Assembly: GCF_006345805.1 (NCBI RefSeq)
Contig: NC_043026.1
Span: forward strand, 5,022,001-5,086,000
Direction of reading: 5' to 3'
Source: Octopus sinensis
Lineage: Eukaryota
DNA: 64,000 bases
Positions 1-64,000 of the stretch are shown here, in pieces. The notes under the pieces were generated by a model. It made no database searches and had not been told where the DNA came from. It saw only the letters and a list, made by a program, of their open reading frames with translations. Numbering within the stretch: position 1 is the stretch's first letter; each line of letters begins with the position of its first letter. The position numbers and the translations under genes are program-made.

Positions 1-107
1 AATCTATTTTTTCTTTACCTAGTGGTCAGCATTTCTTAACTCATAGTTATTTCGATCTTGTAAGGATGGACTTGGTGCTAACTTAACTGTATCTATTTTT
101 TATTATA

Positions 108-159
<52 letters not shown>

Positions 160-502
160 AGTAATTTTTATTAACTTTTATAGCTTTAGTATCTTATGAA
201 CTATACCACGGATTTATTTATTATTTTCCATCTCCATATATGTTAGCCTTTTTTTTTTTTTATATATAAAAAACTACTAGCCAAATATGTATAATATCGG
301 TACTTATTGATATTAATATATACACTATTATATATTTTGTTTTATTTTGTTCTGTTTGCTTTCCTTTTTTGTACAAATGTGTAGTATATTATATAAGTGT
401 AGCTTTATGATGTATAAGTTTTTATATTTTATTTTTTTATATTTTTATATTTATATGTATATGATTGTATAATATTTTTCACTATTATAACAAATTTAAT
501 TT

Positions 503-620
503 AATTCTCTGAAGAGGCCGTGGGGCATCCTTGTTAATGCCTCATTTATACCTGCCTTTATGGCTTATAGGTTAAATGAGGTATGACTGTCCTCACTGCC
601 GAAACAGCTGTCAGTTTTGA
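503..620 (+). ncRNA. Type I hammerhead ribozyme motif of the Penelope-like-element (pLTR) kind
   Basis: Core CTGAAGA at 509-515. Stem II GGCCGTGGGG (516-525) pairs with CCTCACTGCC (591-600) around a long structured insert. GAAA at 601-604, palindromic stem III ACAGCTGT (604-611), and a GTC cleavage triplet ending at 612. Stem I is weak. Confidence 0.6.
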
Positions 621-984
621 TTTATTTGCATATTATATTTGAAAAAAATTTTTTACTTATATCTCTTTATCTTTTTACTATTACTGTATATCTCATTTCA
701 TTTTATGTATTGCCTTTACTCATATGTAATGGTGTATTAAAGTATGGATTGAGTATCATCGGATAGTTGATGTTTTACTGATTTAAGTATATTTCTCCAT
801 TCTCTAATTTTGTAGTATTAATTTACGGTAATATTATTACCTTTACCCATATAATGCAATAGATGAACTGATTGTTTGACAATTGTTAACATCTATGTAT
901 TAAATTTGTTGGGTACCTATCTAGCAGTATATTGGATATATATTATCCCATGGTGGGTTGAATTTTCAACCCCTATCTCATTTT

Positions 985-1074
985 ATAACATACATACATA
1001 TATATATATATAGATAGATTCCGTGTATGTATCTCTCTATGTGTATATATATATATTCATACTCATCCGATTAT

Positions 1075-1148
<74 letters not shown>

Positions 1149-1215
1149 TATACATATATATACATCTATACATACATTTACCCGCCTACGTACACATTAA
1201 ATACATACATATATA
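985..1215. repeat. Compound (TA)n/(CA)n/(TACA)n microsatellite
   Basis: Directly visible; explains the spurious ORF 1023-1283. Confidence 0.9.
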
Positions 1216-1562
1216 TTCACACGCGTTCCGTCCAAATGGAAATTTTCTTTTTCACGTCCAAATTAATTATAATTCCTAATTAATGACTTAATTGTGAGAC
1301 CTTTAATGTCATTTAATATTATTTAATTCATAAAAATGCTGACAATGTCTCTTTGATTTAAATAAATAATTTAGACTCGGATTTCCCGCCTTTTCCCCCA
1401 CGTTTTTGTCATTCAAATTAGCGTTGCTAAGCGACAAATAGAAACAATTGAACGGGAAGCGGCAGAAGTTATAGAGAGACTCCAGACTGGGCGGTTTGTG
1501 CGATACCAGACCCGAAATATCACCAGACACCCTTAAGCATGGGTGGTCACAAATGGACTTAC

Positions 1563-1690
1563 CCGTCGTCTTCCCTACGAGGTATGCTAATGTGTGTGCA
1601 AGAAGGCTACGTATAATAATGAATAATTGTATTCCTATATAAATGTATCGCCAATCCTATACAATAGAGTCGGAAATTATCCAATACCTC
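1563..1690 (-). promoter_or_regulatory. Possible promoter and first exon of a gene running off the left edge
   Basis: CpG-richer unique sequence, CCAAT motifs at 1651 and 1681, TATA-like element at 1635-1644, and a consensus donor GG|GTAAGT at 1562-1557 on the minus strand. Confidence 0.3.
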
Positions 1691-1847
1691 AAATATTCCA
1701 ACATTTTTTGATATTTCTTTTTTAAACTTGTACATATAAATGAATAAATGTATACACAAACACATATAATATATATATACACAAACACATATAATATATA
1801 TATACACACCTACATTTCTACAGTTATATATATATATATATATATAT

Positions 1848-2678
1848 GGCGAAGTTTCGTATGTCGTAGATCAGATTTCCGTCGATTTCCGTAAAAAACT
1901 TTTATTTTTTTACATAAGTAATGAGAGCGAAAGAGACTAAGAGGAAGCGATTTTACGACGAGAAGGTTTCACTTTGAAATCGGCCTGTGTGCGTTTGATG
2001 GGGTGTGGGAGACAGACAGTATGTTGTGTAAGTGAAGTGCTTCTGTTAGTGTGTGCGAAGAGACAGAGAGAGTAATGTGTGAAAGAGAGAGATAACTGAT
2101 TTTTTTACTCGGTGTATGTGTATATGTATGTATGCATGTATGTGTGTGTGTGTGTGTATGTATCTATGTATGTGTGTGTGTTTATGTATGTATGTATGTA
2201 TGTATGGCCGGCATAGACTTTTCACACAGAACATTACCAATCGGATTTTGTCACTTTTCCTTACACATTTTGTACTGTTCGTTCCTTTTGCTGCACAACA
2301 CAATGTTTACACATGCATATATATGCATGCTTGCACCCAGTTTCTGTGCACCTCTATAGACTATTAACTTTTTTTTTCCTTTGAATGCAACTCTTTTCTC
2401 ATGAGAAGAATATCTCCTCATTTTATAACTCTCCCATCTTTTTCTTACCATTTCACCATCGTCACATCAACAGAGACATTAAGGCTGCACAGTAGCAGTC
2501 GACAAGGCATGTATAACGATTAAATAAAAAAAATTTTGTCTATATCTTCGATCACTGTCATTATTCCATTGAGTCAACCTCATTATTTTCTACATAGCAG
2601 ACTGTTACATAAACAGGCGCCGCAAGGTAATCTTTCGTTTTAATTCGAAATAATGTAAACACTGAATCGGCCATACAT

Positions 2679-2710
<32 letters not shown>

Positions 2711-3022
2711 GTACTTACACACACACACATACATGCATACATACATATACACATACACCGAGTAAAAAAATCAGTTATCTCTCTCTTTCACACATTACTC
2801 TCTCTGTCTCTTCACACACACTAACAGAAGCACTTCACTTACACAACATACTGTCTGTCTCCCACACCCCATCAAACGCACACAGGCCGACTTCAAAGTG
2901 AAACCTTCTCGTCGTAAAATCGCTTCCTCTTAGTCTCTTTCGCTCTCATTACTTATGTAAAAAAATAAAAGTTTTTTACGGAAATCGACGGAAATCTGTG
3001 CTACTACAACCGAAACTATGCC
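1848..3022. mobile_element. Non-autonomous foldback DNA transposon with about 360-bp terminal inverted repeats (possibly ISL2EU/PHIS-like)
   Basis: 1848-2210 is the near-perfect reverse complement of 2668-3022. Ends are AT|GGC...GCC|AT, embedded in (TA)n. The superfamily is inferred only from the GG termini and AT flanks. Confidence 0.8.
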
Positions 3023-3699
3023 ATATATATATATATATATATATATACATCCTGTGGGATACATACAGATGAACACCCCATCGACTTTGTTTCCTCATAA
3101 CTTCCAGGAAAATGGATATTTTTAATGAAACTTCCACTTTCATTTTCTAACAGAAAAGGATGCTCTCAAAAGAAATCCTCTTTTACAAAGCTCTTATTTA
3201 AATCCCTGTGGATAAATCCCAGCAAGAATCTTCTCAGGCTCTCCAATATTTTACAATTATATAAAGAGAAAGAATCGGGGGCCAGGAAGTGGGGCTAAAA
3301 ATAATCAGAGATTTTTAAAATATTCTTTTTATTTTTTTGTAACATAAATGTGTTTCTGAGGGAAAAAATGAGAAAAAAAGAGAAGACAAGGAGGGTGGTG
3401 TGCTAGAAACAACAGCCAAATCTCCCTTAAATCACACACTTTTTCCCTCGAACCCTTACAAAACATTTTGCCAACAAATTTCTTTTTAATCGTAATCTAC
3501 ATCGTTTGAAAGTTATTTCTACCAAATTTCATTCAAAAATACCCTTTTTTATACAAAAATACCTTTATACACATGTATATTTATATATACCTACATATAC
3601 ACACATGTCTTTGCTATGTTTTTTAAACACATAAAACTCATAGATGCATACTTTTATAATATTTTACACTTAAACCGCCGCAGGACAATATTTTTAGAG

Positions 3700-4050
3700 T
3701 TGCTTCTTAAAGTGTCCTTCACTTTTTTGATGAAAAACGATACAAATTTCAGAGTATTTGGCTGTTATTTCTAGCATGATGTTAGGCCATCTATAGGACA
3801 ATATTTGACATGGATGTTTTGTAAATTGTCCTTGGATTTTTATTTGTGATGAGACAAAAATGTGAAGGTTTTTGTGGCTCTTTCTAGCATGAAATGAGAC
3901 CATATACAGGTCAATTTTATTTATGAATGCTTCTTATCTGTCCTTCAAATTTTATATGAAAAGTAAAGTGGTTTCTATTTCTAGCGTGAAAAATGACCAG
4001 CTATGGGAAAGCTTTTACTGAATGCTTCTTAAAGTGTCCTTCTCTTTTTT
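3700..4050 (-). repeat. Degenerate tandem repeat of about 105-110 bp (about 3 units) carrying the GCTAGAAATAGCAGCCAAA-like core
   Basis: Recurrent GCTTCTTA..TGTCCTT and TTTCTAGC.TGA motifs at a spacing of roughly 105 bp. Confidence 0.55.
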
Positions 4051-4214
4051 TATGAACCCCCAACAGCAACAACAACAACAACAACCCTACGAGGACGAAA
4101 GGCAATGTTTGTGCGTGTGTGCAGTTGGAATGTCACTACAACAACAACAACAATCTATTCTTATTAAACGTTAAAAACTGTCAGATGCAGACTGCACACA
4201 CGCACACACAACGC

Positions 4215-4580
4215 TGATGACGACGACGATGATGGTGATGATGATGATGATGATGGTGATTATGACGATGATGATGATGGTGATGATGATGATGATGACG
4301 ACGATATGATGATGATGATGACGACGACGATGCTGATGATGATGATGATGACGATGATGACGATGATGATGACGACGACGATGATGATGATGACGATGAT
4401 GGTGATGATGATGATGACGACGACGATGATGACGATGATGATGATGATGACGATGATGATGATGATGACGATGATGGTGATGATGACGATGATGGTGATG
4501 ATGACGACGACGATGATGATGATGATGGTGATGATGATGATGATGACGACCACGACCACGACGACGACGACGACGACGGC
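4215..4580. repeat. Long compound (GAT/GAC/GGT)n trinucleotide microsatellite
   Basis: Directly visible; explains ORFs 4181-4729, 4260-4559 and 4306-4626. Confidence 0.92.
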
Positions 4581-4872
4581 GGAGACGGCGGCGGTGGTCG
4601 TCTGCCTTTTAATGGAGAATCAATGATTATGAAAGTCTCTGCTTTCGGACCAGACATTCCTATACATACATGCATGCGTATATATATATATATATACATA
4701 TATATACATGCGTATATACACACACACAAACATACATACTTATAGCCTTATTTCTATACATACATTCCTAAATATGTGTGTATATATATATATAAACACA
4801 TGTATATATACTGTATATAAATATACACACACACACACAAAGAGAGTGTGTTGAGGAACGTTACAACAATAA

Positions 4873-4929
4873 GTGTTAGTGTGTAGAATGCAATGTATGC
4901 GATGCAGGTTCGATTCCCGGGCGAAGCCA
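4873..4929 (+). pseudogene. Degenerate tRNA-like fragment (Gly-like T-arm and 3' end, ends in CCA)
   Basis: B-box GGTTCGATTCCCGGGCG followed by AAGCCA. The upstream part resembles a D-arm, but there is no intact anticodon arm. Confidence 0.35.
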
Positions 4930-4988
4930 TTTACAACAACAACAACAATAAGAAGAAGAAGATTGAAGTTTAATATTTCTGGAAATAT

Positions 4989-7900
4989 TTATTTGTCAAA
5001 ATAAAAGAAAGCAAAAGATTGACGTCCAGGAATAATTCCAAAAACCATCAAAGAATTGTCTGAAACATCCAAACCAAGAAGTTCAACGACTTCATTATCA
5101 TCCCCTCTGAGGAGTAAATATTTTGGATTATCTTTTAATACCAGGATTTCATCATCTTCAGATGTTTCCTCTTCAATATGTCGAGGTATTTCGTAAATAT
5201 TGTTTATTAAATCTGTTATATAAACACATTCACCAATTATGGTCAGATGAGGTCTTGGAATATAATATCCCAGAAAATAAAATACTTCTTCTATTCTTAT
5301 CCTCCTCACCAAAGACTTTTCCCTGAACCATTCCACAAAACACAAAACTTCCATCCATCCAAACCCCTCCTCCTTCATCTCCCTCCTCACAACAACAACA
5401 TCACCAACAGATGTGACTCCCACATCTTCCACCCCTTCATCTCCCTCCAACCTTCCCAATCTCCTCATCTTCCCACAACACACTTCATCTTTACATTTCC
5501 CATCTTTGATATCAACCACATCCACATAATAACGGTGAAAGATGTCGGGGTCATCGCAATAATAGAAATCCTTGTTGTTCTCCCATCTTCTTTTGTATTT
5601 CTTGTGTCTCTCTTCTTGAGTTATGTCTCTAATATAATGACCACCACACACGAGTTGATTGTCGTTGTATTTATAAATCCTGTTGTAGTATTTCTCAGTT
5701 CTGATGGTTTTTAAACGATGGAGATCCCTGTTGAAGACCCTCATTTCTCTCCCAAAGGCGACAATGAAACATTCCTCTGTCCACCGACATATGTCCAGTG
5801 GTGGTCGTTGTTGTTGTTCATGTTGAAGTATGTCCACTGTTGTTGTTGTTGTTCTGATTAATGTGACACTTTCTCGAAATATCAATACACTCACATTCTC
5901 ATCTAACTTAATTAGTTTACTGTTCCAGTCTCTAATGTCCCTATAATCATAATCAACAGGTTCCTCGAATGCAGGAATGGAAAAAGGGACCATTGCTGTC
6001 CTATATGGAAGTCTCCTCACTGATATTTCATCAATTCCTGAATTATTAATCTCCGCTATGTAATTACCACATCTCACCTTTAATCTACCTTCACCAATTA
6101 TTTCACCTGATTTACCTCTTCTTCTTCCTCCTCCATCTCCATCTCCTCCTCTGAATTCCAATTTATTAATTAATTCATTACTGAATATTTCCTTGTTCGT
6201 TTCAGATGTAATGGAAGGGAAACGAAGACCAAAATCAAGATTTAATGACGACACAGATTCCAGAATGTTCACTTGGTCCCCATCAATCTTTATGCAATGA
6301 CATTCAATCAATTCATTATGTACACACCAGTAAATACCCGCCACTTTTCTCCATATTACACCATAAGGGATGAGACTCGACCAAACTTGAGATGTCTGCA
6401 AATCTTCTCCATTCAGTTGAAGTATTTCTTTCCTTTTAGGAACCGTGGCCATTATGTGTGATTCTTGTGTAAAACACACACCACCAACTAAACTTGCAAC
6501 ATTTCTGTGACATAGCAACTGGCCGTCTTCATTGAATATTTTAACATTTCCATTATTGGCTTTTTCACACACAACTGTCTTTCCTTCCTCAGAGACATCA
6601 AAATCTTTCACTTGAACAGGACATTCGTCTGTTTGTAAACGAGCAACCGGGAAGCTGTCTCGATTCACCATAAACAACCCTTCAACATACAATTCAATCT
6701 CTCTCCTTCCCCTCCAGGGGCTTCCAACAAACCTTGGTCCTTTACAGTCTATACTGGAGAAATATACTTCATCTTTATAAATTCTTTTATTTAAAAATAT
6801 TCTCTTGTATTCCCCATTCTGGGTCAAACACAAAATGTTTCGACATCCGGATGAAACAAAATATTTCTCCCACTGACCATGAATGTACAAAAAACTGTCA
6901 TCAATATTCATCTTGTCATCATCACCAACATACTGCATGTAGTGTCTGACTGAATGTAAATATTGACCACCACTGTTGAAGAAAATGATGAATCTCCAGT
7001 TGAAGACAATGATGACATCTTCATCAGTAACTTTAATATCCTGGATTGTACCAAAATAATCTCCATCTTCGTCTCTCCCTATTAATGGTTCAGGTATGTC
7101 TATTTTTTTTATTTCCTTCACACTCGAATGTATTTCATCAATATCAACAAAATGCAAATGTCTTACATCTCCCCTTTCACTAAAAACCAGTTGATTGTTT
7201 GATAAAGAAGCCACACATTCATAATCATTTCTCGTTTGGTAAATTACCAACGACAATGGAAATTCCACTTTTAATGTCCACAGTTGGTATTTATCATCTT
7301 TATAATCCCTACCCGTAATGACCAGTGTGTTTGACTGCCATCGACACATTTTAATATAACCATAAACATTCACTTTGATTGAATCCCATAGGTGACCATC
7401 CAATGTGAATATCTTAATGTATCCATTATTCCTGTCATATCCTGCAATCAGATTATTTTCAGTAAGAACCAAACGATTAATCTCCGCTGGTTCTTTGTCT
7501 CCCAAATGTTTAGGGAGAAGAATATGTCTGGCTTTATCAGAAACTGTCAGGTCCTGTAGATATAAAGTGGAAGACAACATTTCACTGAGAGAAATGTTTC
7601 TGGAAAATACATCCACCAGGTCGATATAATAATTAAGTTGATTATTAGTAACGAGATCATTAACCAACAAATTCTGATCGTTTATCGCAAACATACGGCT
7701 TCTGTCTATCAGATAAACAGACGTTTGGTCAATAGATCCACCTTGGAGACTGAGGGGACGTTTCACTTGGGACATTAAAACACTGGGGACCATCTGACGA
7801 CCGCCATGACCACCACCACCTATTCTAGTGTTGTACTGAAAAGCTTTTCCCCTAGTAACAATGAATAGCTTTTCTGTTTTCTTGTCTATTGATAATGATT

Positions 7901-9059
7901 TCACAAACACAGGGATATTAATTGTCTTAATTACTTCGACTTGATTATAATAATTGATGGCTAAAATGTCTAAATGTGATGGTTTATCACAATAACAAAC
8001 AATTTCACCATCACCCATCTTACACACCCGTACATAAGGCTGCCTTAATGATACACTTCTCACTGTCTTTGATAGGTTTCCGATTACCCTTAATTGTTTC
8101 TGTAGGGGTAATGTGACCCCTATATGATTAAAATCCCATCGACATATATCTGTGGCTGTAGACGGCAGAGATAATCTGGACACAATGTCTCCTCCCTGAG
8201 AAATGTACAACAAGCAATCATGGTTGATGTCAGACACCACCAACTGTCCATTGGCCAGATTACATATTTCACCAATGACAAGTTTTTGGTCATTCTCCTT
8301 TTCTTTGAGTCGTAGATTTAGATTTCTGATATAAGGATTTTTCGTGGGTAAACGACAGCCAGATGACCGGTCTTGGTACTTGTAGAGAAGAACCCTGTTG
8401 AGTTGAGTGTCCGGGACATAAAGAGTTCCTTGGAAAACAGCAATGTCAGGGTGAACAGGGAAAGGCAGTTCCCACTGCCATTTCATTTGTCCATATAGAT
8501 CGTAACATCTGAGAATAGAGTGTCTCCTGAAGAGGACATAGAAATAAACATTATCAGAGTAGATGTGATGAGGGTAGCCATAGAATGGAAGGTATTTTTG
8601 AAAAAGTTCTTCACCACATGTGGAATAAAATACCATTTTATTTTCGTTTCCATCTACGACTACAAAATTAATTGGAGTTGCAGCAATGCTGACATTATGA
8701 TGTCTCAGAGAAATTCTTTCTGCAATGTCAACTTTATCTTCATGGATCAAGAGGATATGGACCTCGCTTTTGTTTTCAGTGGTGGTCACAGCTAAACACT
8801 TATTTGATACAATATGACATATTTTCATGTAACCAGTTTGCACCTTTATTAAAGGGCCTTTTCTTAGTTCAGGACAGGTGATATACTGAAACCCTTTCTT
8901 TTCACGATAAACTACCAGGAATCTGTTTGCGTTTATTCTACAACAGAAAGAAGGAAGCTCAAGGAAAACTGAATTATTTTGGTTAATTATTTCCCCGTTA
9001 TCAGTGAATAATTTAGCTTTCTTGTTTTTGTAAATTATTAATATAGAAGATGTAGACAT
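4989..9059 (-). CDS. 1356-aa intronless ORF with five tandem NHL/YVTN-like beta-propeller domains (C-terminal part of a roughly 1,810-aa protein)
   Basis: Uninterrupted 4-kb ORF in AT-rich DNA. Recurring blade motifs: ICNLANGQLVVSDINH, LVLTENNLIAGYDRNNGYIKIFTLDG, FDVSEEGKTVVCEKANNGNVKIFNEDG, DICRW (twice), KMCRW. The frame stays open 16 codons upstream of the Met. Confidence 0.85.
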   Translation of the reverse strand: MSTSSILIIYKNKKAKLFTDNGEIINQNNSVFLELPSFCCRINANRFLVVYREKKGFQYITCPELRKGPLIKVQTGYMKICHIVSNKCLAVTTTENKSEVHILLIHEDKVDIAERISLRHHNVSIAATPINFVVVDGNENKMVFYSTCGEELFQKYLPFYGYPHHIYSDNVYFYVLFRRHSILRCYDLYGQMKWQWELPFPVHPDIAVFQGTLYVPDTQLNRVLLYKYQDRSSGCRLPTKNPYIRNLNLRLKEKENDQKLVIGEICNLANGQLVVSDINHDCLLYISQGGDIVSRLSLPSTATDICRWDFNHIGVTLPLQKQLRVIGNLSKTVRSVSLRQPYVRVCKMGDGEIVCYCDKPSHLDILAINYYNQVEVIKTINIPVFVKSLSIDKKTEKLFIVTRGKAFQYNTRIGGGGHGGRQMVPSVLMSQVKRPLSLQGGSIDQTSVYLIDRSRMFAINDQNLLVNDLVTNNQLNYYIDLVDVFSRNISLSEMLSSTLYLQDLTVSDKARHILLPKHLGDKEPAEINRLVLTENNLIAGYDRNNGYIKIFTLDGHLWDSIKVNVYGYIKMCRWQSNTLVITGRDYKDDKYQLWTLKVEFPLSLVIYQTRNDYECVASLSNNQLVFSERGDVRHLHFVDIDEIHSSVKEIKKIDIPEPLIGRDEDGDYFGTIQDIKVTDEDVIIVFNWRFIIFFNSGGQYLHSVRHYMQYVGDDDKMNIDDSFLYIHGQWEKYFVSSGCRNILCLTQNGEYKRIFLNKRIYKDEVYFSSIDCKGPRFVGSPWRGRREIELYVEGLFMVNRDSFPVARLQTDECPVQVKDFDVSEEGKTVVCEKANNGNVKIFNEDGQLLCHRNVASLVGGVCFTQESHIMATVPKRKEILQLNGEDLQTSQVWSSLIPYGVIWRKVAGIYWCVHNELIECHCIKIDGDQVNILESVSSLNLDFGLRFPSITSETNKEIFSNELINKLEFRGGDGDGGGRRRGKSGEIIGEGRLKVRCGNYIAEINNSGIDEISVRRLPYRTAMVPFSIPAFEEPVDYDYRDIRDWNSKLIKLDENVSVLIFRESVTLIRTTTTTVDILQHEQQQRPPLDICRWTEECFIVAFGREMRVFNRDLHRLKTIRTEKYYNRIYKYNDNQLVCGGHYIRDITQEERHKKYKRRWENNKDFYYCDDPDIFHRYYVDVVDIKDGKCKDEVCCGKMRRLGRLEGDEGVEDVGVTSVGDVVVVRREMKEEGFGWMEVLCFVEWFREKSLVRRIRIEEVFYFLGYYIPRPHLTIIGECVYITDLINNIYEIPRHIEEETSEDDEILVLKDNPKYLLLRGDDNEVVELLGLDVSDNSLMVFGIIPGRQSFAFFYFDK

Positions 9060-9217
9060 AGGTAGAATATTTGTAATGTTGTAGCAATCCTCAATATCAA
9101 TATAGTTTTAAACTGGGGGTATGTAGCTGGTGGTTGTATGACAGGTTGGGCCAAAAGTCTTTATTCATTTGAATACCATGTGGTTTGCCGCAATAATCTG
9201 TTACCAAAATGGTATCT

Positions 9218-10426
9218 TTACCAACAGAAATAGAGCGGCATTTCCTGCCAATGTCCCTCCTTGTTACACCACCTTAACTGAAATCCTCTATAATTATTTG
9301 TCCCTGGAGGACATAGAAATAATTTGGTAGAGAGAGAGATTTTACTTGGGAGGTGCAGAGAATGGGTCTCTACCTCCCATAACTGTTGGCCATCCAGTTT
9401 GTAACAGATTACTCTGTTGATGCTGGCGAATGTAATTACAAGTATATTCTGGACCCCTACAGCAATATCTGTAGGGGTTTCTTTGGTAATAAATTGATAG
9501 TTAATGGTATTATCCTCCCAATCAAATTGGTAAACTGTCTTACCAAACATTTCTACACCTATAAGTGTAGAATCTTCCAAGTAACTCACCATATGTAACC
9601 CCAACTTTATCCTTTTGATCTTGAAGGTTTTGGGGCTGATAATAAGAATCATTTCTTTGAAGGGGAGGGTTGCCAGAACCATGTCTTCACTGATTCTTGT
9701 GAAACTGGTCACAGAAGATGGACAATGGACATCAATTCTGTCACTGTCTCTTGTTACTAAACTTATTGTCTTACAAAGGTGGGAATATGTCATCACTCCC
9801 TCCTCTATAATGACAATATTGGATATTATTGGGATTTCTTCAAATTCTTCTCCAGATTCCTCAATATTTACTTCTCTAGTCACAACTGGCTGAAGCGGCC
9901 GAAATTTTGTGGTTACTTTTGCTGGTTCAATGGTCTTGTGGTTGTATGGGTTGCAGGTGACATAAATGTCAAAGAGTCTTTGTTGAAACCATTCGAGGTC
10001 CTGCTCAATAGAAATATTCTGTTCTTTAGTATATTTCAGCAAAATTCCAAGTCTCTCTTTGACTTTTTCTAAAATACAATTGGCACTTAACCCCATACTT
10101 TCATAATGTTTGCTCTCCTTAACTATATGCTCCATAAACATCATGCAGCGATCATATTGAAGACGAATCCTCTGTATTTTAGCAACTATTTGTTTTTCAG
10201 CTTCTTTTGTGCTTTCTTTGTCTCCATGTGTGTTGAGTCTTGCCACAGATATGGCCTTCACTGCTGATTCTCTCTCTGAACTAACACTACAATATCCTTC
10301 ATCACTTCTCCTTGAACCATCATCTTCCTCATATTTCCACCTTTTATTGTCAACTTCTTCTTCATCCCCTTTTGGTGTTGAGTCCCTTAAAGCTCTTTTC
10401 TGAGTATTTTCAGTCTGGTCTTCCAT
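9218..10426 (-). CDS. 402-aa ORF: acidic N-terminus, coiled coil and first beta-propeller (N-terminal part of the same gene; last ~40 aa out of frame)
   Basis: Splice acceptor TTTCTTTACAG at 10435-10434 lies 7 nt before the ATG. Helical region around aa 70-150, then propeller blades (VTSFTRISEDMVLATLP; PTDIAVGVQNILVITFASINRVICYKLDGQQLW). A frameshift at the (CT)n run near 9330 leads into YFYVLQGQII...ISVGKDTILVTDY. Confidence 0.75.
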   Translation of the reverse strand: MEDQTENTQKRALRDSTPKGDEEEVDNKRWKYEEDDGSRRSDEGYCSVSSERESAVKAISVARLNTHGDKESTKEAEKQIVAKIQRIRLQYDRCMMFMEHIVKESKHYESMGLSANCILEKVKERLGILLKYTKEQNISIEQDLEWFQQRLFDIYVTCNPYNHKTIEPAKVTTKFRPLQPVVTREVNIEESGEEFEEIPIISNIVIIEEGVMTYSHLCKTISLVTRDSDRIDVHCPSSVTSFTRISEDMVLATLPFKEMILIISPKTFKIKRIKLGLHMVSYLEDSTLIGVEMFGKTVYQFDWEDNTINYQFITKETPTDIAVGVQNILVITFASINRVICYKLDGQQLWEVETHSLHLPSKISLSTKLFLCPPGTNNYRGFQLRWCNKEGHWQEMPLYFCW

Positions 10427-11914
10427 AGTGAATCTGTAAAGAAATATAAGGAAAACATTTAGCTTTGTGAAAATATTAAAGTTTCAAGGAGATGATGTTT
10501 GCTTCATCATTTGAAAAACACAAACAAAACATTTATGTATTTCTGTCAGTGAATTAATCTTGTCTAATTAATATTTAAACAACTTATTACAATCTATTCT
10601 AAGATGTATTAATAAGTTTCATTAATTACATGAAGTCTAAATATTAGAAATAATTATTTTCACTGGAAATGATATTTGCTCTCAACATCACAAAGAAATA
10701 GTCATGTGTGGCTTAGATTTATTTAACGATAATTAGTCAAAGAGATTCCCCTGCTCCAAAAGCACTCAATAACGAGACACTCTAAGCTGTAGAGAAAATT
10801 AACTTTAATGGTGTTGTACATGCTATATTATGTCCCAACACACAGCAATCATGTTCAAACTTCGTTAATATGGAACAATTAGCAAAACATAGACTTTATT
10901 ATGTTTCATAGACATTTGTCAGTACAAGTATTACTAATGATGGGACAGTCATGGTTGGCTTGGTTTCCATCATATTTACCTGGATTAACAGATAGCAATA
11001 AAGCTGGAGATGAAACTGTTCTTAACCTGACAAATGCTGTAAATCTCTCGACATTTCAATAAATCCACACAATTATCATACACAACATTGATTAACTCGG
11101 AAAGCTTATCCAAGATGGGCTTTCATATAATCACACTGATAGACAGCATGTTGAGAGGATCGTTATTATTTGTTGCTGATTGAGATCATAAAGATTGGTT
11201 AATGAATAAGCCCAATTAATGAAAGGTAGGTTCATCTTAATTATCTTTAATATAAGGGACAATGTTTGGGTAGCAATGAGAAAGATGTGTTTGTATGAAA
11301 AAGGGGTTTGGCAGGTGAAGTGTGTTTTGTTTTGTGTCAGGTGAGGAGTTATAACTTGGTGAAGTTTATTATGAAGTATTGGGGGTTTAATGAGGTGGAT
11401 TAGGAAATATTGGTGGGGGTGTTTAATGACATTCTGGTGACCCATCATCATCAGAATGATCCTCCACCGCCTCCTTGGTCTATGAAATAATGACTGTTAC
11501 TCTATTGACCCCAGGAGGAATGAAAATAAAAGAGACCTTCTTCAGGATGTCAGCTCTTTGAATAAACATGGACTAAACAACAACATATTTTGAAGAAAAG
11601 CTGGATAAGGCTATGTTGTTGTTATTGCTGTTGTTGTTGACAACAAAGTTTATAAAGCGAAAAGCAGATAATTGCAAATATTTCTATTGTAAAATTAAAT
11701 TGGAATGAATGTTTATGTTTCATTTGTGCCATTCTACTTGGTTTATTTTGAGGAAGAAAAACCTACAAAACCCTTCATAATAATTAGACTTTAATCTAAT
11801 TGTAGATGTATTTATATACACATGCATACATATATATGAATGAATGTGTATAATATGTACACAAGGATGCACATATGTATATTTATACATCCATATGTCT
11901 GTATGTATGTATGT

Positions 11915-12110
11915 ATGATCATCATTTTACCCCCACTTTCCATGCTGGAATGGGTTGGATGGTTCAAAGAATATCTTGCCTGAAGTTACATTTTCTGGTT
12001 TTCTTTCCACAGCTGGATGCTCTTCCTGACACCAACCACTGCACAATGTGCACTGGGTGCATCTTATGGCACCGTCACTAGAGACAATCGCCATGTCCTT
12101 GACAAAACTA
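11915..12110 (-). mobile_element. Old RTE LINE 3' terminal fragment
   Basis: Matches the TTTCCATGCTGG..GGGTTGGA...CTGGATGC.CTTCCT..CACCAACCAC tail of the larger RTE copies. Confidence 0.55.
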
Positions 12111-12139
12111 AAGGTTCCCCTCAATCTCTGGGTGTGACA

Positions 12140-12490
12140 TATACCTTGGGATGTGTGAGAGATCTAGGGTAATAAATATATGAAAGGGAGTGGCTGAGTG
12201 TTGGGGAGAGACCCAGGTAGGTCCAGTAACATCCCTAGTTTCATTGGAAGAATGGTGAAGAGAAGAGATTTACTGCAAATCTTTGTCACAGCAGTAAGAT
12301 AGTAGAGTAAAAAGAAGAAGAGAGAGTGATTGAGAGATGAAAGATAGAGGTAGGGGTGATAGGGACATGGCAGTAGGGACTCAAGGTCTGAGAGTTGACA
12401 CTCATCAAACTGGTTTTTGGAGGTCTGGGAATATACCTCCAAAGAACCAGTTTGATAAATGCTAATAAACGAAAATTTCGGATCTTGGGT
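12140..12490 (-). mobile_element. Possible decayed CR1/L2-like LINE 3' fragment
   Basis: Weak resemblance of the minus-strand translation to the CR1/L2 ORF2 C-terminus. Confidence 0.25.
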
Positions 12491-12507
12491 CACTTTGTTA
12501 CTTCTGC

Positions 12508-12559
<52 letters not shown>

Positions 12560-12565
<6 letters not shown>

Positions 12566-14043
12566 CGAAGGGCCTTAGAGTCAACCTATCTAAAACCAAA
12601 GTCCTAATAAGTAGGAAGGCAGGCAAACCACAAATCCCTTCAGGTAGATGGCCCTGCACGATCTGTAGTAGAGGTGTAGGTAGAAACTCTAAGATGTACC
12701 CAGTGTAAGCTATGGACACATAAGAGGTGCAGCAACGTCAAGGGAAGGCTAACTAGGAAAATAGTTTTTGTATATGGCAGATGCTTTGGAGCTATAAATA
12801 CTGAAAATGTGCAGAGATCAACTTCCGCCACATTCCAGGAAGAAAAACAAGAAGTAGTTGATAGCTTCTGCGACCTAGGTGACCAAGTCAGTAGCAGGGG
12901 AGGGTGCACTGAAAGTGTGGCTGCTAGAATAAGAATAGCTTGGGCAAAGTTCAGAGAGCTCTTACCTCTGCTGGTGACAAAGGGCCTCTCACTCAGAGTA
13001 AAAGGTAGACAGTATGTCACATATGTACGAACAGCCATGCTACATGGCAGTGAAACATGGGCTGTGACTGCTGAGAACATACGTAAGCTCACAAGAAATG
13101 AAGCCAGTATGCTCTGATGGATGTGTAATGTCAGTGTGCATACTCGACAGACTGTAAGTGCCCTGAGAGAAAGTTGGACCTAAGAAGCATCAGATGTGGT
13201 GTGCAAGAGAGACAACTGTGCTGGTATGGTCATATGGCAAGAATGGATGAGGATTGCTGTGTGAAAAAGTCCCACACCCAAGACATTGAGGGAACCTGTG
13301 GAATAGGTAGACCCAGGAAGACCTGAGATGAAGTGGTGAAGCACGACCTTCGAACTTTAGGCCTCACCAAGGAAATGACTAGTGACTGTGACTTTAGGAA
13401 ATATGCCGTGTGTGAGAAGACCCGGCAAACCAAATGAGACCATAACCTCGTGGCCTATGCCAGGGGCGTAAACAGCCCACTTATGCATACCTTTTCCTTC
13501 TTTGGACGACTTAAACTCTGCTTGCGAAGACCTGTTGATGCAAGTGAAATCAAATTCAATGACTTGTGTCCGTAGCGGCTAACTGGCTTCCGTGCCAGTG
13601 GCCCTTAAAAGGCACCATTCGATTGTGATCGTTACCAGCGTCACCTTACTGGCACTTGAGCCCTGTGCTAGTAGGGTATTAAGAGCACCATCCAAGCGTG
13701 ATCGTTGCCAGAGCGGCTATCTAGCCTCCATGCCGTTGGCACATAAAAGTCACCATTCGAGTGTGATACTTAACAGCATTGCCTTACTGGCACCTGTGCC
13801 GGTGGCATGTGTAAAAGATTTGAGCAAGGTCATTACCAGTATCGCGTGACTGGCCCCGTGCTGGTGACACATAAAAGCACCCACTACACTCTCAATGGTT
13901 GGCGTTAGGAAGGGCATCCAGCTGTAGAAACTCTGCCAGATCAAGATTGAAGCCTGGTGCCACCATCTGGTTCGCCAGCCTTCAGTCAAATTGTCCAACC
14001 ATGGTAGCATGGAAAGTGGATGTTAAACGATGATGATGATGAT
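12560..14043 (+). mobile_element. 5'-truncated RTE-clade LINE (copy C)
   Basis: Translates to VDSFCDLGDQVSSRGGCTESVAARIRIAWAKFRELLPLL...MLHGSETWAVT. The 3' UTR has about 5 diverged ~65-bp units and a (GAT)n tail. The 5' end abuts (TA)n. Confidence 0.92.
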
Positions 14044-14999
14044 ATATACATACATACAGATATACATACACACACATGTGTAATTATATGAATATACCTT
14101 CACATACCCATGTATAAATGTTTGTGTCTATGTATGTTTATAGATATGAATCAATGAATGACAAAAGAACAAGAGTTACGTAGACACCTTCATTAGCTTC
14201 CAGCTGTTTCTGCTACAGGAAGCAGTGAACTCGAGCTGAGTGTGTGTGTGCGCGTAGGTGTCTGTGCATTTGTTTATGTTTGCAATCTCTTTTAAGTTGC
14301 TCCAGGCAGAAACATCTCTCAACCAATCACCCCACCTTGGAAGACATAGGAAATAAGAACTTTTGTTCTTGCAAAATGGTTTTGGGGGAGCAATAGGAAG
14401 GCTGTCTGCCTGTAAAACAAGGCTACAATAATATATTCACCTAACCCATGCTAGCATACAAAATCAGATGTGAAATCAAACATAAGTAAACCCATGTTTA
14501 TACATTCATATACTCTTATGCACGCATAAACACACACACACATGTGTATGTGTGCATCTGGTGTTAAGAAGATCATCCAGCTGTAGAAATCTTGCCAAAT
14601 CTTTCATTGGAGCTCAGCAATGTCCTCTGGTTCACTGCTTCCTCGTCAACTGTCCTACCCATGCCAGTTAGGGAAAATGGATGTGAAAACCTTTATAATA
14701 CATCAGATGATGTATTTTCTTTTCTGTATTTTCCTTCTAATAATTTTGTTTTGTTTCTTGCCAGGTTCTTGTGAGTTCCACTCAGTCAAGTCTATGACTA
14801 CACTCGATGAGGGTCACCAATCCTCACCTGGTTTCAAGCAAGAGAATATTTCCCCAAGTTCTTCCAACATGAACAGCATAATGGTTGGATATGTTTTCTG
14901 GTGGAACACTGCAAACAAACGACACTGTTTGCTTGATGTGACATTTGTTTATAATTAGCAGCAGATGTCAAGACAAAGAGACATGTGCACACATATGCA

Positions 15000-15048
<49 letters not shown>

Positions 15049-15291
15049 ACATGCATACACATACAAGTACAAATGTAGATATGCCTACATGAATATACAC
15101 ACACATGTATATACCATAGGATTTATCAGTTCACAAGGCTTAAGTCAACCTGGAACATTAGAAGAAGTTAATTCTTTAAGGTGCTGCAAAGTGGGACTGA
15201 ACCTGAGACCACAAGGCTGTGAAGTGAGTTTCTTAACCATACAGCCATGCCCCCAAATTTTTTTGGTAATATTTTGAAGATAATAATAATC

Positions 15292-16280
15292 TTTTCTACT
15301 ATAGGCATAAGGCCTGAAATTTTGGGTGTGGGCACTAATTGATTACATCACCCCCCAGCCCCTAACTGGTTCTTATTTTATCAATCCAAAAAGGACGAGG
15401 GGCAAAATCAACCTTGGTGGAATTTGAACTCAAAATGTAAACTTGGAAGAAATGATGCAAAGTATTTTGTCTGGCATTTTGTTACAATTCTGCTTGTTCA
15501 TCACATTAATAATAATAATAATAAAAATATCAATAACTATAACAATAACAACATCAATAATAATAATATTAGCAGCAGCAGCAAAAACAACAACAACAAC
15601 AGCAATGATTTCTTTTATGTTTTTTTTAATATAATAAAAATGATTTCAAGTTTTGGCACAAGGCCAGCAAGTTCAAGGAAGGGTCCAGTCTATTACGCTG
15701 ACCCCAGTACTCAACTAGTACTTAATTTATCGATTCCCAAAAGGATGAGAGGCTAAGTCAACCTTGGTGGAATTTGAACTCAGAATGTAAAGATGGACAA
15801 AAAGCCGCTCAACATTTTGCTTTGCATCCTCACAATTCTGCCAGCACGTCACAGTAATTATAATAATAATAATAATAATAATAAGAAGAAGAAGAATACT
15901 TTCTTACTATAGGCACAAGGCCTTAAATTTGGGGTGAGGGGACTAGTAAATTACATCGCCTCCAGTGCATAGCTGGAACTTATTGAATCGACCCCAAAAG
16001 GATGAAAGGCAAAGTTGATCTTGGTGGAATTTGAACTCAGAATGTAGTGGCAGATGAGTCGTAATAATAATAATAATGGCTTCAAATTTTAACAGAAGGC
16101 CAGCTTGTTCTGGAGAGCAGGTAAATTGATTACATCGACCCCAGAACACAAAAGGTACTTATTTTATTGACCCCGAAAGGATAAAGGTTGATGTCTGCAA
16201 AATTTGAACCCAGAACGTAAAGGCAAACTAATAGCTGCCTAGCATTTTGCCCAGCATGCTAACGATTCTGCCAGCTCACC
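15292..16280 (-). mobile_element. Cluster of four SINE family B copies separated by (AAT)n/(AAC)n tails
   Basis: Four repeats of AGGCC.GAAATTT...GATTACATC.ACCCCAG...AAAGGATGA...GGTGGAATTTGAACTCAGAA at about 15292, 15640, 15900 and 16075. Confidence 0.85.
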
Positions 16281-16396
16281 ACCCAAATAATAGTAATAGT
16301 AATTAATAATAATAATAATAGTAATTAATAATAATGATAACAACCCTTCCTTTCCTATTTTATATCCTTCATATGTCCTTCTCTTCTTTTACTTTC

Positions 16397-16427
<31 letters not shown>

Positions 16428-16529
16428 ATTCCCTCTCTCCTTTTCAATATCAACTTCAACATTTTATTTCCCTTTTACATAAACATGTATATATTATGCG
16501 TGTGTGTGTTTATATAGTGCACATGTATA

Positions 16530-16925
16530 TACTCTCTCTTTTACTCTTTTAATTGTTTCAGTCATTTGACTGCGCTCATGCTGGAGCACTGCCTTTAGTC
16601 AAGCAAATCGACCCTGGGACTTATTCTTTGTAAGCCCAGTACTTATTCTGTTGGTGTATTTTGCTGAACCGCTAAGTGACGGGGACGTAAACACACCAGC
16701 ATCGGTTGTCAAGCAATGCTAGGAGGACAAACAAACAAACATACATACATACATATATATACGACAGGCTTCTTTGAGTTTCCGTCTACCAAATCCACAC
16801 ATAAGGCTTTAGTCGGCCCGAGGCTATAGTAGAAGACACTTGCCCAAGATGCCACGCAGTAGAACTGAACCCGGAACCATGTGGGTGGTAAGCAAGCTAC
16901 TTACCACACAGCCACTTCAGCGCCT
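16530..16925 (-). mobile_element. SINE family A, full length (tRNA-like head, internal microsatellite, GAGTAAAA tail)
   Basis: Reverse complement of the 52100-52545 copy; A-box and B-box-like motifs in the head. Confidence 0.88.
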
Positions 16926-16946
16926 GTATGTATATATATATATATA

Positions 16947-17150
16947 TTCTTTTATTCTTATACTTGTTTCAGTCATTTGAAACATACTGTGGCCATACTG
17001 GAGCACCACCTTTAGTCGAGCAAATCGACCCCAGGACTTATTCTTTGTAAGCCTAGTACTTATTCTATTGGTGTCTTTTGCTGAAAAACTAAGTTACAGG
17101 GATGTAAACACACCAACATCTGTTGTAAAGCAATGTTAGTGGGACAAAAA
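16947..17150 (-). mobile_element. SINE family A, 3' half
   Basis: TTGTTTCAGTCATTTGA...GCTGGAGCACC...AAATCGACCCCAGGACTTATTC motif. Confidence 0.8.
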
Positions 17151-18762
17151 TAAAGACACAGTTACGTACCTATTTGATTTTCTATCTTAAATTTCTGTAA
17201 AATTGTTTTACAAACTTTGAATTTTCCATGAAACATAAAATCTAGAACTTTTTGTCATTAAATATAATTTACATTTTCTTTCTTTAGAATTCATCAAATA
17301 TTTTTGAAATTGTTCAAAATAATATAAACTTTCTCTTCTTGTAAAAGTATTTGAAATCCTGGACACATTTTTTATAGTATATAAAATGGTAGGAGGAAAT
17401 TAGCACAAATGTGAAGAGTGTGTGTATATATGTATGTATACAAATGTGTAACTCTCTCTCTCTCACTTTATATATATATATATATATATGAAAATATATA
17501 TATATATTCTTTCCATCATTTAATCATTAGTACTTACTGTTTAATTAAAATATCAACTCCATTTCCTAATTTAGCTGATCCACAAATAGATTCGGTTAAA
17601 ATATTTACCAGACTTAAAAAGAAATACCGATGCTAATACAATCAGTTAAATGCATCAAGGCAATGCTCCAGCATGGCCGTGGTTCAATAACTAAAGGAGT
17701 AAAACACATCAGCCACACATTACATACATAACTTGAAATCTCTACTTCACCACGACCACCACCATTTAGTCTGTTAACCTATCTCTATAAATGACACACC
17801 CTCTCTTCAATTATTATTCATGTCTTTCTCATCCACAAATCTACACTTTAAGAAAAAAATCATCACTATTCTATTTCTCAACCAAGCTGATAATTCCACA
17901 GAAATCTCCAAGAATATTTCTAAATTTACCAAATTATAACATAGATTATTCCTTCAAATACAATATTTAAATGTAATTTATAAAAATATATCAAAACTAT
18001 AATCTTTTAAAATTTAATAGGATGTTTAACTTTTATAATGTTAGAATACAATTTATAAAGTTGAAATATTAAAATTATTTTTATAAAAATTATATTTGAA
18101 ATGTAACAAATATATTTGTTTAAAATTATGGCTTCTGTTGACGAAAGTTAATTCTTATCTAGTCACCCTATAGTCAGACATTCTAGCCATGACCTTACCA
18201 ATGTGTTATTATCTAATATGTTTTTAAGGGCATTTTTGGGGGACTTTGTTGTTGGTTTGTAATAGAGTTCATAATATTTGCAGACAATGTGAAATATTTC
18301 CCAGAAGCCATCCATCTAATAAATAATATTGAAGATGGTGAGAAAACATATTTAATGCATTGTACATTAAAATGTTGATGTAGGATAAAGATGTGCTGAG
18401 AGAGAAAATATATGTTGTCAGCAAATTGTTTAATATTTAAACAATTCTTCTTGTTTGCTTCAAGATATAAAATAGAAATGAAATCACCAGAACAATTCCA
18501 TTTATATACAAAGTTTAATATTAAAATCAAAAATCAGTTTTAAAGAATTTCATTGATTGAAAAAAGAAAAAGATCAATTAGTAGAGTCGTTAGAACATAG
18601 GGACTTAATACCTTGTGGTATTTATTCTCTTTGTCTGCTGAATTCAAATCCTGCCGAGATTAATTTTTATTTTTATTATGCTAGTGTCAATAATTAAAAT
18701 GCCAATCTGAGGTGGTGGTCTGATGGAATTATATATTTGACAATATTCCTTGTAGTATTTAA

Positions 18763-18976
18763 CCCTTTCGCTACTGTATTTATTTTGAGATGATCTGTGT
18801 TTCTTTTAATTACTTTGGATATAACAAAGAAGTTAGTAAAATAAATTCGTTATTATGAAGTTAGAGTTAGGAACATAAATTGTGACTAAGTTTTGGTGGA
18901 AGATTTTAATTTAAAACTTATGAAAATAAGACATTTGTACTCAGAGCCAGTTTCAGCTGGGTTGTTAATGAAAGGG
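18763..18976. mobile_element. piggyBac-like MITE
   Basis: TTAA|CCCTTTCG...AAAGGG ends; inverted homolog of 45540-45749. Confidence 0.75.
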
Positions 18977-19596
18977 TTTTTGTGGTTCTTTGTGATCTGA
19001 GTTCAAATCCTTATGTTGCCGCCCTGGGTTTCAGACTTAATCTATAACCTTTTTCAACACCATCACCTGGCCCTTTTAGCAGAGGATTTCTCTGATGTAT
19101 ATTACGTCTCTTGTTTTGAGAATGTCTTTCTTCCATTCCCCACTCTTGAAGACCCTGGAACTAAAAAGGGCCATTGGCAAGGCCTTCTTCCTTGACTAAA
19201 CTTTGAAAGACATTAAATTTACTAAAAACAATTTAACATCCATAAAATTGATTTACAAATTTTAAATTTCATTTGAGAATTAGAAATCTACTGGAAACAA
19301 CTTAAAATGCTGTATCCTTAGATGAACATTTCCATTTCCTTAATTTCCATCAAATAGTTTTGACCTTGTCATAACCAAACTATCCTTTATATTATATTCT
19401 GGAAATGAAATGTTTTGCTTATAATGTAACTCTGTGAAATGTTTGAACATTTTCTAGTATGAAAAATACTGCCTGAAAATAAAACAATTTTCAACATAAC
19501 AGCATAATTACATTTGACATAGTTGTAAGGAATATTTCACACTGTAAATGTGTTAATGAAGTTGTTAATTAAGATAATTATCATAAAAGTACTTAC

Positions 19597-19730
19597 TTGA
19601 GTCAATAATTACGTTTGAATTTCAGCCTCAAGTCTTTCTGTCTGTGAGTTCAGTTGAAAGAACTGGCAAAAATGTGATAATCCCTACTGATGAGGCTTAT
19701 TTATAAATAGCAGGAAGAAGTGGGCGTTAA
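19597..19730 (-). promoter_or_regulatory. Predicted promoter and non-coding exon 1 (19675-19597) of the propeller gene
   Basis: Minus-strand TATAAATA at 19705-19698. Inr-like TCA(+1)CATT with the A exactly 30 nt downstream (19675). GGAA/ETS-like and GT-box motifs upstream, an ATG-free exon, and a consensus donor CAA|GTAAGT at 19596. Confidence 0.5.
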
Positions 19731-20140
19731 CGCCTCCTGTGTGTGTGTGTAGTGTGAAATTTGCACACAAGCTGTTATGTATTTGATCACGTAGACAAAT
19801 GATAAAGCCTAGACATGTCCTTCATGTGTGTCTCTATATTATGTCTATATATATATATACTCGTATGTATGGATGTGTGTGTGCTAGGTTCCCACTACAG
19901 GGAAAAAGGGATAAATACTTGCAAACACACACACACACACATATATAAATGTATATACAATTATTTCTGTGTGCATAGATAGATGCGTATTTACATATAT
20001 ATATAAATATAATACATACACATATATATATAATATATTTAGTGTGTGTGTATTGTGTCTGCCTCCAGTCTAGTGATTAAGCAACTGCTATAATTAACAG
20101 TATTACTAATTACGACATACAAAGCAAATACACTGAGAAA

Positions 20141-20179
<39 letters not shown>

Positions 20180-20521
20180 CAAAACTATATATGCAGACGT
20201 GTGTGTGTATGCACACTTACATATACATAGATAGTCACACACACACACACACACACACACATGTACTGAAGAACCTTGTGGTTTGCTAGAAGCCTTGTCA
20301 TTGGAGACTGACAGCTTCTTACAATGTAGAAAGGCAAAAGTCATCTTTTTATATTTCGGGAAATATGTAAATGTTACTTAACTGACCCTTTCCACATTGG
20401 AAGGGGCTCTCCATCTTCATCATTTTATTAGTTTCATATGTGTGCGTGTGTGTTCAGCTTCATTTATATATCATCATCATCATCATCACTGTACATATTT
20501 GTTTTGTATATATATTTGTTT

Positions 20522-20566
<45 letters not shown>

Positions 20567-20835
20567 CCGTATAGACTCCTATGAAAGTCAAAGTGTTTAG
20601 ACCATTTTTAAGGTCAAATTTGTGGGGTTGACTGTTATACACTTGCTTTATCATTTTGTATTTTAATCTCTGTCCATCTGTCCAGAGAGGAACTACATCT
20701 AACCATCTTAGATGGACAGACTCAATACCACATTTTTCAGATGCAGTTGAAGCCAGAGTAGTAAGCCAAACAGACCACTCTTACAACATACCTATAACAT
20801 TATGTCAGTGGCCGAAAACTGCTTGTTTAGCAGTG

Positions 20836-20877
<42 letters not shown>

Positions 20878-20969
20878 TGTATGGCTGGCATGGGTTGGAC
20901 AGTTTGAGTGAGGGCTTGCAAGCCAGAAGGCTGCATCAGGCATCAATCTGATCTGGCATTTTCAATTAG

Positions 20970-22310
20970 TTATAACAATTGGAGGTCAACGACTGGACGC
21001 TTATTCTCTCAACATTCCAAACACAATTGAAGGCACCTGTCCCATTCACTTCATTCTCAGAGAATCATCCTACAACATCGACAAACTCAGACATTATATT
21101 GCTGAAAACAGGTCCCTTCAGAATTCCGATCAAGCTCACATATACAATTTCGTCCTTGGAAACATCTCCATACACGTTGGTGGAACCATCCTAACATGCA
21201 CCAGTGGAATTGGGAAAAACATTCCTCTTGAATTTTCTTCTTACAAATTTGTGGCATAATGGTGACCTTGCAATTGCTGGTGCTTCCTCAGAAATAGCCT
21301 CGACTCTTCTCGACGATGAACGCACAGCAGACTCTGCCTTGAAATTGCCTTTCAATGAGGCACATCAAAGAACCCAACATGCCACACAATACATTACTCG
21401 GACGAAGCAGCAGTTTTGAAAAAGTGCAAACTCGTTGTTTGGATTGAAGCAAGTATGACTGCTAAATGTTCCCTACTTGCACTTTATATCACAATGAGGG
21501 ATCTTAGATCAAAATCAACATCCTTAGAGGTGCGACTCTGCTTCTTGCAGGAGATTTTCGATAAACTCTGCCTATTATACCCAAAGGAACACCCACTGAT
21601 GACCTTAATGCCTGCCTTAAAAAATCCCTCCTTTGGTCGCATGTCCAATCGAAACAACTCACCAACAACATGAGATCACTCCTACAGACTGGTCAGCCTA
21701 CAGGCCAGGTTTTGCAAATGCTCTTTAAAATCGTCAATGGACAAATTACGTTCGACGGCACTGGATACATTGACACTACCATCATTGGCCACCCTGAACC
21801 CAGCCCTGATGACTTATGTTCTGCCATTTACCCAAATCTTACAACGGAATACATAAAACCAGATTGGCTTCGTGTCAGGCCTGTTCTTACACCTACAAAT
21901 GCAGCTGTCAACACTCTTAACTATGACTTACTCAGTCAGCTACCTTCTCAAGAATGTTGTTACAGATCGGTTGACACCGTGACCGACCTCAATCAGGTTA
22001 CACACTTTCCAACAGAATTTCCCAACACCCAACATCCTCCAGGTCTCCAGGAAGCCCAAATTATCATGAATCACAGCCAAATGATACAGTTTTCATTCCG
22101 TTAACCCCAACAGACTACCACCCCTCTACCCTAAGCAGAAATATCAGTTCCCTCTAAAACCCAGATTTGCTATGAAAAATTAACAAAGCACAAGGTCAGT
22201 TGCTGAAAGTTGTTGGATTGAACCTTCGAACATTCTGCTTTTCACATGGACAGTTCCCTACCTGTTGAAACGACTGAAACAAATACCCGAATAATCCATC
22301 TGTCCAGGGA
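20970..22310 (+). pseudogene. Decayed Helitron RepHel PIF1-like helicase region
   Basis: Motifs LGKTFLLNFLL (Walker A remnant), AGASSEIASTLL..RTA.SALKLP, KLVVWIEASM (WDE remnant), LTNNMR, LTPTNAAVNTLN and GQLLKVVGLNLRTFCFSHGQ across frameshifted ORFs. Confidence 0.85.
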
Positions 22311-22639
22311 GGAAATATTCGACAACTGCACCGAGCCACCATTTCTTTTGTGCACCGTGCAACATGTGCAGCTCATCTCTGTTTGTTCAGACGGTGTTCT
22401 GCGATAGTGTCCTTCACTCCAGTTCTTTGCCTGACCTGCTTGTTTCAGATGAGATCTCTGAAGGAGGTTCTCAGCATCGCCCACATTTCACCTGCATGGA
22501 GTATTGCATGTAGAACCATGCTTTTGAAGAGGTGGGGGATCTGGCTTCTCGTTATTTTCTCCCTACCTGTCTGAAATCATTACATTGCATGTATGGCGTC
22601 GTTATTTTGTGCTGTTGCATCCTCTTCGGGAATGAAGAT

Positions 22640-24085
22640 TGGTCAGCATGGTCATCATTTGGTCTCAGATGGCTGAAGTGGGCCGCGAATTACTGGAACC
22701 TAGTAAAATGTGTGAGGCCTTTCAGCAGCGCTTTACCTGACTTTTCATGACAAGTGTTGAGCGAGAATGCAGGGTGGACTTTAGTGCCTCCCTGCGTTAG
22801 CCTACCACGACTCTCGGCAAGAGAGGCAGAGTGTTGCGAAGGTGCCATGACAGTAGTGGATATGCGGGACGCGAAGGCAGATTGGGCGAGGGACAAATCG
22901 CCAGGTTTGGATCATCTGCACTTCGATCTTTACAATTGTATGCCAGACTTGTTTGGAGGTGTCTTGGCAACAGTGTTTTGCAACTGGCAGCAAAACGGGA
23001 GTATAACCCAGTTTTGTGAGCCAAAGAGTTGTAACGCTGCTAAAGAAAGATCCAAACAAGAGGGGCATAGTAGGTAACTTTAGGCAGTTAGCCTGGCAGT
23101 GCTATCGAGAAGCACTACCCATTCGAGATAGGCTCTACAGGCATGGCTCAAGAAACACGGGGCCGAGATGCGGACAGAGCGACAAAACCTTTCTTCACGC
23201 ACTCGTACAGTGTCCAACCATTTCCAACCTGTGGGCCTATGTCGAATGACTGCTGTCACGTGTGGGACAAGTAGGATTATCAGCTGAGTCTATCGTCAAT
23301 AAACTTTTCTATTCTAGGCACAAGGTCTGAAATTTTGGAGGAGGGAGCCAGTTGATTACATCGACACCAGTACGCAATAGGTACTTAATTTATTGACCCC
23401 GAAAGGATGAATCGCAAAGTCAACCTTGGTGGAATTTGAACTCAGAATATAAAGACAGATGAAATACTGCTAAGCATTTTGCCCGGTGTGCTAACGTTTC
23501 TGGCAGCTAGCCATCTTAGAGTCTATTGTCACGCCTCCTTCCTTCAAACGGGAAGGAAGAGCCATTTTCATTTCACTTGTGGCTATGGCAAAAGAATGTA
23601 TATGGTTGGGACGTCTGAAAGGTCTGGAGACAAACACTTTCCCCTCTGGTCAATCTCTCATCAACCTCTTCAAGTATCACTTGAAGAGGAAGGTGAGTGT
23701 AGAGAGGGACGTTTTGTCTAGTGAATATTTCAAACAAAAATGGGTGAATGTAGCAAGGATGGCACGTGTGAATGACGGAGCCACGTTGAGCATAATCCTA
23801 CGAACCAGAAAAACAAAGGAGTAAAAGAGAGCCACTTACTGGAATGCGTTTTTGTTTTTGCCTGACATTATTGCCCGAGGTTACTGTGGTCTTTTCTGTA
23901 AGCTTTTCTTTCCACAGATAAAATTAATCTGTTTTCCCTTTTACATTTATGACATTTCTGTGATACACGATCACTATTGATCGGAACCTTATCTCCCCCC
24001 CCCCACTTCTTCCCCAAGAAGAAAAGCTCTGCATTGTATTTTGTCTCCTCTGTGTTCAGCCCTGTGTGGCTAATTAAGAAACATG
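22640..24085 (+). mobile_element. Internally deleted Tx1/L1-clade LINE fragment including the 3' UTR
   Basis: GRELLEPSKMCEAFQQ, DKSPGLD...YNCMPDLFG and AWQCYREALP..CPRCGQ-like segments match the 60-63 kb element; a SINE is inserted at 23310-23515. Confidence 0.85.
23310..23515 (-). mobile_element. SINE family B nested in the Tx1 fragment
   Basis: Same motifs as the 15.3-16.3 kb cluster. Confidence 0.8.
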
Positions 24086-25185
24086 TCTATATGTCTGTCT
24101 GTTTGTTTATTACCTGCTTTTTGGCTTAGAAGTTGGCATCCCAGTCATATGTACGCCTGTATGTATGCATGTCTCAGAATATGACGTCAAGAAATGCAGC
24201 ATTCCTGTGCACCAGTTTTGTATGGTGTGCATACAATGATTATAATTTAACTGTTATCAAATTTCTGGCTGCTTATTCAAAATGATGAAATGAAGAACAA
24301 CTTTCAAAAGAAACATATTTATTGCTTTAAAATAGATTCAAAGAAACAATATTGAAAATGTAAAAGAAAAACAGGAAAAAATTTAAATTCAAATCACTCC
24401 CCATGGAGATGGAATATATTCTGAAAGTTTAGACACTGCCACTCCTTTTCTCTTTCACACACACACACACACACACACATGGTGCTGGCATGGCTGTTTT
24501 CCTTACCAACCACCACCACCACCACCACACCACCACCACCACCACCACCACCACCACAGTTATCAACAAGCTGCCAAATAAAGGCCTACTTCTGAATCTG
24601 AATAATTTCCTGTAATATGAGTGAATAGAATTCTGAGAAAAACAGCTTCTATCCTTGGCCTAGATTTAAAACGCAATTCTTGGAAGTAAACGACAACCCG
24701 GATGGAATTCATGATTGTAGCTTGACCTGCACAAAACAGCAAGTAAATCACCCTCAAATCAAACACTACTCCTTATGTATAATTAATATATACATATATA
24801 TAAACGAACAAGTGAATGCTCTACATAGTAGCTAGACGTCCCTCAAGTTGTAAACTCTTATGTATGTATATATGAGCCAATAATGGAGTCCCGTATACGG
24901 TTGCTAGACCTTTTGGAAACAACAGCCAAATCTCTCAAATCAAACACTACTGTCTTATGTATATATCTTTGTATACTTAAGTAAGATGGCCCACCACATG
25001 CTAGCTGCACTTGTTAGAAATAACAGCTACCCCTCACTCAAATCACACCATACACTCTGATCATTGTATATGGGTATGAGCCAACAAGTGGGACCTCTGC
25101 ATTGTAACTAGTCCTGGCAGAAATAGCAGCCAAAACTCACTGAATCACAGCTGTCTATCTATCTATTTGTCTGTCTGTCTGTTTG

Positions 25186-25218
<33 letters not shown>

Positions 25219-25234
25219 GTATACATATACATAC

Positions 25235-25465
25235 ATTCTTTTATTCTTGTACATTTATTTATTCTTTTATTTGTTTCAGTTATATCACTGTGGCCCTGCT
25301 GGAGCACCACCTTCCTGGGTTTCTGTCAAACAAATCTTTGTAACTTTAGTACTTATTCTATCAATCTCTTTTGTCAAATCAAAGTCACAGGGACATAAAC
25401 AGACCAACATCGGTTGTCATACGATGGTGATGTGTGGTGTAGGGTAGACACACACAAATGAATAT

Positions 25466-25497
<32 letters not shown>

Positions 25498-25696
25498 GTA
25501 TATGTATATATACACATACATATAGATACACATACATACATATATGATGGGCTTCTTTCAGTTTCCATCTAGCAGATCAACTCACAAGGCTTTGGTTGGC
25601 TTAAGGGTCATTTAAAAGACACTTGCCTAAGGTGCCACACAGTAGGATTGAACCTGGGAACATGTGGTTGGGAAGCAAACTTCTTATGACTGAGCC
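25235..25696 (-). mobile_element. SINE family A (diverged)
   Basis: Tail, body and head motifs in reverse orientation. Confidence 0.75.
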
Positions 25697-26665
25697 TGGC
25701 CGATGCCAGTTTGCATTACTGGTACCTGTGTCGACTCGTTTCTTCCCGATTGTCTTCCCACACACATTCCTAAACGACACCAAGGTATACTCCAACATGT
25801 TGGTTCCATTCCTTCCTCTGCCGATTTTACTCGTTGTCTTGTTGTTTCTGTCAATTCTGGGGCACCAGTCTCAAGGATTTTATTTCAGAAAATCGACCCC
25901 AAACATATTCCCTCCGTCCCTTCTACTCAAACAACAAACTAAACCTAGGCACAAAGCTTTGGAAAGGAGACTTTATAAAAAAATATGTGATACATTCCTT
26001 TAACTGTTGTTTCTAGCTTCAACTTGTATTTAATTGTGCATTTGTAACTATTTTATAGACTTGCTGCTAGAAATAGCAGTCAAAACTCACTGAATCACAG
26101 CTGTCTATCTATCTATTTGTCTTATATGGTTTTCCAGTTTTGTATTAATTTATTTGGAATAATTAAATGGAAAATGAAGTCTAATTTAGAAAAGAAAACG
26201 AAATTCATGATGTATAAGAAGTAAATGAAAGCAAGGGCTGCTAGAAATAGCAGCCAAATCTACGTCGAAACAGCATCATACTGCCTCACGTAACTCCATC
26301 CATATTTATATATGAGCCAATAAAAATTGAAGCCAATGAAAATGATAGCTAGATTTGTTTGAAATAGCAGCCAAATGTCCCTCCAATCTGCTGTAGTTCT
26401 GAAATTAACTTCAGTCTATAAATTCTACACCTATTTGTCACGCAAAACAAGACAAATACAAAGGGTCCATTAAACTGAGACGTTTCCTATGCTAGAAACA
26501 ACAGCAAGACTTGAGCAAAAATATATGCGAAGAAGGATACAGAAAATACTGAGAGGGAGGCAGAAAGAAAAGACATTTAAATATAGAATGTTTCAATGCT
26601 TAATGGATGCCAGAGTTACTGCTAGAAATAGCAGCCAAATCTCACATCTGTCTGTTTATCTATCG

Positions 26666-26850
26666 AAGAGGTTCCCAACCTTTTTTATGCCCTGAACCCT
26701 TAAAAACCTTTAATATGTTCTCACACCCCTTAAAGTAATAGTTTATATAAGAATAAAGGTGCCCGGAGCAATTGCCGACTTTGACCCCATATAAATCCAG
26801 CCCTGCTCGCACCCCCAAGCGGTGTGTGCACCCCTGGGTGGGAAACCCTG
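26666..26850. mobile_element. hAT (Charlie-like) MITE
   Basis: Imperfect TIRs (A)AGAGGTTCCCAACC...GGGTGGGAAACCCTG; TSD not clear. Confidence 0.55.
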
Positions 26851-26865
26851 CATCTAAATATATTA

Positions 26866-27103
26866 CATTCTTTGTTTCTTTTACTTGTTTCAGTTATTTG
26901 ACTGCGGCCATGCTGGAGCACTGCCTTAAAGGGTTTTAGTCAAACAAATCGACCCCAGGATTTATTCTTCGTAAGCCTAGGACTTATTCTATCAGTCTCT
27001 TTTGCCAAACTAACTTAAAGGGTTGTAAATAGACCAACATAGGTTGTCAAGTGATGGTTATTTGGGGTGGGGTTCAGATCTATACACACATGAATATATA
27101 TAT

Positions 27104-27134
<31 letters not shown>

Positions 27135-27371
27135 ATATACACTCACACATATATATATATATCTATTGTACTATAGGCACGAGGCCTGAAAGTTTGGCGG
27201 CGGGGGGTGTCAAGTTGATAAGATCGACTCCAATGTTTCACCGGTACTTCATTTATTGACCCTGAAAGGTTGAAAGGCAAAGTTGACGCTGACGAAATTT
27301 GAACTCAGAATATAGTGACAGGTGAAACACCGCTAAGTACTTTGTCCGGTGCACTAACAATTCTGCCAGCT

Positions 27372-27461
<90 letters not shown>

Positions 27462-27462
27462 C

Positions 27463-27520
<58 letters not shown>

Positions 27521-27698
27521 TGTATGTGTATAAATATACGATGGGCTTCTTTTAGTTTCCGCCAACCAAATTCTACCCACAAGGCTTTGGTTGGCCAGAT
27601 GCTGTAGTAGAAGACACTTGTCCAAGTTGTCATACAGTGGGACTGAACCCCCGAGTGTGTGGTTGGGAAACAAGCTTCTTACCACACAGCCACACCTG
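26866..27698 (-). mobile_element. SINE family A with a SINE family B (27165-27375) inserted in its internal microsatellite
   Basis: A-family 3' half at 26866-27070 and 5' half at 27520-27698 flank the B copy. Confidence 0.75.
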
Positions 27699-28919
27699 TA
27701 TGTGAATGCATGTTGTATAGTTAGATGGAGGGAGATATATAATATATAAGTACAAATGTATATACATAGATATCAATCCATTCGTTTGTTCCCAGTCGTC
27801 TTCCCTCACACACTCCTAAACGATGCAAAGATATTCTCCTAAATGTGGCTTCCATTCCTTCCTCTGCCGAATACATCCATACCCTTGTTGCTTATGCTGA
27901 TTTAGGGGCACCAGTCTCACATATTTTATTTCAGAAAACCGACCCCCATCCCCTATACATATTCACTCAGTCTCTTGTACTGAAGCACAAACTTTACGTA
28001 GACACACGTTTTTGGAAAGGAAACTGTGTAAAAAGAAACATGAAATACTTCTATATAGCTGCTGTTTCTAGCATATGTAAGTGTGTGTTTGTAACTAGTT
28101 TTGGTTGTTGTATTAATTTCACTGTAATACTTAAATGCAAATTAAAGTTTAATTTAATGAGAAAATTAAATTAATCATGTGTAAAATACAAACGAATGCC
28201 AGAGCTGCTAGATATAGCAGCCAAATCTACGTTGAAACAACATCATACCGTCTCTTCTAACTCCATACATATTTATATATTAGCTGATGAAAGCTGAAGT
28301 GTACATGATAGCTAGAGTTGTTTGAAATAGCAGCTAAATGCCCCTCCAATCTGCTGTTCTTCTGAAATTAATTGCAGTTTATAAATTGTACACCTATTTG
28401 TCACACAACACAAATCCAATACAACAGGTCCATGAAACTGCAACATTTCATATGCTAGAAACAACAGCAAGAGTTTAGCAAAAATATATGCAAAGACGGA
28501 CACAGAAAACGAGAGAAGGATGAAGAAAAAACAAGATCTAAATATATAACGTATCAATGCTTAATGTACAGTAGACCTGCTGCAAGAAATAACAGCCAAA
28601 TCTCACAGCCATCCATCCATCCATTTGTCTGTTACTCTCTTTTCTTCTCAGAATTTGGGAGCAGAAATTTTTCTTGTAATCTTCACCCACATCGACATTC
28701 AGTCCCAGGGCACCCATGGAGATTTCCGCTTTCTACCATACACATATGTGATCATTTTTTGTCTAAAGAAAACAAGGCCTGGAATTCTAGTAGAGGCAAC
28801 TAATTGATTCCAACGACCCTGCGTGTGAACGATTCTGTCACCTCATCGGCTTATACACACACACACACACATACTATAACAGATCTATCTACCCCTCTCT
28901 CTCTAATCCACTTTTTACT

Positions 28920-29110
28920 ATTAGCACAAGGCCTGCAATTACTGTGGGCAACTAATCAATTACTTCATCCTTAGTATTTGACTGGTACTTAATTTATTGA
29001 CCCTGGAACGATGAAATGGATAAATCGACTGAGGCAGAACTTGAACTCACAACATGAAGCTATACAAAATGCGATTAAGCATTTCCTCCAGCATGGCAAC
29101 GATTCTACCA
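28920..29110 (-). mobile_element. SINE family B (diverged)
   Basis: CAAGGCCTG..ATT...GGTACTTAATTTATTGACCC...TTGAACTCA motifs. Confidence 0.65.
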
Positions 29111-29901
29111 ATTTCCCCACTGATACACACACACACACACGCACCATAGCAACAATAATATATATCAATATAGTTGTACTAATACATCTCCTTCTAGAAA
29201 TAGCAGTCAAATCTCCTGAAATCACACATCATACTGTGTAATATCTGAGGGGATTATCTGCAATGAAAGTAGGCTCGTTGGAATTACCAATTAATTACAG
29301 CGTACTCTCTTATGTGTGTCTAATGAGGCCATGCAGGACCCCTATCTGGTGACTAGACCACTTTCGGTAAATGTCGATTTAACCCGTACCCTTAAAATTT
29401 CTGGCATGGATGAGGAACTATAATTCTTTTTGAGGTCTGGGAGTCACTTCTTGTATATCTGTGAATATAGTTGTATCGATATTTTCTCTTGCAGAAATAG
29501 CAGTCAAATCCCTTTAAATCACACATTATACTGTGTAATGCCTGAAGGAAATATTTGCATTGTGACTCAGTTTGTTAGAAATAGAGAGAGAGAGAGAGAG
29601 GATGAGCGAGTGAAAAAGAAGGAGCTATATGGAGGGATCGATGGAATAAATACAAGGCTTAACACAAAGATGTACTGGGTTCAATTCTTCGACTAGAAAT
29701 TCTTCAAGGTGTTGCTCCAGCATGGCCACAGTCTAATGTCTGAAACACGTTAAAGATAAAAGATACACACAGACACAGGCATACTTTTATGCATTTGTTT
29801 TTCCGGATTCTTCATGTGAAGTTGCGTGTTGAAAGAGACATTGTTGTATTTCATGATGGTCATGTCCTTTCTTTCATTACATAATAAATATATATATATA
29901 T

Positions 29902-29941
<40 letters not shown>

Positions 29942-29942
29942 T

Positions 29943-29977
<35 letters not shown>

Positions 29978-29983
29978 GCGTTA

Positions 29984-30019
<36 letters not shown>

Positions 30020-30541
30020 TTTGTAAAATCTCAGGAAGTAAAGTGAGTCAGCACATCAAAGTGGCTGCTGAAGGTTACTACTAGTTTAACCCCAGGCAGA
30101 TTCTCCACCAGCGGGTTATCGCTGCTACACTGCACCCTTTATATACAATATCTTGTTAGCAGTGGTGGGGAGGTGGGGTGTCGTACCTCGGTAAACTTTC
30201 AGATTAACACCCGCACGATTTTCGCCAAGAAAGAAAAAAACTCAGAATTTTTTTTGCATGGAATGAAGTACCCTGACCTCCAAATATGCTGCAAATCACT
30301 TATTATGGTTCAGAAGAAAAGGGTGCCACGACGGGGACGCACTCCCACCCCATTCCCAAATCATTGGAAATTATTATTTTTGGTTTTTGTTGGATGCTAC
30401 AAAACCCTTTTTGGGTCTGCAAAACGGGGTGGGGTGAGGCGGAAGCCTTGGAAATTGTACCCACTCCCAACATTTTACAGAAATAAATTTTCCAGAGTGT
30501 GAATTACATGGTTCGTTATTAAATATATATATATATATACA

Positions 30542-31235
30542 TCTCTTTTATAAAATCCGTTCTGTCTGTCTGTGTGTCTTCTAGGATCTCAGGCATCCTC
30601 CATCCGATTGCACTCAAATTTGATATGTAGATACCAATGGTATCAGGGCATGTATAAGTCTTTAAAAATTACAAAAATCGATTCCAGGTGAGAATGCGAT
30701 TGGCAAAGCCATGGGAACGTGCATTTGTACGCACAAGTACATCAGATGTTGCAATCGATACTACGCATACGCGAGAAAATTGCACGTGCAGTTTGCGCAA
30801 AAAAGCCGGCTGGCTTGAAATAATGCCACAAAATGCAGTATATTTAAGAGACCAAAAAAGTAAGATGCAAAAGAGATATTTTCTCCAAACTTGGCATGAA
30901 GGAAGGAAAAACTATTTTGTTTCTGAAGAAGTCTTTTCTTTTTTTTTTGCCTTAATTTCGTTTAACAAAACCAAAAATTTTATTGAAATAAAGGCATGCT
31001 TAATTATTTTTTAATGAAAAGAAAACACAGATTGCTTTTTATTCAAGGAAGAAAATATTATTTTCTTGTTAATAAATGATTTTCCATGTTTGTGTTCTCC
31101 CAGTCTACAGACTTATCATTTCTAGTACTTTAAACTCTTCGGTTGCATATTTGTGTGAATAAAATCGTTTTTCTTTGGAATAGAAAAAAAGTCTATCTTT
31201 ATTTCTTCTTTTGCTGGTGTCTCAAATTTAGGTTA
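30542..31235 (+). mobile_element. Non-autonomous Helitron-like element, 5' part
   Basis: A|TCTCTTTTTATAAAA..CTGTCTGTCTG start typical of Helitron-N elements; no CTAG end seen. Confidence 0.45.
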
Positions 31236-31238
31236 AAT

Positions 31239-31345
31239 CAGTGCTTCTCAAAGGGGTGGCCTATGGGACTGTCGGACAAGTTGTTTTGAGAAAATTTGCT
31301 TTAAATGTTTGACAACTCAGCACCGTCCATTGGACGGGGAGGGGG
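31239..31345 (+). mobile_element. hAT-like terminal fragment
   Basis: CAGTGCTTCTCAAA terminus. Confidence 0.35.
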
Positions 31346-31454
31346 GGCGTTTTGCTCGTATATACATGTGTGTGTGTGTATATATATATGTGTGTGTGTG
31401 TGTATGCATATATGTGTGTATGTGTGTGTGTGAGTGTGTGTATACATATATATA

Positions 31455-31490
<36 letters not shown>

Positions 31491-31493
<3 letters not shown>

Positions 31494-34400
31494 TCATCAT
31501 CATCATCATTTAACGTCCGCTTTCCATGCTAGCATGGGTTGGACGGTTCAACTGGGGTCTGGGGAGCCCGAAAGCTGCACCAGTCCAGTCAGATCTGGCA
31601 GTGTTTCTACAGCTGGATGCCCTTCCTAACGCCAACCACTCCGAGAGTGTAGTGGGTGATTTTATGTGCCACCGACACAGGTGCCAGACGAGGCTGGCAA
31701 ACGGCCACGCTCGGATGGTGTTTTTTATGTGCCACCGACACAGGTGCCAGACGAGGCTGGCAGACGGCCACGCTCGGATGGTGTTTTTTATGTGCCACCG
31801 ACACAGGTGCCAGACGAGGCTGGCAGACGGCCACGCTCGGATGGTGTTTTTATGTGCCACCGACACAGGTGCCAGACAAGGCTGGCAGACGGCCACGCTC
31901 GGATGGTGTTTTTATGTGCCACCGACACAGGTGCCAGATGAGGCTGGCAAACGGCCACGATCGGATGGTGCTTGTTACGTGCCACAGCACGGAGGCCAGT
32001 CGATGCGGTACTGGCTACGGCCACGTTCGGATGGCTTTCTTATGTGCCACGTGCCACCGGCACTGGTACCACAAAGATACAAATTCCATTGATGTTCATC
32101 TATTTTGATTTGTTTTGATTTTCACTTGTCTCAACAGGTCTTCACAAGTGTCACAAGAAGGAAGGTATGCACAGGTGGACTGACTACGTCCCAGGTAGGG
32201 GCCATGGGTTATGGCCTCACTAGTCTTGCCGGGTCTTCGGATGGTGTTTTTATGTGCCACCGACATAGGTGCTAGATGAGGCTGGCGAACGGCCACGATC
32301 GGATGGTGTTTGTCATGTGCCCACCGCACTGACTACGGCACTGATGGATTTCTTATGTGCCACAGGCACTGGTACCACAAGATACAAATTCCATTGATGT
32401 TCATCTATTTTGTCTATTTTGATTTGATTTGATTTGATTTTCACTTGCCTCAACCGGTCTTCACAAGTGTCACAAGAAGGAAGGTATGCACAGGTGGACT
32501 GACTAGTCTTGCCGGGTCTTCGGAAGGTGTTTTTATGTGCCACCGACACAGGTGCCAGATGAGGCTGGCGAACGGCCATGATCGGATGGTGTTTGTTACG
32601 TGCCCACAGCACGGAGGCCGGTCGATGCGGAACTGGCTACGGCCACGTTCGGATGGTTCTCTTGTGTGCCACCGGCACTGGTACCACAAAGTGTGTGCCA
32701 CCGGTACCACAAAGATACAGATTCCATTGATGTTCATCTATTTTGATTTGTTTTGATTTGATTTTCACTTGCCTCAACAGGTCTTCACAAGTGTCACAAG
32801 AAGGAAGGTATGCACAGGTGGACTGACTACGTCCCAGGTAGGGGCCATGGGTTATGGCCTGACTAGTCTTGCCGGGTCTTCGGATGGTGTTTTTATGTGC
32901 CACCGACACAGGTGCTAGATGAGGCTGGCGAACGGCCATGATCGGATGGTGTTTGTCATGTGCCCACAGCACGGAGGCCAGTCGATGCGGTACTGGCTAC
33001 GGCCACTTTCGGATGGTTTTCTCTTGTGTGCCACCGGCACTGGTACCACAAAGATACAAATTCCATTGGTGTTCATCTATTTTGATTTGTTTTGATTTAA
33101 TTTTGATTTTGATTTTGATTTTCACTTGCCTCAACAGGCCTTCACAAGTATCACAAGGAGGAAGGTATGGCCTGACTAGTCCTGCCGGGTCCTCTCATGC
33201 ACAGCACACTTCCATAGGACTCGGTCTTCAGTCATTTCCTTGGTGAGACCTAAAGTTCGAAGGTCGTGCTTCACCACCTCGTCCCAGGTTTTCCTGGGTC
33301 TACCTCTTCCACATGTTCCCTCAACTGCTAGGGTGTAGCACTTTTGCACACAACTATCTTCAGCCATTCTCGTCACATGACCATACCAGCGCAGCCGTCT
33401 CTCTTGCACACCACAACTGACACTTCTTAGGTTCAACTTTTCTCTCAAAGTACTTACACTCTGACGATTATGAACACTGACATTACACATCCATCGGAGC
33501 ATACTGGCTTCATTTCTTGCAAGCTTACGCATATCCTCAGCTGTCACGGCCCATGTTTCACTACCATGTAGCATGGCTGTACGTACACACGCATCATATA
33601 GTCTGCCTTTTACTCTTAGCGAGAGGCCTTTTGTCACCAGCAGGGGTAAGAGCTCTCTAAACTTTGCCCAGGCTATTCTTACTCTAGCAGTTACACTTTC
33701 AGCACACCCACCCCCGCTACTGACTTGGTCTCCTAGGTAGCGGAAGCTATCAACTACTTCTAGTTTGTCTCCCTGGAACGTGGTAGAAGTTGGTCTCTGC
33801 ACATTTCCAGTGTTTATTTCTCCTGAGCATCTGCCACAGACAAAAACTATTTTCTTAGTTAGCCTTCCTTTGACATTGCTGCACCTCTTATGTGTCCATA
33901 GCTTACACTTGGTGCACCTTATAGAGTTTCTACCTACACCTTTTTTACAGATCGAGCAGGGCCATCTACCTGAAGTCGTTTGTGGTTGGTCCACCTTCCT
34001 ACTTATTAGGACTTTGGTTTTGGCTAGGTTGATTCTAAGGCCCTTCGATTCTAATCCTTGTTTCCACACCTGAAACTTCTCCTCCAGTTCTGATAGTGAC
34101 TCAGCAATTAGAGCAAGGTCATCAGCATATAGGAGCTCCCAGGGGCATCCTGTCTTAAATTCTTCCGTTATTGCCTGGAGGACTATGATAAATAGGAGGG
34201 GGCTGAGGACTGAACGTTGGTGGACCCCAACCTCTACCCGGAATTCTTCACTGTACTCGTTGCCAACCCTCACCTTACTAGCTGCGTCTCTGTACATGGC
34301 TCGCACAGCTCTCACTAACCTTCATCTATCCCTAGTTTCCTCATTGACCACCAGATAAGGGATCGGGGGACCCTGTCAAAGGCTTTCTCTAAGTCAACAA

Positions 34401-35030
34401 AAGCCAGGTACAAGGGCTTACCTTTGGCTAGGTATTTCTCCTGCAGCTGTCTTACAAGGAATATAGCATCAGTAGTACTTTTCCCTGGCACGAACCCAAA
34501 CTGCATATCATCTAAGCTAACTCTCTCTCTAATTAACTGGGCTATAACCCTCTCCGTAACCTTCATTACCTGATCCAACAGCTTGATGCCCCTGTAGTTA
34601 TTTGTATCTAGGGCATCGCCTTTACCTTGTAGCAGTTGACTATTATGCTGCTACACCAGTCATTGGGTATGACTCCTTCGTGTATCACCTGGTTAACTAT
34701 ACGGGTGACTATGCTATAGCCGACACTACCAGATATTTTGAGCATCTCTGCAGTAATTCCTGATGGGCCTGGGGCTTTCCCTGTCTTCATGCTTCTAATT
34801 GCCTTAGCTACCACGGAACTATCAACTCGGATAGCTGGTCCCTCTGTTGGGTCAACATTCGGCAGACTCTCTTTATCCCATTCATTTTCCTCATTCAGCA
34901 ACCTTTCATAGTGGCGTCTCCAAGCTTCTCTCTTTGCATCCTCATTTAGCGCAAGTGAACCATCCTCCATGCGAACACATTTCTCTCCTACCACATCTCG
35001 ATTCTCTCTCACACACTGTCTTGCAACACG
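31491..35030 (-). mobile_element. 5'-truncated RTE-clade LINE (copy A): RT, PHD-like finger and an amplified 3' UTR
   Basis: ORFs 34608-35012, 34315-34578 and 33176-34315 join through two 1-nt deletions. Motifs KAPGPSG, QFGFVPGKSTTDAIF, FVDLEKAFD, LLYADD, FRYLG. 3' UTR at 31491-33175 with a (GAT)n tail; both ends in (TA)n. Confidence 0.95.
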
Positions 35031-35234
35031 ATATATATATATTTTTTAATAATTTGTTACATATTTAAATAATATAAATTAATCTTATGTATTGGCTTAA
35101 GTCTTTCATTGTTTGATTTGCCTAATAGTGGTTTTGTCTCTAATTTAATATAATATAATATTTTACTATAAAATTGGATTCAATCCTAAATCTGATTTTT
35201 CCCTGTAAGTTTGGATTTATTCCCTAATATTTAT

Positions 35235-35311
<77 letters not shown>

Positions 35312-35540
35312 ATATATATATTCATATATATATTCCTGCATATATATACATGTGTATATATATGCATATATATCTATTCATACATATATATGCATATATA
35401 TACATGTAATATATATATATATATACATGCATATACTCACACACACATATATATATATATTCAGATATATATGTATGTATATATATATATATGTATGTAT
35501 GTATATATTCATACATATACTCACACACACACACACATAC

Positions 35541-37797
35541 CATCATCATCATCATCATCATTTAGCGTCCGCTTTCCATGCTAGCATGGGTTGGACGTCT
35601 GTGAAGCCAGAAGGCTGCATCAGGCTCAGTCTATCTGGCAGTGTTTCTACGGCTGGATGTCCTTCCTAACGCCAATCACTCCGTGAGTGTAGTGGGTGCT
35701 TTTTACGTGGCACCCGCAAAGGTGCCAGACGGAGCTGGCAAACGGCCACAGACGGATGATGCTTTTTACGTGCCACCAGCACGGGGGCCAGGCGAGGCTG
35801 GCAACGGCCACGAATGGTGCTTTTTACGTGTCACCGGCATGGAGGCCAGTCGGGGCGGCGCTGGCAACGGCCACAATTGGATGGTTCGCTTACTTGTCAC
35901 AGGCACTGGTACCACAGCTGCAATTTCCATTGATGTTGATCGACTTCGATTTTGGTTCTGCTTTCTGATATCTGATTTGATTTGGTTTGATTTTGATTTT
36001 CACTTGCCTCAACGGGTCTTCAAAATTGGAGTTTTGTGTCCCAAGAAGGAAAGGTATGTATAAGTCGACTGGCTACATACCAGGTAGAGGCCACGGGTTA
36101 TGGTCTCACTAGTCTTGCTGGGTCTTCTCACGCATAGCATACTTCCATAGGTCTCAGTCTCTAGTCATTAACTTGGTGAGACCTAAAGTTCAGAGGTCGT
36201 GCTTCACCGCCTCGTCCCAGGTTTTCCTGGGTCTACCTCTTCCACAGATTCCCTCAACTGCTAGGGTGTGGCACTTTTGCACACAACTATCTTCAGCCAT
36301 TCTCGTCACATGACCATACCAGCGCAGACGTCTCTCTTGCACACCACAACTGATGCTTCTTAGGTCCAACTTTTCTCTCAAGGTACTTACACTCTGTCAA
36401 TTATGAACACTGACATTACACATCCATCGGAGCATACTGGCTTCATTTCTTGCGAGCTTACGCATATCCTCAGCAGTCACAGCCCATGTTTCACTACCAT
36501 GTAGCATGGCTGTACGTACACATGCATCATACAATCTGCCTTTTACTCTGAGCGAGAGGCCTTTTGTCACCAGCAGGGGTAAGAGCTCTCCAAACTTTGC
36601 CCAGGCTATTCTTACTCTAGCAGTTACACTTTCAGCACACCCACCCCCGCTACTGACTTGGTCACCTAGGTAATAGAAGCAATCAATTATTTCTAGTTTT
36701 TCTCCCTGGAATGTGGCGGAAGGTGCTCTCTGTGCATTTTCAGAGTTTATTGCTCCTGAGCATCTGCCACAGACAAAAACTATTTTCCTAGTTAGCCTTC
36801 CTTTGACATTGCTGCACCTCTTATGTGTCCTTAGCTTACACTTGGTCCACTTTATAGAGTTTCTACCTACACCTTTCTTACAGATCGAGCAAGGCTATCT
36901 ACCTGAAGGCGTTTGTGATTGGTCTAACTTCCTACTTATTAGGACTTTGGTTTTGGCTAGGTTGACTCTAAGGCCCTTCGATTCTAAACCTTGCTTCCAT
37001 ACCTGAAACTTCTCCTCCAGTTCTGATAGTGACTCAGCAATTAGAGCAAGGTCATCAGCATAGAGGAGCTCCCAGGGGCATCCTGTCTTGAATTCCTCCG
37101 TTATTGCCTGGAGGACTATGATAAATTGGAGGGGACTGAGGACTGAACCTTGGTGGACCCCAACCTCTACCCGGAATTCTTCCCTGTACTCGTTGCCAAC
37201 CCTCACCGTACTAGCAGCATCTCTGTACATGGCTCGCACAGCTCTCACTAACAATTCATCTATCCCTAGTTTCCTCATTGACCACCAGATAAGGGATCGG
37301 GGGACACTGTCGAAGGCTTTCTCCATGTCAACAAAAGCCAGGTACAGGGTCTTATCTTTGGCTAGGTATTTCTCCTGCAGCTGTCTTACCAGGAATATAG
37401 CATCAGTAGTACTTTTCCCTGGCACGAACCCAAACTGCATCTCATCTAAGCTAACTCTCTCTCTAATTAGTTGGGCCATAACCCTCTCCGTAACCTTCAT
37501 TACCTGATCCACCAACTTGATACCTCTGTAATTATTTGTATCTAGGGCGTCACCTTTACCTTTGTAGCAGTTGACTATTATGCTGCTACATCAGTCTTTG
37601 GGTATGACTCCTTCGTGTATCACCTGGTTAACTATACGGGTGACTAGGCTATAGCCGACACTGCCAGATATTTTGAGCATCTCTGCAGTATTTCCTGATG
37701 GGCCTGGGACTTTCCCTGTTTCCATGCTTGTAATTGCCTTAACTACTAAGGAACTGTCAACTCGGATTGCTGGTCCCTTTGTTGGGTCGACATTGGG
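35541..37797 (-). mobile_element. 5'-truncated RTE-clade LINE (copy B)
   Basis: ORFs 37591-37854, 36895-37515 (LLYADD) and 36190-36381; 3' UTR with 4 diverged stem-loop units and a (GAT)n tail. Confidence 0.95.
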
Positions 37798-37799
37798 AC

Positions 37800-38030
37800 A
37801 TATATATATATATGTGTGTGTGTGTGTTTGTGTGTCTGTTTGTCCCTCCAACATCGCTTGACAACTGATGCTGGTGTGTTTATGTCACCGTAACTTAGCG
37901 GTTCGGGAAAAGAGACCGATAGAATAAGTACTAGGCTTACAAAGAATAAGTCCTGGGGTCGATTTGCTTGACTAAAGGCGGTGCTCCAGCATGACCATAG
38001 TCAAATGACTGAAACAAGTAAAAGAGTAAA
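37800..38030 (+). mobile_element. SINE family A, 3' half
   Basis: GTTTGTCCC...GATGCTGGTGTGTTTA...GACTGAAACAAGTAAAAGAGTAAA. Confidence 0.85.
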
Positions 38031-38091
38031 GCATTGCCCTGGGGTTAATATAATCAAATTTCCCGGGTCTTTTCCTTTTGAATGGCACTTT

Positions 38092-38860
38092 GTAACATAA
38101 TTTCTAGGTAACTAACAAAGTTTTAAACTTCGTATACTGGTAGAATGTGTTTATAAAACATCATTTTCTCTTGGCTTTATTGAGAAAATTCTATAGGTTG
38201 TAACATAATTTCTAGGTAAGTAACAAAGTTTTAAACTTCGTATACTGGTAGAATGTGTTTATAAAACATCATTTTCTCTTGGCTTTATTGAGAAAATTCT
38301 ATAGGTTGTAACATAATTTCTAGGTAACTAACAAAGTTTTAAACTTCGTATACTGGTAGAATGTGTTTATAAAACATCATTTCTTTTGGCTTTATTGAGA
38401 AAATTCTATAGGTTGTATCGGTAACTATAATTTTAGGTAAGTATAACATTTTTAACTTGTCTATACTGGTAGATGTGTTTATAAAACATCATTTTCTCTT
38501 GGCTTTATTGAGAAAATTCTATAGGTGTAACATAATTTCTAGGTAACTAACAAAGTTTTAAACTTCGTATACTGGTAGAATGTGTTTTATAAAACATCAT
38601 TTTCTCTTGGCTTTATTGAGAAAATCTATAGGTTGTTAACATAATTTCTAGGTAAGTAACAAAGTTTTAAACTTCGTATACTGGTAGAATGTGTTTATAA
38701 AACCATCATTTTCTCTTGGCTTATTGAGAAAATTCTATAGGTTGTAACATAATTTCTAGGTAACTAACAAAGTTTTAAACTTCGTATACTGGTAGAATGT
38801 GTTTATAAAACATCATTTTCTCTTGGCTTTATTGAGAAAATTCTATAGGTTGTAACATAT
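38092..38860. repeat. Tandem array of seven 108-bp units with alternating A/B variants
   Basis: Unit starts at 38092, 38200, 38308, ~38421, 38527, 38635 and 38744; partial unit at 38852. Confidence 0.95.
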
Positions 38861-38864
38861 TTCG

Positions 38865-39376
38865 TCTAAAATTTCTTGCATTTCGGCAATTTTAACCAAT
38901 CAATTACCTCCATTGACGTAAATAACATTCTGTGCATAATGAATATGTCCCTCGTTTAAGAAACAGTTTGGGTTTATTTACATTTGGGAAGAAAAAAGAT
39001 ACCCTTCCCCCACCCCTAACCCTAAATCTAAAATAGATTGAAATGCAATAGATCGATACTAGGGTTATAATTATGGGTGACAATTTCATATGACACCGCT
39101 ACGGAAAATGGGATTTTTTTCTAGTGGTGTCAAATGAAAATGTCACTCATAATTATGGCCCTAGTATTGATCTATTGCATTTCAATCTATTTTAGATTTA
39201 GGGTTAGAGTTAGGGTTAGGGTTAGGGGTTGGGGAAGGGTATCTTTTTTCTTCACAAATGTAAATAAATCCAATCTGTTTCTTAAAGGAGGGACATATTC
39301 ATTATGCACAGAATGTTATTTACGTCAACGGAGGTAATTGATTGGTTAAAATTGCCGAAATGCAAGAAAATTTAGA
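38865..39376. mobile_element. Palindromic (foldback) element, about 240-bp arms containing TTAGGG/CCCTAA repeats
   Basis: 38865-39101 is the reverse complement of 39122-39376, with a 20-nt loop. Confidence 0.9.
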
Positions 39377-39379
39377 GAT

Positions 39380-39525
39380 CGACCCCCAGTGCTCAACTGG
39401 TTATTATTTTATTGACCCTGAAAGGATGAAGGGCGAAGTTGACCTTAGCAGCATTCAAACTAAGAACCTGAAGCCAAAAGAAATGCTGCTGGGCATTTTA
39501 TCCAGCATGGTAATGATTCTAGCCC
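39380..39525 (-). mobile_element. SINE family B fragment
   Basis: ATCGACCCCCAGTG...GAAAGGATGAAGGGCGAAGTTGACC. Confidence 0.65.
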
Positions 39526-40080
39526 CTTGCAACCTTAATAATAACAACTACAACAAGAACATCAATATTAATGTTTCCCTGTATTTCTATGATCAACATT
39601 AATACAAAACACTACAATACAAAAAAACCCCCAAAAAAACCACCACCAACAACAAAACCTTGAAGTGTACATAAATATGGCATGAAGCATGAATGATAAA
39701 TGATCTCCTGGCAATTAGAAGTAACGATACAATATAGAATAGTTTCTTATAGCCAGAGGATAATACTGTAGCAAATTTGAACTCACGACATGGGTTTGTA
39801 GTTCAACATTTCAGCCACTTAGCCACCTTGCCACCACCACACCACACAAAACGAAAGAAAGAGTACCTCAATACATATAGTGTTTATATCTATTGAGAAA
39901 CACCTGATGATTGCCTCTGTTGCTCTTCAGGTGTCTCCCCTCCCCGTGTCCAATGTTGAGTTGACATTCTTTGAATGACTACACAGGGTAGAAAGCTAGA
40001 TCGAGCAACAGAGTGAAAATCATTAGCTGTTTTAATAAATAACTGAATGTGTGTATATATAGAGAGAGATAGAGAGATAG

Positions 40081-40145
<65 letters not shown>

Positions 40146-40195
40146 CACATACATATATATATATACACACACATATATATATACATACATATATA

Positions 40196-40645
40196 TCTCT
40201 TATTATAAAAGGCAGATTTTATCTGCCTCCCTTTGGGAGTTATAGAAATCTACAATATAGGATTTCTTCAATTACAATTTACCTAGCAGTTTTAAGAGTA
40301 CAATGCATCGCGTCATGCCAGGTCCAGTTTTTAAAATTTAAACTCCAATTAAGCAAAATTTACAGAAAACTCACATTCTGGTGTGTGTGTCAAATGCTTT
40401 TCTTAGTCTGGTTTACACCACACGCAAACGCACACACACAGTGGGCAACGAATAAAATGAAAGTAAATGTAATATTTGTTTCTGTCTATCACGCTGATAG
40501 ATACATGAGTAAAATGTATGGGAAGCTAACAGATAAGAGTGAGTGAAAATGTTCTTGGAAGAGAGTAAATTAGCGACAGTGATTTGAGGAAGACTAAACT
40601 GAAACTATGAAACAGTGTTTATGTATGAACAGACGACACTTATAT
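40196..40645 (+). mobile_element. Helitron-like non-autonomous element, 5' part
   Basis: A|TCTCTTATTATAAAAGGCAG start; no 3' CTAG found. Confidence 0.4.
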
Positions 40646-40648
40646 AAA

Positions 40649-40960
40649 CCCTTTCGTTACCAAACCGCCCGAATTTACCTATTCATATTTAAATGAGAAT
40701 ATCAGAGTAAATCTCTTTAGTACATTCGTGAAAACACGTATTATACTTCGTAAACACTTCAAATACAGTTTTGTACAAAAATCGAAGTGTAATTTTAATT
40801 CCGTGAATTATGGGAGATTTTTTTCCGAAATTTGTTCCTATTGTGTTTTCAAAATTTGTAATTCTGACAAAAAATGGATACGAATTTCATTATATGAAGC
40901 AGCGAGTCAGAATTCGAAGGATTTTCTACTGAAGACCTTCATAAATCTAACTCTATGACT
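40649..40960 (+). mobile_element. piggyBac-like left end (truncated)
   Basis: Same CCCTTTCGTTACC TIR as the 45540 MITE, with a different interior. Confidence 0.5.
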
Positions 40961-40974
40961 GAAAAAAAAAAGCA

Positions 40975-41356
40975 TCTTTATATAAGAGTGAAGTTGTGTG
41001 TCTGTCTCCTTCGATTTACATTCGTAATTACTCCCACATTTTGCGGTGCAGTTTAACCAAAAGCGGGTATCTTATAGTCGTGATTCATATCGAGCCCTTC
41101 TGGGTATTAGCGCGTGTCTACGATGAGTCTACAATTTAAAAAAAATTTACCATCATATTTTTCCATTTTAATGCATTTTTTCGCTTTTATATAAGGGAAG
41201 TAACTCTCTAAAAATATCTACGATGTGTCAACAATTTAAAAAAAATTTACCTTAATTTTTTTTCAATTTTTAATGCATTTTTTTGCTATAACTCTCTAAA
41301 AATGCTTATATAGTTATTTCCCTTACAACCCGAGCAACGCCGGGCGATACTGCTAG
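40975..41356 (+). mobile_element. Complete non-autonomous Helitron
   Basis: A|TC start, 3' hairpin CCCGAGCAACGCCGGG, CTAG|T end. Confidence 0.85.
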
Positions 41357-41390
<34 letters not shown>

Positions 41391-41511
41391 TGTACATACA
41401 TTTATATATATATAGCACCCAGATGTACTGTCTAATATATATGCACACACACACATATACATATATACACATATATATATATATACATACATACATGTAT
41501 ATATATATATA

Positions 41512-41542
<31 letters not shown>

Positions 41543-42413
41543 TATACATATATACACATATATATATATACATACACACACACACATATACATATATATG
41601 TATATATACATACATTTTTATATATATATAGCACCCAGATGTACCGTCTAACCAATGTTGGCAAGGGAGTCAGACTGACCCTGTTACCATGACTACTTTG
41701 TCTTCCTCTCTCCCGTTTCCATCATTCTCATCCTCCCACAATAAATCCTCCTTCCTTCCATCCATCAGGGGGGCTCTCTGTTGCTTTTCATGCAGCAAGC
41801 GAATCCCCGAAATGCTGGTGCCACATAAAGCACCCAACATACTTTAAGTGATTATCTAGGCTTGAGAGGGTTGCTGATGACAAGGCAACATCTATAACGC
41901 TGGTGCTACTTGAAAGAAAAATGCACTCAGTACACTATGTAAACTGGTTGCTACAAGTCTAGGAATGGCATCAAATTGTAGAAACCATGCCAAAAGTGAG
42001 ATATCAAGGCAAGGTGTGAGTCTCCAACCTGTTGAAACCTGTCGAACTAACCTACCTGTGTCAGCTGATGAAAACTGATGTAAATTGATAATATTATATA
42101 TATATATATGTGTATATATATGTGTGTATATATATGTGTGTGTATAGGGAGACTTCACGAAGAAAACAAAAGATGAAGACAGGTGGTGTAGAAAACAAAC
42201 AGATGTATTAGTATAACGCTCCTTGTCAGTAAAATTTTTTATATGTATGATAAATAATACATACATGGCAAGTGAAAGATAAAGGGTTCAATCACCAATC
42301 ACCCCCATTAGCTTGTTGGTCTTTTTCAATCTAAAATTAGTGTTTTACATAGGTGTGTCTATATATATATATAGGTGACTATATATACATTCATGTATGT
42401 GTTTGTATTTATA

Positions 42414-42820
42414 TACTCTTTACTCTTTTACTCTTTTACTTGTTTCAGTCATTTGACTGTGGCCATGCTGGAGCACCGCCTTTAATCGAGAAAATCGACC
42501 CCGGGACTTATTCTTTGTAAGCCCAGTACTTATTCTATCGGTCTCTTTTGCCGAACCGCTAAGTGACGGGGACGTAAACACACCAGCATCGGTTGTCAAG
42601 CAATGCTAGGGGGACAAACACACACACACACACTTATATATATATATACATATATACAACAGGCTTCTTTCAGTTTCCGTCTACCAAATCCACTCACAAG
42701 GTATTGGTTGGCCCGGGGCTATAGCAGAAGACACTTGCCCAAGATGCCACGCAGTGGGACTGAAACCGGAACCATGTGGTTGGTTAGCAAGCTACTTACC
42801 ACACAGCCACTCCTGCGCCT
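42414..42820 (-). mobile_element. SINE family A, full length and young
   Basis: Near-identical reverse complement of 52100-52545. Confidence 0.9.
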
Positions 42821-43514
42821 ATTATAATATGTATGATTAGGAAGACTTTTTTTTAGTCTGTTTAATGGCCATGCTGAAAGGGTTGACAGGGTAAACATGA
42901 ACGAAAGATCTGGTAAAATGGAGATGAGTGAAGGGGCAATGAACAAGTATCAGAAAGATAGGCAAAGATGAGATTACTGGTGCTCTAGGCTAGGGGAAAT
43001 TTCATTGAAAAATGGTGGTGTTTGGTCTTTGTTTTACCTCTAGATGCAGTAGGGACATGCTAATTTGTTTATAGTTGAAAATGATAGAAATTTCAAGCTT
43101 TTTGATTGTTCCTTGTAGCTTTCTTTAAGGGAGTCCTCTTTTCCATTTCAATAATTGTAGCATAATAGACCCATGATCAAAGACTTTCCAACCTTACTAT
43201 ATATAGAACTATATTATTCAATGTGTCTGTTCATATTTTTAAATTGGTAAGATATACCGTGAGACAATTGGCTGCTATATCTAGCTGGTGTATGTAAATT
43301 ATTTTGTATTCAATCACTGTAAACTACCTCCTTTTGTTTGTATATAGATCTATTGCCATTTTATGTCCTCCCACACTTCCTACTGGTGAAATTAATTGAT
43401 ATTTCAGTATTAAGTTAATTCACTTTATCTTATGAATGCCTCAAATTCAACTGGGGCCATCTTCACCTTTACTCCTTCCAGGAGTTGTTGTTATTGTTAT
43501 TATTATTATTGTTA

Positions 43515-43685
43515 TAAAAGCAGCAGAATCAATAGCATTCCAGGCAAAATGCTTAGCAGCATTTCATCCGTCTTGATGTTCTGAGTTCAAATCCCACAAA
43601 GGTTGACTTTGTCATTCATCCTTTTGGGGTTGATGTAATCAAGTTATTCTCCCCCAGAATTGCTGGCTTTGAGCCAATATTTGAA
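43515..43685 (+). mobile_element. SINE family B
   Basis: GCAGCAGAATC...GTTCTGAGTTCAAATCC...CATCCTTTTGGGG with an (ATT)n tail. Confidence 0.7.
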
Positions 43686-44049
43686 ATCATTATTATAATT
43701 ATTATTATTATTATTAGTAGTAGTAGTAGTAGTATCAGCAAACAGAGGAGTGCCAGACTAAATACTAGACAGTAAGAGAATCTGTACTTCCTCTTTTTGA
43801 GGAAGATTCACACATTCCATTGACCAAATGCTCTATTTTCTGTAAACACCTTGGTTGGCTGGTTACGTTCTTGAGTCATACTGACTCATAAGGGCTGATT
43901 TTCTGGTTTCTATGGCACATAAATTCCTCAGTTTTGCCAGCCAAGTGAACTGGAGCAATGTGAAATGAAGTGTTCTGCTCAATAACAAAATGCATTGCCT
44001 GGACCAGGAACTGAAACCGCAATCTTATGATCATGAGTGCAACACCCTA

Positions 44050-45165
44050 ACTAAGCCACATGCCTCCTGTAAACATCTGCTGAGGGAAGATTGGGCATAG
44101 TGTAGTTGATGATATAGACATGTGCTGAGGTTGTGACATCCACAGCAATTCCCTGATGGTGAACGGGTATGGTTGCTGTTTGTCAAATGTATTTTTACAC
44201 AGCTCTTCTCTTTGACACAGATGCAGAGCTGTGTCAAGCAAAGGCTGAGAGAAGGTGCTTAGCATCTGGAATGTCACAAAGTACACACAGGCCTTTACCA
44301 GCTGGTGGCAGTTCTATGTTGGCATTCTACAGAGGATTAGTGGCACAAAAGCAATGATGTTCTTGGGGGTGAGAGAGTCTGGGTATCAACGAAAATTAAC
44401 TGGCTGGAAATTTCAAAGGATTTTCAGGCCTGGACTCATTGATAATTACTAGAAATCCCTGGCCTTGCTTTGCTACCAGGGGTTATTACCAGTTTGAGAT
44501 AAACTCTGCAGGTCAAGAAGCACCATCAGCTAAACCAGTCTGAGATATGTGCAGAGCAATGAAACCTTCCTGTACATACTCGTCCCGTGCCTAGGCATTG
44601 CTGACTTGTGGAGTTATGTCGAAAACCTACTGTAATGTGTGGGGTGATCCATCTATCAGCTGTGTCTGTTGTGAAGTTCATCCCACCACTTTCCTTTCTT
44701 GGGAAAGACAGGCAATCTATATTTGTCAGGGGACTTTGGTAAAAGAAGTTGTGTGGTGGATGAGGTTGAAAGACAGACACTTTCATCAACTTTATCGAGT
44801 TTCACTTCAAAGGGAAAATGAGTGTAAAAACGGGAAGTACTACCTCCCAGTAAATTTGGTGAAAGGTGGATGTGAGTAGTAAGTAGGGTCTGACTGAGGG
44901 AGCTGTCCTAAGCATGCACCTACTGATTGGAAGAGGCCAACGTGAGAGGGCACTTGTCTTAATGGTCAGGGTAACTATGGTTTTATGATATTTCCATAAG
45001 TAACCCTTAGAAGTCTCTTCTTTTGGAGAATTATACCTTGTTTGAATTTTCTTGTTTCTGTTATTTTACTTTTTACATGCTTTTATGCAATCCCTTACTG
45101 TGTGACATCTTGTAATGTCCCCAATGTTTTTATCAACCTTTATTAGTTAATAAAGAAAACATTAT
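44050..45165 (+). mobile_element. Decayed Tx1/L1-clade LINE 3' fragment
   Basis: Translation RHVLRL*HPQQFPDGERVWLLFVKCIFTQLFSL matches RHALRLRHLWLYVDDGEQVWSPFVRHAFPQ of the 60-kb copy; ends in AATAAAGAAAAC. Confidence 0.7.
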
Positions 45166-45332
45166 TTTAATTATAATTATTATTAGTAGTAATAGTAGTA
45201 GTAGGATGGGGGAGTGGTAGAATTCATAGTGCTGATACAACTTGTCTTTCATTCTTCAAAAACTCAATAATATAAGTAAATACAAACCAATTACTAGAGT
45301 TCATTTAATTACACACCACCACTTCCTAAATT

Positions 45333-45371
<39 letters not shown>

Positions 45372-45429
45372 AAAAAAAATCACTGTCATCATCATCATCA
45401 TCATCATTATTATTATTATCATTATTATT

Positions 45430-45880
45430 CTGAAGGCAGCAAGCTGGCAGAATCGGATGGAATGCCGAGAAGCATTTCTTCCAGTTTTAAGTTCTGAGTT
45501 GAAATGCTGTTGAGGCTGACCTTGACTTTCATCCTTTAACCCTTTCGTTACCAACCTGGCCCTGGCTCTCACTACAAATGTCTTGTTTTCATAAGTTCTG
45601 AATCAAAATCTTCCACCAAACCTTAGTCACAATTTATGTTCCTAACACTAGCTGAATGATAACTAAGTTATTTTACTAAATTCTTTGTTATATTTAAAGT
45701 AATTGAAAGAAACACAGAGCATCTCAAAATAAATACAGTAACGAAAGGGTTAAGGATCATTGAAATAAGTCAATGAAAGAAGTACCATTTGAGCATTAGG
45801 GTTGACATAATCAACTAGCCCTCTTACCCAAAATTTCAGGCCTTGTACCTGAATTAGAAAGAATTATTATAATTATAATA
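45430..45880 (+). mobile_element. SINE family B interrupted by a piggyBac-like MITE
   Basis: SINE body is split at CATCCT|TTAA...TTAA|GG. Confidence 0.75.
45540..45749. mobile_element. piggyBac-like MITE (210 bp) with intact TTAA target-site duplication
   Basis: TTAA|CCCTTTCGTTAC...GTAACGAAAGGG|TTAA. Confidence 0.9.
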
Positions 45881-45896
45881 ATTATTATTTATTATC

Positions 45897-46071
45897 CAAA
45901 ATGCTTTGCGGTATTTCGCCCGTCTTTACATTCTGAGTTCGAATTCTGCCAGGATCGACTGCCTTTCATCCTTTTGGGGTTGATAAATTAAGTACCAGTG
46001 AAACACTGGGGTCGATGTAATCGACTATCTCACTCCCCCAAATTTCAGGCCTTGTGCCTTTAGTAGAAAGG

Positions 46072-46075
<4 letters not shown>
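45897..46075 (+). mobile_element. SINE family B with (ATT)n tail
   Basis: GGTATTTCG...GAGTTCGAATTC...GGGGTCGATGTAATCGAC...AGGCCTTGTGCC. Confidence 0.8.
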
Positions 46076-46129
<54 letters not shown>

Positions 46130-46188
46130 TATTATCATCACCAACATCATTTATTGTAGTAGTTAAGGTAGAAGTAGAAATTGTAAAT

Positions 46189-46222
<34 letters not shown>

Positions 46223-46568
46223 AAGCAGCAGCAGTTGTAGTAGTATATTGTTATTCATTTCAGAAACATCTTTATTAAGTGGTATTAAATAATTATCTTA
46301 TAGGGAGCTGAAATGCTGATTATGAGATGAGGTGTCTGAGTGCAAGAAAGAGCAAATGTGTGTGTGTGTGTGTGTGTGTGTGTTGTGTGTGTATGAAACA
46401 TGAAATGAATAGGAGTGAAACACTTGGCAGTCAAAATATTGATGATTTTGACGTGACATTTGTCATTGTTAAAACATTTGACATTTTGCAGTCTTCAATG
46501 TTTATTAAAAAAAAAAAAATTTTTTTTTTTGCTTTCATTTGTTTTACGAATGATGAAATTTGATGACA

Positions 46569-47878
46569 CATCATCATCATCATCATCATTTAGCGTCCGC
46601 TTTCCATGCTAGCATGGGTTGGACTGTTCAACTGGGGTCTGTGAAGCCAGAAGGCTGCATCAGGCCCAGTCTGATCTGGCAGTGTTCCTACGGCTATTTG
46701 CCTTTCCGAACGCCAACCACTCCGTGAGTGTAGTGGGTGCTTTTTACGTGCCACCCGCACAGGTGCCAGACGGAGCTGGCAAACGGCCATGGACAGATGG
46801 TGTTTTTTACATGCCACCAGCACGGGGGCCAGGCGAGGCTGGCAACAGCCATGAATGGATAGTGCTTTTTACGTGCCACGAGCACGGAGGCTAGTCGCGG
46901 CGGGGCTGGCAACGGCCACGATTGGATGGTTCACTTACTTGTCACCGGCACTGGTATCACAGCTGCAATTTTCATTAATGTTGATCGACTCCGATTTTGG
47001 TTCTGCTTTCTGATATCTGATTTGATTTGGTTTGATTTTGATTTTGATTTTGATTTTCACTTGTCTCAACGGGTCTTCACAAGTGGAGTTCTGTGTCCCA
47101 AGAAGGAAAGGTATGTACAAGTGACTGGCTACATATCAGGTAGAGACCACGGGTTATGGTCTCACTAGTCTTGCCGGGTCTTCTCACGCACAGCATACTT
47201 CCATAGGTCTCGGTCTCTAGTCATTTCCTTGGTGAGACCTAAAGTTCAGAGGTCGTGCTTCACCGCCTTGTCCCAGGTTTTCCTGGGTCTACCTCTTCCA
47301 CAGATTCCCTCAACTGCTAGGGTGTGGCACTTTTGCACACAACTATCTTCAGCCATTCTCGTCACATGACCATACCAGCGCAGACGTCTCTCTTGCACAC
47401 CACAACTGATGCTTCTTAGGTCCAACTTTTCTCTCAAGGTACTTACACTCTGTCAATTATGAACACTGACATTACACATCCATCGGAGCATACTGGCTTC
47501 ATTTCTTGCGAGCTTACGCATATCCTCAGCAGTCACAGCCCATGTTTCACTACCATGTAGCATGGCTGTACGTACACATGCATCATACAGTCTGCCTTTT
47601 ACTCTGAGCGAGAGGCCTTTCGTCACCAGCAGGGGTAAGAGCTCTCTTAACTTTGCCCAGGCTATTCTTACTCTAGCAGTTACACTTTCAGCACACCCAC
47701 TGACTTGGTCACCTAGGTAGCGGAAGCTATCAACTACTTCTAGTTTTTCTCCCTGGAACGTGGTAGAAGTTGGTCTCTGCACATTTTCAGAGTTTATTGC
47801 TCCTGAGCATCTGCCACAGACAAAAACTATTTTCCTAGTTAGCCTTCCTTTGGCATTGCTGCACCTCTTATGTGTCCA
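46569..47878 (-). mobile_element. 5'-truncated RTE-clade LINE (copy D, same subfamily as B)
   Basis: ORFs 47453-47884 and 47246-47437; the 3' UTR is nearly identical to copy B. Confidence 0.93.
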
Positions 47879-48233
47879 CTGCAATCAAACAGTCACAGGC
47901 TGAATGAAAACAGAAACTGTAATGGAGTATAAATCAGATGAGGGGGAAAAATATATAAAAGTGTTTAAAAAAAAAAGAACCAACAAAAAACAGGAGGTAA
48001 TTTAGAAAAAAAGAAAGGAAAAGAAATCCAAAGCAGAAGATTAAATAAACTTTAAAAATCCTGACAGGAAAGAAATGAAAGAACTCAGACACAACATTTG
48101 ACAGTAAAAATTATAAATATAATTTAAGAGTAAATATTGCTGAGGAAGTGAAAAACAAAATTTAAAAAATCCAAAAACATAAAAAAAGAGAGAGGAAAGT
48201 TTGTAATTTTATAAATGACATTAAATTAAACAT

Positions 48234-49134
48234 TCAGACGTTTGCCAGAATCTTTAATTCTCTTTCATCTTTGTTTTGTGGATTTTTCCAGATAAACTTC
48301 TTTTGAAAATTCCAAAATTTTTTCATCACAGCCTTCTTATTACGTAGTCGGAGGCTGCCGATTTCTTTTGATTTCATTGCTTTCAGTGGGGTCAGTGGAA
48401 GCCCCTGCAACTGTGAGTGCAGGGCTGTTGGCGAGGGAAGCAATTTGAGGAGATTGGTAAGATTTTCGACAAGCTCCCAATCCAGAGTCTTTTGAAATAT
48501 GTGGAGTGTCTCTAGAAGAGCAGATAAATTCTTGTTCAAACAAATGCTTGTTACTACTTTGCTCAAAATCTGACAAATCAGTATTTTCTTTATTATGTGA
48601 TCTCGATCTTCGATGTTCTAACATTCCTCTGTGTCTGCGATTACTTGAAGAATTGTTGTTATTGGCTCTCTTATCGTGATTGTTTTTGGCCACTTGTCTG
48701 TGGACCTTTGGTTTGGCACCTTCTGGCTTCATTTGATTGTCTTTAGAGATGTTAGATATTGGACTGAAAGGACAGACCTTTGTGACAATGGGATGACTAG
48801 ACAGGAGAAAAATACAGAGAACTAGTGTCTTGGAATGAATCAGCTGGCAAACTTTGATTGCTGTATGAAGATTTATCTTTGCAAAGCTGATTCGTTGAAT
48901 ATACTGAATGAGGCACTTTTTTTACTCTTAGCTAAAATTTGGTTGTGATTTTGTTTGGAAACAGCAGCAGCAGTAGTAGTAGTAGTAGTAGTAGTAGTAG
49001 CAGTAGTTGTGGCAGCATTTTGCTGTTCTGAAGATGTTGAAGAAGAACCATGAAGAGCAGCATTCTGCATTTTGGAAGCATGATGATGGTGATGGTGATG
49101 GTGATGATGATGATGATGGTGGTGATGATGATGT

Positions 49135-49180
<46 letters not shown>

Positions 49181-49266
49181 TATGATGATGATGGTGGTGG
49201 TGGTGGTGGTCATGATGATGGTGATGATGATGATGCTGGTGGTGGTGGTGGTGGTGGTGGTGGTGG

Positions 49267-49351
<85 letters not shown>

Positions 49352-49358
49352 GGTCATG

Positions 49359-49390
<32 letters not shown>

Positions 49391-51360
49391 GGTGATGATG
49401 ATGGTGATGGTGATGATGGTGGTGGTGGTGGTGGTGGTGGTGGTTATTCTCCTCAAATGAAATTAATGAAAGCGAACCCATATCAATAGAAAAGGGAGAG
49501 ATAATTACTGGCCCTTTTCTCTCAAGTGATATGTCTTTCTGACTGTTTCGGGTTGATGACAGAATATTTGATGACAGAATGTTGAAAAGAATTTGAGTCA
49601 TTACTCTTATCCCTGGCTTCAACATTTTCATTCTCAGCCTCTGCTTCAGAATCACTGCTCCATGACAGACCAACACAACCAGGCGTTTCCCCAAGAGAAA
49701 CAGAAAGTGAAACTGAACTGTCAGAGAGAAGAACTATTTCATGTTTTGTATCTCCACTTGCATTGCAAAGCAGCTGCAACTGGGATTGTTCATTGGAAGT
49801 TTCAATTTGAACAAATGCTTTGTTGCCTTCCTCAAGGGACGTATCAAGGCTGTCACTAGCAGAAATATGTTCTTCCACTGAAGACAAATTTAGGGAACTA
49901 CTAGGTAAGGGCAACTCTTGGCAAGGTCCTGATGAAGAGTCTGAAATGTTAGGTAATGGTGAAGATGTAAACTGACCGGGATCAATTCTAGACTTGAACA
50001 ACCCATAGCTGCTTCTACCTGATATTACTTCTGTATTCATGCTCTCTGGAGTCGACCAAGTCTGGCTGCTACATGGATACGAAGTCTCAGATAAAATAAC
50101 ACTTGTATGTGACTGCAAACATGGATGTTCATTTTTGCTGTCTCTACCAGAATCAGTCAGTACCAAATCAGATTGGCCAAGACGACCAATTGTTTCATTT
50201 AAGAGATCAGCAGTTTCAGAAAATTGATTCTGGAATTATTCTTGGATTTTAAATTACTATTTACAATTCTTCTTTTGCGACTAGAAAACCAAAGGCTAGA
50301 AAGGCAACAAAAATATTTGTTGCTATGAAACATTTTTTTCTTCCGTTCATGGTGAGCAGACACTGGAGTGTTTTGTTCCATGTAATTCTCCAACTGACAC
50401 TTTTTGATGAGTTTTCTTTTGCGAGAGATAACTTGCTGTCGCTTTGGTGATCTCTCCCATACTTTCTTGGTGCGAGCAGTTTTCTCAATTCGACACTGTT
50501 TTATATAGTGTGAATGATATTCAAACTTTCTCAGACCACGTGGTTTGTTATAATTTTGACCATAAGGGCAGTCTGAGGTGTCCCCTGTGAAAGCAGGGTA
50601 ACCATCAGTTAAACTTGATAAGGATGAAGTAGACAAAGGTTCGGCATTACCTTCATCATTAGCCTCAGTTCTATGAATACTGCTAAGGTTAGCATATGTT
50701 GGTCTCTTTTCCAAACGAGGTGTTGTAACATTTACCTCAATGGGTTTTCTCTGTTCATCACTTGAACAGGTTTGACGCTTATCAGATATAAACTTTGTAA
50801 AAGAATCTTCCTTTGAATATTTTGTTGATTTTTTAGGCCATGAGGAAACAGATGACAATGATGATGATAATGATGAGGACATTGGTGGTGACAGTATACC
50901 ATGAGTTTTTAACGAGACAGGTTGATTTGTTGGAGACTGTACCATATTGGATGCTGAACTTTGCGACATAGGTGAACAGTACAATTTGTAATTTGTAGTC
51001 TGACTATGTAGTATAACCGGAGGCATTGGTGTTGACTCAGAAGGACAGAGTAAATTTTTGTTCCTCGTGTCACCAACTTTTGATTGTTCAAAACTCTGAT
51101 CTTCATCATCGTCTGTGTCACTGGACATTTTTAATAGGGCTTCAATGGTACGGTTCCCATAATCTAAGCCTACATTTGAAGATGTAATTGGAAGAGGCCC
51201 GCAATGAGAAAGTTTTTCCATGTTGGGCAAAATTGTTCTACAACCCATCCGACAGAGTGTTTTTTTTTAATTTTTCTTTCACAGAATATATTACCATCTA
51301 TCTTAATGTTATTCATCAAATCAGGATTGTCAACCAGTGAAGTGAGGGATCAAATGCAAC
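48234..51360 (-). pseudogene. Large coding exon (about 1,000 codons reconstructed) of an unidentified Ser-rich, disordered protein with a ~120-residue poly-His tract; about 6 frameshifts
   Basis: Acceptor TTTATTTCCAG at 51362-51361. ORFs 50199-51248, 49522-50166, 48873-49694, 48340-48732 and 48234-48566 overlap and join at homopolymer runs (e.g. SRINF/SETADLLNE near 50222). Confidence 0.6.
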
Positions 51361-52099
51361 CTGGAAATAAAAATAAAAAGGAAAATAAATAATAAATAAA
51401 ATAGTTATTGAGTAGTCACAAGAAGTCCTACCATCCCATTTTTTTGCTTCAATAAATCTGTGGTTGAACATCATCGTCATCATCCTTTCATGTCCATTTT
51501 CCAGACTGGCAAGCCGAAGAACTCTACCAGATTCCAGTCTGATTTAGCTTGGTTTTTATGGCTGGAAGTGCTTCCTAACACCAACCACTTAACAGTGTGT
51601 GCTGGATGCTTTTTATGTGGCACCAGCATGGGAGCTATTACATGGCTCCTGTGCCGGTGCCATGTAAAAAAAAACATGTATGTAAGATAATAGATTCCTT
51701 AAATATGCGCAGAGCTCAGGGTAACATAAAGTCTAAGCTGGATTCATAACCTGAACTTGTGCTTTACCAACCAGAACCCTTCATACATTTGTCAGTATTT
51801 TTGTTGCTATTTGGTTTTCTAGCCTTGTAACACAAAACTTTATTCAAGCTTCTGTTTATGGTTCCTCTTTCTTATCTTTTGCTTGTTTCAGTCATTAGAC
51901 TCTGGCCATGCTGGAACACTGTTTTCAAGGATTTAGTCAAACAAATTGATCCCAATACTTAGCTTTTTTTTTCGGGTCTGATATTTATTCTACTAGTTTC
52001 TTTTTGCTGAGCTGCTAGGTTACAGTGATGTAAATGAACTAACACCAGTTGTCAAGTGGTGGATGGGGACAAATACAACACAAATAGATATATATGCAT

Positions 52100-52265
52100 A
52101 GGCGCAGGAGTGGCTGTGTGGTAAGTAGTTTGCTTACCAACCACATGGTTCCGGGTTCAGTCCCACTGCGTGGTATCTTGGGCAAATGTCTTCTGCTATA
52201 GCCCCGAGCCGACCAATGCCTTGTAAGTGGATTTGGTAGATGGAAACTGAAAGAAGCCTGTCATA

Positions 52266-52328
<63 letters not shown>

Positions 52329-52545
52329 ATGTGTTTGTGTGTCTGTGTTTGTCCCCCTAGCATTGCTTGACAACCAATGCTGATGTGTTTATGTCCCCGT
52401 CACTTAGCGTTTCGGCAAAAAGAGACCGCTAGAATAAGTATAGGGCTTACAAAGAATAAGTCTCGGGGTCGATTTGCTCGATTAAAGGCGGTGCTCCAGC
52501 ATGGCCACAGTCAAATGACTGAAACAAGTAAAAGAAAAAAAGAAA
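52100..52545 (+). mobile_element. SINE family A, full length
   Basis: Head AGGCGCAGGAGTGGCTGTGTGG (A-box) ... GGTTCAGTCCC (B-box), internal (TA)n/(TG)n, tail GACTGAAACAAGTAAAAG. Confidence 0.9.
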
Positions 52546-52569
52546 GAAAGAACACACACACACACTTAC

Positions 52570-52661
52570 ACCCTAACTGACAGGTCAACCAAAATGTCCT
52601 CACATACATGAATACACACTGTAGATTTGTCTACCAGAAATAATTTATTTTGTTGTTCATA
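52570..52661 (-). pseudogene. Putative internal exon (92 nt; YEQQNKLFLVDKSTVCIHVCEDILVDLSVR)
   Basis: AG acceptor at 52663-52662, open frame, consensus GTAAGT donor at 52569. Confidence 0.45.
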
Positions 52662-52694
52662 CTGTTAACAATCTTTATGAATTTCAATGAAATT

Positions 52695-52915
52695 TGCTAG
52701 CTGGCAGAATCGTTAGCACGCCGGGCGAAATGCATAGCCGTATTTCGTCTGCCGTTACGTTCTGAGTTCAAATTCAGCCGAGGTCGACTTTGCCTTTCAT
52801 CCTTTCAGGGTCGATTAAATAAGTACCAGTTACGCACTTGGGGGTCAATATAATCGACTTAATCCGCTTGTTTGTCCTCTCTGTGTTTAGCCCCTTGTGG
52901 GTAGCAAAGAAATAG
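52695..52915 (+). mobile_element. SINE family B, variant with a Tx1-like 3' tail
   Basis: Head GCTGGCAGAATCG...GAGTTCAAATTC; tail TTTGTCCTCTCTGTGTTTAGCCCCTTGTGGGTAGCAAAGAAA. Confidence 0.88.
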
Positions 52916-52960
52916 AAATAGAATTTAATGATTGTTGGTGTACACTGCTGTAGTTTTTAC

Positions 52961-54117
52961 CTATTGTCATGCCACTTTCACCTGCCAAAGTAAGTTGAAT
53001 ACAATTAAATTGATTATACTGAAGCGTTTCAACATATGTACACAAAATATTGATTCATTGGAATTAATTTCCTGTTTCAGAGCTGAATTCTTTTTCCAGT
53101 TTGTCTCTGAACCTTTGAACCTGCACAACTCTCAAAAGAAAAAGACTCCAAGAGATATCTTAATCTTTTATCTCCTCCATTCAATGTTTTGTATGGCTCA
53201 ACAAATTAATGCTATTTACTCTTATTACACGGTTCATAAACCTACCAGTAAGGAGAGATCTACATTCAAAATATATCACTAAAGTAATGGGACTTTAAAA
53301 AAAACATCTTTATCACTCACCAATGAAATCATTGATGCAAAAAAAACCAAACAATGTAATAAATAACTTAACTTCTGCTCACAACTGATAAAATTGCAAT
53401 ATCATTTAGATCACTGGAGTATAAAGACAACACTGAAATATCACTCTAATTATTTTATCCAAGTTCAAACTCCCTTTTGCAAATTAAATATTTAATAAAT
53501 AACATCACAGAATTGTAACCCAACACTTTGAGGTCTTAATACCATTAAGCCCCCAAATCAAAGAAAAATCTGGAGAAATTTGTTCAATAAAATACAGAAT
53601 GTAAACACATGTTAAACAGGAAATTCTTTCTAAAGTGAAGCTAAACATTGTTTCCTGTGCAAAAGAGTGCTTAGTTACAGTTTTCAATCCTAAACGACGG
53701 CATTGCTTGAATTGTGGCTTTGTGCAGTTCAGGATTTTGTGACAGTTGCAGATATTTGCAGGGTAGGATTTCAAGGGTTAAGAAGATAAAATACTTTTAT
53801 GCATCAGACAGCAGCCTTGTCTCCAATATCCTTATTCTGATTGTCAATCAGACTTTGCTTATTTGCCAACCATCTTACAACATGGCACTGGGTGCCTTTT
53901 ACTATGATGCCAGCATTAATGAGGTTGCTTTGACCCTAAAAGCCTATAAAGTTTACATGAACTTATGGTGTCTCCAGTACCCTAAGGCAACCGCTTCCCC
54001 CTGATAAGATGAATAGCAGAGAGATAGAAAGTGAGAGAGAGAGAACCAGGCTGAAGGGAGTTTGAAGGGTGAAACAAAGTACAAGAGCACAATGGAAAAC
54101 ACACCTGAACACATACC

Positions 54118-54155
<38 letters not shown>

Positions 54156-54333
54156 TAATTGAAAGAAGGGAGTAGTGACAGTGAAAGAGAATTACAGGCA
54201 AGAACATTATTTTGGATAAAAAAAACCTCTACATACACTCAGAAAAAAAAAGGTTTCTATTGAGAAAGATATAAAATGACATGGAAGGAAGAGGATAAAT
54301 GTGCATTGTGTGAGATAAAGGGTGAGAGTGAAT

Positions 54334-54365
<32 letters not shown>

Positions 54366-55573
54366 CACGAACTCAAACTCAGTATATGCATCTTTATATC
54401 TTTATATTTTGTCTTCAAAGAAAACACTTCTACTCTCTTCTCTTTCTCTTTAGAAGCATAGCAGCCTAAATTCCTTCAAGTCACACTCTACAATCACAAG
54501 AGAAGAAAGGGACACATTGGATAATGTAGTCTTAAATACAATATGTCTGGGGAATAAAAAAAAAGAAAGAAAGAAAGCAAAATGCTGGGATGATCCCAGC
54601 TGGAATGCCTTTCATCATGAGTCTGCTAGACCATCATGGTTTGACCTGGGGCTAAACAACTAGAACACACTGCACTTTCCTCCATGTCCTATGATGTGGA
54701 AGAGGATGAGCAAAACAGTGAGAATATGTTTCTTGTTATAGTTGTTGTCTTTGATTTGTCTATTCTATTCAATTGTTCTTTCCATACATTTCATCTCTGC
54801 CTCACATCTTCTACTCGGTCTTCTCAACAAACCCAACATATCAATTGTCTGTCTTTTACATTTTCTTTTTCTTTCTAACTCGCTGTGGCCATGCTGGATC
54901 TTTGTTTGTCATGGTCGTCATGATTTGTCATCATCATCATCACCAAAACCACCACCTATCCTTCATTTTCATGTTCACTTTTCCACAGACAAAATTCCTT
55001 GAGGCAAATTTTCTACAGCCTTCCTGTCATCCACCCTCACTTCTTTCCGAGTAAGCTAACATTCCCCCATGGCTGGACATTTTTTCACAGAAGAATGGGA
55101 ATGAAAGAGACTGCTTGTACAAGGTAATGCCTGCTTACAACTATTAGGCGATGTCAAGACAACAAGTACACACACAATATATACATATTCTTTTATTTGT
55201 CTCAGCCGTTTGACCGTGGCAATGCTGGAGCACCATCTTTAATTGAACAAATCGACTTCAAGACTTATTCTTTGTAAGCCTAGTATTTATTCTATCAGTC
55301 TCTTTTGCTGAACTGCTACGGGGACATAAACACACCAATACCAATTGTCAAACGATGGGGGGGGGGACAGACACAGACACACAAACATATATACAAACAC
55401 ACACACATATGTGACAGGCTTCTTTGCCTGTCACAAGGCTTTGGTCAGTCTGAGGCTATAGCAGAAGACACTTGTCCAAGGTGCCATGCAGTGGGACTGA
55501 ACCCGGAACCATGTGTTTGGTAAGCAAGCTACTTACCACACAGCCACTCTTGCAACTATATATATATATATAT

Positions 55574-55608
<35 letters not shown>

Positions 55609-56146
55609 TGTGATGGGCTTTTAAAGTTTCCATCTACTGAATCCATTCATAAGGGTTTGGTCAGCCTAAGAGTACAGAGTAAAAGACACTTGTCCAAAGT
55701 GCCATGCAGTGGAACTGAACCTGAAACCTTGTGATTGGGAAACAAATGTTTAATCATCATCATCATCACCGTTCTCCTTCCCACTGATTGTATTACAGAT
55801 GTATATATGTATATATATATATATAAATCTATATGTACATGTATCTCTAGTTATCTGTCTGTCTGTCTATGTAAATATATGTATGTGTGTTGGTGTGTGT
55901 ATTTCTTAGCAGAGGTGTTGAATATATTTATCCTGCGGCAGTCTTTGCTGAGGTTGGTATTGTATCTTGCTGTAGCCAAAACATCATGTGACAGTAGGGG
56001 GGAGGAAGCCCCTCGATGACATTCAGGCAGCTGATGATCACATGTGTTATTGCACGGTCAACATTTACTGTTGTGTATCTTGGTTGGCAATTTAAGGGTT
56101 TCACTGTCTCGTCTGTTCATTAGATACTCCATAGCTTTCTCCTGCT
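52961..56146 (-). pseudogene. Further putative decayed exons (about 53278-52961, 53943-53500, 56146-55910) of the same locus
   Basis: AG acceptors followed by coding-like but interrupted frames (IYFECRSLLTGRFMNRVIRV; LEILPCKYLQLSQNPELHKATIQAMPSF; MEYLMNRRDSETLKLP...KC*PC) with in-frame stops. Confidence 0.35.
55185..55745 (-). mobile_element. SINE family A (55185-55550) plus a second 5' half (55600-55745)
   Basis: Family A motifs in reverse orientation. Confidence 0.75.
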
Positions 56147-56309
56147 CTTGGGTCACAAATATAAAAAAAAAAAATCCCCCAAAATAACATAGCCTTCAAG
56201 ACGTGAAATGGTGTACCAATCACAATTTGTTTTAAGGTTGCACTTCAGGTCACACTTCATTTCAAGCTTAAGGGAAACCATCATCATCACCATCGCTGTC
56301 ATCATCATC

Positions 56310-56720
56310 ATTATCATAATCATTGAACATCTGCCTTCCATGCTGGCATGGGTTGGACGGTTTGACAGGAGTTGGCCAGGCAGCAGCTAGCACCAGACTT
56401 CTCTATCTGTTTTATCAGGGTTTTTATGGCTGGATGCCCTTCCTAAAACCAATCACCCAGCAGAGTGGACCTTTTTTTACATGGCACAAGCACAGGCGAG
56501 GTCAGTTTTGGCAAGGTTCTCACAGTTTGATACCTTTCCAAATGCCAACCACTACACAGTGTGGACTGAATGCTTTTCACATGGCACCAGCGCTACCAGG
56601 GCCACCAAGTGACTTGAAAGACAAAGGTCCTTTGAGAAGGGAGGGGACATTGGAGGAGATGATCTTGTGTCAGATGATGAAAGCTTACACTGAGACAGAA
56701 ACAGGTGTGTTTCAGTAGAG
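56310..56720 (-). mobile_element. Old RTE-type 3' tail fragment
   Basis: (CAT)n followed by TTCCATGCTGGCATGGGTTGGACGG...GGCTGGATGCCCTTCCT. Confidence 0.6.
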
Positions 56721-57214
56721 GAGGTACATAGTTACCCGGGCCATACATTATTGTTTAGAGTATAGAGAATGTTTGTGTTCTTGTGTCGGCTGAGGTAGGC
56801 TAGTCCTACGCACCTGGGTTCAAACGAGAGGTCAACAGAAAGCGAATGTTTATTGAAGAGTCAGTTGCAGGAACCGAAGGATGTTACAGACTTCATGCTT
56901 TAGCATTTGGTTTGATGTATCTATTTTTGCAACCGTTCTTTTTACACTGCTGTGTGATATCGTTCAGTGATATCAAACAGCCTTTAAAGCCTGCCTGGTG
57001 TTACTCTGGCATGGGATCCACGACCTAAACGGAGATTGCTTTAGGTTACTTTTTAGTTTATTTTCCCATTTTTAAATACCTTTAAGATGTTGGCAAAAAG
57101 ATTTTTTACAATAAATTCTTCTGTACTTAGCATTGTAAATGCATTCTTTCAAACTTCTTTCTATTTTAATAATGATAAAATTGTGTTTCCTGTAGGACTT
57201 AGTGAATAATGATC

Positions 57215-57425
57215 CTGTCTATTATAGGCACAAAGCCTGAAATTTGTGGGAGTGGCATAGTCGATTACATTGACCTCCAGAACTAAACTGGTACTTAATT
57301 TATCAACCCCAAAATAATGAAAGGTAAAGTCGACCTCAGTGAAATTTGAACTCAGAACGTAGCGATGAGCGAAATATCGCTAAGCATTTTGTCCAGAATG
57401 CTAATGGTTCTGCCAGCTCACCTCC
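57215..57425 (-). mobile_element. SINE family B
   Basis: Family B motifs in reverse orientation. Confidence 0.8.
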
Positions 57426-57945
57426 TTGACTTAGAGAATAATGATAAAAAAACAAAAACAGGAATAAAAATAAGACACGAGTTTTGCAACGAAAGAAATG
57501 AACCTAAAGTACGATGATGGTAGTGGTGGTGGTGGGTGATGATGATGATGATTGTGGTGGTGATGATGATGATGATGATGTAGACTGTCAAATGTACGAA
57601 TGGAAAATATTTCAAGAAAGACAAAAAAAAAACGGTCAAATTGGAATTAGTCAAGGGATAGAAATCACGTGGAAAACCAGAGTATTTCCCCCTCATCTGA
57701 TAAAGTTACACGGAACTACCTAAGAAAGTTTGTATGTGGACAAACAAATGTTTAGAAATAGCAGTCACGTATTTCCGAAATCCGTCAATTCTTTTTATAA
57801 AAGGAAGGACACTATTTAACAGACACACACACCACACACACACACACACACGGGTGCAGGCGTTTCACTGCATGACACCACAAACAAGTATTTTCTATTA
57901 TAACTTCTTAGAAACTGAAAGTAGCCTGTTGTACATGTATATATA

Positions 57946-58350
57946 CAGGGTGTCCCCCACGCGAATGTATACACACTTTAGATAATTGTAAAGTGGGTGT
58001 TTATTAATGTTACACGTTCATATCTATGTGTATGCGTAGATATACGTATATATGAATACATCCCCACTATTAGTACTATTTTGTTAAGCGCATCTAGTAA
58101 ACAGTATGACCTGTGTCTAAGGCGGATACGCACAGTGTGTATCACTCCGCTGTACATTTACAGTTTGTGAACATGCCAAGTAAAGAAACGTGTAGAATCA
58201 TAAAAAATGCCTTCAGTGAGTTGTTTATTATCTCACCACGAACCAAAAGAATACATAACTCACTGGTTGTCATTAACAACAAGGTCCACATCAAATCTAA
58301 TACTTTCTATACACAAAACTATATTACATCACATAATGTCGTATGGTGAC
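57946..58350 (+). mobile_element. Tc1/mariner-like 5' end with a transposase N-terminal remnant
   Basis: TA|CAGGGTGTCCC...ACACACTTT terminus; ORF 58113-58349 is weakly HTH-like. Confidence 0.4.
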
Positions 58351-59189
58351 TTGTATGTTTTAGGTTTGTTTGAATAGATTTTGCTTTTGATCACTGAGGT
58401 GGCTTTGCTTTCTTTTTTCCTCCTGAAATACTTCTGAACAGTTTTCGATACGATTCTGCCGTGTCTGCTGTGTTTAAACGATAGAAAGAAGACGGCAGGC
58501 GATAAAATATATACACCAGGAAAATGGAGACGTTAAGAAATAGGTGACGATATTAAATAAAGAATATTGATTCACTGTTGGGTGAATTCTTAGAAAATGA
58601 GCATTTTTCGTTGCCTTTTGGAGCTGGCAAACCAGTCTGAGTTGGTCAGATATAGACTGCTGTTTCCAGACGTTCACTTGTGTCTTTTAGGTGAGTCCTA
58701 ACCTCTGCCTCAAGGGACGAAGTCAAGAATTGCAGGGGAGCTGGTTCTGAAAGACTTGAATCGCCTCTCGTAAGTGGAATAAGAAATCTCTTAGGAGAGC
58801 TGTTTGTTGCTAGAGGCACAAAAACTGCAGTCGACAAGACTAGGTTTAAATGCTGACTAAACTTTTTAAAATGTTTACTGGTTGCACATGTAAGAATTCA
58901 GGAGAGATGCAACGCATAAAAGGAAGGCATTTTCTGTTGGAAGTTGTTGATAGGATGAAGTGTGCAGGTGAGACATGTCTGTCGATGTGGAGTGAGAGAA
59001 TGGTAACTGTTGCAGCCTGTGATGCGCAGGATTTAGCGACAACATTTCTATGAATCTCATTGTGAGGATGTTACCAGAGCCATAATTATATAGGTGTATG
59101 CAAGTATATAAATACTTGCATAAACTTACGTGTGTGTGTGCGTGCGTGCGTATGCTTACACGTGTGTTTGTCTATGTATACATATATAT

Positions 59190-59342
59190 ATATATACGAC
59201 GGGCTTCTTTCTGTTTCCGTCTACCAAATCCACTCACAAGGCTTTGGTTGGCCCAAGGCTACAGATGTGCCACGCAGCAGGACTGAACCCGGAAGCATGT
59301 GGTTCGTAAGCACGCTACGTACCACACAGCCACTCCTGCGTC
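59190..59342 (-). mobile_element. SINE family A, 5' half
   Basis: ...ACCACACAGCCACTCCTGCG. Confidence 0.8.
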
Positions 59343-59504
59343 TATCTATGTATCTGTCTTCTGTCTGTCTATCCATCTCTCCCTCTCTTTCTCTCTTTCT
59401 CTCTATCTGTCTACCTATCGATCGATCAGTGTGTGTTTCTACTTGGTTGAGTCCTAGAATAAAGGCCGAAAATGTTCTGTTCATTCTATCTTGTTATATA
59501 CATA

Positions 59505-59754
59505 TTGGCTTGGTGCATAATTATTGCGGCTTTTTTCAACAAATTTCATTCAACAAAAACAATAACAACATGTAATAAAAACATCTTTAAATGATTATTC
59601 CGGAGCATATTCACCATCTCCTTCAATTACTGCTTCCTATTTGCTTGGCAGACGGTCAGACCGTCATTCAAAGATGTTTTTGTTAAATATTGTTGTTGTT
59701 TTTGTTGAATAAAATTTGTTGAAAAATAGCCGCAATAATTATACACCGACTCAA
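59505..59754. mobile_element. Mariner-derived MITE (MADE-like TIRs, TA target-site duplication)
   Basis: TA|TTGGCTTGGTGCATAATTATTGCGGC...GCCGCAATAATTATACACCGACTCAA|TA; long imperfect inverted arms. Confidence 0.85.
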
Positions 59755-60253
59755 TATCTCATAGATATACACGTAATATGGCCACAAGCAGAGAGACGTA
59801 CACACATGTTTTGTATATGACTGTGTACTTGTGGCTGCATGTGTTTATATTGGTGAATGTATGTATAAAACGCGTGTTATAATTCTGCGAGTTGGTTTCC
59901 TGTGGATTCGCGTTCAAATCCATGTCAAGGCAGAGGTAGAGAAGGAAAACTATTTCCTTATTTCTCTTTCTATATTGAGTAAAATGATTGCCTCACACCT
60001 ACACATCTGCACAAATAGGACGGATGTCCCTTTCCATCACTGAACGACGTGAGTGTGTATGTGTTGGATTGTTTGCATGTGTGTGTGTGTGTGTGTCTTG
60101 AGGACTCAGTAGTAGAATGGGAGGCTGAAACACTCCTTGTTAAATATACCACTTCCATAAACAACCAAACCCCAGACATTGGTACAGAGTGGAGGTTGTT
60201 GTAGATAAAGACAGAATGAGAGAGTCAAATACAGACATATATATATATATATA

Positions 60254-60276
60254 CTAGCAGTATCGCCCGGCGTTGC
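60254..60276 (-). mobile_element. Helitron 3' terminus fused to the Tx1 ORF2
   Basis: 23/23 identical to 41334-41356 (GCAACGCCGGGCGATACTGCTAG), followed by T. Confidence 0.85.
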
Positions 60277-62938
60277 GGGAAAGCGTGCCTCACAAACGGC
60301 GACCACACCTGTTCACCGTCGTCTACATAGAGCCAGAGATGTCGCAGTCTCAGCGCGTGTCTGCGCATCATCAACCACGGCATGCCCAGCCCTCCTTTTA
60401 ACGGGTGTTGACAGCAAATGGATCGCCTGACCATCAGGACGCATCCTTTCCACAAGAAGCGGAAGAGAATGCGTTCTAGTTTGGTTATGGTAGGGTCGGG
60501 ACAAGGTACGACGGTCAGGCGGTAGTAGATGACGGACGCGATGTACGCGTTCGCCACTTCCGCCCGACCTTTTAGGGACAGTTTCCTATCGGCCCATTGC
60601 TGGGCGAGAGTGACCACCCTACTCGTTATCTCGTTCCAGTTCTTCTCCATTTGGAGGTCCGGACCGAACCAGACCACGAGCAACTTAACCGGGCCGTCTG
60701 TCCAGCGTCCCACGACGGAGGTACTGGTGGACGGCATGGGCTTGCTTCTCCAGGTGCCGAGCCGCAAGCCCACTGACTTTTCCCAGTTGATTTTTGCTCC
60801 TGTCACCGCTTCGTAGTCTTTTAGTGTCTCGCCGACCCGCTCGATGTGCGCGTGGCTTGACACTATGACGGTGACGTCGTCCGCGTATGCAGACACGCTC
60901 GTCCCGCATCCTAATTCTCGCGGGATGCCCCTCAGAGTCGCCAGCTTCCGCAGTAGTGGCTCAAGAGTCAATACGTATAGAAGCGCCGAGAGGGGGCATC
61001 CCTGACGGACCGAACGTGCAATGTCGAAAGGTCTCGATACATGTCCATTTACGCGAATTACCGAACGGATGCCTCTGTACAAGGCAGCTATCCAGCCGCG
61101 GAAGACGGGACCGAAACCAGCCGCTCTCAGGACTGCCTCCAAGTATCTATGGTCTACCCTATCAAAGGCTTTCGATTGATCCAAGTTGATCAGGGCCCCA
61201 CCCATGCCAGGTTCGTTAACTACCCTGTCTATGATGTAGCGCATCAGATGGAGGTTGTCATGGATGCTCCGGCCCGGCACGGCGCACGTTTGTGCGTTGT
61301 CGACCAGTTTCTCGATGACAAGCGCCAACCTCTTGGCTAACACCTTTGTCAAAATTTTCAGGTCTGCATTGAGCAGAGTGATTGGCCTAAAGTTATCTAT
61401 AATGTTTCCCTTGTTTGGATCTTTCTTCAGCAGAGTTACAGCTCCTCGACTCACAAAACCGGGTATGCTCCCGTTTTGCTGCCAGTTGCAGTATACCGCT
61501 GCCAAGGCGTCTCCAAACAAGTCTGGCATACAATTGTAAAACTCGTAGGGTAGACCATCCAAACCCGGTGATTTGTCCCTCGAGCATTCTGCCATCGCTT
61601 CCCGCACTTCCGCCGCCGTGATGGCACCTTCGCAGCACCCTGCCTTTCTTGTCGAGAGTCGTGGCAGGCTATGTAGGTAGGCACTGAAGTCCACCCTACG
61701 TTCTTGCCCTCCACTCGTCCCGAACAGTCGGGCAAAATGCTGCTGAAAGGCCTCACACATTTTACTTGGCTCGAGCAATTCGGCCCCTGTTCATCTACCA
61801 GTGACCGAATGGTGGCTTTGTTGCCCTGTTGCGTCTCTGCCACCCGGGCCTCTCTCGCGGCTCCAACACCTTCGTTCCTTAGAGCACGCATCCTAGCTCT
61901 GACAGCACATCCTTCGTGTTTGGCGTTGAAGTGTTGGTCGAGGGCCAACCTCGCCGCCAAAACGTCGGATGCGTTGCCGCTTCTAATTGCCTTTTCTAGC
62001 TTCTTAACTAGCTCACCTTCTACTCTATTTCTATCTATGGCTAGTGCTTTGCTGTACCTAATCGCTTCTGCTTTTACTGCTCTCTTGAGGGCAAACCACC
62101 ATTTGTTGTTGATGATGGCTCCCGTCAAAGCCCTCTTTACTAGTGTGCTAATCCGGTCTCTGAAAACTTGTCTGGACGGGAATGATGCGTTCAGTTTCCA
62201 GTACCAGGGACCCTGTCTATGTGCCTTATCTAAGTCTAGCGTACACGTCACCAATTTGTGATCCGTGTAGCTGACTGTGTGGAATTGTGGACGTCCTAAG
62301 TTATCCTTGTCTACTGTCCTACACAGTATCCTATCTAGATACGATCTCGACGACCCATTGCGGTTGCTCCATGTCCACGTTGGTGCATTTGGGTGGTCGA
62401 GTCGGTACCTGTCAGACAGTTGGAATCGTCTGAGCAGGTCTCTGAGGCATTTGCATCCCCTTCTGTTTTTGTCTCTACCCACGTAGTCTACATGCGTGTC
62501 CAAGGTAGCATTCCAATCCCCCACTAAGAGTAAAGGACGAGACGTTCCCAGGAATACTTCTAGACGTCGAAAGAAATCCGCCCGACCTGTTAAGGGCGGT
62601 GCGTAGACTGATACGAGTCGAAAAGCGCACCCATTGCTGCCGTCGACATCCAGAACGATCAGTCTACCCTCCGGGTCTACGAATATCGTCTTGACTTCGA
62701 GATCCAGGCTCTTGTGAAAAAGTACCGCGGTGCCACTACCGCCCATCCTCGGCAGACAGGGAGCGAAATAAATGTTAAACTGTCCGCCAAACATGGACTT
62801 TAGGGCCCGTGGCTCGTGGAGTCTGGTCTCACTTATGGCTATGATTCCCAAATCATGTGACTTGATGTCATTTAGGAGGTATCCTTGTTTCCAAGGAGAC
62901 CCCAAGCCACGCGCATTCACACAACCAATCTTGACCAT
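60272..62938 (-). mobile_element. Tx1/L1-clade LINE ORF2: APE endonuclease plus reverse transcriptase, one frameshift near 61778, 3'-truncated
   Basis: GCVNARGL, ISETRL, GDWNA, SYLDRI, TDHK (APE); KSPGLDGLPYE, NFRPITLLNAD, DQSKAFD, RQGCPLS, AYADD (RT). Confidence 0.95.
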
Positions 62939-62988
62939 GATTCTATTGGGGTGTGTGCTTTAAAACACAAAAATGAAAGTACAGAGAG

Positions 62989-64000
62989 TTACTTACTTGT
63001 GTCGAAAGTTTTGGCTTCCTCGTTCTTTGATGTGTCTTCGAGGAGGTTTTTATATAGTTTTTGGGACAGATATTTCTGGAAACCCCCTACAGCATTTGGG
63101 AAGAGGGCTTTGAGTTTGTGGTGTTGTGTTTGTGTGATGTGTAGTATTTTTATGTGTTTGGGTGGTGTAGTGCGTGGATGATTGCTATTTTTAAAGTCAT
63201 CTTCACAAATGTTTGTGTAGCCTGTGATGTACTCCATTAGTTTGGAGTCTTTGGTGTCTATCGCTGATAGCATTGTGTGTGTTGCTTTGTGGTGTTGGTG
63301 CTTGTTTGGTTGTATATGGAGTTTTCAGGGTTCAGGTATCTCCCTGCTTTGGTTGCGATTTCTTGTTTGGTTTTTCTTGATCTTTTTCTTTTACCCCCTG
63401 TGGCTATTTGCCATTCTGTCGAACTTTCATCGTTAGATGAAAAGTCTGACGAATCAGCAGGGGGTAACGGTAAAGCGTCTGGGTCTGTTTGTGCGGTTGT
63501 AGATATTGTTGTGTTGCGCGGGGAGGGTGTTGCTGGGGGGTTTGTTGTGGTTATTGTCTCTCCTACATCCTTGGTGCTTGTCTTCTTCGTTGTTATTCTT
63601 GGTGTTGGAATTGGTTTATTTGTTGTTGGTGGTGATGATTCTGTTCTTGGCGCTGGTGTTAGTGTTGTTTGGTTGGGTTGGCTTGTTCTTTGTTGTTTTT
63701 CATGCATTTCTGTATACAGCTTCTTGACTAGCTGTCTATATTGTGGTGTGGGCAATAATGCTGGCTTTTGTGATTTTTCCTGTGGCTGTTGTTGTTGTTG
63801 TAATTTAGCGGCAGATTTGCACTCCTTTTTGAGGTGTGCCTCACTGCCACATGTATAGCATCGTGGTCTTCTGCCCTCGACTACTACGTATAACTTGCGG
63901 CCATCCTCAAGATGTACGTGGGTGGGAATTTTATTGATGTCCTCTTGACTTATGTGGAAGAGGAACTCCATTCTCTTTCCCAGCCAGTCCTTGTTTTTCG
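62989..64000 (-). mobile_element. Tx1/L1-clade ORF1 (gag-like CCHC knuckle), one frameshift near 63260, continues past the window edge
   Basis: CYTCGSEAHLKKEC zinc knuckle (CX2CX4HX4C) followed by a Thr/Pro-rich linker. Confidence 0.88.

Follow-up and report, generated by a model that had tools for sequence, protein, structure and literature searches.

A frame-broken copy from an octopod-specific family of putative six-propeller, NHL-type recognition proteins in Octopus sinensis

The window analysed here, a stretch of 64,000 nucleotides of Octopus sinensis DNA (contig NC_043026.1, positions 5,022,001 to 5,086,000), holds on its minus strand one reading frame of about 1,812 codons with a sixfold repeat, and the question raised by this locus is what such a protein may be for and whether the copy found here can still make it. 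ORF and frame mapping agreed with the preliminary description, which had been made from the sequence alone, in that one long repeat-bearing frame runs across two main ORFs. The reading that we favour, at a probability of roughly 0.6, is that the locus is a frame-broken copy belonging to an octopod-specific six-propeller family and that the proteins of this family are intracellular, multivalent and diversifying recognition proteins. Scanning the window against Rfam and for tRNAs gave no hits.

The upstream ORF (10426–9221) encodes 402 aa and the downstream ORF (9107–4992) is open for 1372 aa, or 1356 aa when counted from its first ATG, and 58 aa read in the third frame bridge the two. An intact single-exon paralog, L001 (protein P0003), shares 94.8% DNA identity with window positions 9999–4779, and alignment to it identified four frame-breaking indels within 225 bp, namely +1 at ~9328 in a (CT)n run, +1 at ~9291, −1 at ~9275 and −2 at ~9106–9105. 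The homologous frame is also interrupted by an in-frame TAA at 9276–9274, and a further TAA at 9220–9218 terminates the upstream ORF. Outside the four lesions, every indel in the gene relative to L001 is a multiple of three. It had been proposed that removing two 1-nt insertions would restore the frame; this joins the ORFs only mechanically and would mistranslate ~9330–9273, because the true lesions are four indels and a stop codon. Given these lesions relative to an intact paralog, the window copy is either a recent pseudogene or the product of local misassembly, and as assembled it cannot make the full protein.

Under the second of these options the animal itself carries an intact copy, a functional paralog rather than a pseudogene, and the four indels stem from local errors of assembly or consensus; this is quite possible, though short of probable. 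The tight clustering of all four indels is in its favour, as are the remaining 5.2 kb of open frame with only multiple-of-three indels, the fact that three of the four indels touch short (CT)n or A-runs of low complexity, and a local substitution divergence from L001 of just ~2% (hand count on the alignment). However, substitutions adjoin the indels, which are therefore not simple run-length changes, no gene is on record with the 1356-aa ORF product, and the gene cluster does hold independently broken copies, such as the minus-strand copy in L003, with six different lesions.

In the homology-guided 1812-aa translation, the six repeat motifs listed in the preliminary description were all found, at residues 239, 492, 758, 1025, 1314 and 1543, with a spacing of 229–289 aa. 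All six motif-bearing segments (D1 to D6, Table 1) match an NHL-type propeller profile at hhalign probabilities of 87–99%, and neither the N-terminal segment nor a shuffled control gave a match to it. Self-BLAST of the window pieces found almost no internal similarity, and a first unit-versus-unit hhalign comparison linked only D3, D4, D6 and, weakly, D5.

Table 1. Features on the minus strand of the window, with the evidence for each (positions are those of the window)
Feature	Residues	Position	Strand	Evidence
Disrupted coding region in full, from ATG to TAA		4989..10426	-	ORF/frame map; homology-guided translation of 1812 aa
N-terminal hydrophilic disordered and helical module (predicted)	1-190	9857..10426	-	AF2 of P0003
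Lesion cluster		9106..9328	-	DNA and protein alignments to intact paralog
D1, contains lesion cluster	191-431	9135..9856	-	hhalign versus NHL-type profile 86.7%, E 4e-6
D2, conserved	441-697	8337..9107	-	hhalign 86.5%; AF2 six four-stranded blades, pLDDT ~85
D3, conserved	698-964	7536..8336	-	hhalign 98.2%, E 4e-14
D4, one face hypervariable (predicted)	965-1253	6669..7535	-	hhalign 99.0%, E 4e-18
D5	1254-1482	5982..6668	-	hhalign 95.3% over first ~3-4 blades
D6	1483-1812	4992..5981	-	hhalign 94.1%; AF2 six blades, pLDDT 70-94

The AlphaFold2 (AF2) models have a head that is disordered and helical, and after it propellers that are all-beta and built of repeated four-strand blades. The earlier inference of six tandem propellers is supported: every unit is propeller-homologous and D1, D2, D4 and D6 are confidently six-bladed, including D1 (P0003 residues 190–410, six times four strands, pLDDT ~85) and D4 (six blades, pLDDT 80–90), but the models of D3 and D5 are poor. 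That of D3 is all-beta with a pLDDT of 50–70; D5, which has a Gly/Arg-rich loop and is near-invariant among paralogs, falls below 50 across most of the unit, so that its fold is uncertain and the unit may be incomplete. Foldseek searches with two multi-domain models returned tandem-propeller proteins as top matches (E 1e-14 to 1e-20), these being generic matches in which NHL is not separable from WD40 or YWTD. The coding sequence of the intact paralogs lies in one exon, as had been proposed for the gene in the window.

Pfam scans of three window pieces and 15 full-length members returned nothing significant, and Pfam NHL gave no match at E up to 1. The best match outside the family in an exhaustive HMMER search was P0082 (E 1.3e-6, end to end over D4), a protein of Acanthosepion pharaonis (CAE1315789.1) in which Pfam identifies RING, B-box and NHL domains; several proteins of this type pass the Pfam NHL threshold. 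A propeller profile built from P0082-type proteins matches D1 to D6 at the probabilities given in Table 1 and matches the canonical propellers of filamin-NHL TRIM proteins at 96.1% (E 3.5e-9). A search seeded with P0082 recovered only four proteins. Compared directly with the canonical NHL domains of filamin-NHL TRIM proteins, the units gave no match (at most 9%). With this direct comparison negative and Pfam NHL silent, the assignment can be transitive only: on profile evidence D1 to D6 are homologous to NHL propellers through cephalopod RING-B-box-NHL proteins, in which the six-bladed propeller is C-terminal, and it is by this route that the preliminary wording, NHL-like, is upheld. A sequence-profile search of the PDB yielded only sub-threshold matches, mostly to NHL domains (Brat, TRIM71, Thin). 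Pfam WD40 matches were sporadic and sub-threshold (ANAPC4_WD40 in one of the 15 members, WDR90 in two), and only ~60 columns of D5 align to WD40 templates.

In the N-terminal module as modelled by AF2 for P0003, residues 1–80 have a pLDDT below 40, and the coiled coil noticed earlier corresponds only to helices predicted with low confidence (pLDDT ~55) at approximately residues 54–146. Homology to a TRIM coiled coil was not found when the module was compared by hhalign with the coiled-coil regions of P0082, P0084 and P0091 (0.4%). Several very divergent types of this module occur among paralogs; the version in the window is 98% identical to residues 76–245 of P0002 and only 30–47% identical to other types. 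It is strongly hydrophilic, with four Cys in 190 aa. No signal peptide or transmembrane segment was identified, the maximum 19-residue Kyte-Doolittle average being 1.5 and lying inside a beta-strand. RING and B-box domains, described earlier as not visible, had no Pfam match in the window translation or the 15 members; they have been lost by the family or were never present.

Rates of substitution differ along the protein. Amino-acid changes outpace silent changes in D4 (omega 2.3–2.8) and in the C-terminal part of D6 (residues 1598–1812, omega 2.0–3.6), while D2, D3 and D5 taken together are under purifying selection (0.39–0.46; D2 alone 0.3–0.6, D3 alone 0.3–0.7), all of these values being from Nei-Gojobori counting on three non-independent pairs of recombining genes. 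For the intact pair P0003–P0001, the bootstrap P for elevated omega is at most 0.003. The C-terminal two-thirds of D6 (window 4992–5636) is hypervariable, and sites with five or more residue types are absent from D1 to D3. Within D4, loop entropy reaches 1.44 bits for B-C and 0.87 bits for D-A, against 0.11 bits for A-B and 0.24 bits for C-D. D6 has the same pattern under a revised strand register, which was changed post hoc by homology to D4 and an NHL alignment, the first register having given the opposite loop pattern. The difference between the B-C and D-A loops and the A-B and C-D loops is significant in both units (p=1e-8 in D4, p=4e-5 in D6). In the models the hypervariable sites of D4 and D6 are thus placed on the B-C and D-A loops and would form one face of each propeller, a placement derived from the order of strands in DSSP strings. 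An omega above 1 and hypervariable loops confined to one predicted face give independent support to the earlier suggestion of a recognition protein.

The homologs from three Octopus species form at least 59 protein clusters, all unnamed. A word-indexed profile search detected no relatives beyond the genus Octopus; among the 28 family matches from exhaustive HMMER, record look-ups returned only Octopus and Argonauta hians, and the Argonauta protein is collinear over nearly its full length with a conserved Octopus member. One member is more than 90% identical across the three Octopus species, and O. vulgaris has at least 35 clusters, most of them on one 29-Mb chromosome. The family is consequently confined to octopods, in line with the lineage-specific status first proposed, and as was also expected no named family fits it, for no source gives it a name and literature searches found no published account. 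We describe it as an octopod-specific multigene family of single-exon genes of ~5.4 kb encoding soluble proteins of ~1,800 aa that have no signal peptide.

The paralogs are mosaics, with dS ranging from 0.007 to 0.8 across the domains of a single pair and being as low as 0.007 in D5. The genes sit among LINEs and their flanks are duplicated. The family grows by local duplication, swaps segments between paralogs and sheds pseudogene copies. A lesion common to the window copy and the broken copy in L003 was considered and rejected, as their lesions differ.

In the favoured reading, the protein would act as an intracellular multivalent recognition scaffold. Its conserved propellers and N-terminal module may hold invariant partners or drive assembly, and D4 and D6 would use their hypervariable faces to bind ligands that are variable in turn. 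The array of paralogs could then be a germline-encoded recognition repertoire, with pathogens, transposons or other fast-evolving partners as the most plausible targets. We hypothesise an immune role for the family. The fullest form of this proposal is possible but rather doubtful: that octopods hold a clustered germline repertoire of intracellular hexa-NHL-propeller receptors, whose hypervariable D4 and D6 faces recognise such targets after diversifying through duplication, conversion between paralogs and positive selection, and which represent a previously unrecognised class of immune-like receptors in invertebrates arising from the multiplied propeller of a TRIM-NHL ancestor.

It is unlikely, but worth weighing, that the proteins regulate by binding RNA, as do their TRIM-NHL relatives, with each NHL propeller reading RNA on its top face in the manner of Brat and LIN-41 and the D4 and D6 faces diversifying specificity for RNA motifs, for example in transposon or viral transcripts. 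The homology of the units to TRIM-NHL propellers points this way, as do the restriction of variability to one predicted face, the predicted intracellular location and the direct contact that the NHL domains of Brat and LIN-41 make with RNA through one face (PMC4015489, PMC5908797). Against this, D4 and D6 are acidic rather than basic (net charge −5 and −15), no conserved basic patch was identified, and many NHL domains have proteins, not RNA, as ligands. The acidity contains nothing that favours an RNA ligand and says little on other ligands. RNA binding would be a special case of the recognition reading, with the ligand specified.

We consider it very unlikely that the genes have no host function, being decaying retrocopies or ORFs borne by mobile elements in which gene conversion and relaxed constraint give a false appearance of positive selection. 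They are indeed intronless and multicopy, lie amid LINEs and duplicated flanks, and include pseudogenised copies. However, frames of ~1,800 codons stay open in dozens of paralogs, four units have an omega of 0.3–0.5, and relaxed constraint predicts an omega near 1, not 2–3.6, nor would it limit changes to alternate loops. Collinear members also persist in Argonauta, alongside the member conserved across the three Octopus species, and the flanks were duplicated together with the genes, which indicates segmental duplication and not repeated retroposition. That the protein works in adhesion or as a receptor like LRP, teneurin or YWTD proteins, outside the cell or in the membrane and with its propellers serving as ectodomain modules, is highly improbable, for although Foldseek matches of the N-terminal model include the tandem six-bladed propellers of LRP2 and LRP4, their TM-scores are ~0.2 with cytosolic WD40 scaffolds equally among the matches, signal peptide and transmembrane segment are absent, and domains of the EGF, LDL-receptor class B, YD and thioredoxin types had no Pfam match.

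Innate immunity in cephalopods is poorly understood, as is what their lineage-specific genes do, and judging by the titles of the papers retrieved the cephalopod expansions discussed to date have chiefly been those of protocadherins, C2H2 zinc fingers and GPCRs. The octopod family differs from these in its new domain architecture of six NHL-type propellers with no E3 ligase module, in being large and clustered, and in bearing, on a defined and predicted protein surface, the molecular signature of a recognition arms race. The family offers a natural system in which to follow how the binding faces of propellers diversify. For annotation, these hypothetical proteins are one coherent family, many members of which are pseudogenised or mis-modelled.

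Among known systems, the closest are the cephalopod RING-B-box-NHL proteins (P0082 and its relatives P0084, P0090, P0091 and P0092), whose propeller is homologous blade by blade to the octopod units and shares with them the second-blade motif G-I-C-x-W ... V-T-L-P that had been noticed at the outset. Those proteins, ~650 aa long, combine a RING, a B-box and a coiled coil with a single propeller, whereas the octopod family has six propellers, neither RING nor B-box, and an N-terminal helical module unrelated to theirs in sequence. The canonical TRIM-NHL proteins (Brat, LIN-41/TRIM71, TRIM2/3/32, Mei-P26, NHL-2) share the six-bladed NHL propeller with the family through the transitive link (96%), a propeller that serves them as a platform for RNA or protein ligands on one face. 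They are conserved, single-copy developmental regulators, in contrast to a fast-evolving multigene family that is multi-propeller and has neither an E3 ligase module nor a filamin domain.

Several propellers per chain are also found in the best Foldseek matches, namely DDB1, the WD-repeat subunits of IFT-A, UTP/WDR proteins and the YWTD arrays of LRP2 and LRP4. The likeness is of fold class only (TM ~0.2, 7–12% identity); these are conserved housekeeping or receptor proteins, and the octopod family lacks the sequence signatures of WD40 and YWTD. It is likewise not an ortholog of teneurin, LRP or NHLRC proteins: Pfam and hydrophobicity analyses found none of the Ldl_recept_b, EGF, signal peptide or transmembrane features of LRP/YWTD arrays, and the YD shell and transmembrane segment of teneurins, the thioredoxin domain of NHLRC2 and an animal-wide one-to-one orthology are missing too. 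Fungal HET-E/NWD NLR-like WD40 proteins and the SPRY loops of primate TRIM5alpha are germline recognition families with positive selection on the ligand-binding surface. The octopod family has a different class of propeller and no NACHT/STAND NTPase, RING or SPRY, but by analogy it seems to behave much as they do, with arrays of paralogs, exchange of segments and selection on the surface of a repeat domain.

A single copy of the gene was found within the 64-kb window by tBLASTn with an intact relative as query, the remaining sequence consisting of repeats and retrotransposon remains (see table). Lesions were defined against the intact paralog P0003, which is encoded by a single 5,406-nt exon at locus L001 (Octopus vulgaris GCA_951406725.2, chromosome OX597841.1) and shares 94.8% identity with the window gene from positions 9999 to 4779. 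Besides the indels listed in the table, the homologous frame contains an in-frame TAA at 9276–9274 (window 'IIIEDFS*GG' versus paralog 'IIYRISAKGG'), with all other indels being multiples of three. The preliminary description had joined the open frames by removing two 1-nt insertions; this does join them, but the stretch of about 9330–9273 is then read in the wrong frame. The four lesions lie inside 225 bp with the other 5.2 kb of the gene open, which is odd for a decaying pseudogene, and the breaks stem from a complex recent event or else from a fault in the local assembly. The full protein cannot be made by this copy as assembled. Upstream of the ATG, too, the frame is open (10427–10483, '...LYRFT'), as it is in the copy at locus L003, and the gene model of the paralog P0016 splices into the equivalent point just upstream of the ATG.

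Features of the window and of the disrupted gene copy
Feature	Position	Strand	Remarks
Frame 0 ORF, 402 aa	ATG at 10426 to TAA at 9220-9218	-	ORF/frame map
Second open frame, 58 aa	9273-9100	-	ORF/frame map
Third open frame, 1372 aa (1356 aa from first ATG)	9107-4992, stop 4991-4989	-	ORF/frame map
Lesion, +1 nt	about 9328	-	in (CT)n run; alignment with P0003/L001
Lesion, +1 nt	about 9291	-	alignment with P0003/L001
Lesion, -1 nt	about 9275	-	alignment with P0003/L001
Lesion, -2 nt	about 9106	-	alignment with P0003/L001
(TGA)n/(TCA)n microsatellite	4215-4546		about 111 units; about 450 bp 3' of window gene stop
Tandem arrays of unit of about 60 nt ('GTGCTTTTTACGTGCCACC...GCTGGCAAACGGCCA')	31655-32050, 35695-35856, 46737-46891		short arrays, three or more places
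Reverse-transcriptase fragments	33179-34315, 36898-37515	-	PHD/C1-like zinc-finger match after RT in 33179-34315
108-nt tandem repeat	38090-38863		about 7 copies, 91% matches
Non-LTR retrotransposon	60225-63971	-	gag-like, AP-endonuclease and reverse-transcriptase ORFs
Reverse-transcriptase ORF	60228-61778	-	overlaps AP-endonuclease ORF
AP-endonuclease-domain ORF	61454-62938	-	of the non-LTR retrotransposon
Gag-like ORF with zinc knuckle	63261-63971	-	of the non-LTR retrotransposon

The two reverse-transcriptase fragments are probably degraded retroelements, and the unit of about 60 nt is a dispersed repeat with no Rfam or tRNA match.

Searching with the 1372-aa piece identified 59 clusters (90% identity), originating from O. 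vulgaris (35), O. sinensis (14) and O. bimaculoides (10) and from no other species, all of which are named 'uncharacterized' or 'hypothetical'. Full-length members in this search were about 1,780–1,800 aa with 41–91% identity, and one 29.19-Mb contig carries most of the O. vulgaris members. A profile search added no taxon beyond the three Octopus species. Exhaustive HMMER analysis of 1.84 billion representatives, using a profile of propeller units D3–D6, returned 39 matches, 28 of them family members belonging by look-up to Octopus and Argonauta hians. The A. hians member (GAB1597371.1, 1913 aa) is collinear with the window protein, with 39% identity over 87–1524 and 32% over 1534–1812. A divergent family member with 30% identity, P0065/P0108, is likewise collinear with it. 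The genes of this member (P0065, P0107 and P0108) are located on the largest chromosome-scale contigs, outside the 29-Mb cluster. Between the three Octopus species its sequence identity exceeds 90%, and it may represent a founder gene that has been conserved.

The whole coding sequence of P0003 and of the paralog P0001 is in one exon, and in P0016 and P0017 one exon holds all but 2 and 7 residues, respectively. Locus L003 has two intact genes and an adjoining pseudogene (3524–9400, minus strand) inside 43 kb. The latter, annotated merely as a 411-aa gene, has six frame-breaking indels along its length, which differ from those of the window copy, and was broken independently of it. The flanks of family copies are co-duplicated. 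Upstream of the window gene, blocks 10936–11942 and 17364–20507 share 92–98% identity with paralog flanks at L001, L002 and L003; these indicate segmental duplication and possibly also a promoter or 5' UTR that the copies have in common. The (TGA)n/(TCA)n microsatellite also occurs 3' of the L002 paralog (about 16.1–16.9 kb) and is therefore part of the duplicated unit. In the public models P0004, P0007 and P0076, family sequence is fused to domains of C2H2 zinc-finger or transposase-like (DUF4371) type, or is a fragment named 'zinc finger protein 431-like'. Such models are probably artefacts of annotation in a repeat-rich cluster. The family is an octopod-specific, clustered, birth-and-death multigene family.

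AlphaFold2 was applied with family alignments to two stretches, P0003 1–988 and window protein 965–1812. In the former, residues 1–80 were disordered, helices were placed at about 54–146 with low confidence, 190–410 and 430–670 were all-beta, each with six four-stranded blades (pLDDT about 85), and 705–915 formed an all-beta domain with a weaker model. In the latter, D4 (model residues 1–285) and D6 (about 510–848) were confident six-bladed all-beta domains, while D5 (287–500), including a Gly/Arg-rich loop, was modelled poorly. The repeated propellers of the preliminary description were thereby predicted, and no orthology relates the protein to any known multi-propeller family. Foldseek matches in the PDB to tandem propellers (IFT-A subunits, DDB1, UTP/WDR proteins, LRP2/LRP4; E 1e-14 to 1e-20) had TM-scores of about 0.2 and agree in fold class only. 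The absence of any hydrophobic segment, together with the strong hydrophilicity of the N-terminus, predicts a soluble, intracellular protein.

No Pfam match to NHL, RING or B-box was obtained for the window pieces or 15 members, and a PDB sequence-profile search gave sub-threshold matches only, 9 of 16 being NHL domains (Brat, TRIM71, Thin). At the sequence level, the exhaustive HMMER search is decisive for the NHL likeness of the propellers. Its best non-family match, aligned across the whole of D4 (E 1.3e-6), was P0082, a cuttlefish protein (Acanthosepion pharaonis CAE1315789.1) with Pfam RING, B-box and NHL domains, followed by P0084 (B-box and NHL), P0090 and P0092 (both NHL). The second-blade motif noted earlier recurs in P0082-type proteins ('HGICLWANYEVVVTLPENKQ' in P0082 versus 'ATDICRWDFNHIGVTLPLQKQ' in window D3). 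Profile–profile comparison (hhalign) of D1 to D6 with the propeller alignment of P0082-type proteins gave probabilities of 86.7, 86.5, 98.2, 99.0, 95.3 and 94.1%, respectively (E 4e-6 to 4e-18), and no match for the N-terminal segment or a shuffled control. The P0082-type propeller matched canonical filamin-NHL TRIM propellers (96.1%, E 3.5e-9, 194 columns); compared directly with canonical NHL, the octopod units gave no match (at most 9%), and WD40 templates aligned over about 60 columns of D5 only. Since D1–D6 match the P0082-type propeller, which itself matches canonical NHL, these comparisons indicate very divergent NHL-type propellers, the link being transitive. No homology was seen between the N-terminal helical module and the coiled coil of TRIM proteins.

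Among 15 close paralogs, variable sites collect in loops, with up to 9 different residues per site, and in D1–D3 all sites have fewer than five residue types. Strands A–D of each blade were ordered from DSSP strings and mean entropies of the loop classes compared. Values in D4 were 1.44 (B–C), 0.87 (D–A), 0.11 (A–B) and 0.24 (C–D) bits (Mann-Whitney p 1e-8), and those in D6, where strand register was corrected by homology post hoc after the first result, were 0.62, 0.88, 0.06 and 0.36 bits (p 4e-5). The B–C and D–A loops share one propeller face, which is the ligand face of NHL and WD40 propellers. In Brat and LIN-41 the same face binds RNA (PMC4015489, PMC5908797). The net charge of D4 and D6 is acidic and gives no support for RNA binding.

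Nei-Gojobori estimates were made unit by unit for five copies (window, P0003, P0001, P0016, P0017). The copies are mosaics, with dS in one pair ranging from 0.007 (D5) to about 0.8 (D1); D1 occurs in two deep types, D4 and D6 likewise split into two, and D2, D3 and D5 are homogenised. The N-terminal module occurs in several types with mutual identity of only 30–47%, that of the window being 98% identical to that of the paralog P0002. For the three closest copies, omega (dN/dS) was 2.3–2.8 in D4, 2.0–3.6 in D6 residues 1598–1812 and 0.39–0.46 in D2, D3 and D5 combined, and for the intact pair P0003–P0001 the bootstrap P of dN-dS being zero or below was 0.003 (D4) and 0.0015 (D6). Selection is purifying on four units and diversifying on a single face of D4 and of part of D6.

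Both NHL propellers and TRIM-NHL proteins are well established. The architecture found here is a helical head with six NHL-type propellers and without an E3 ligase module; six such propellers in tandem are not known from any other eukaryotic protein. Full-text literature searches returned no description of the octopod family, and its database names are all 'uncharacterized'. The protein may serve as an intracellular multivalent recognition scaffold, for which the paralog array would provide a germline repertoire. Its ligand may be a protein or RNA, and its role may be immune, anti-transposon, reproductive or of another kind. In such behaviour the octopod family would resemble both the fungal HET-E/NWD WD40 proteins and TRIM5alpha.
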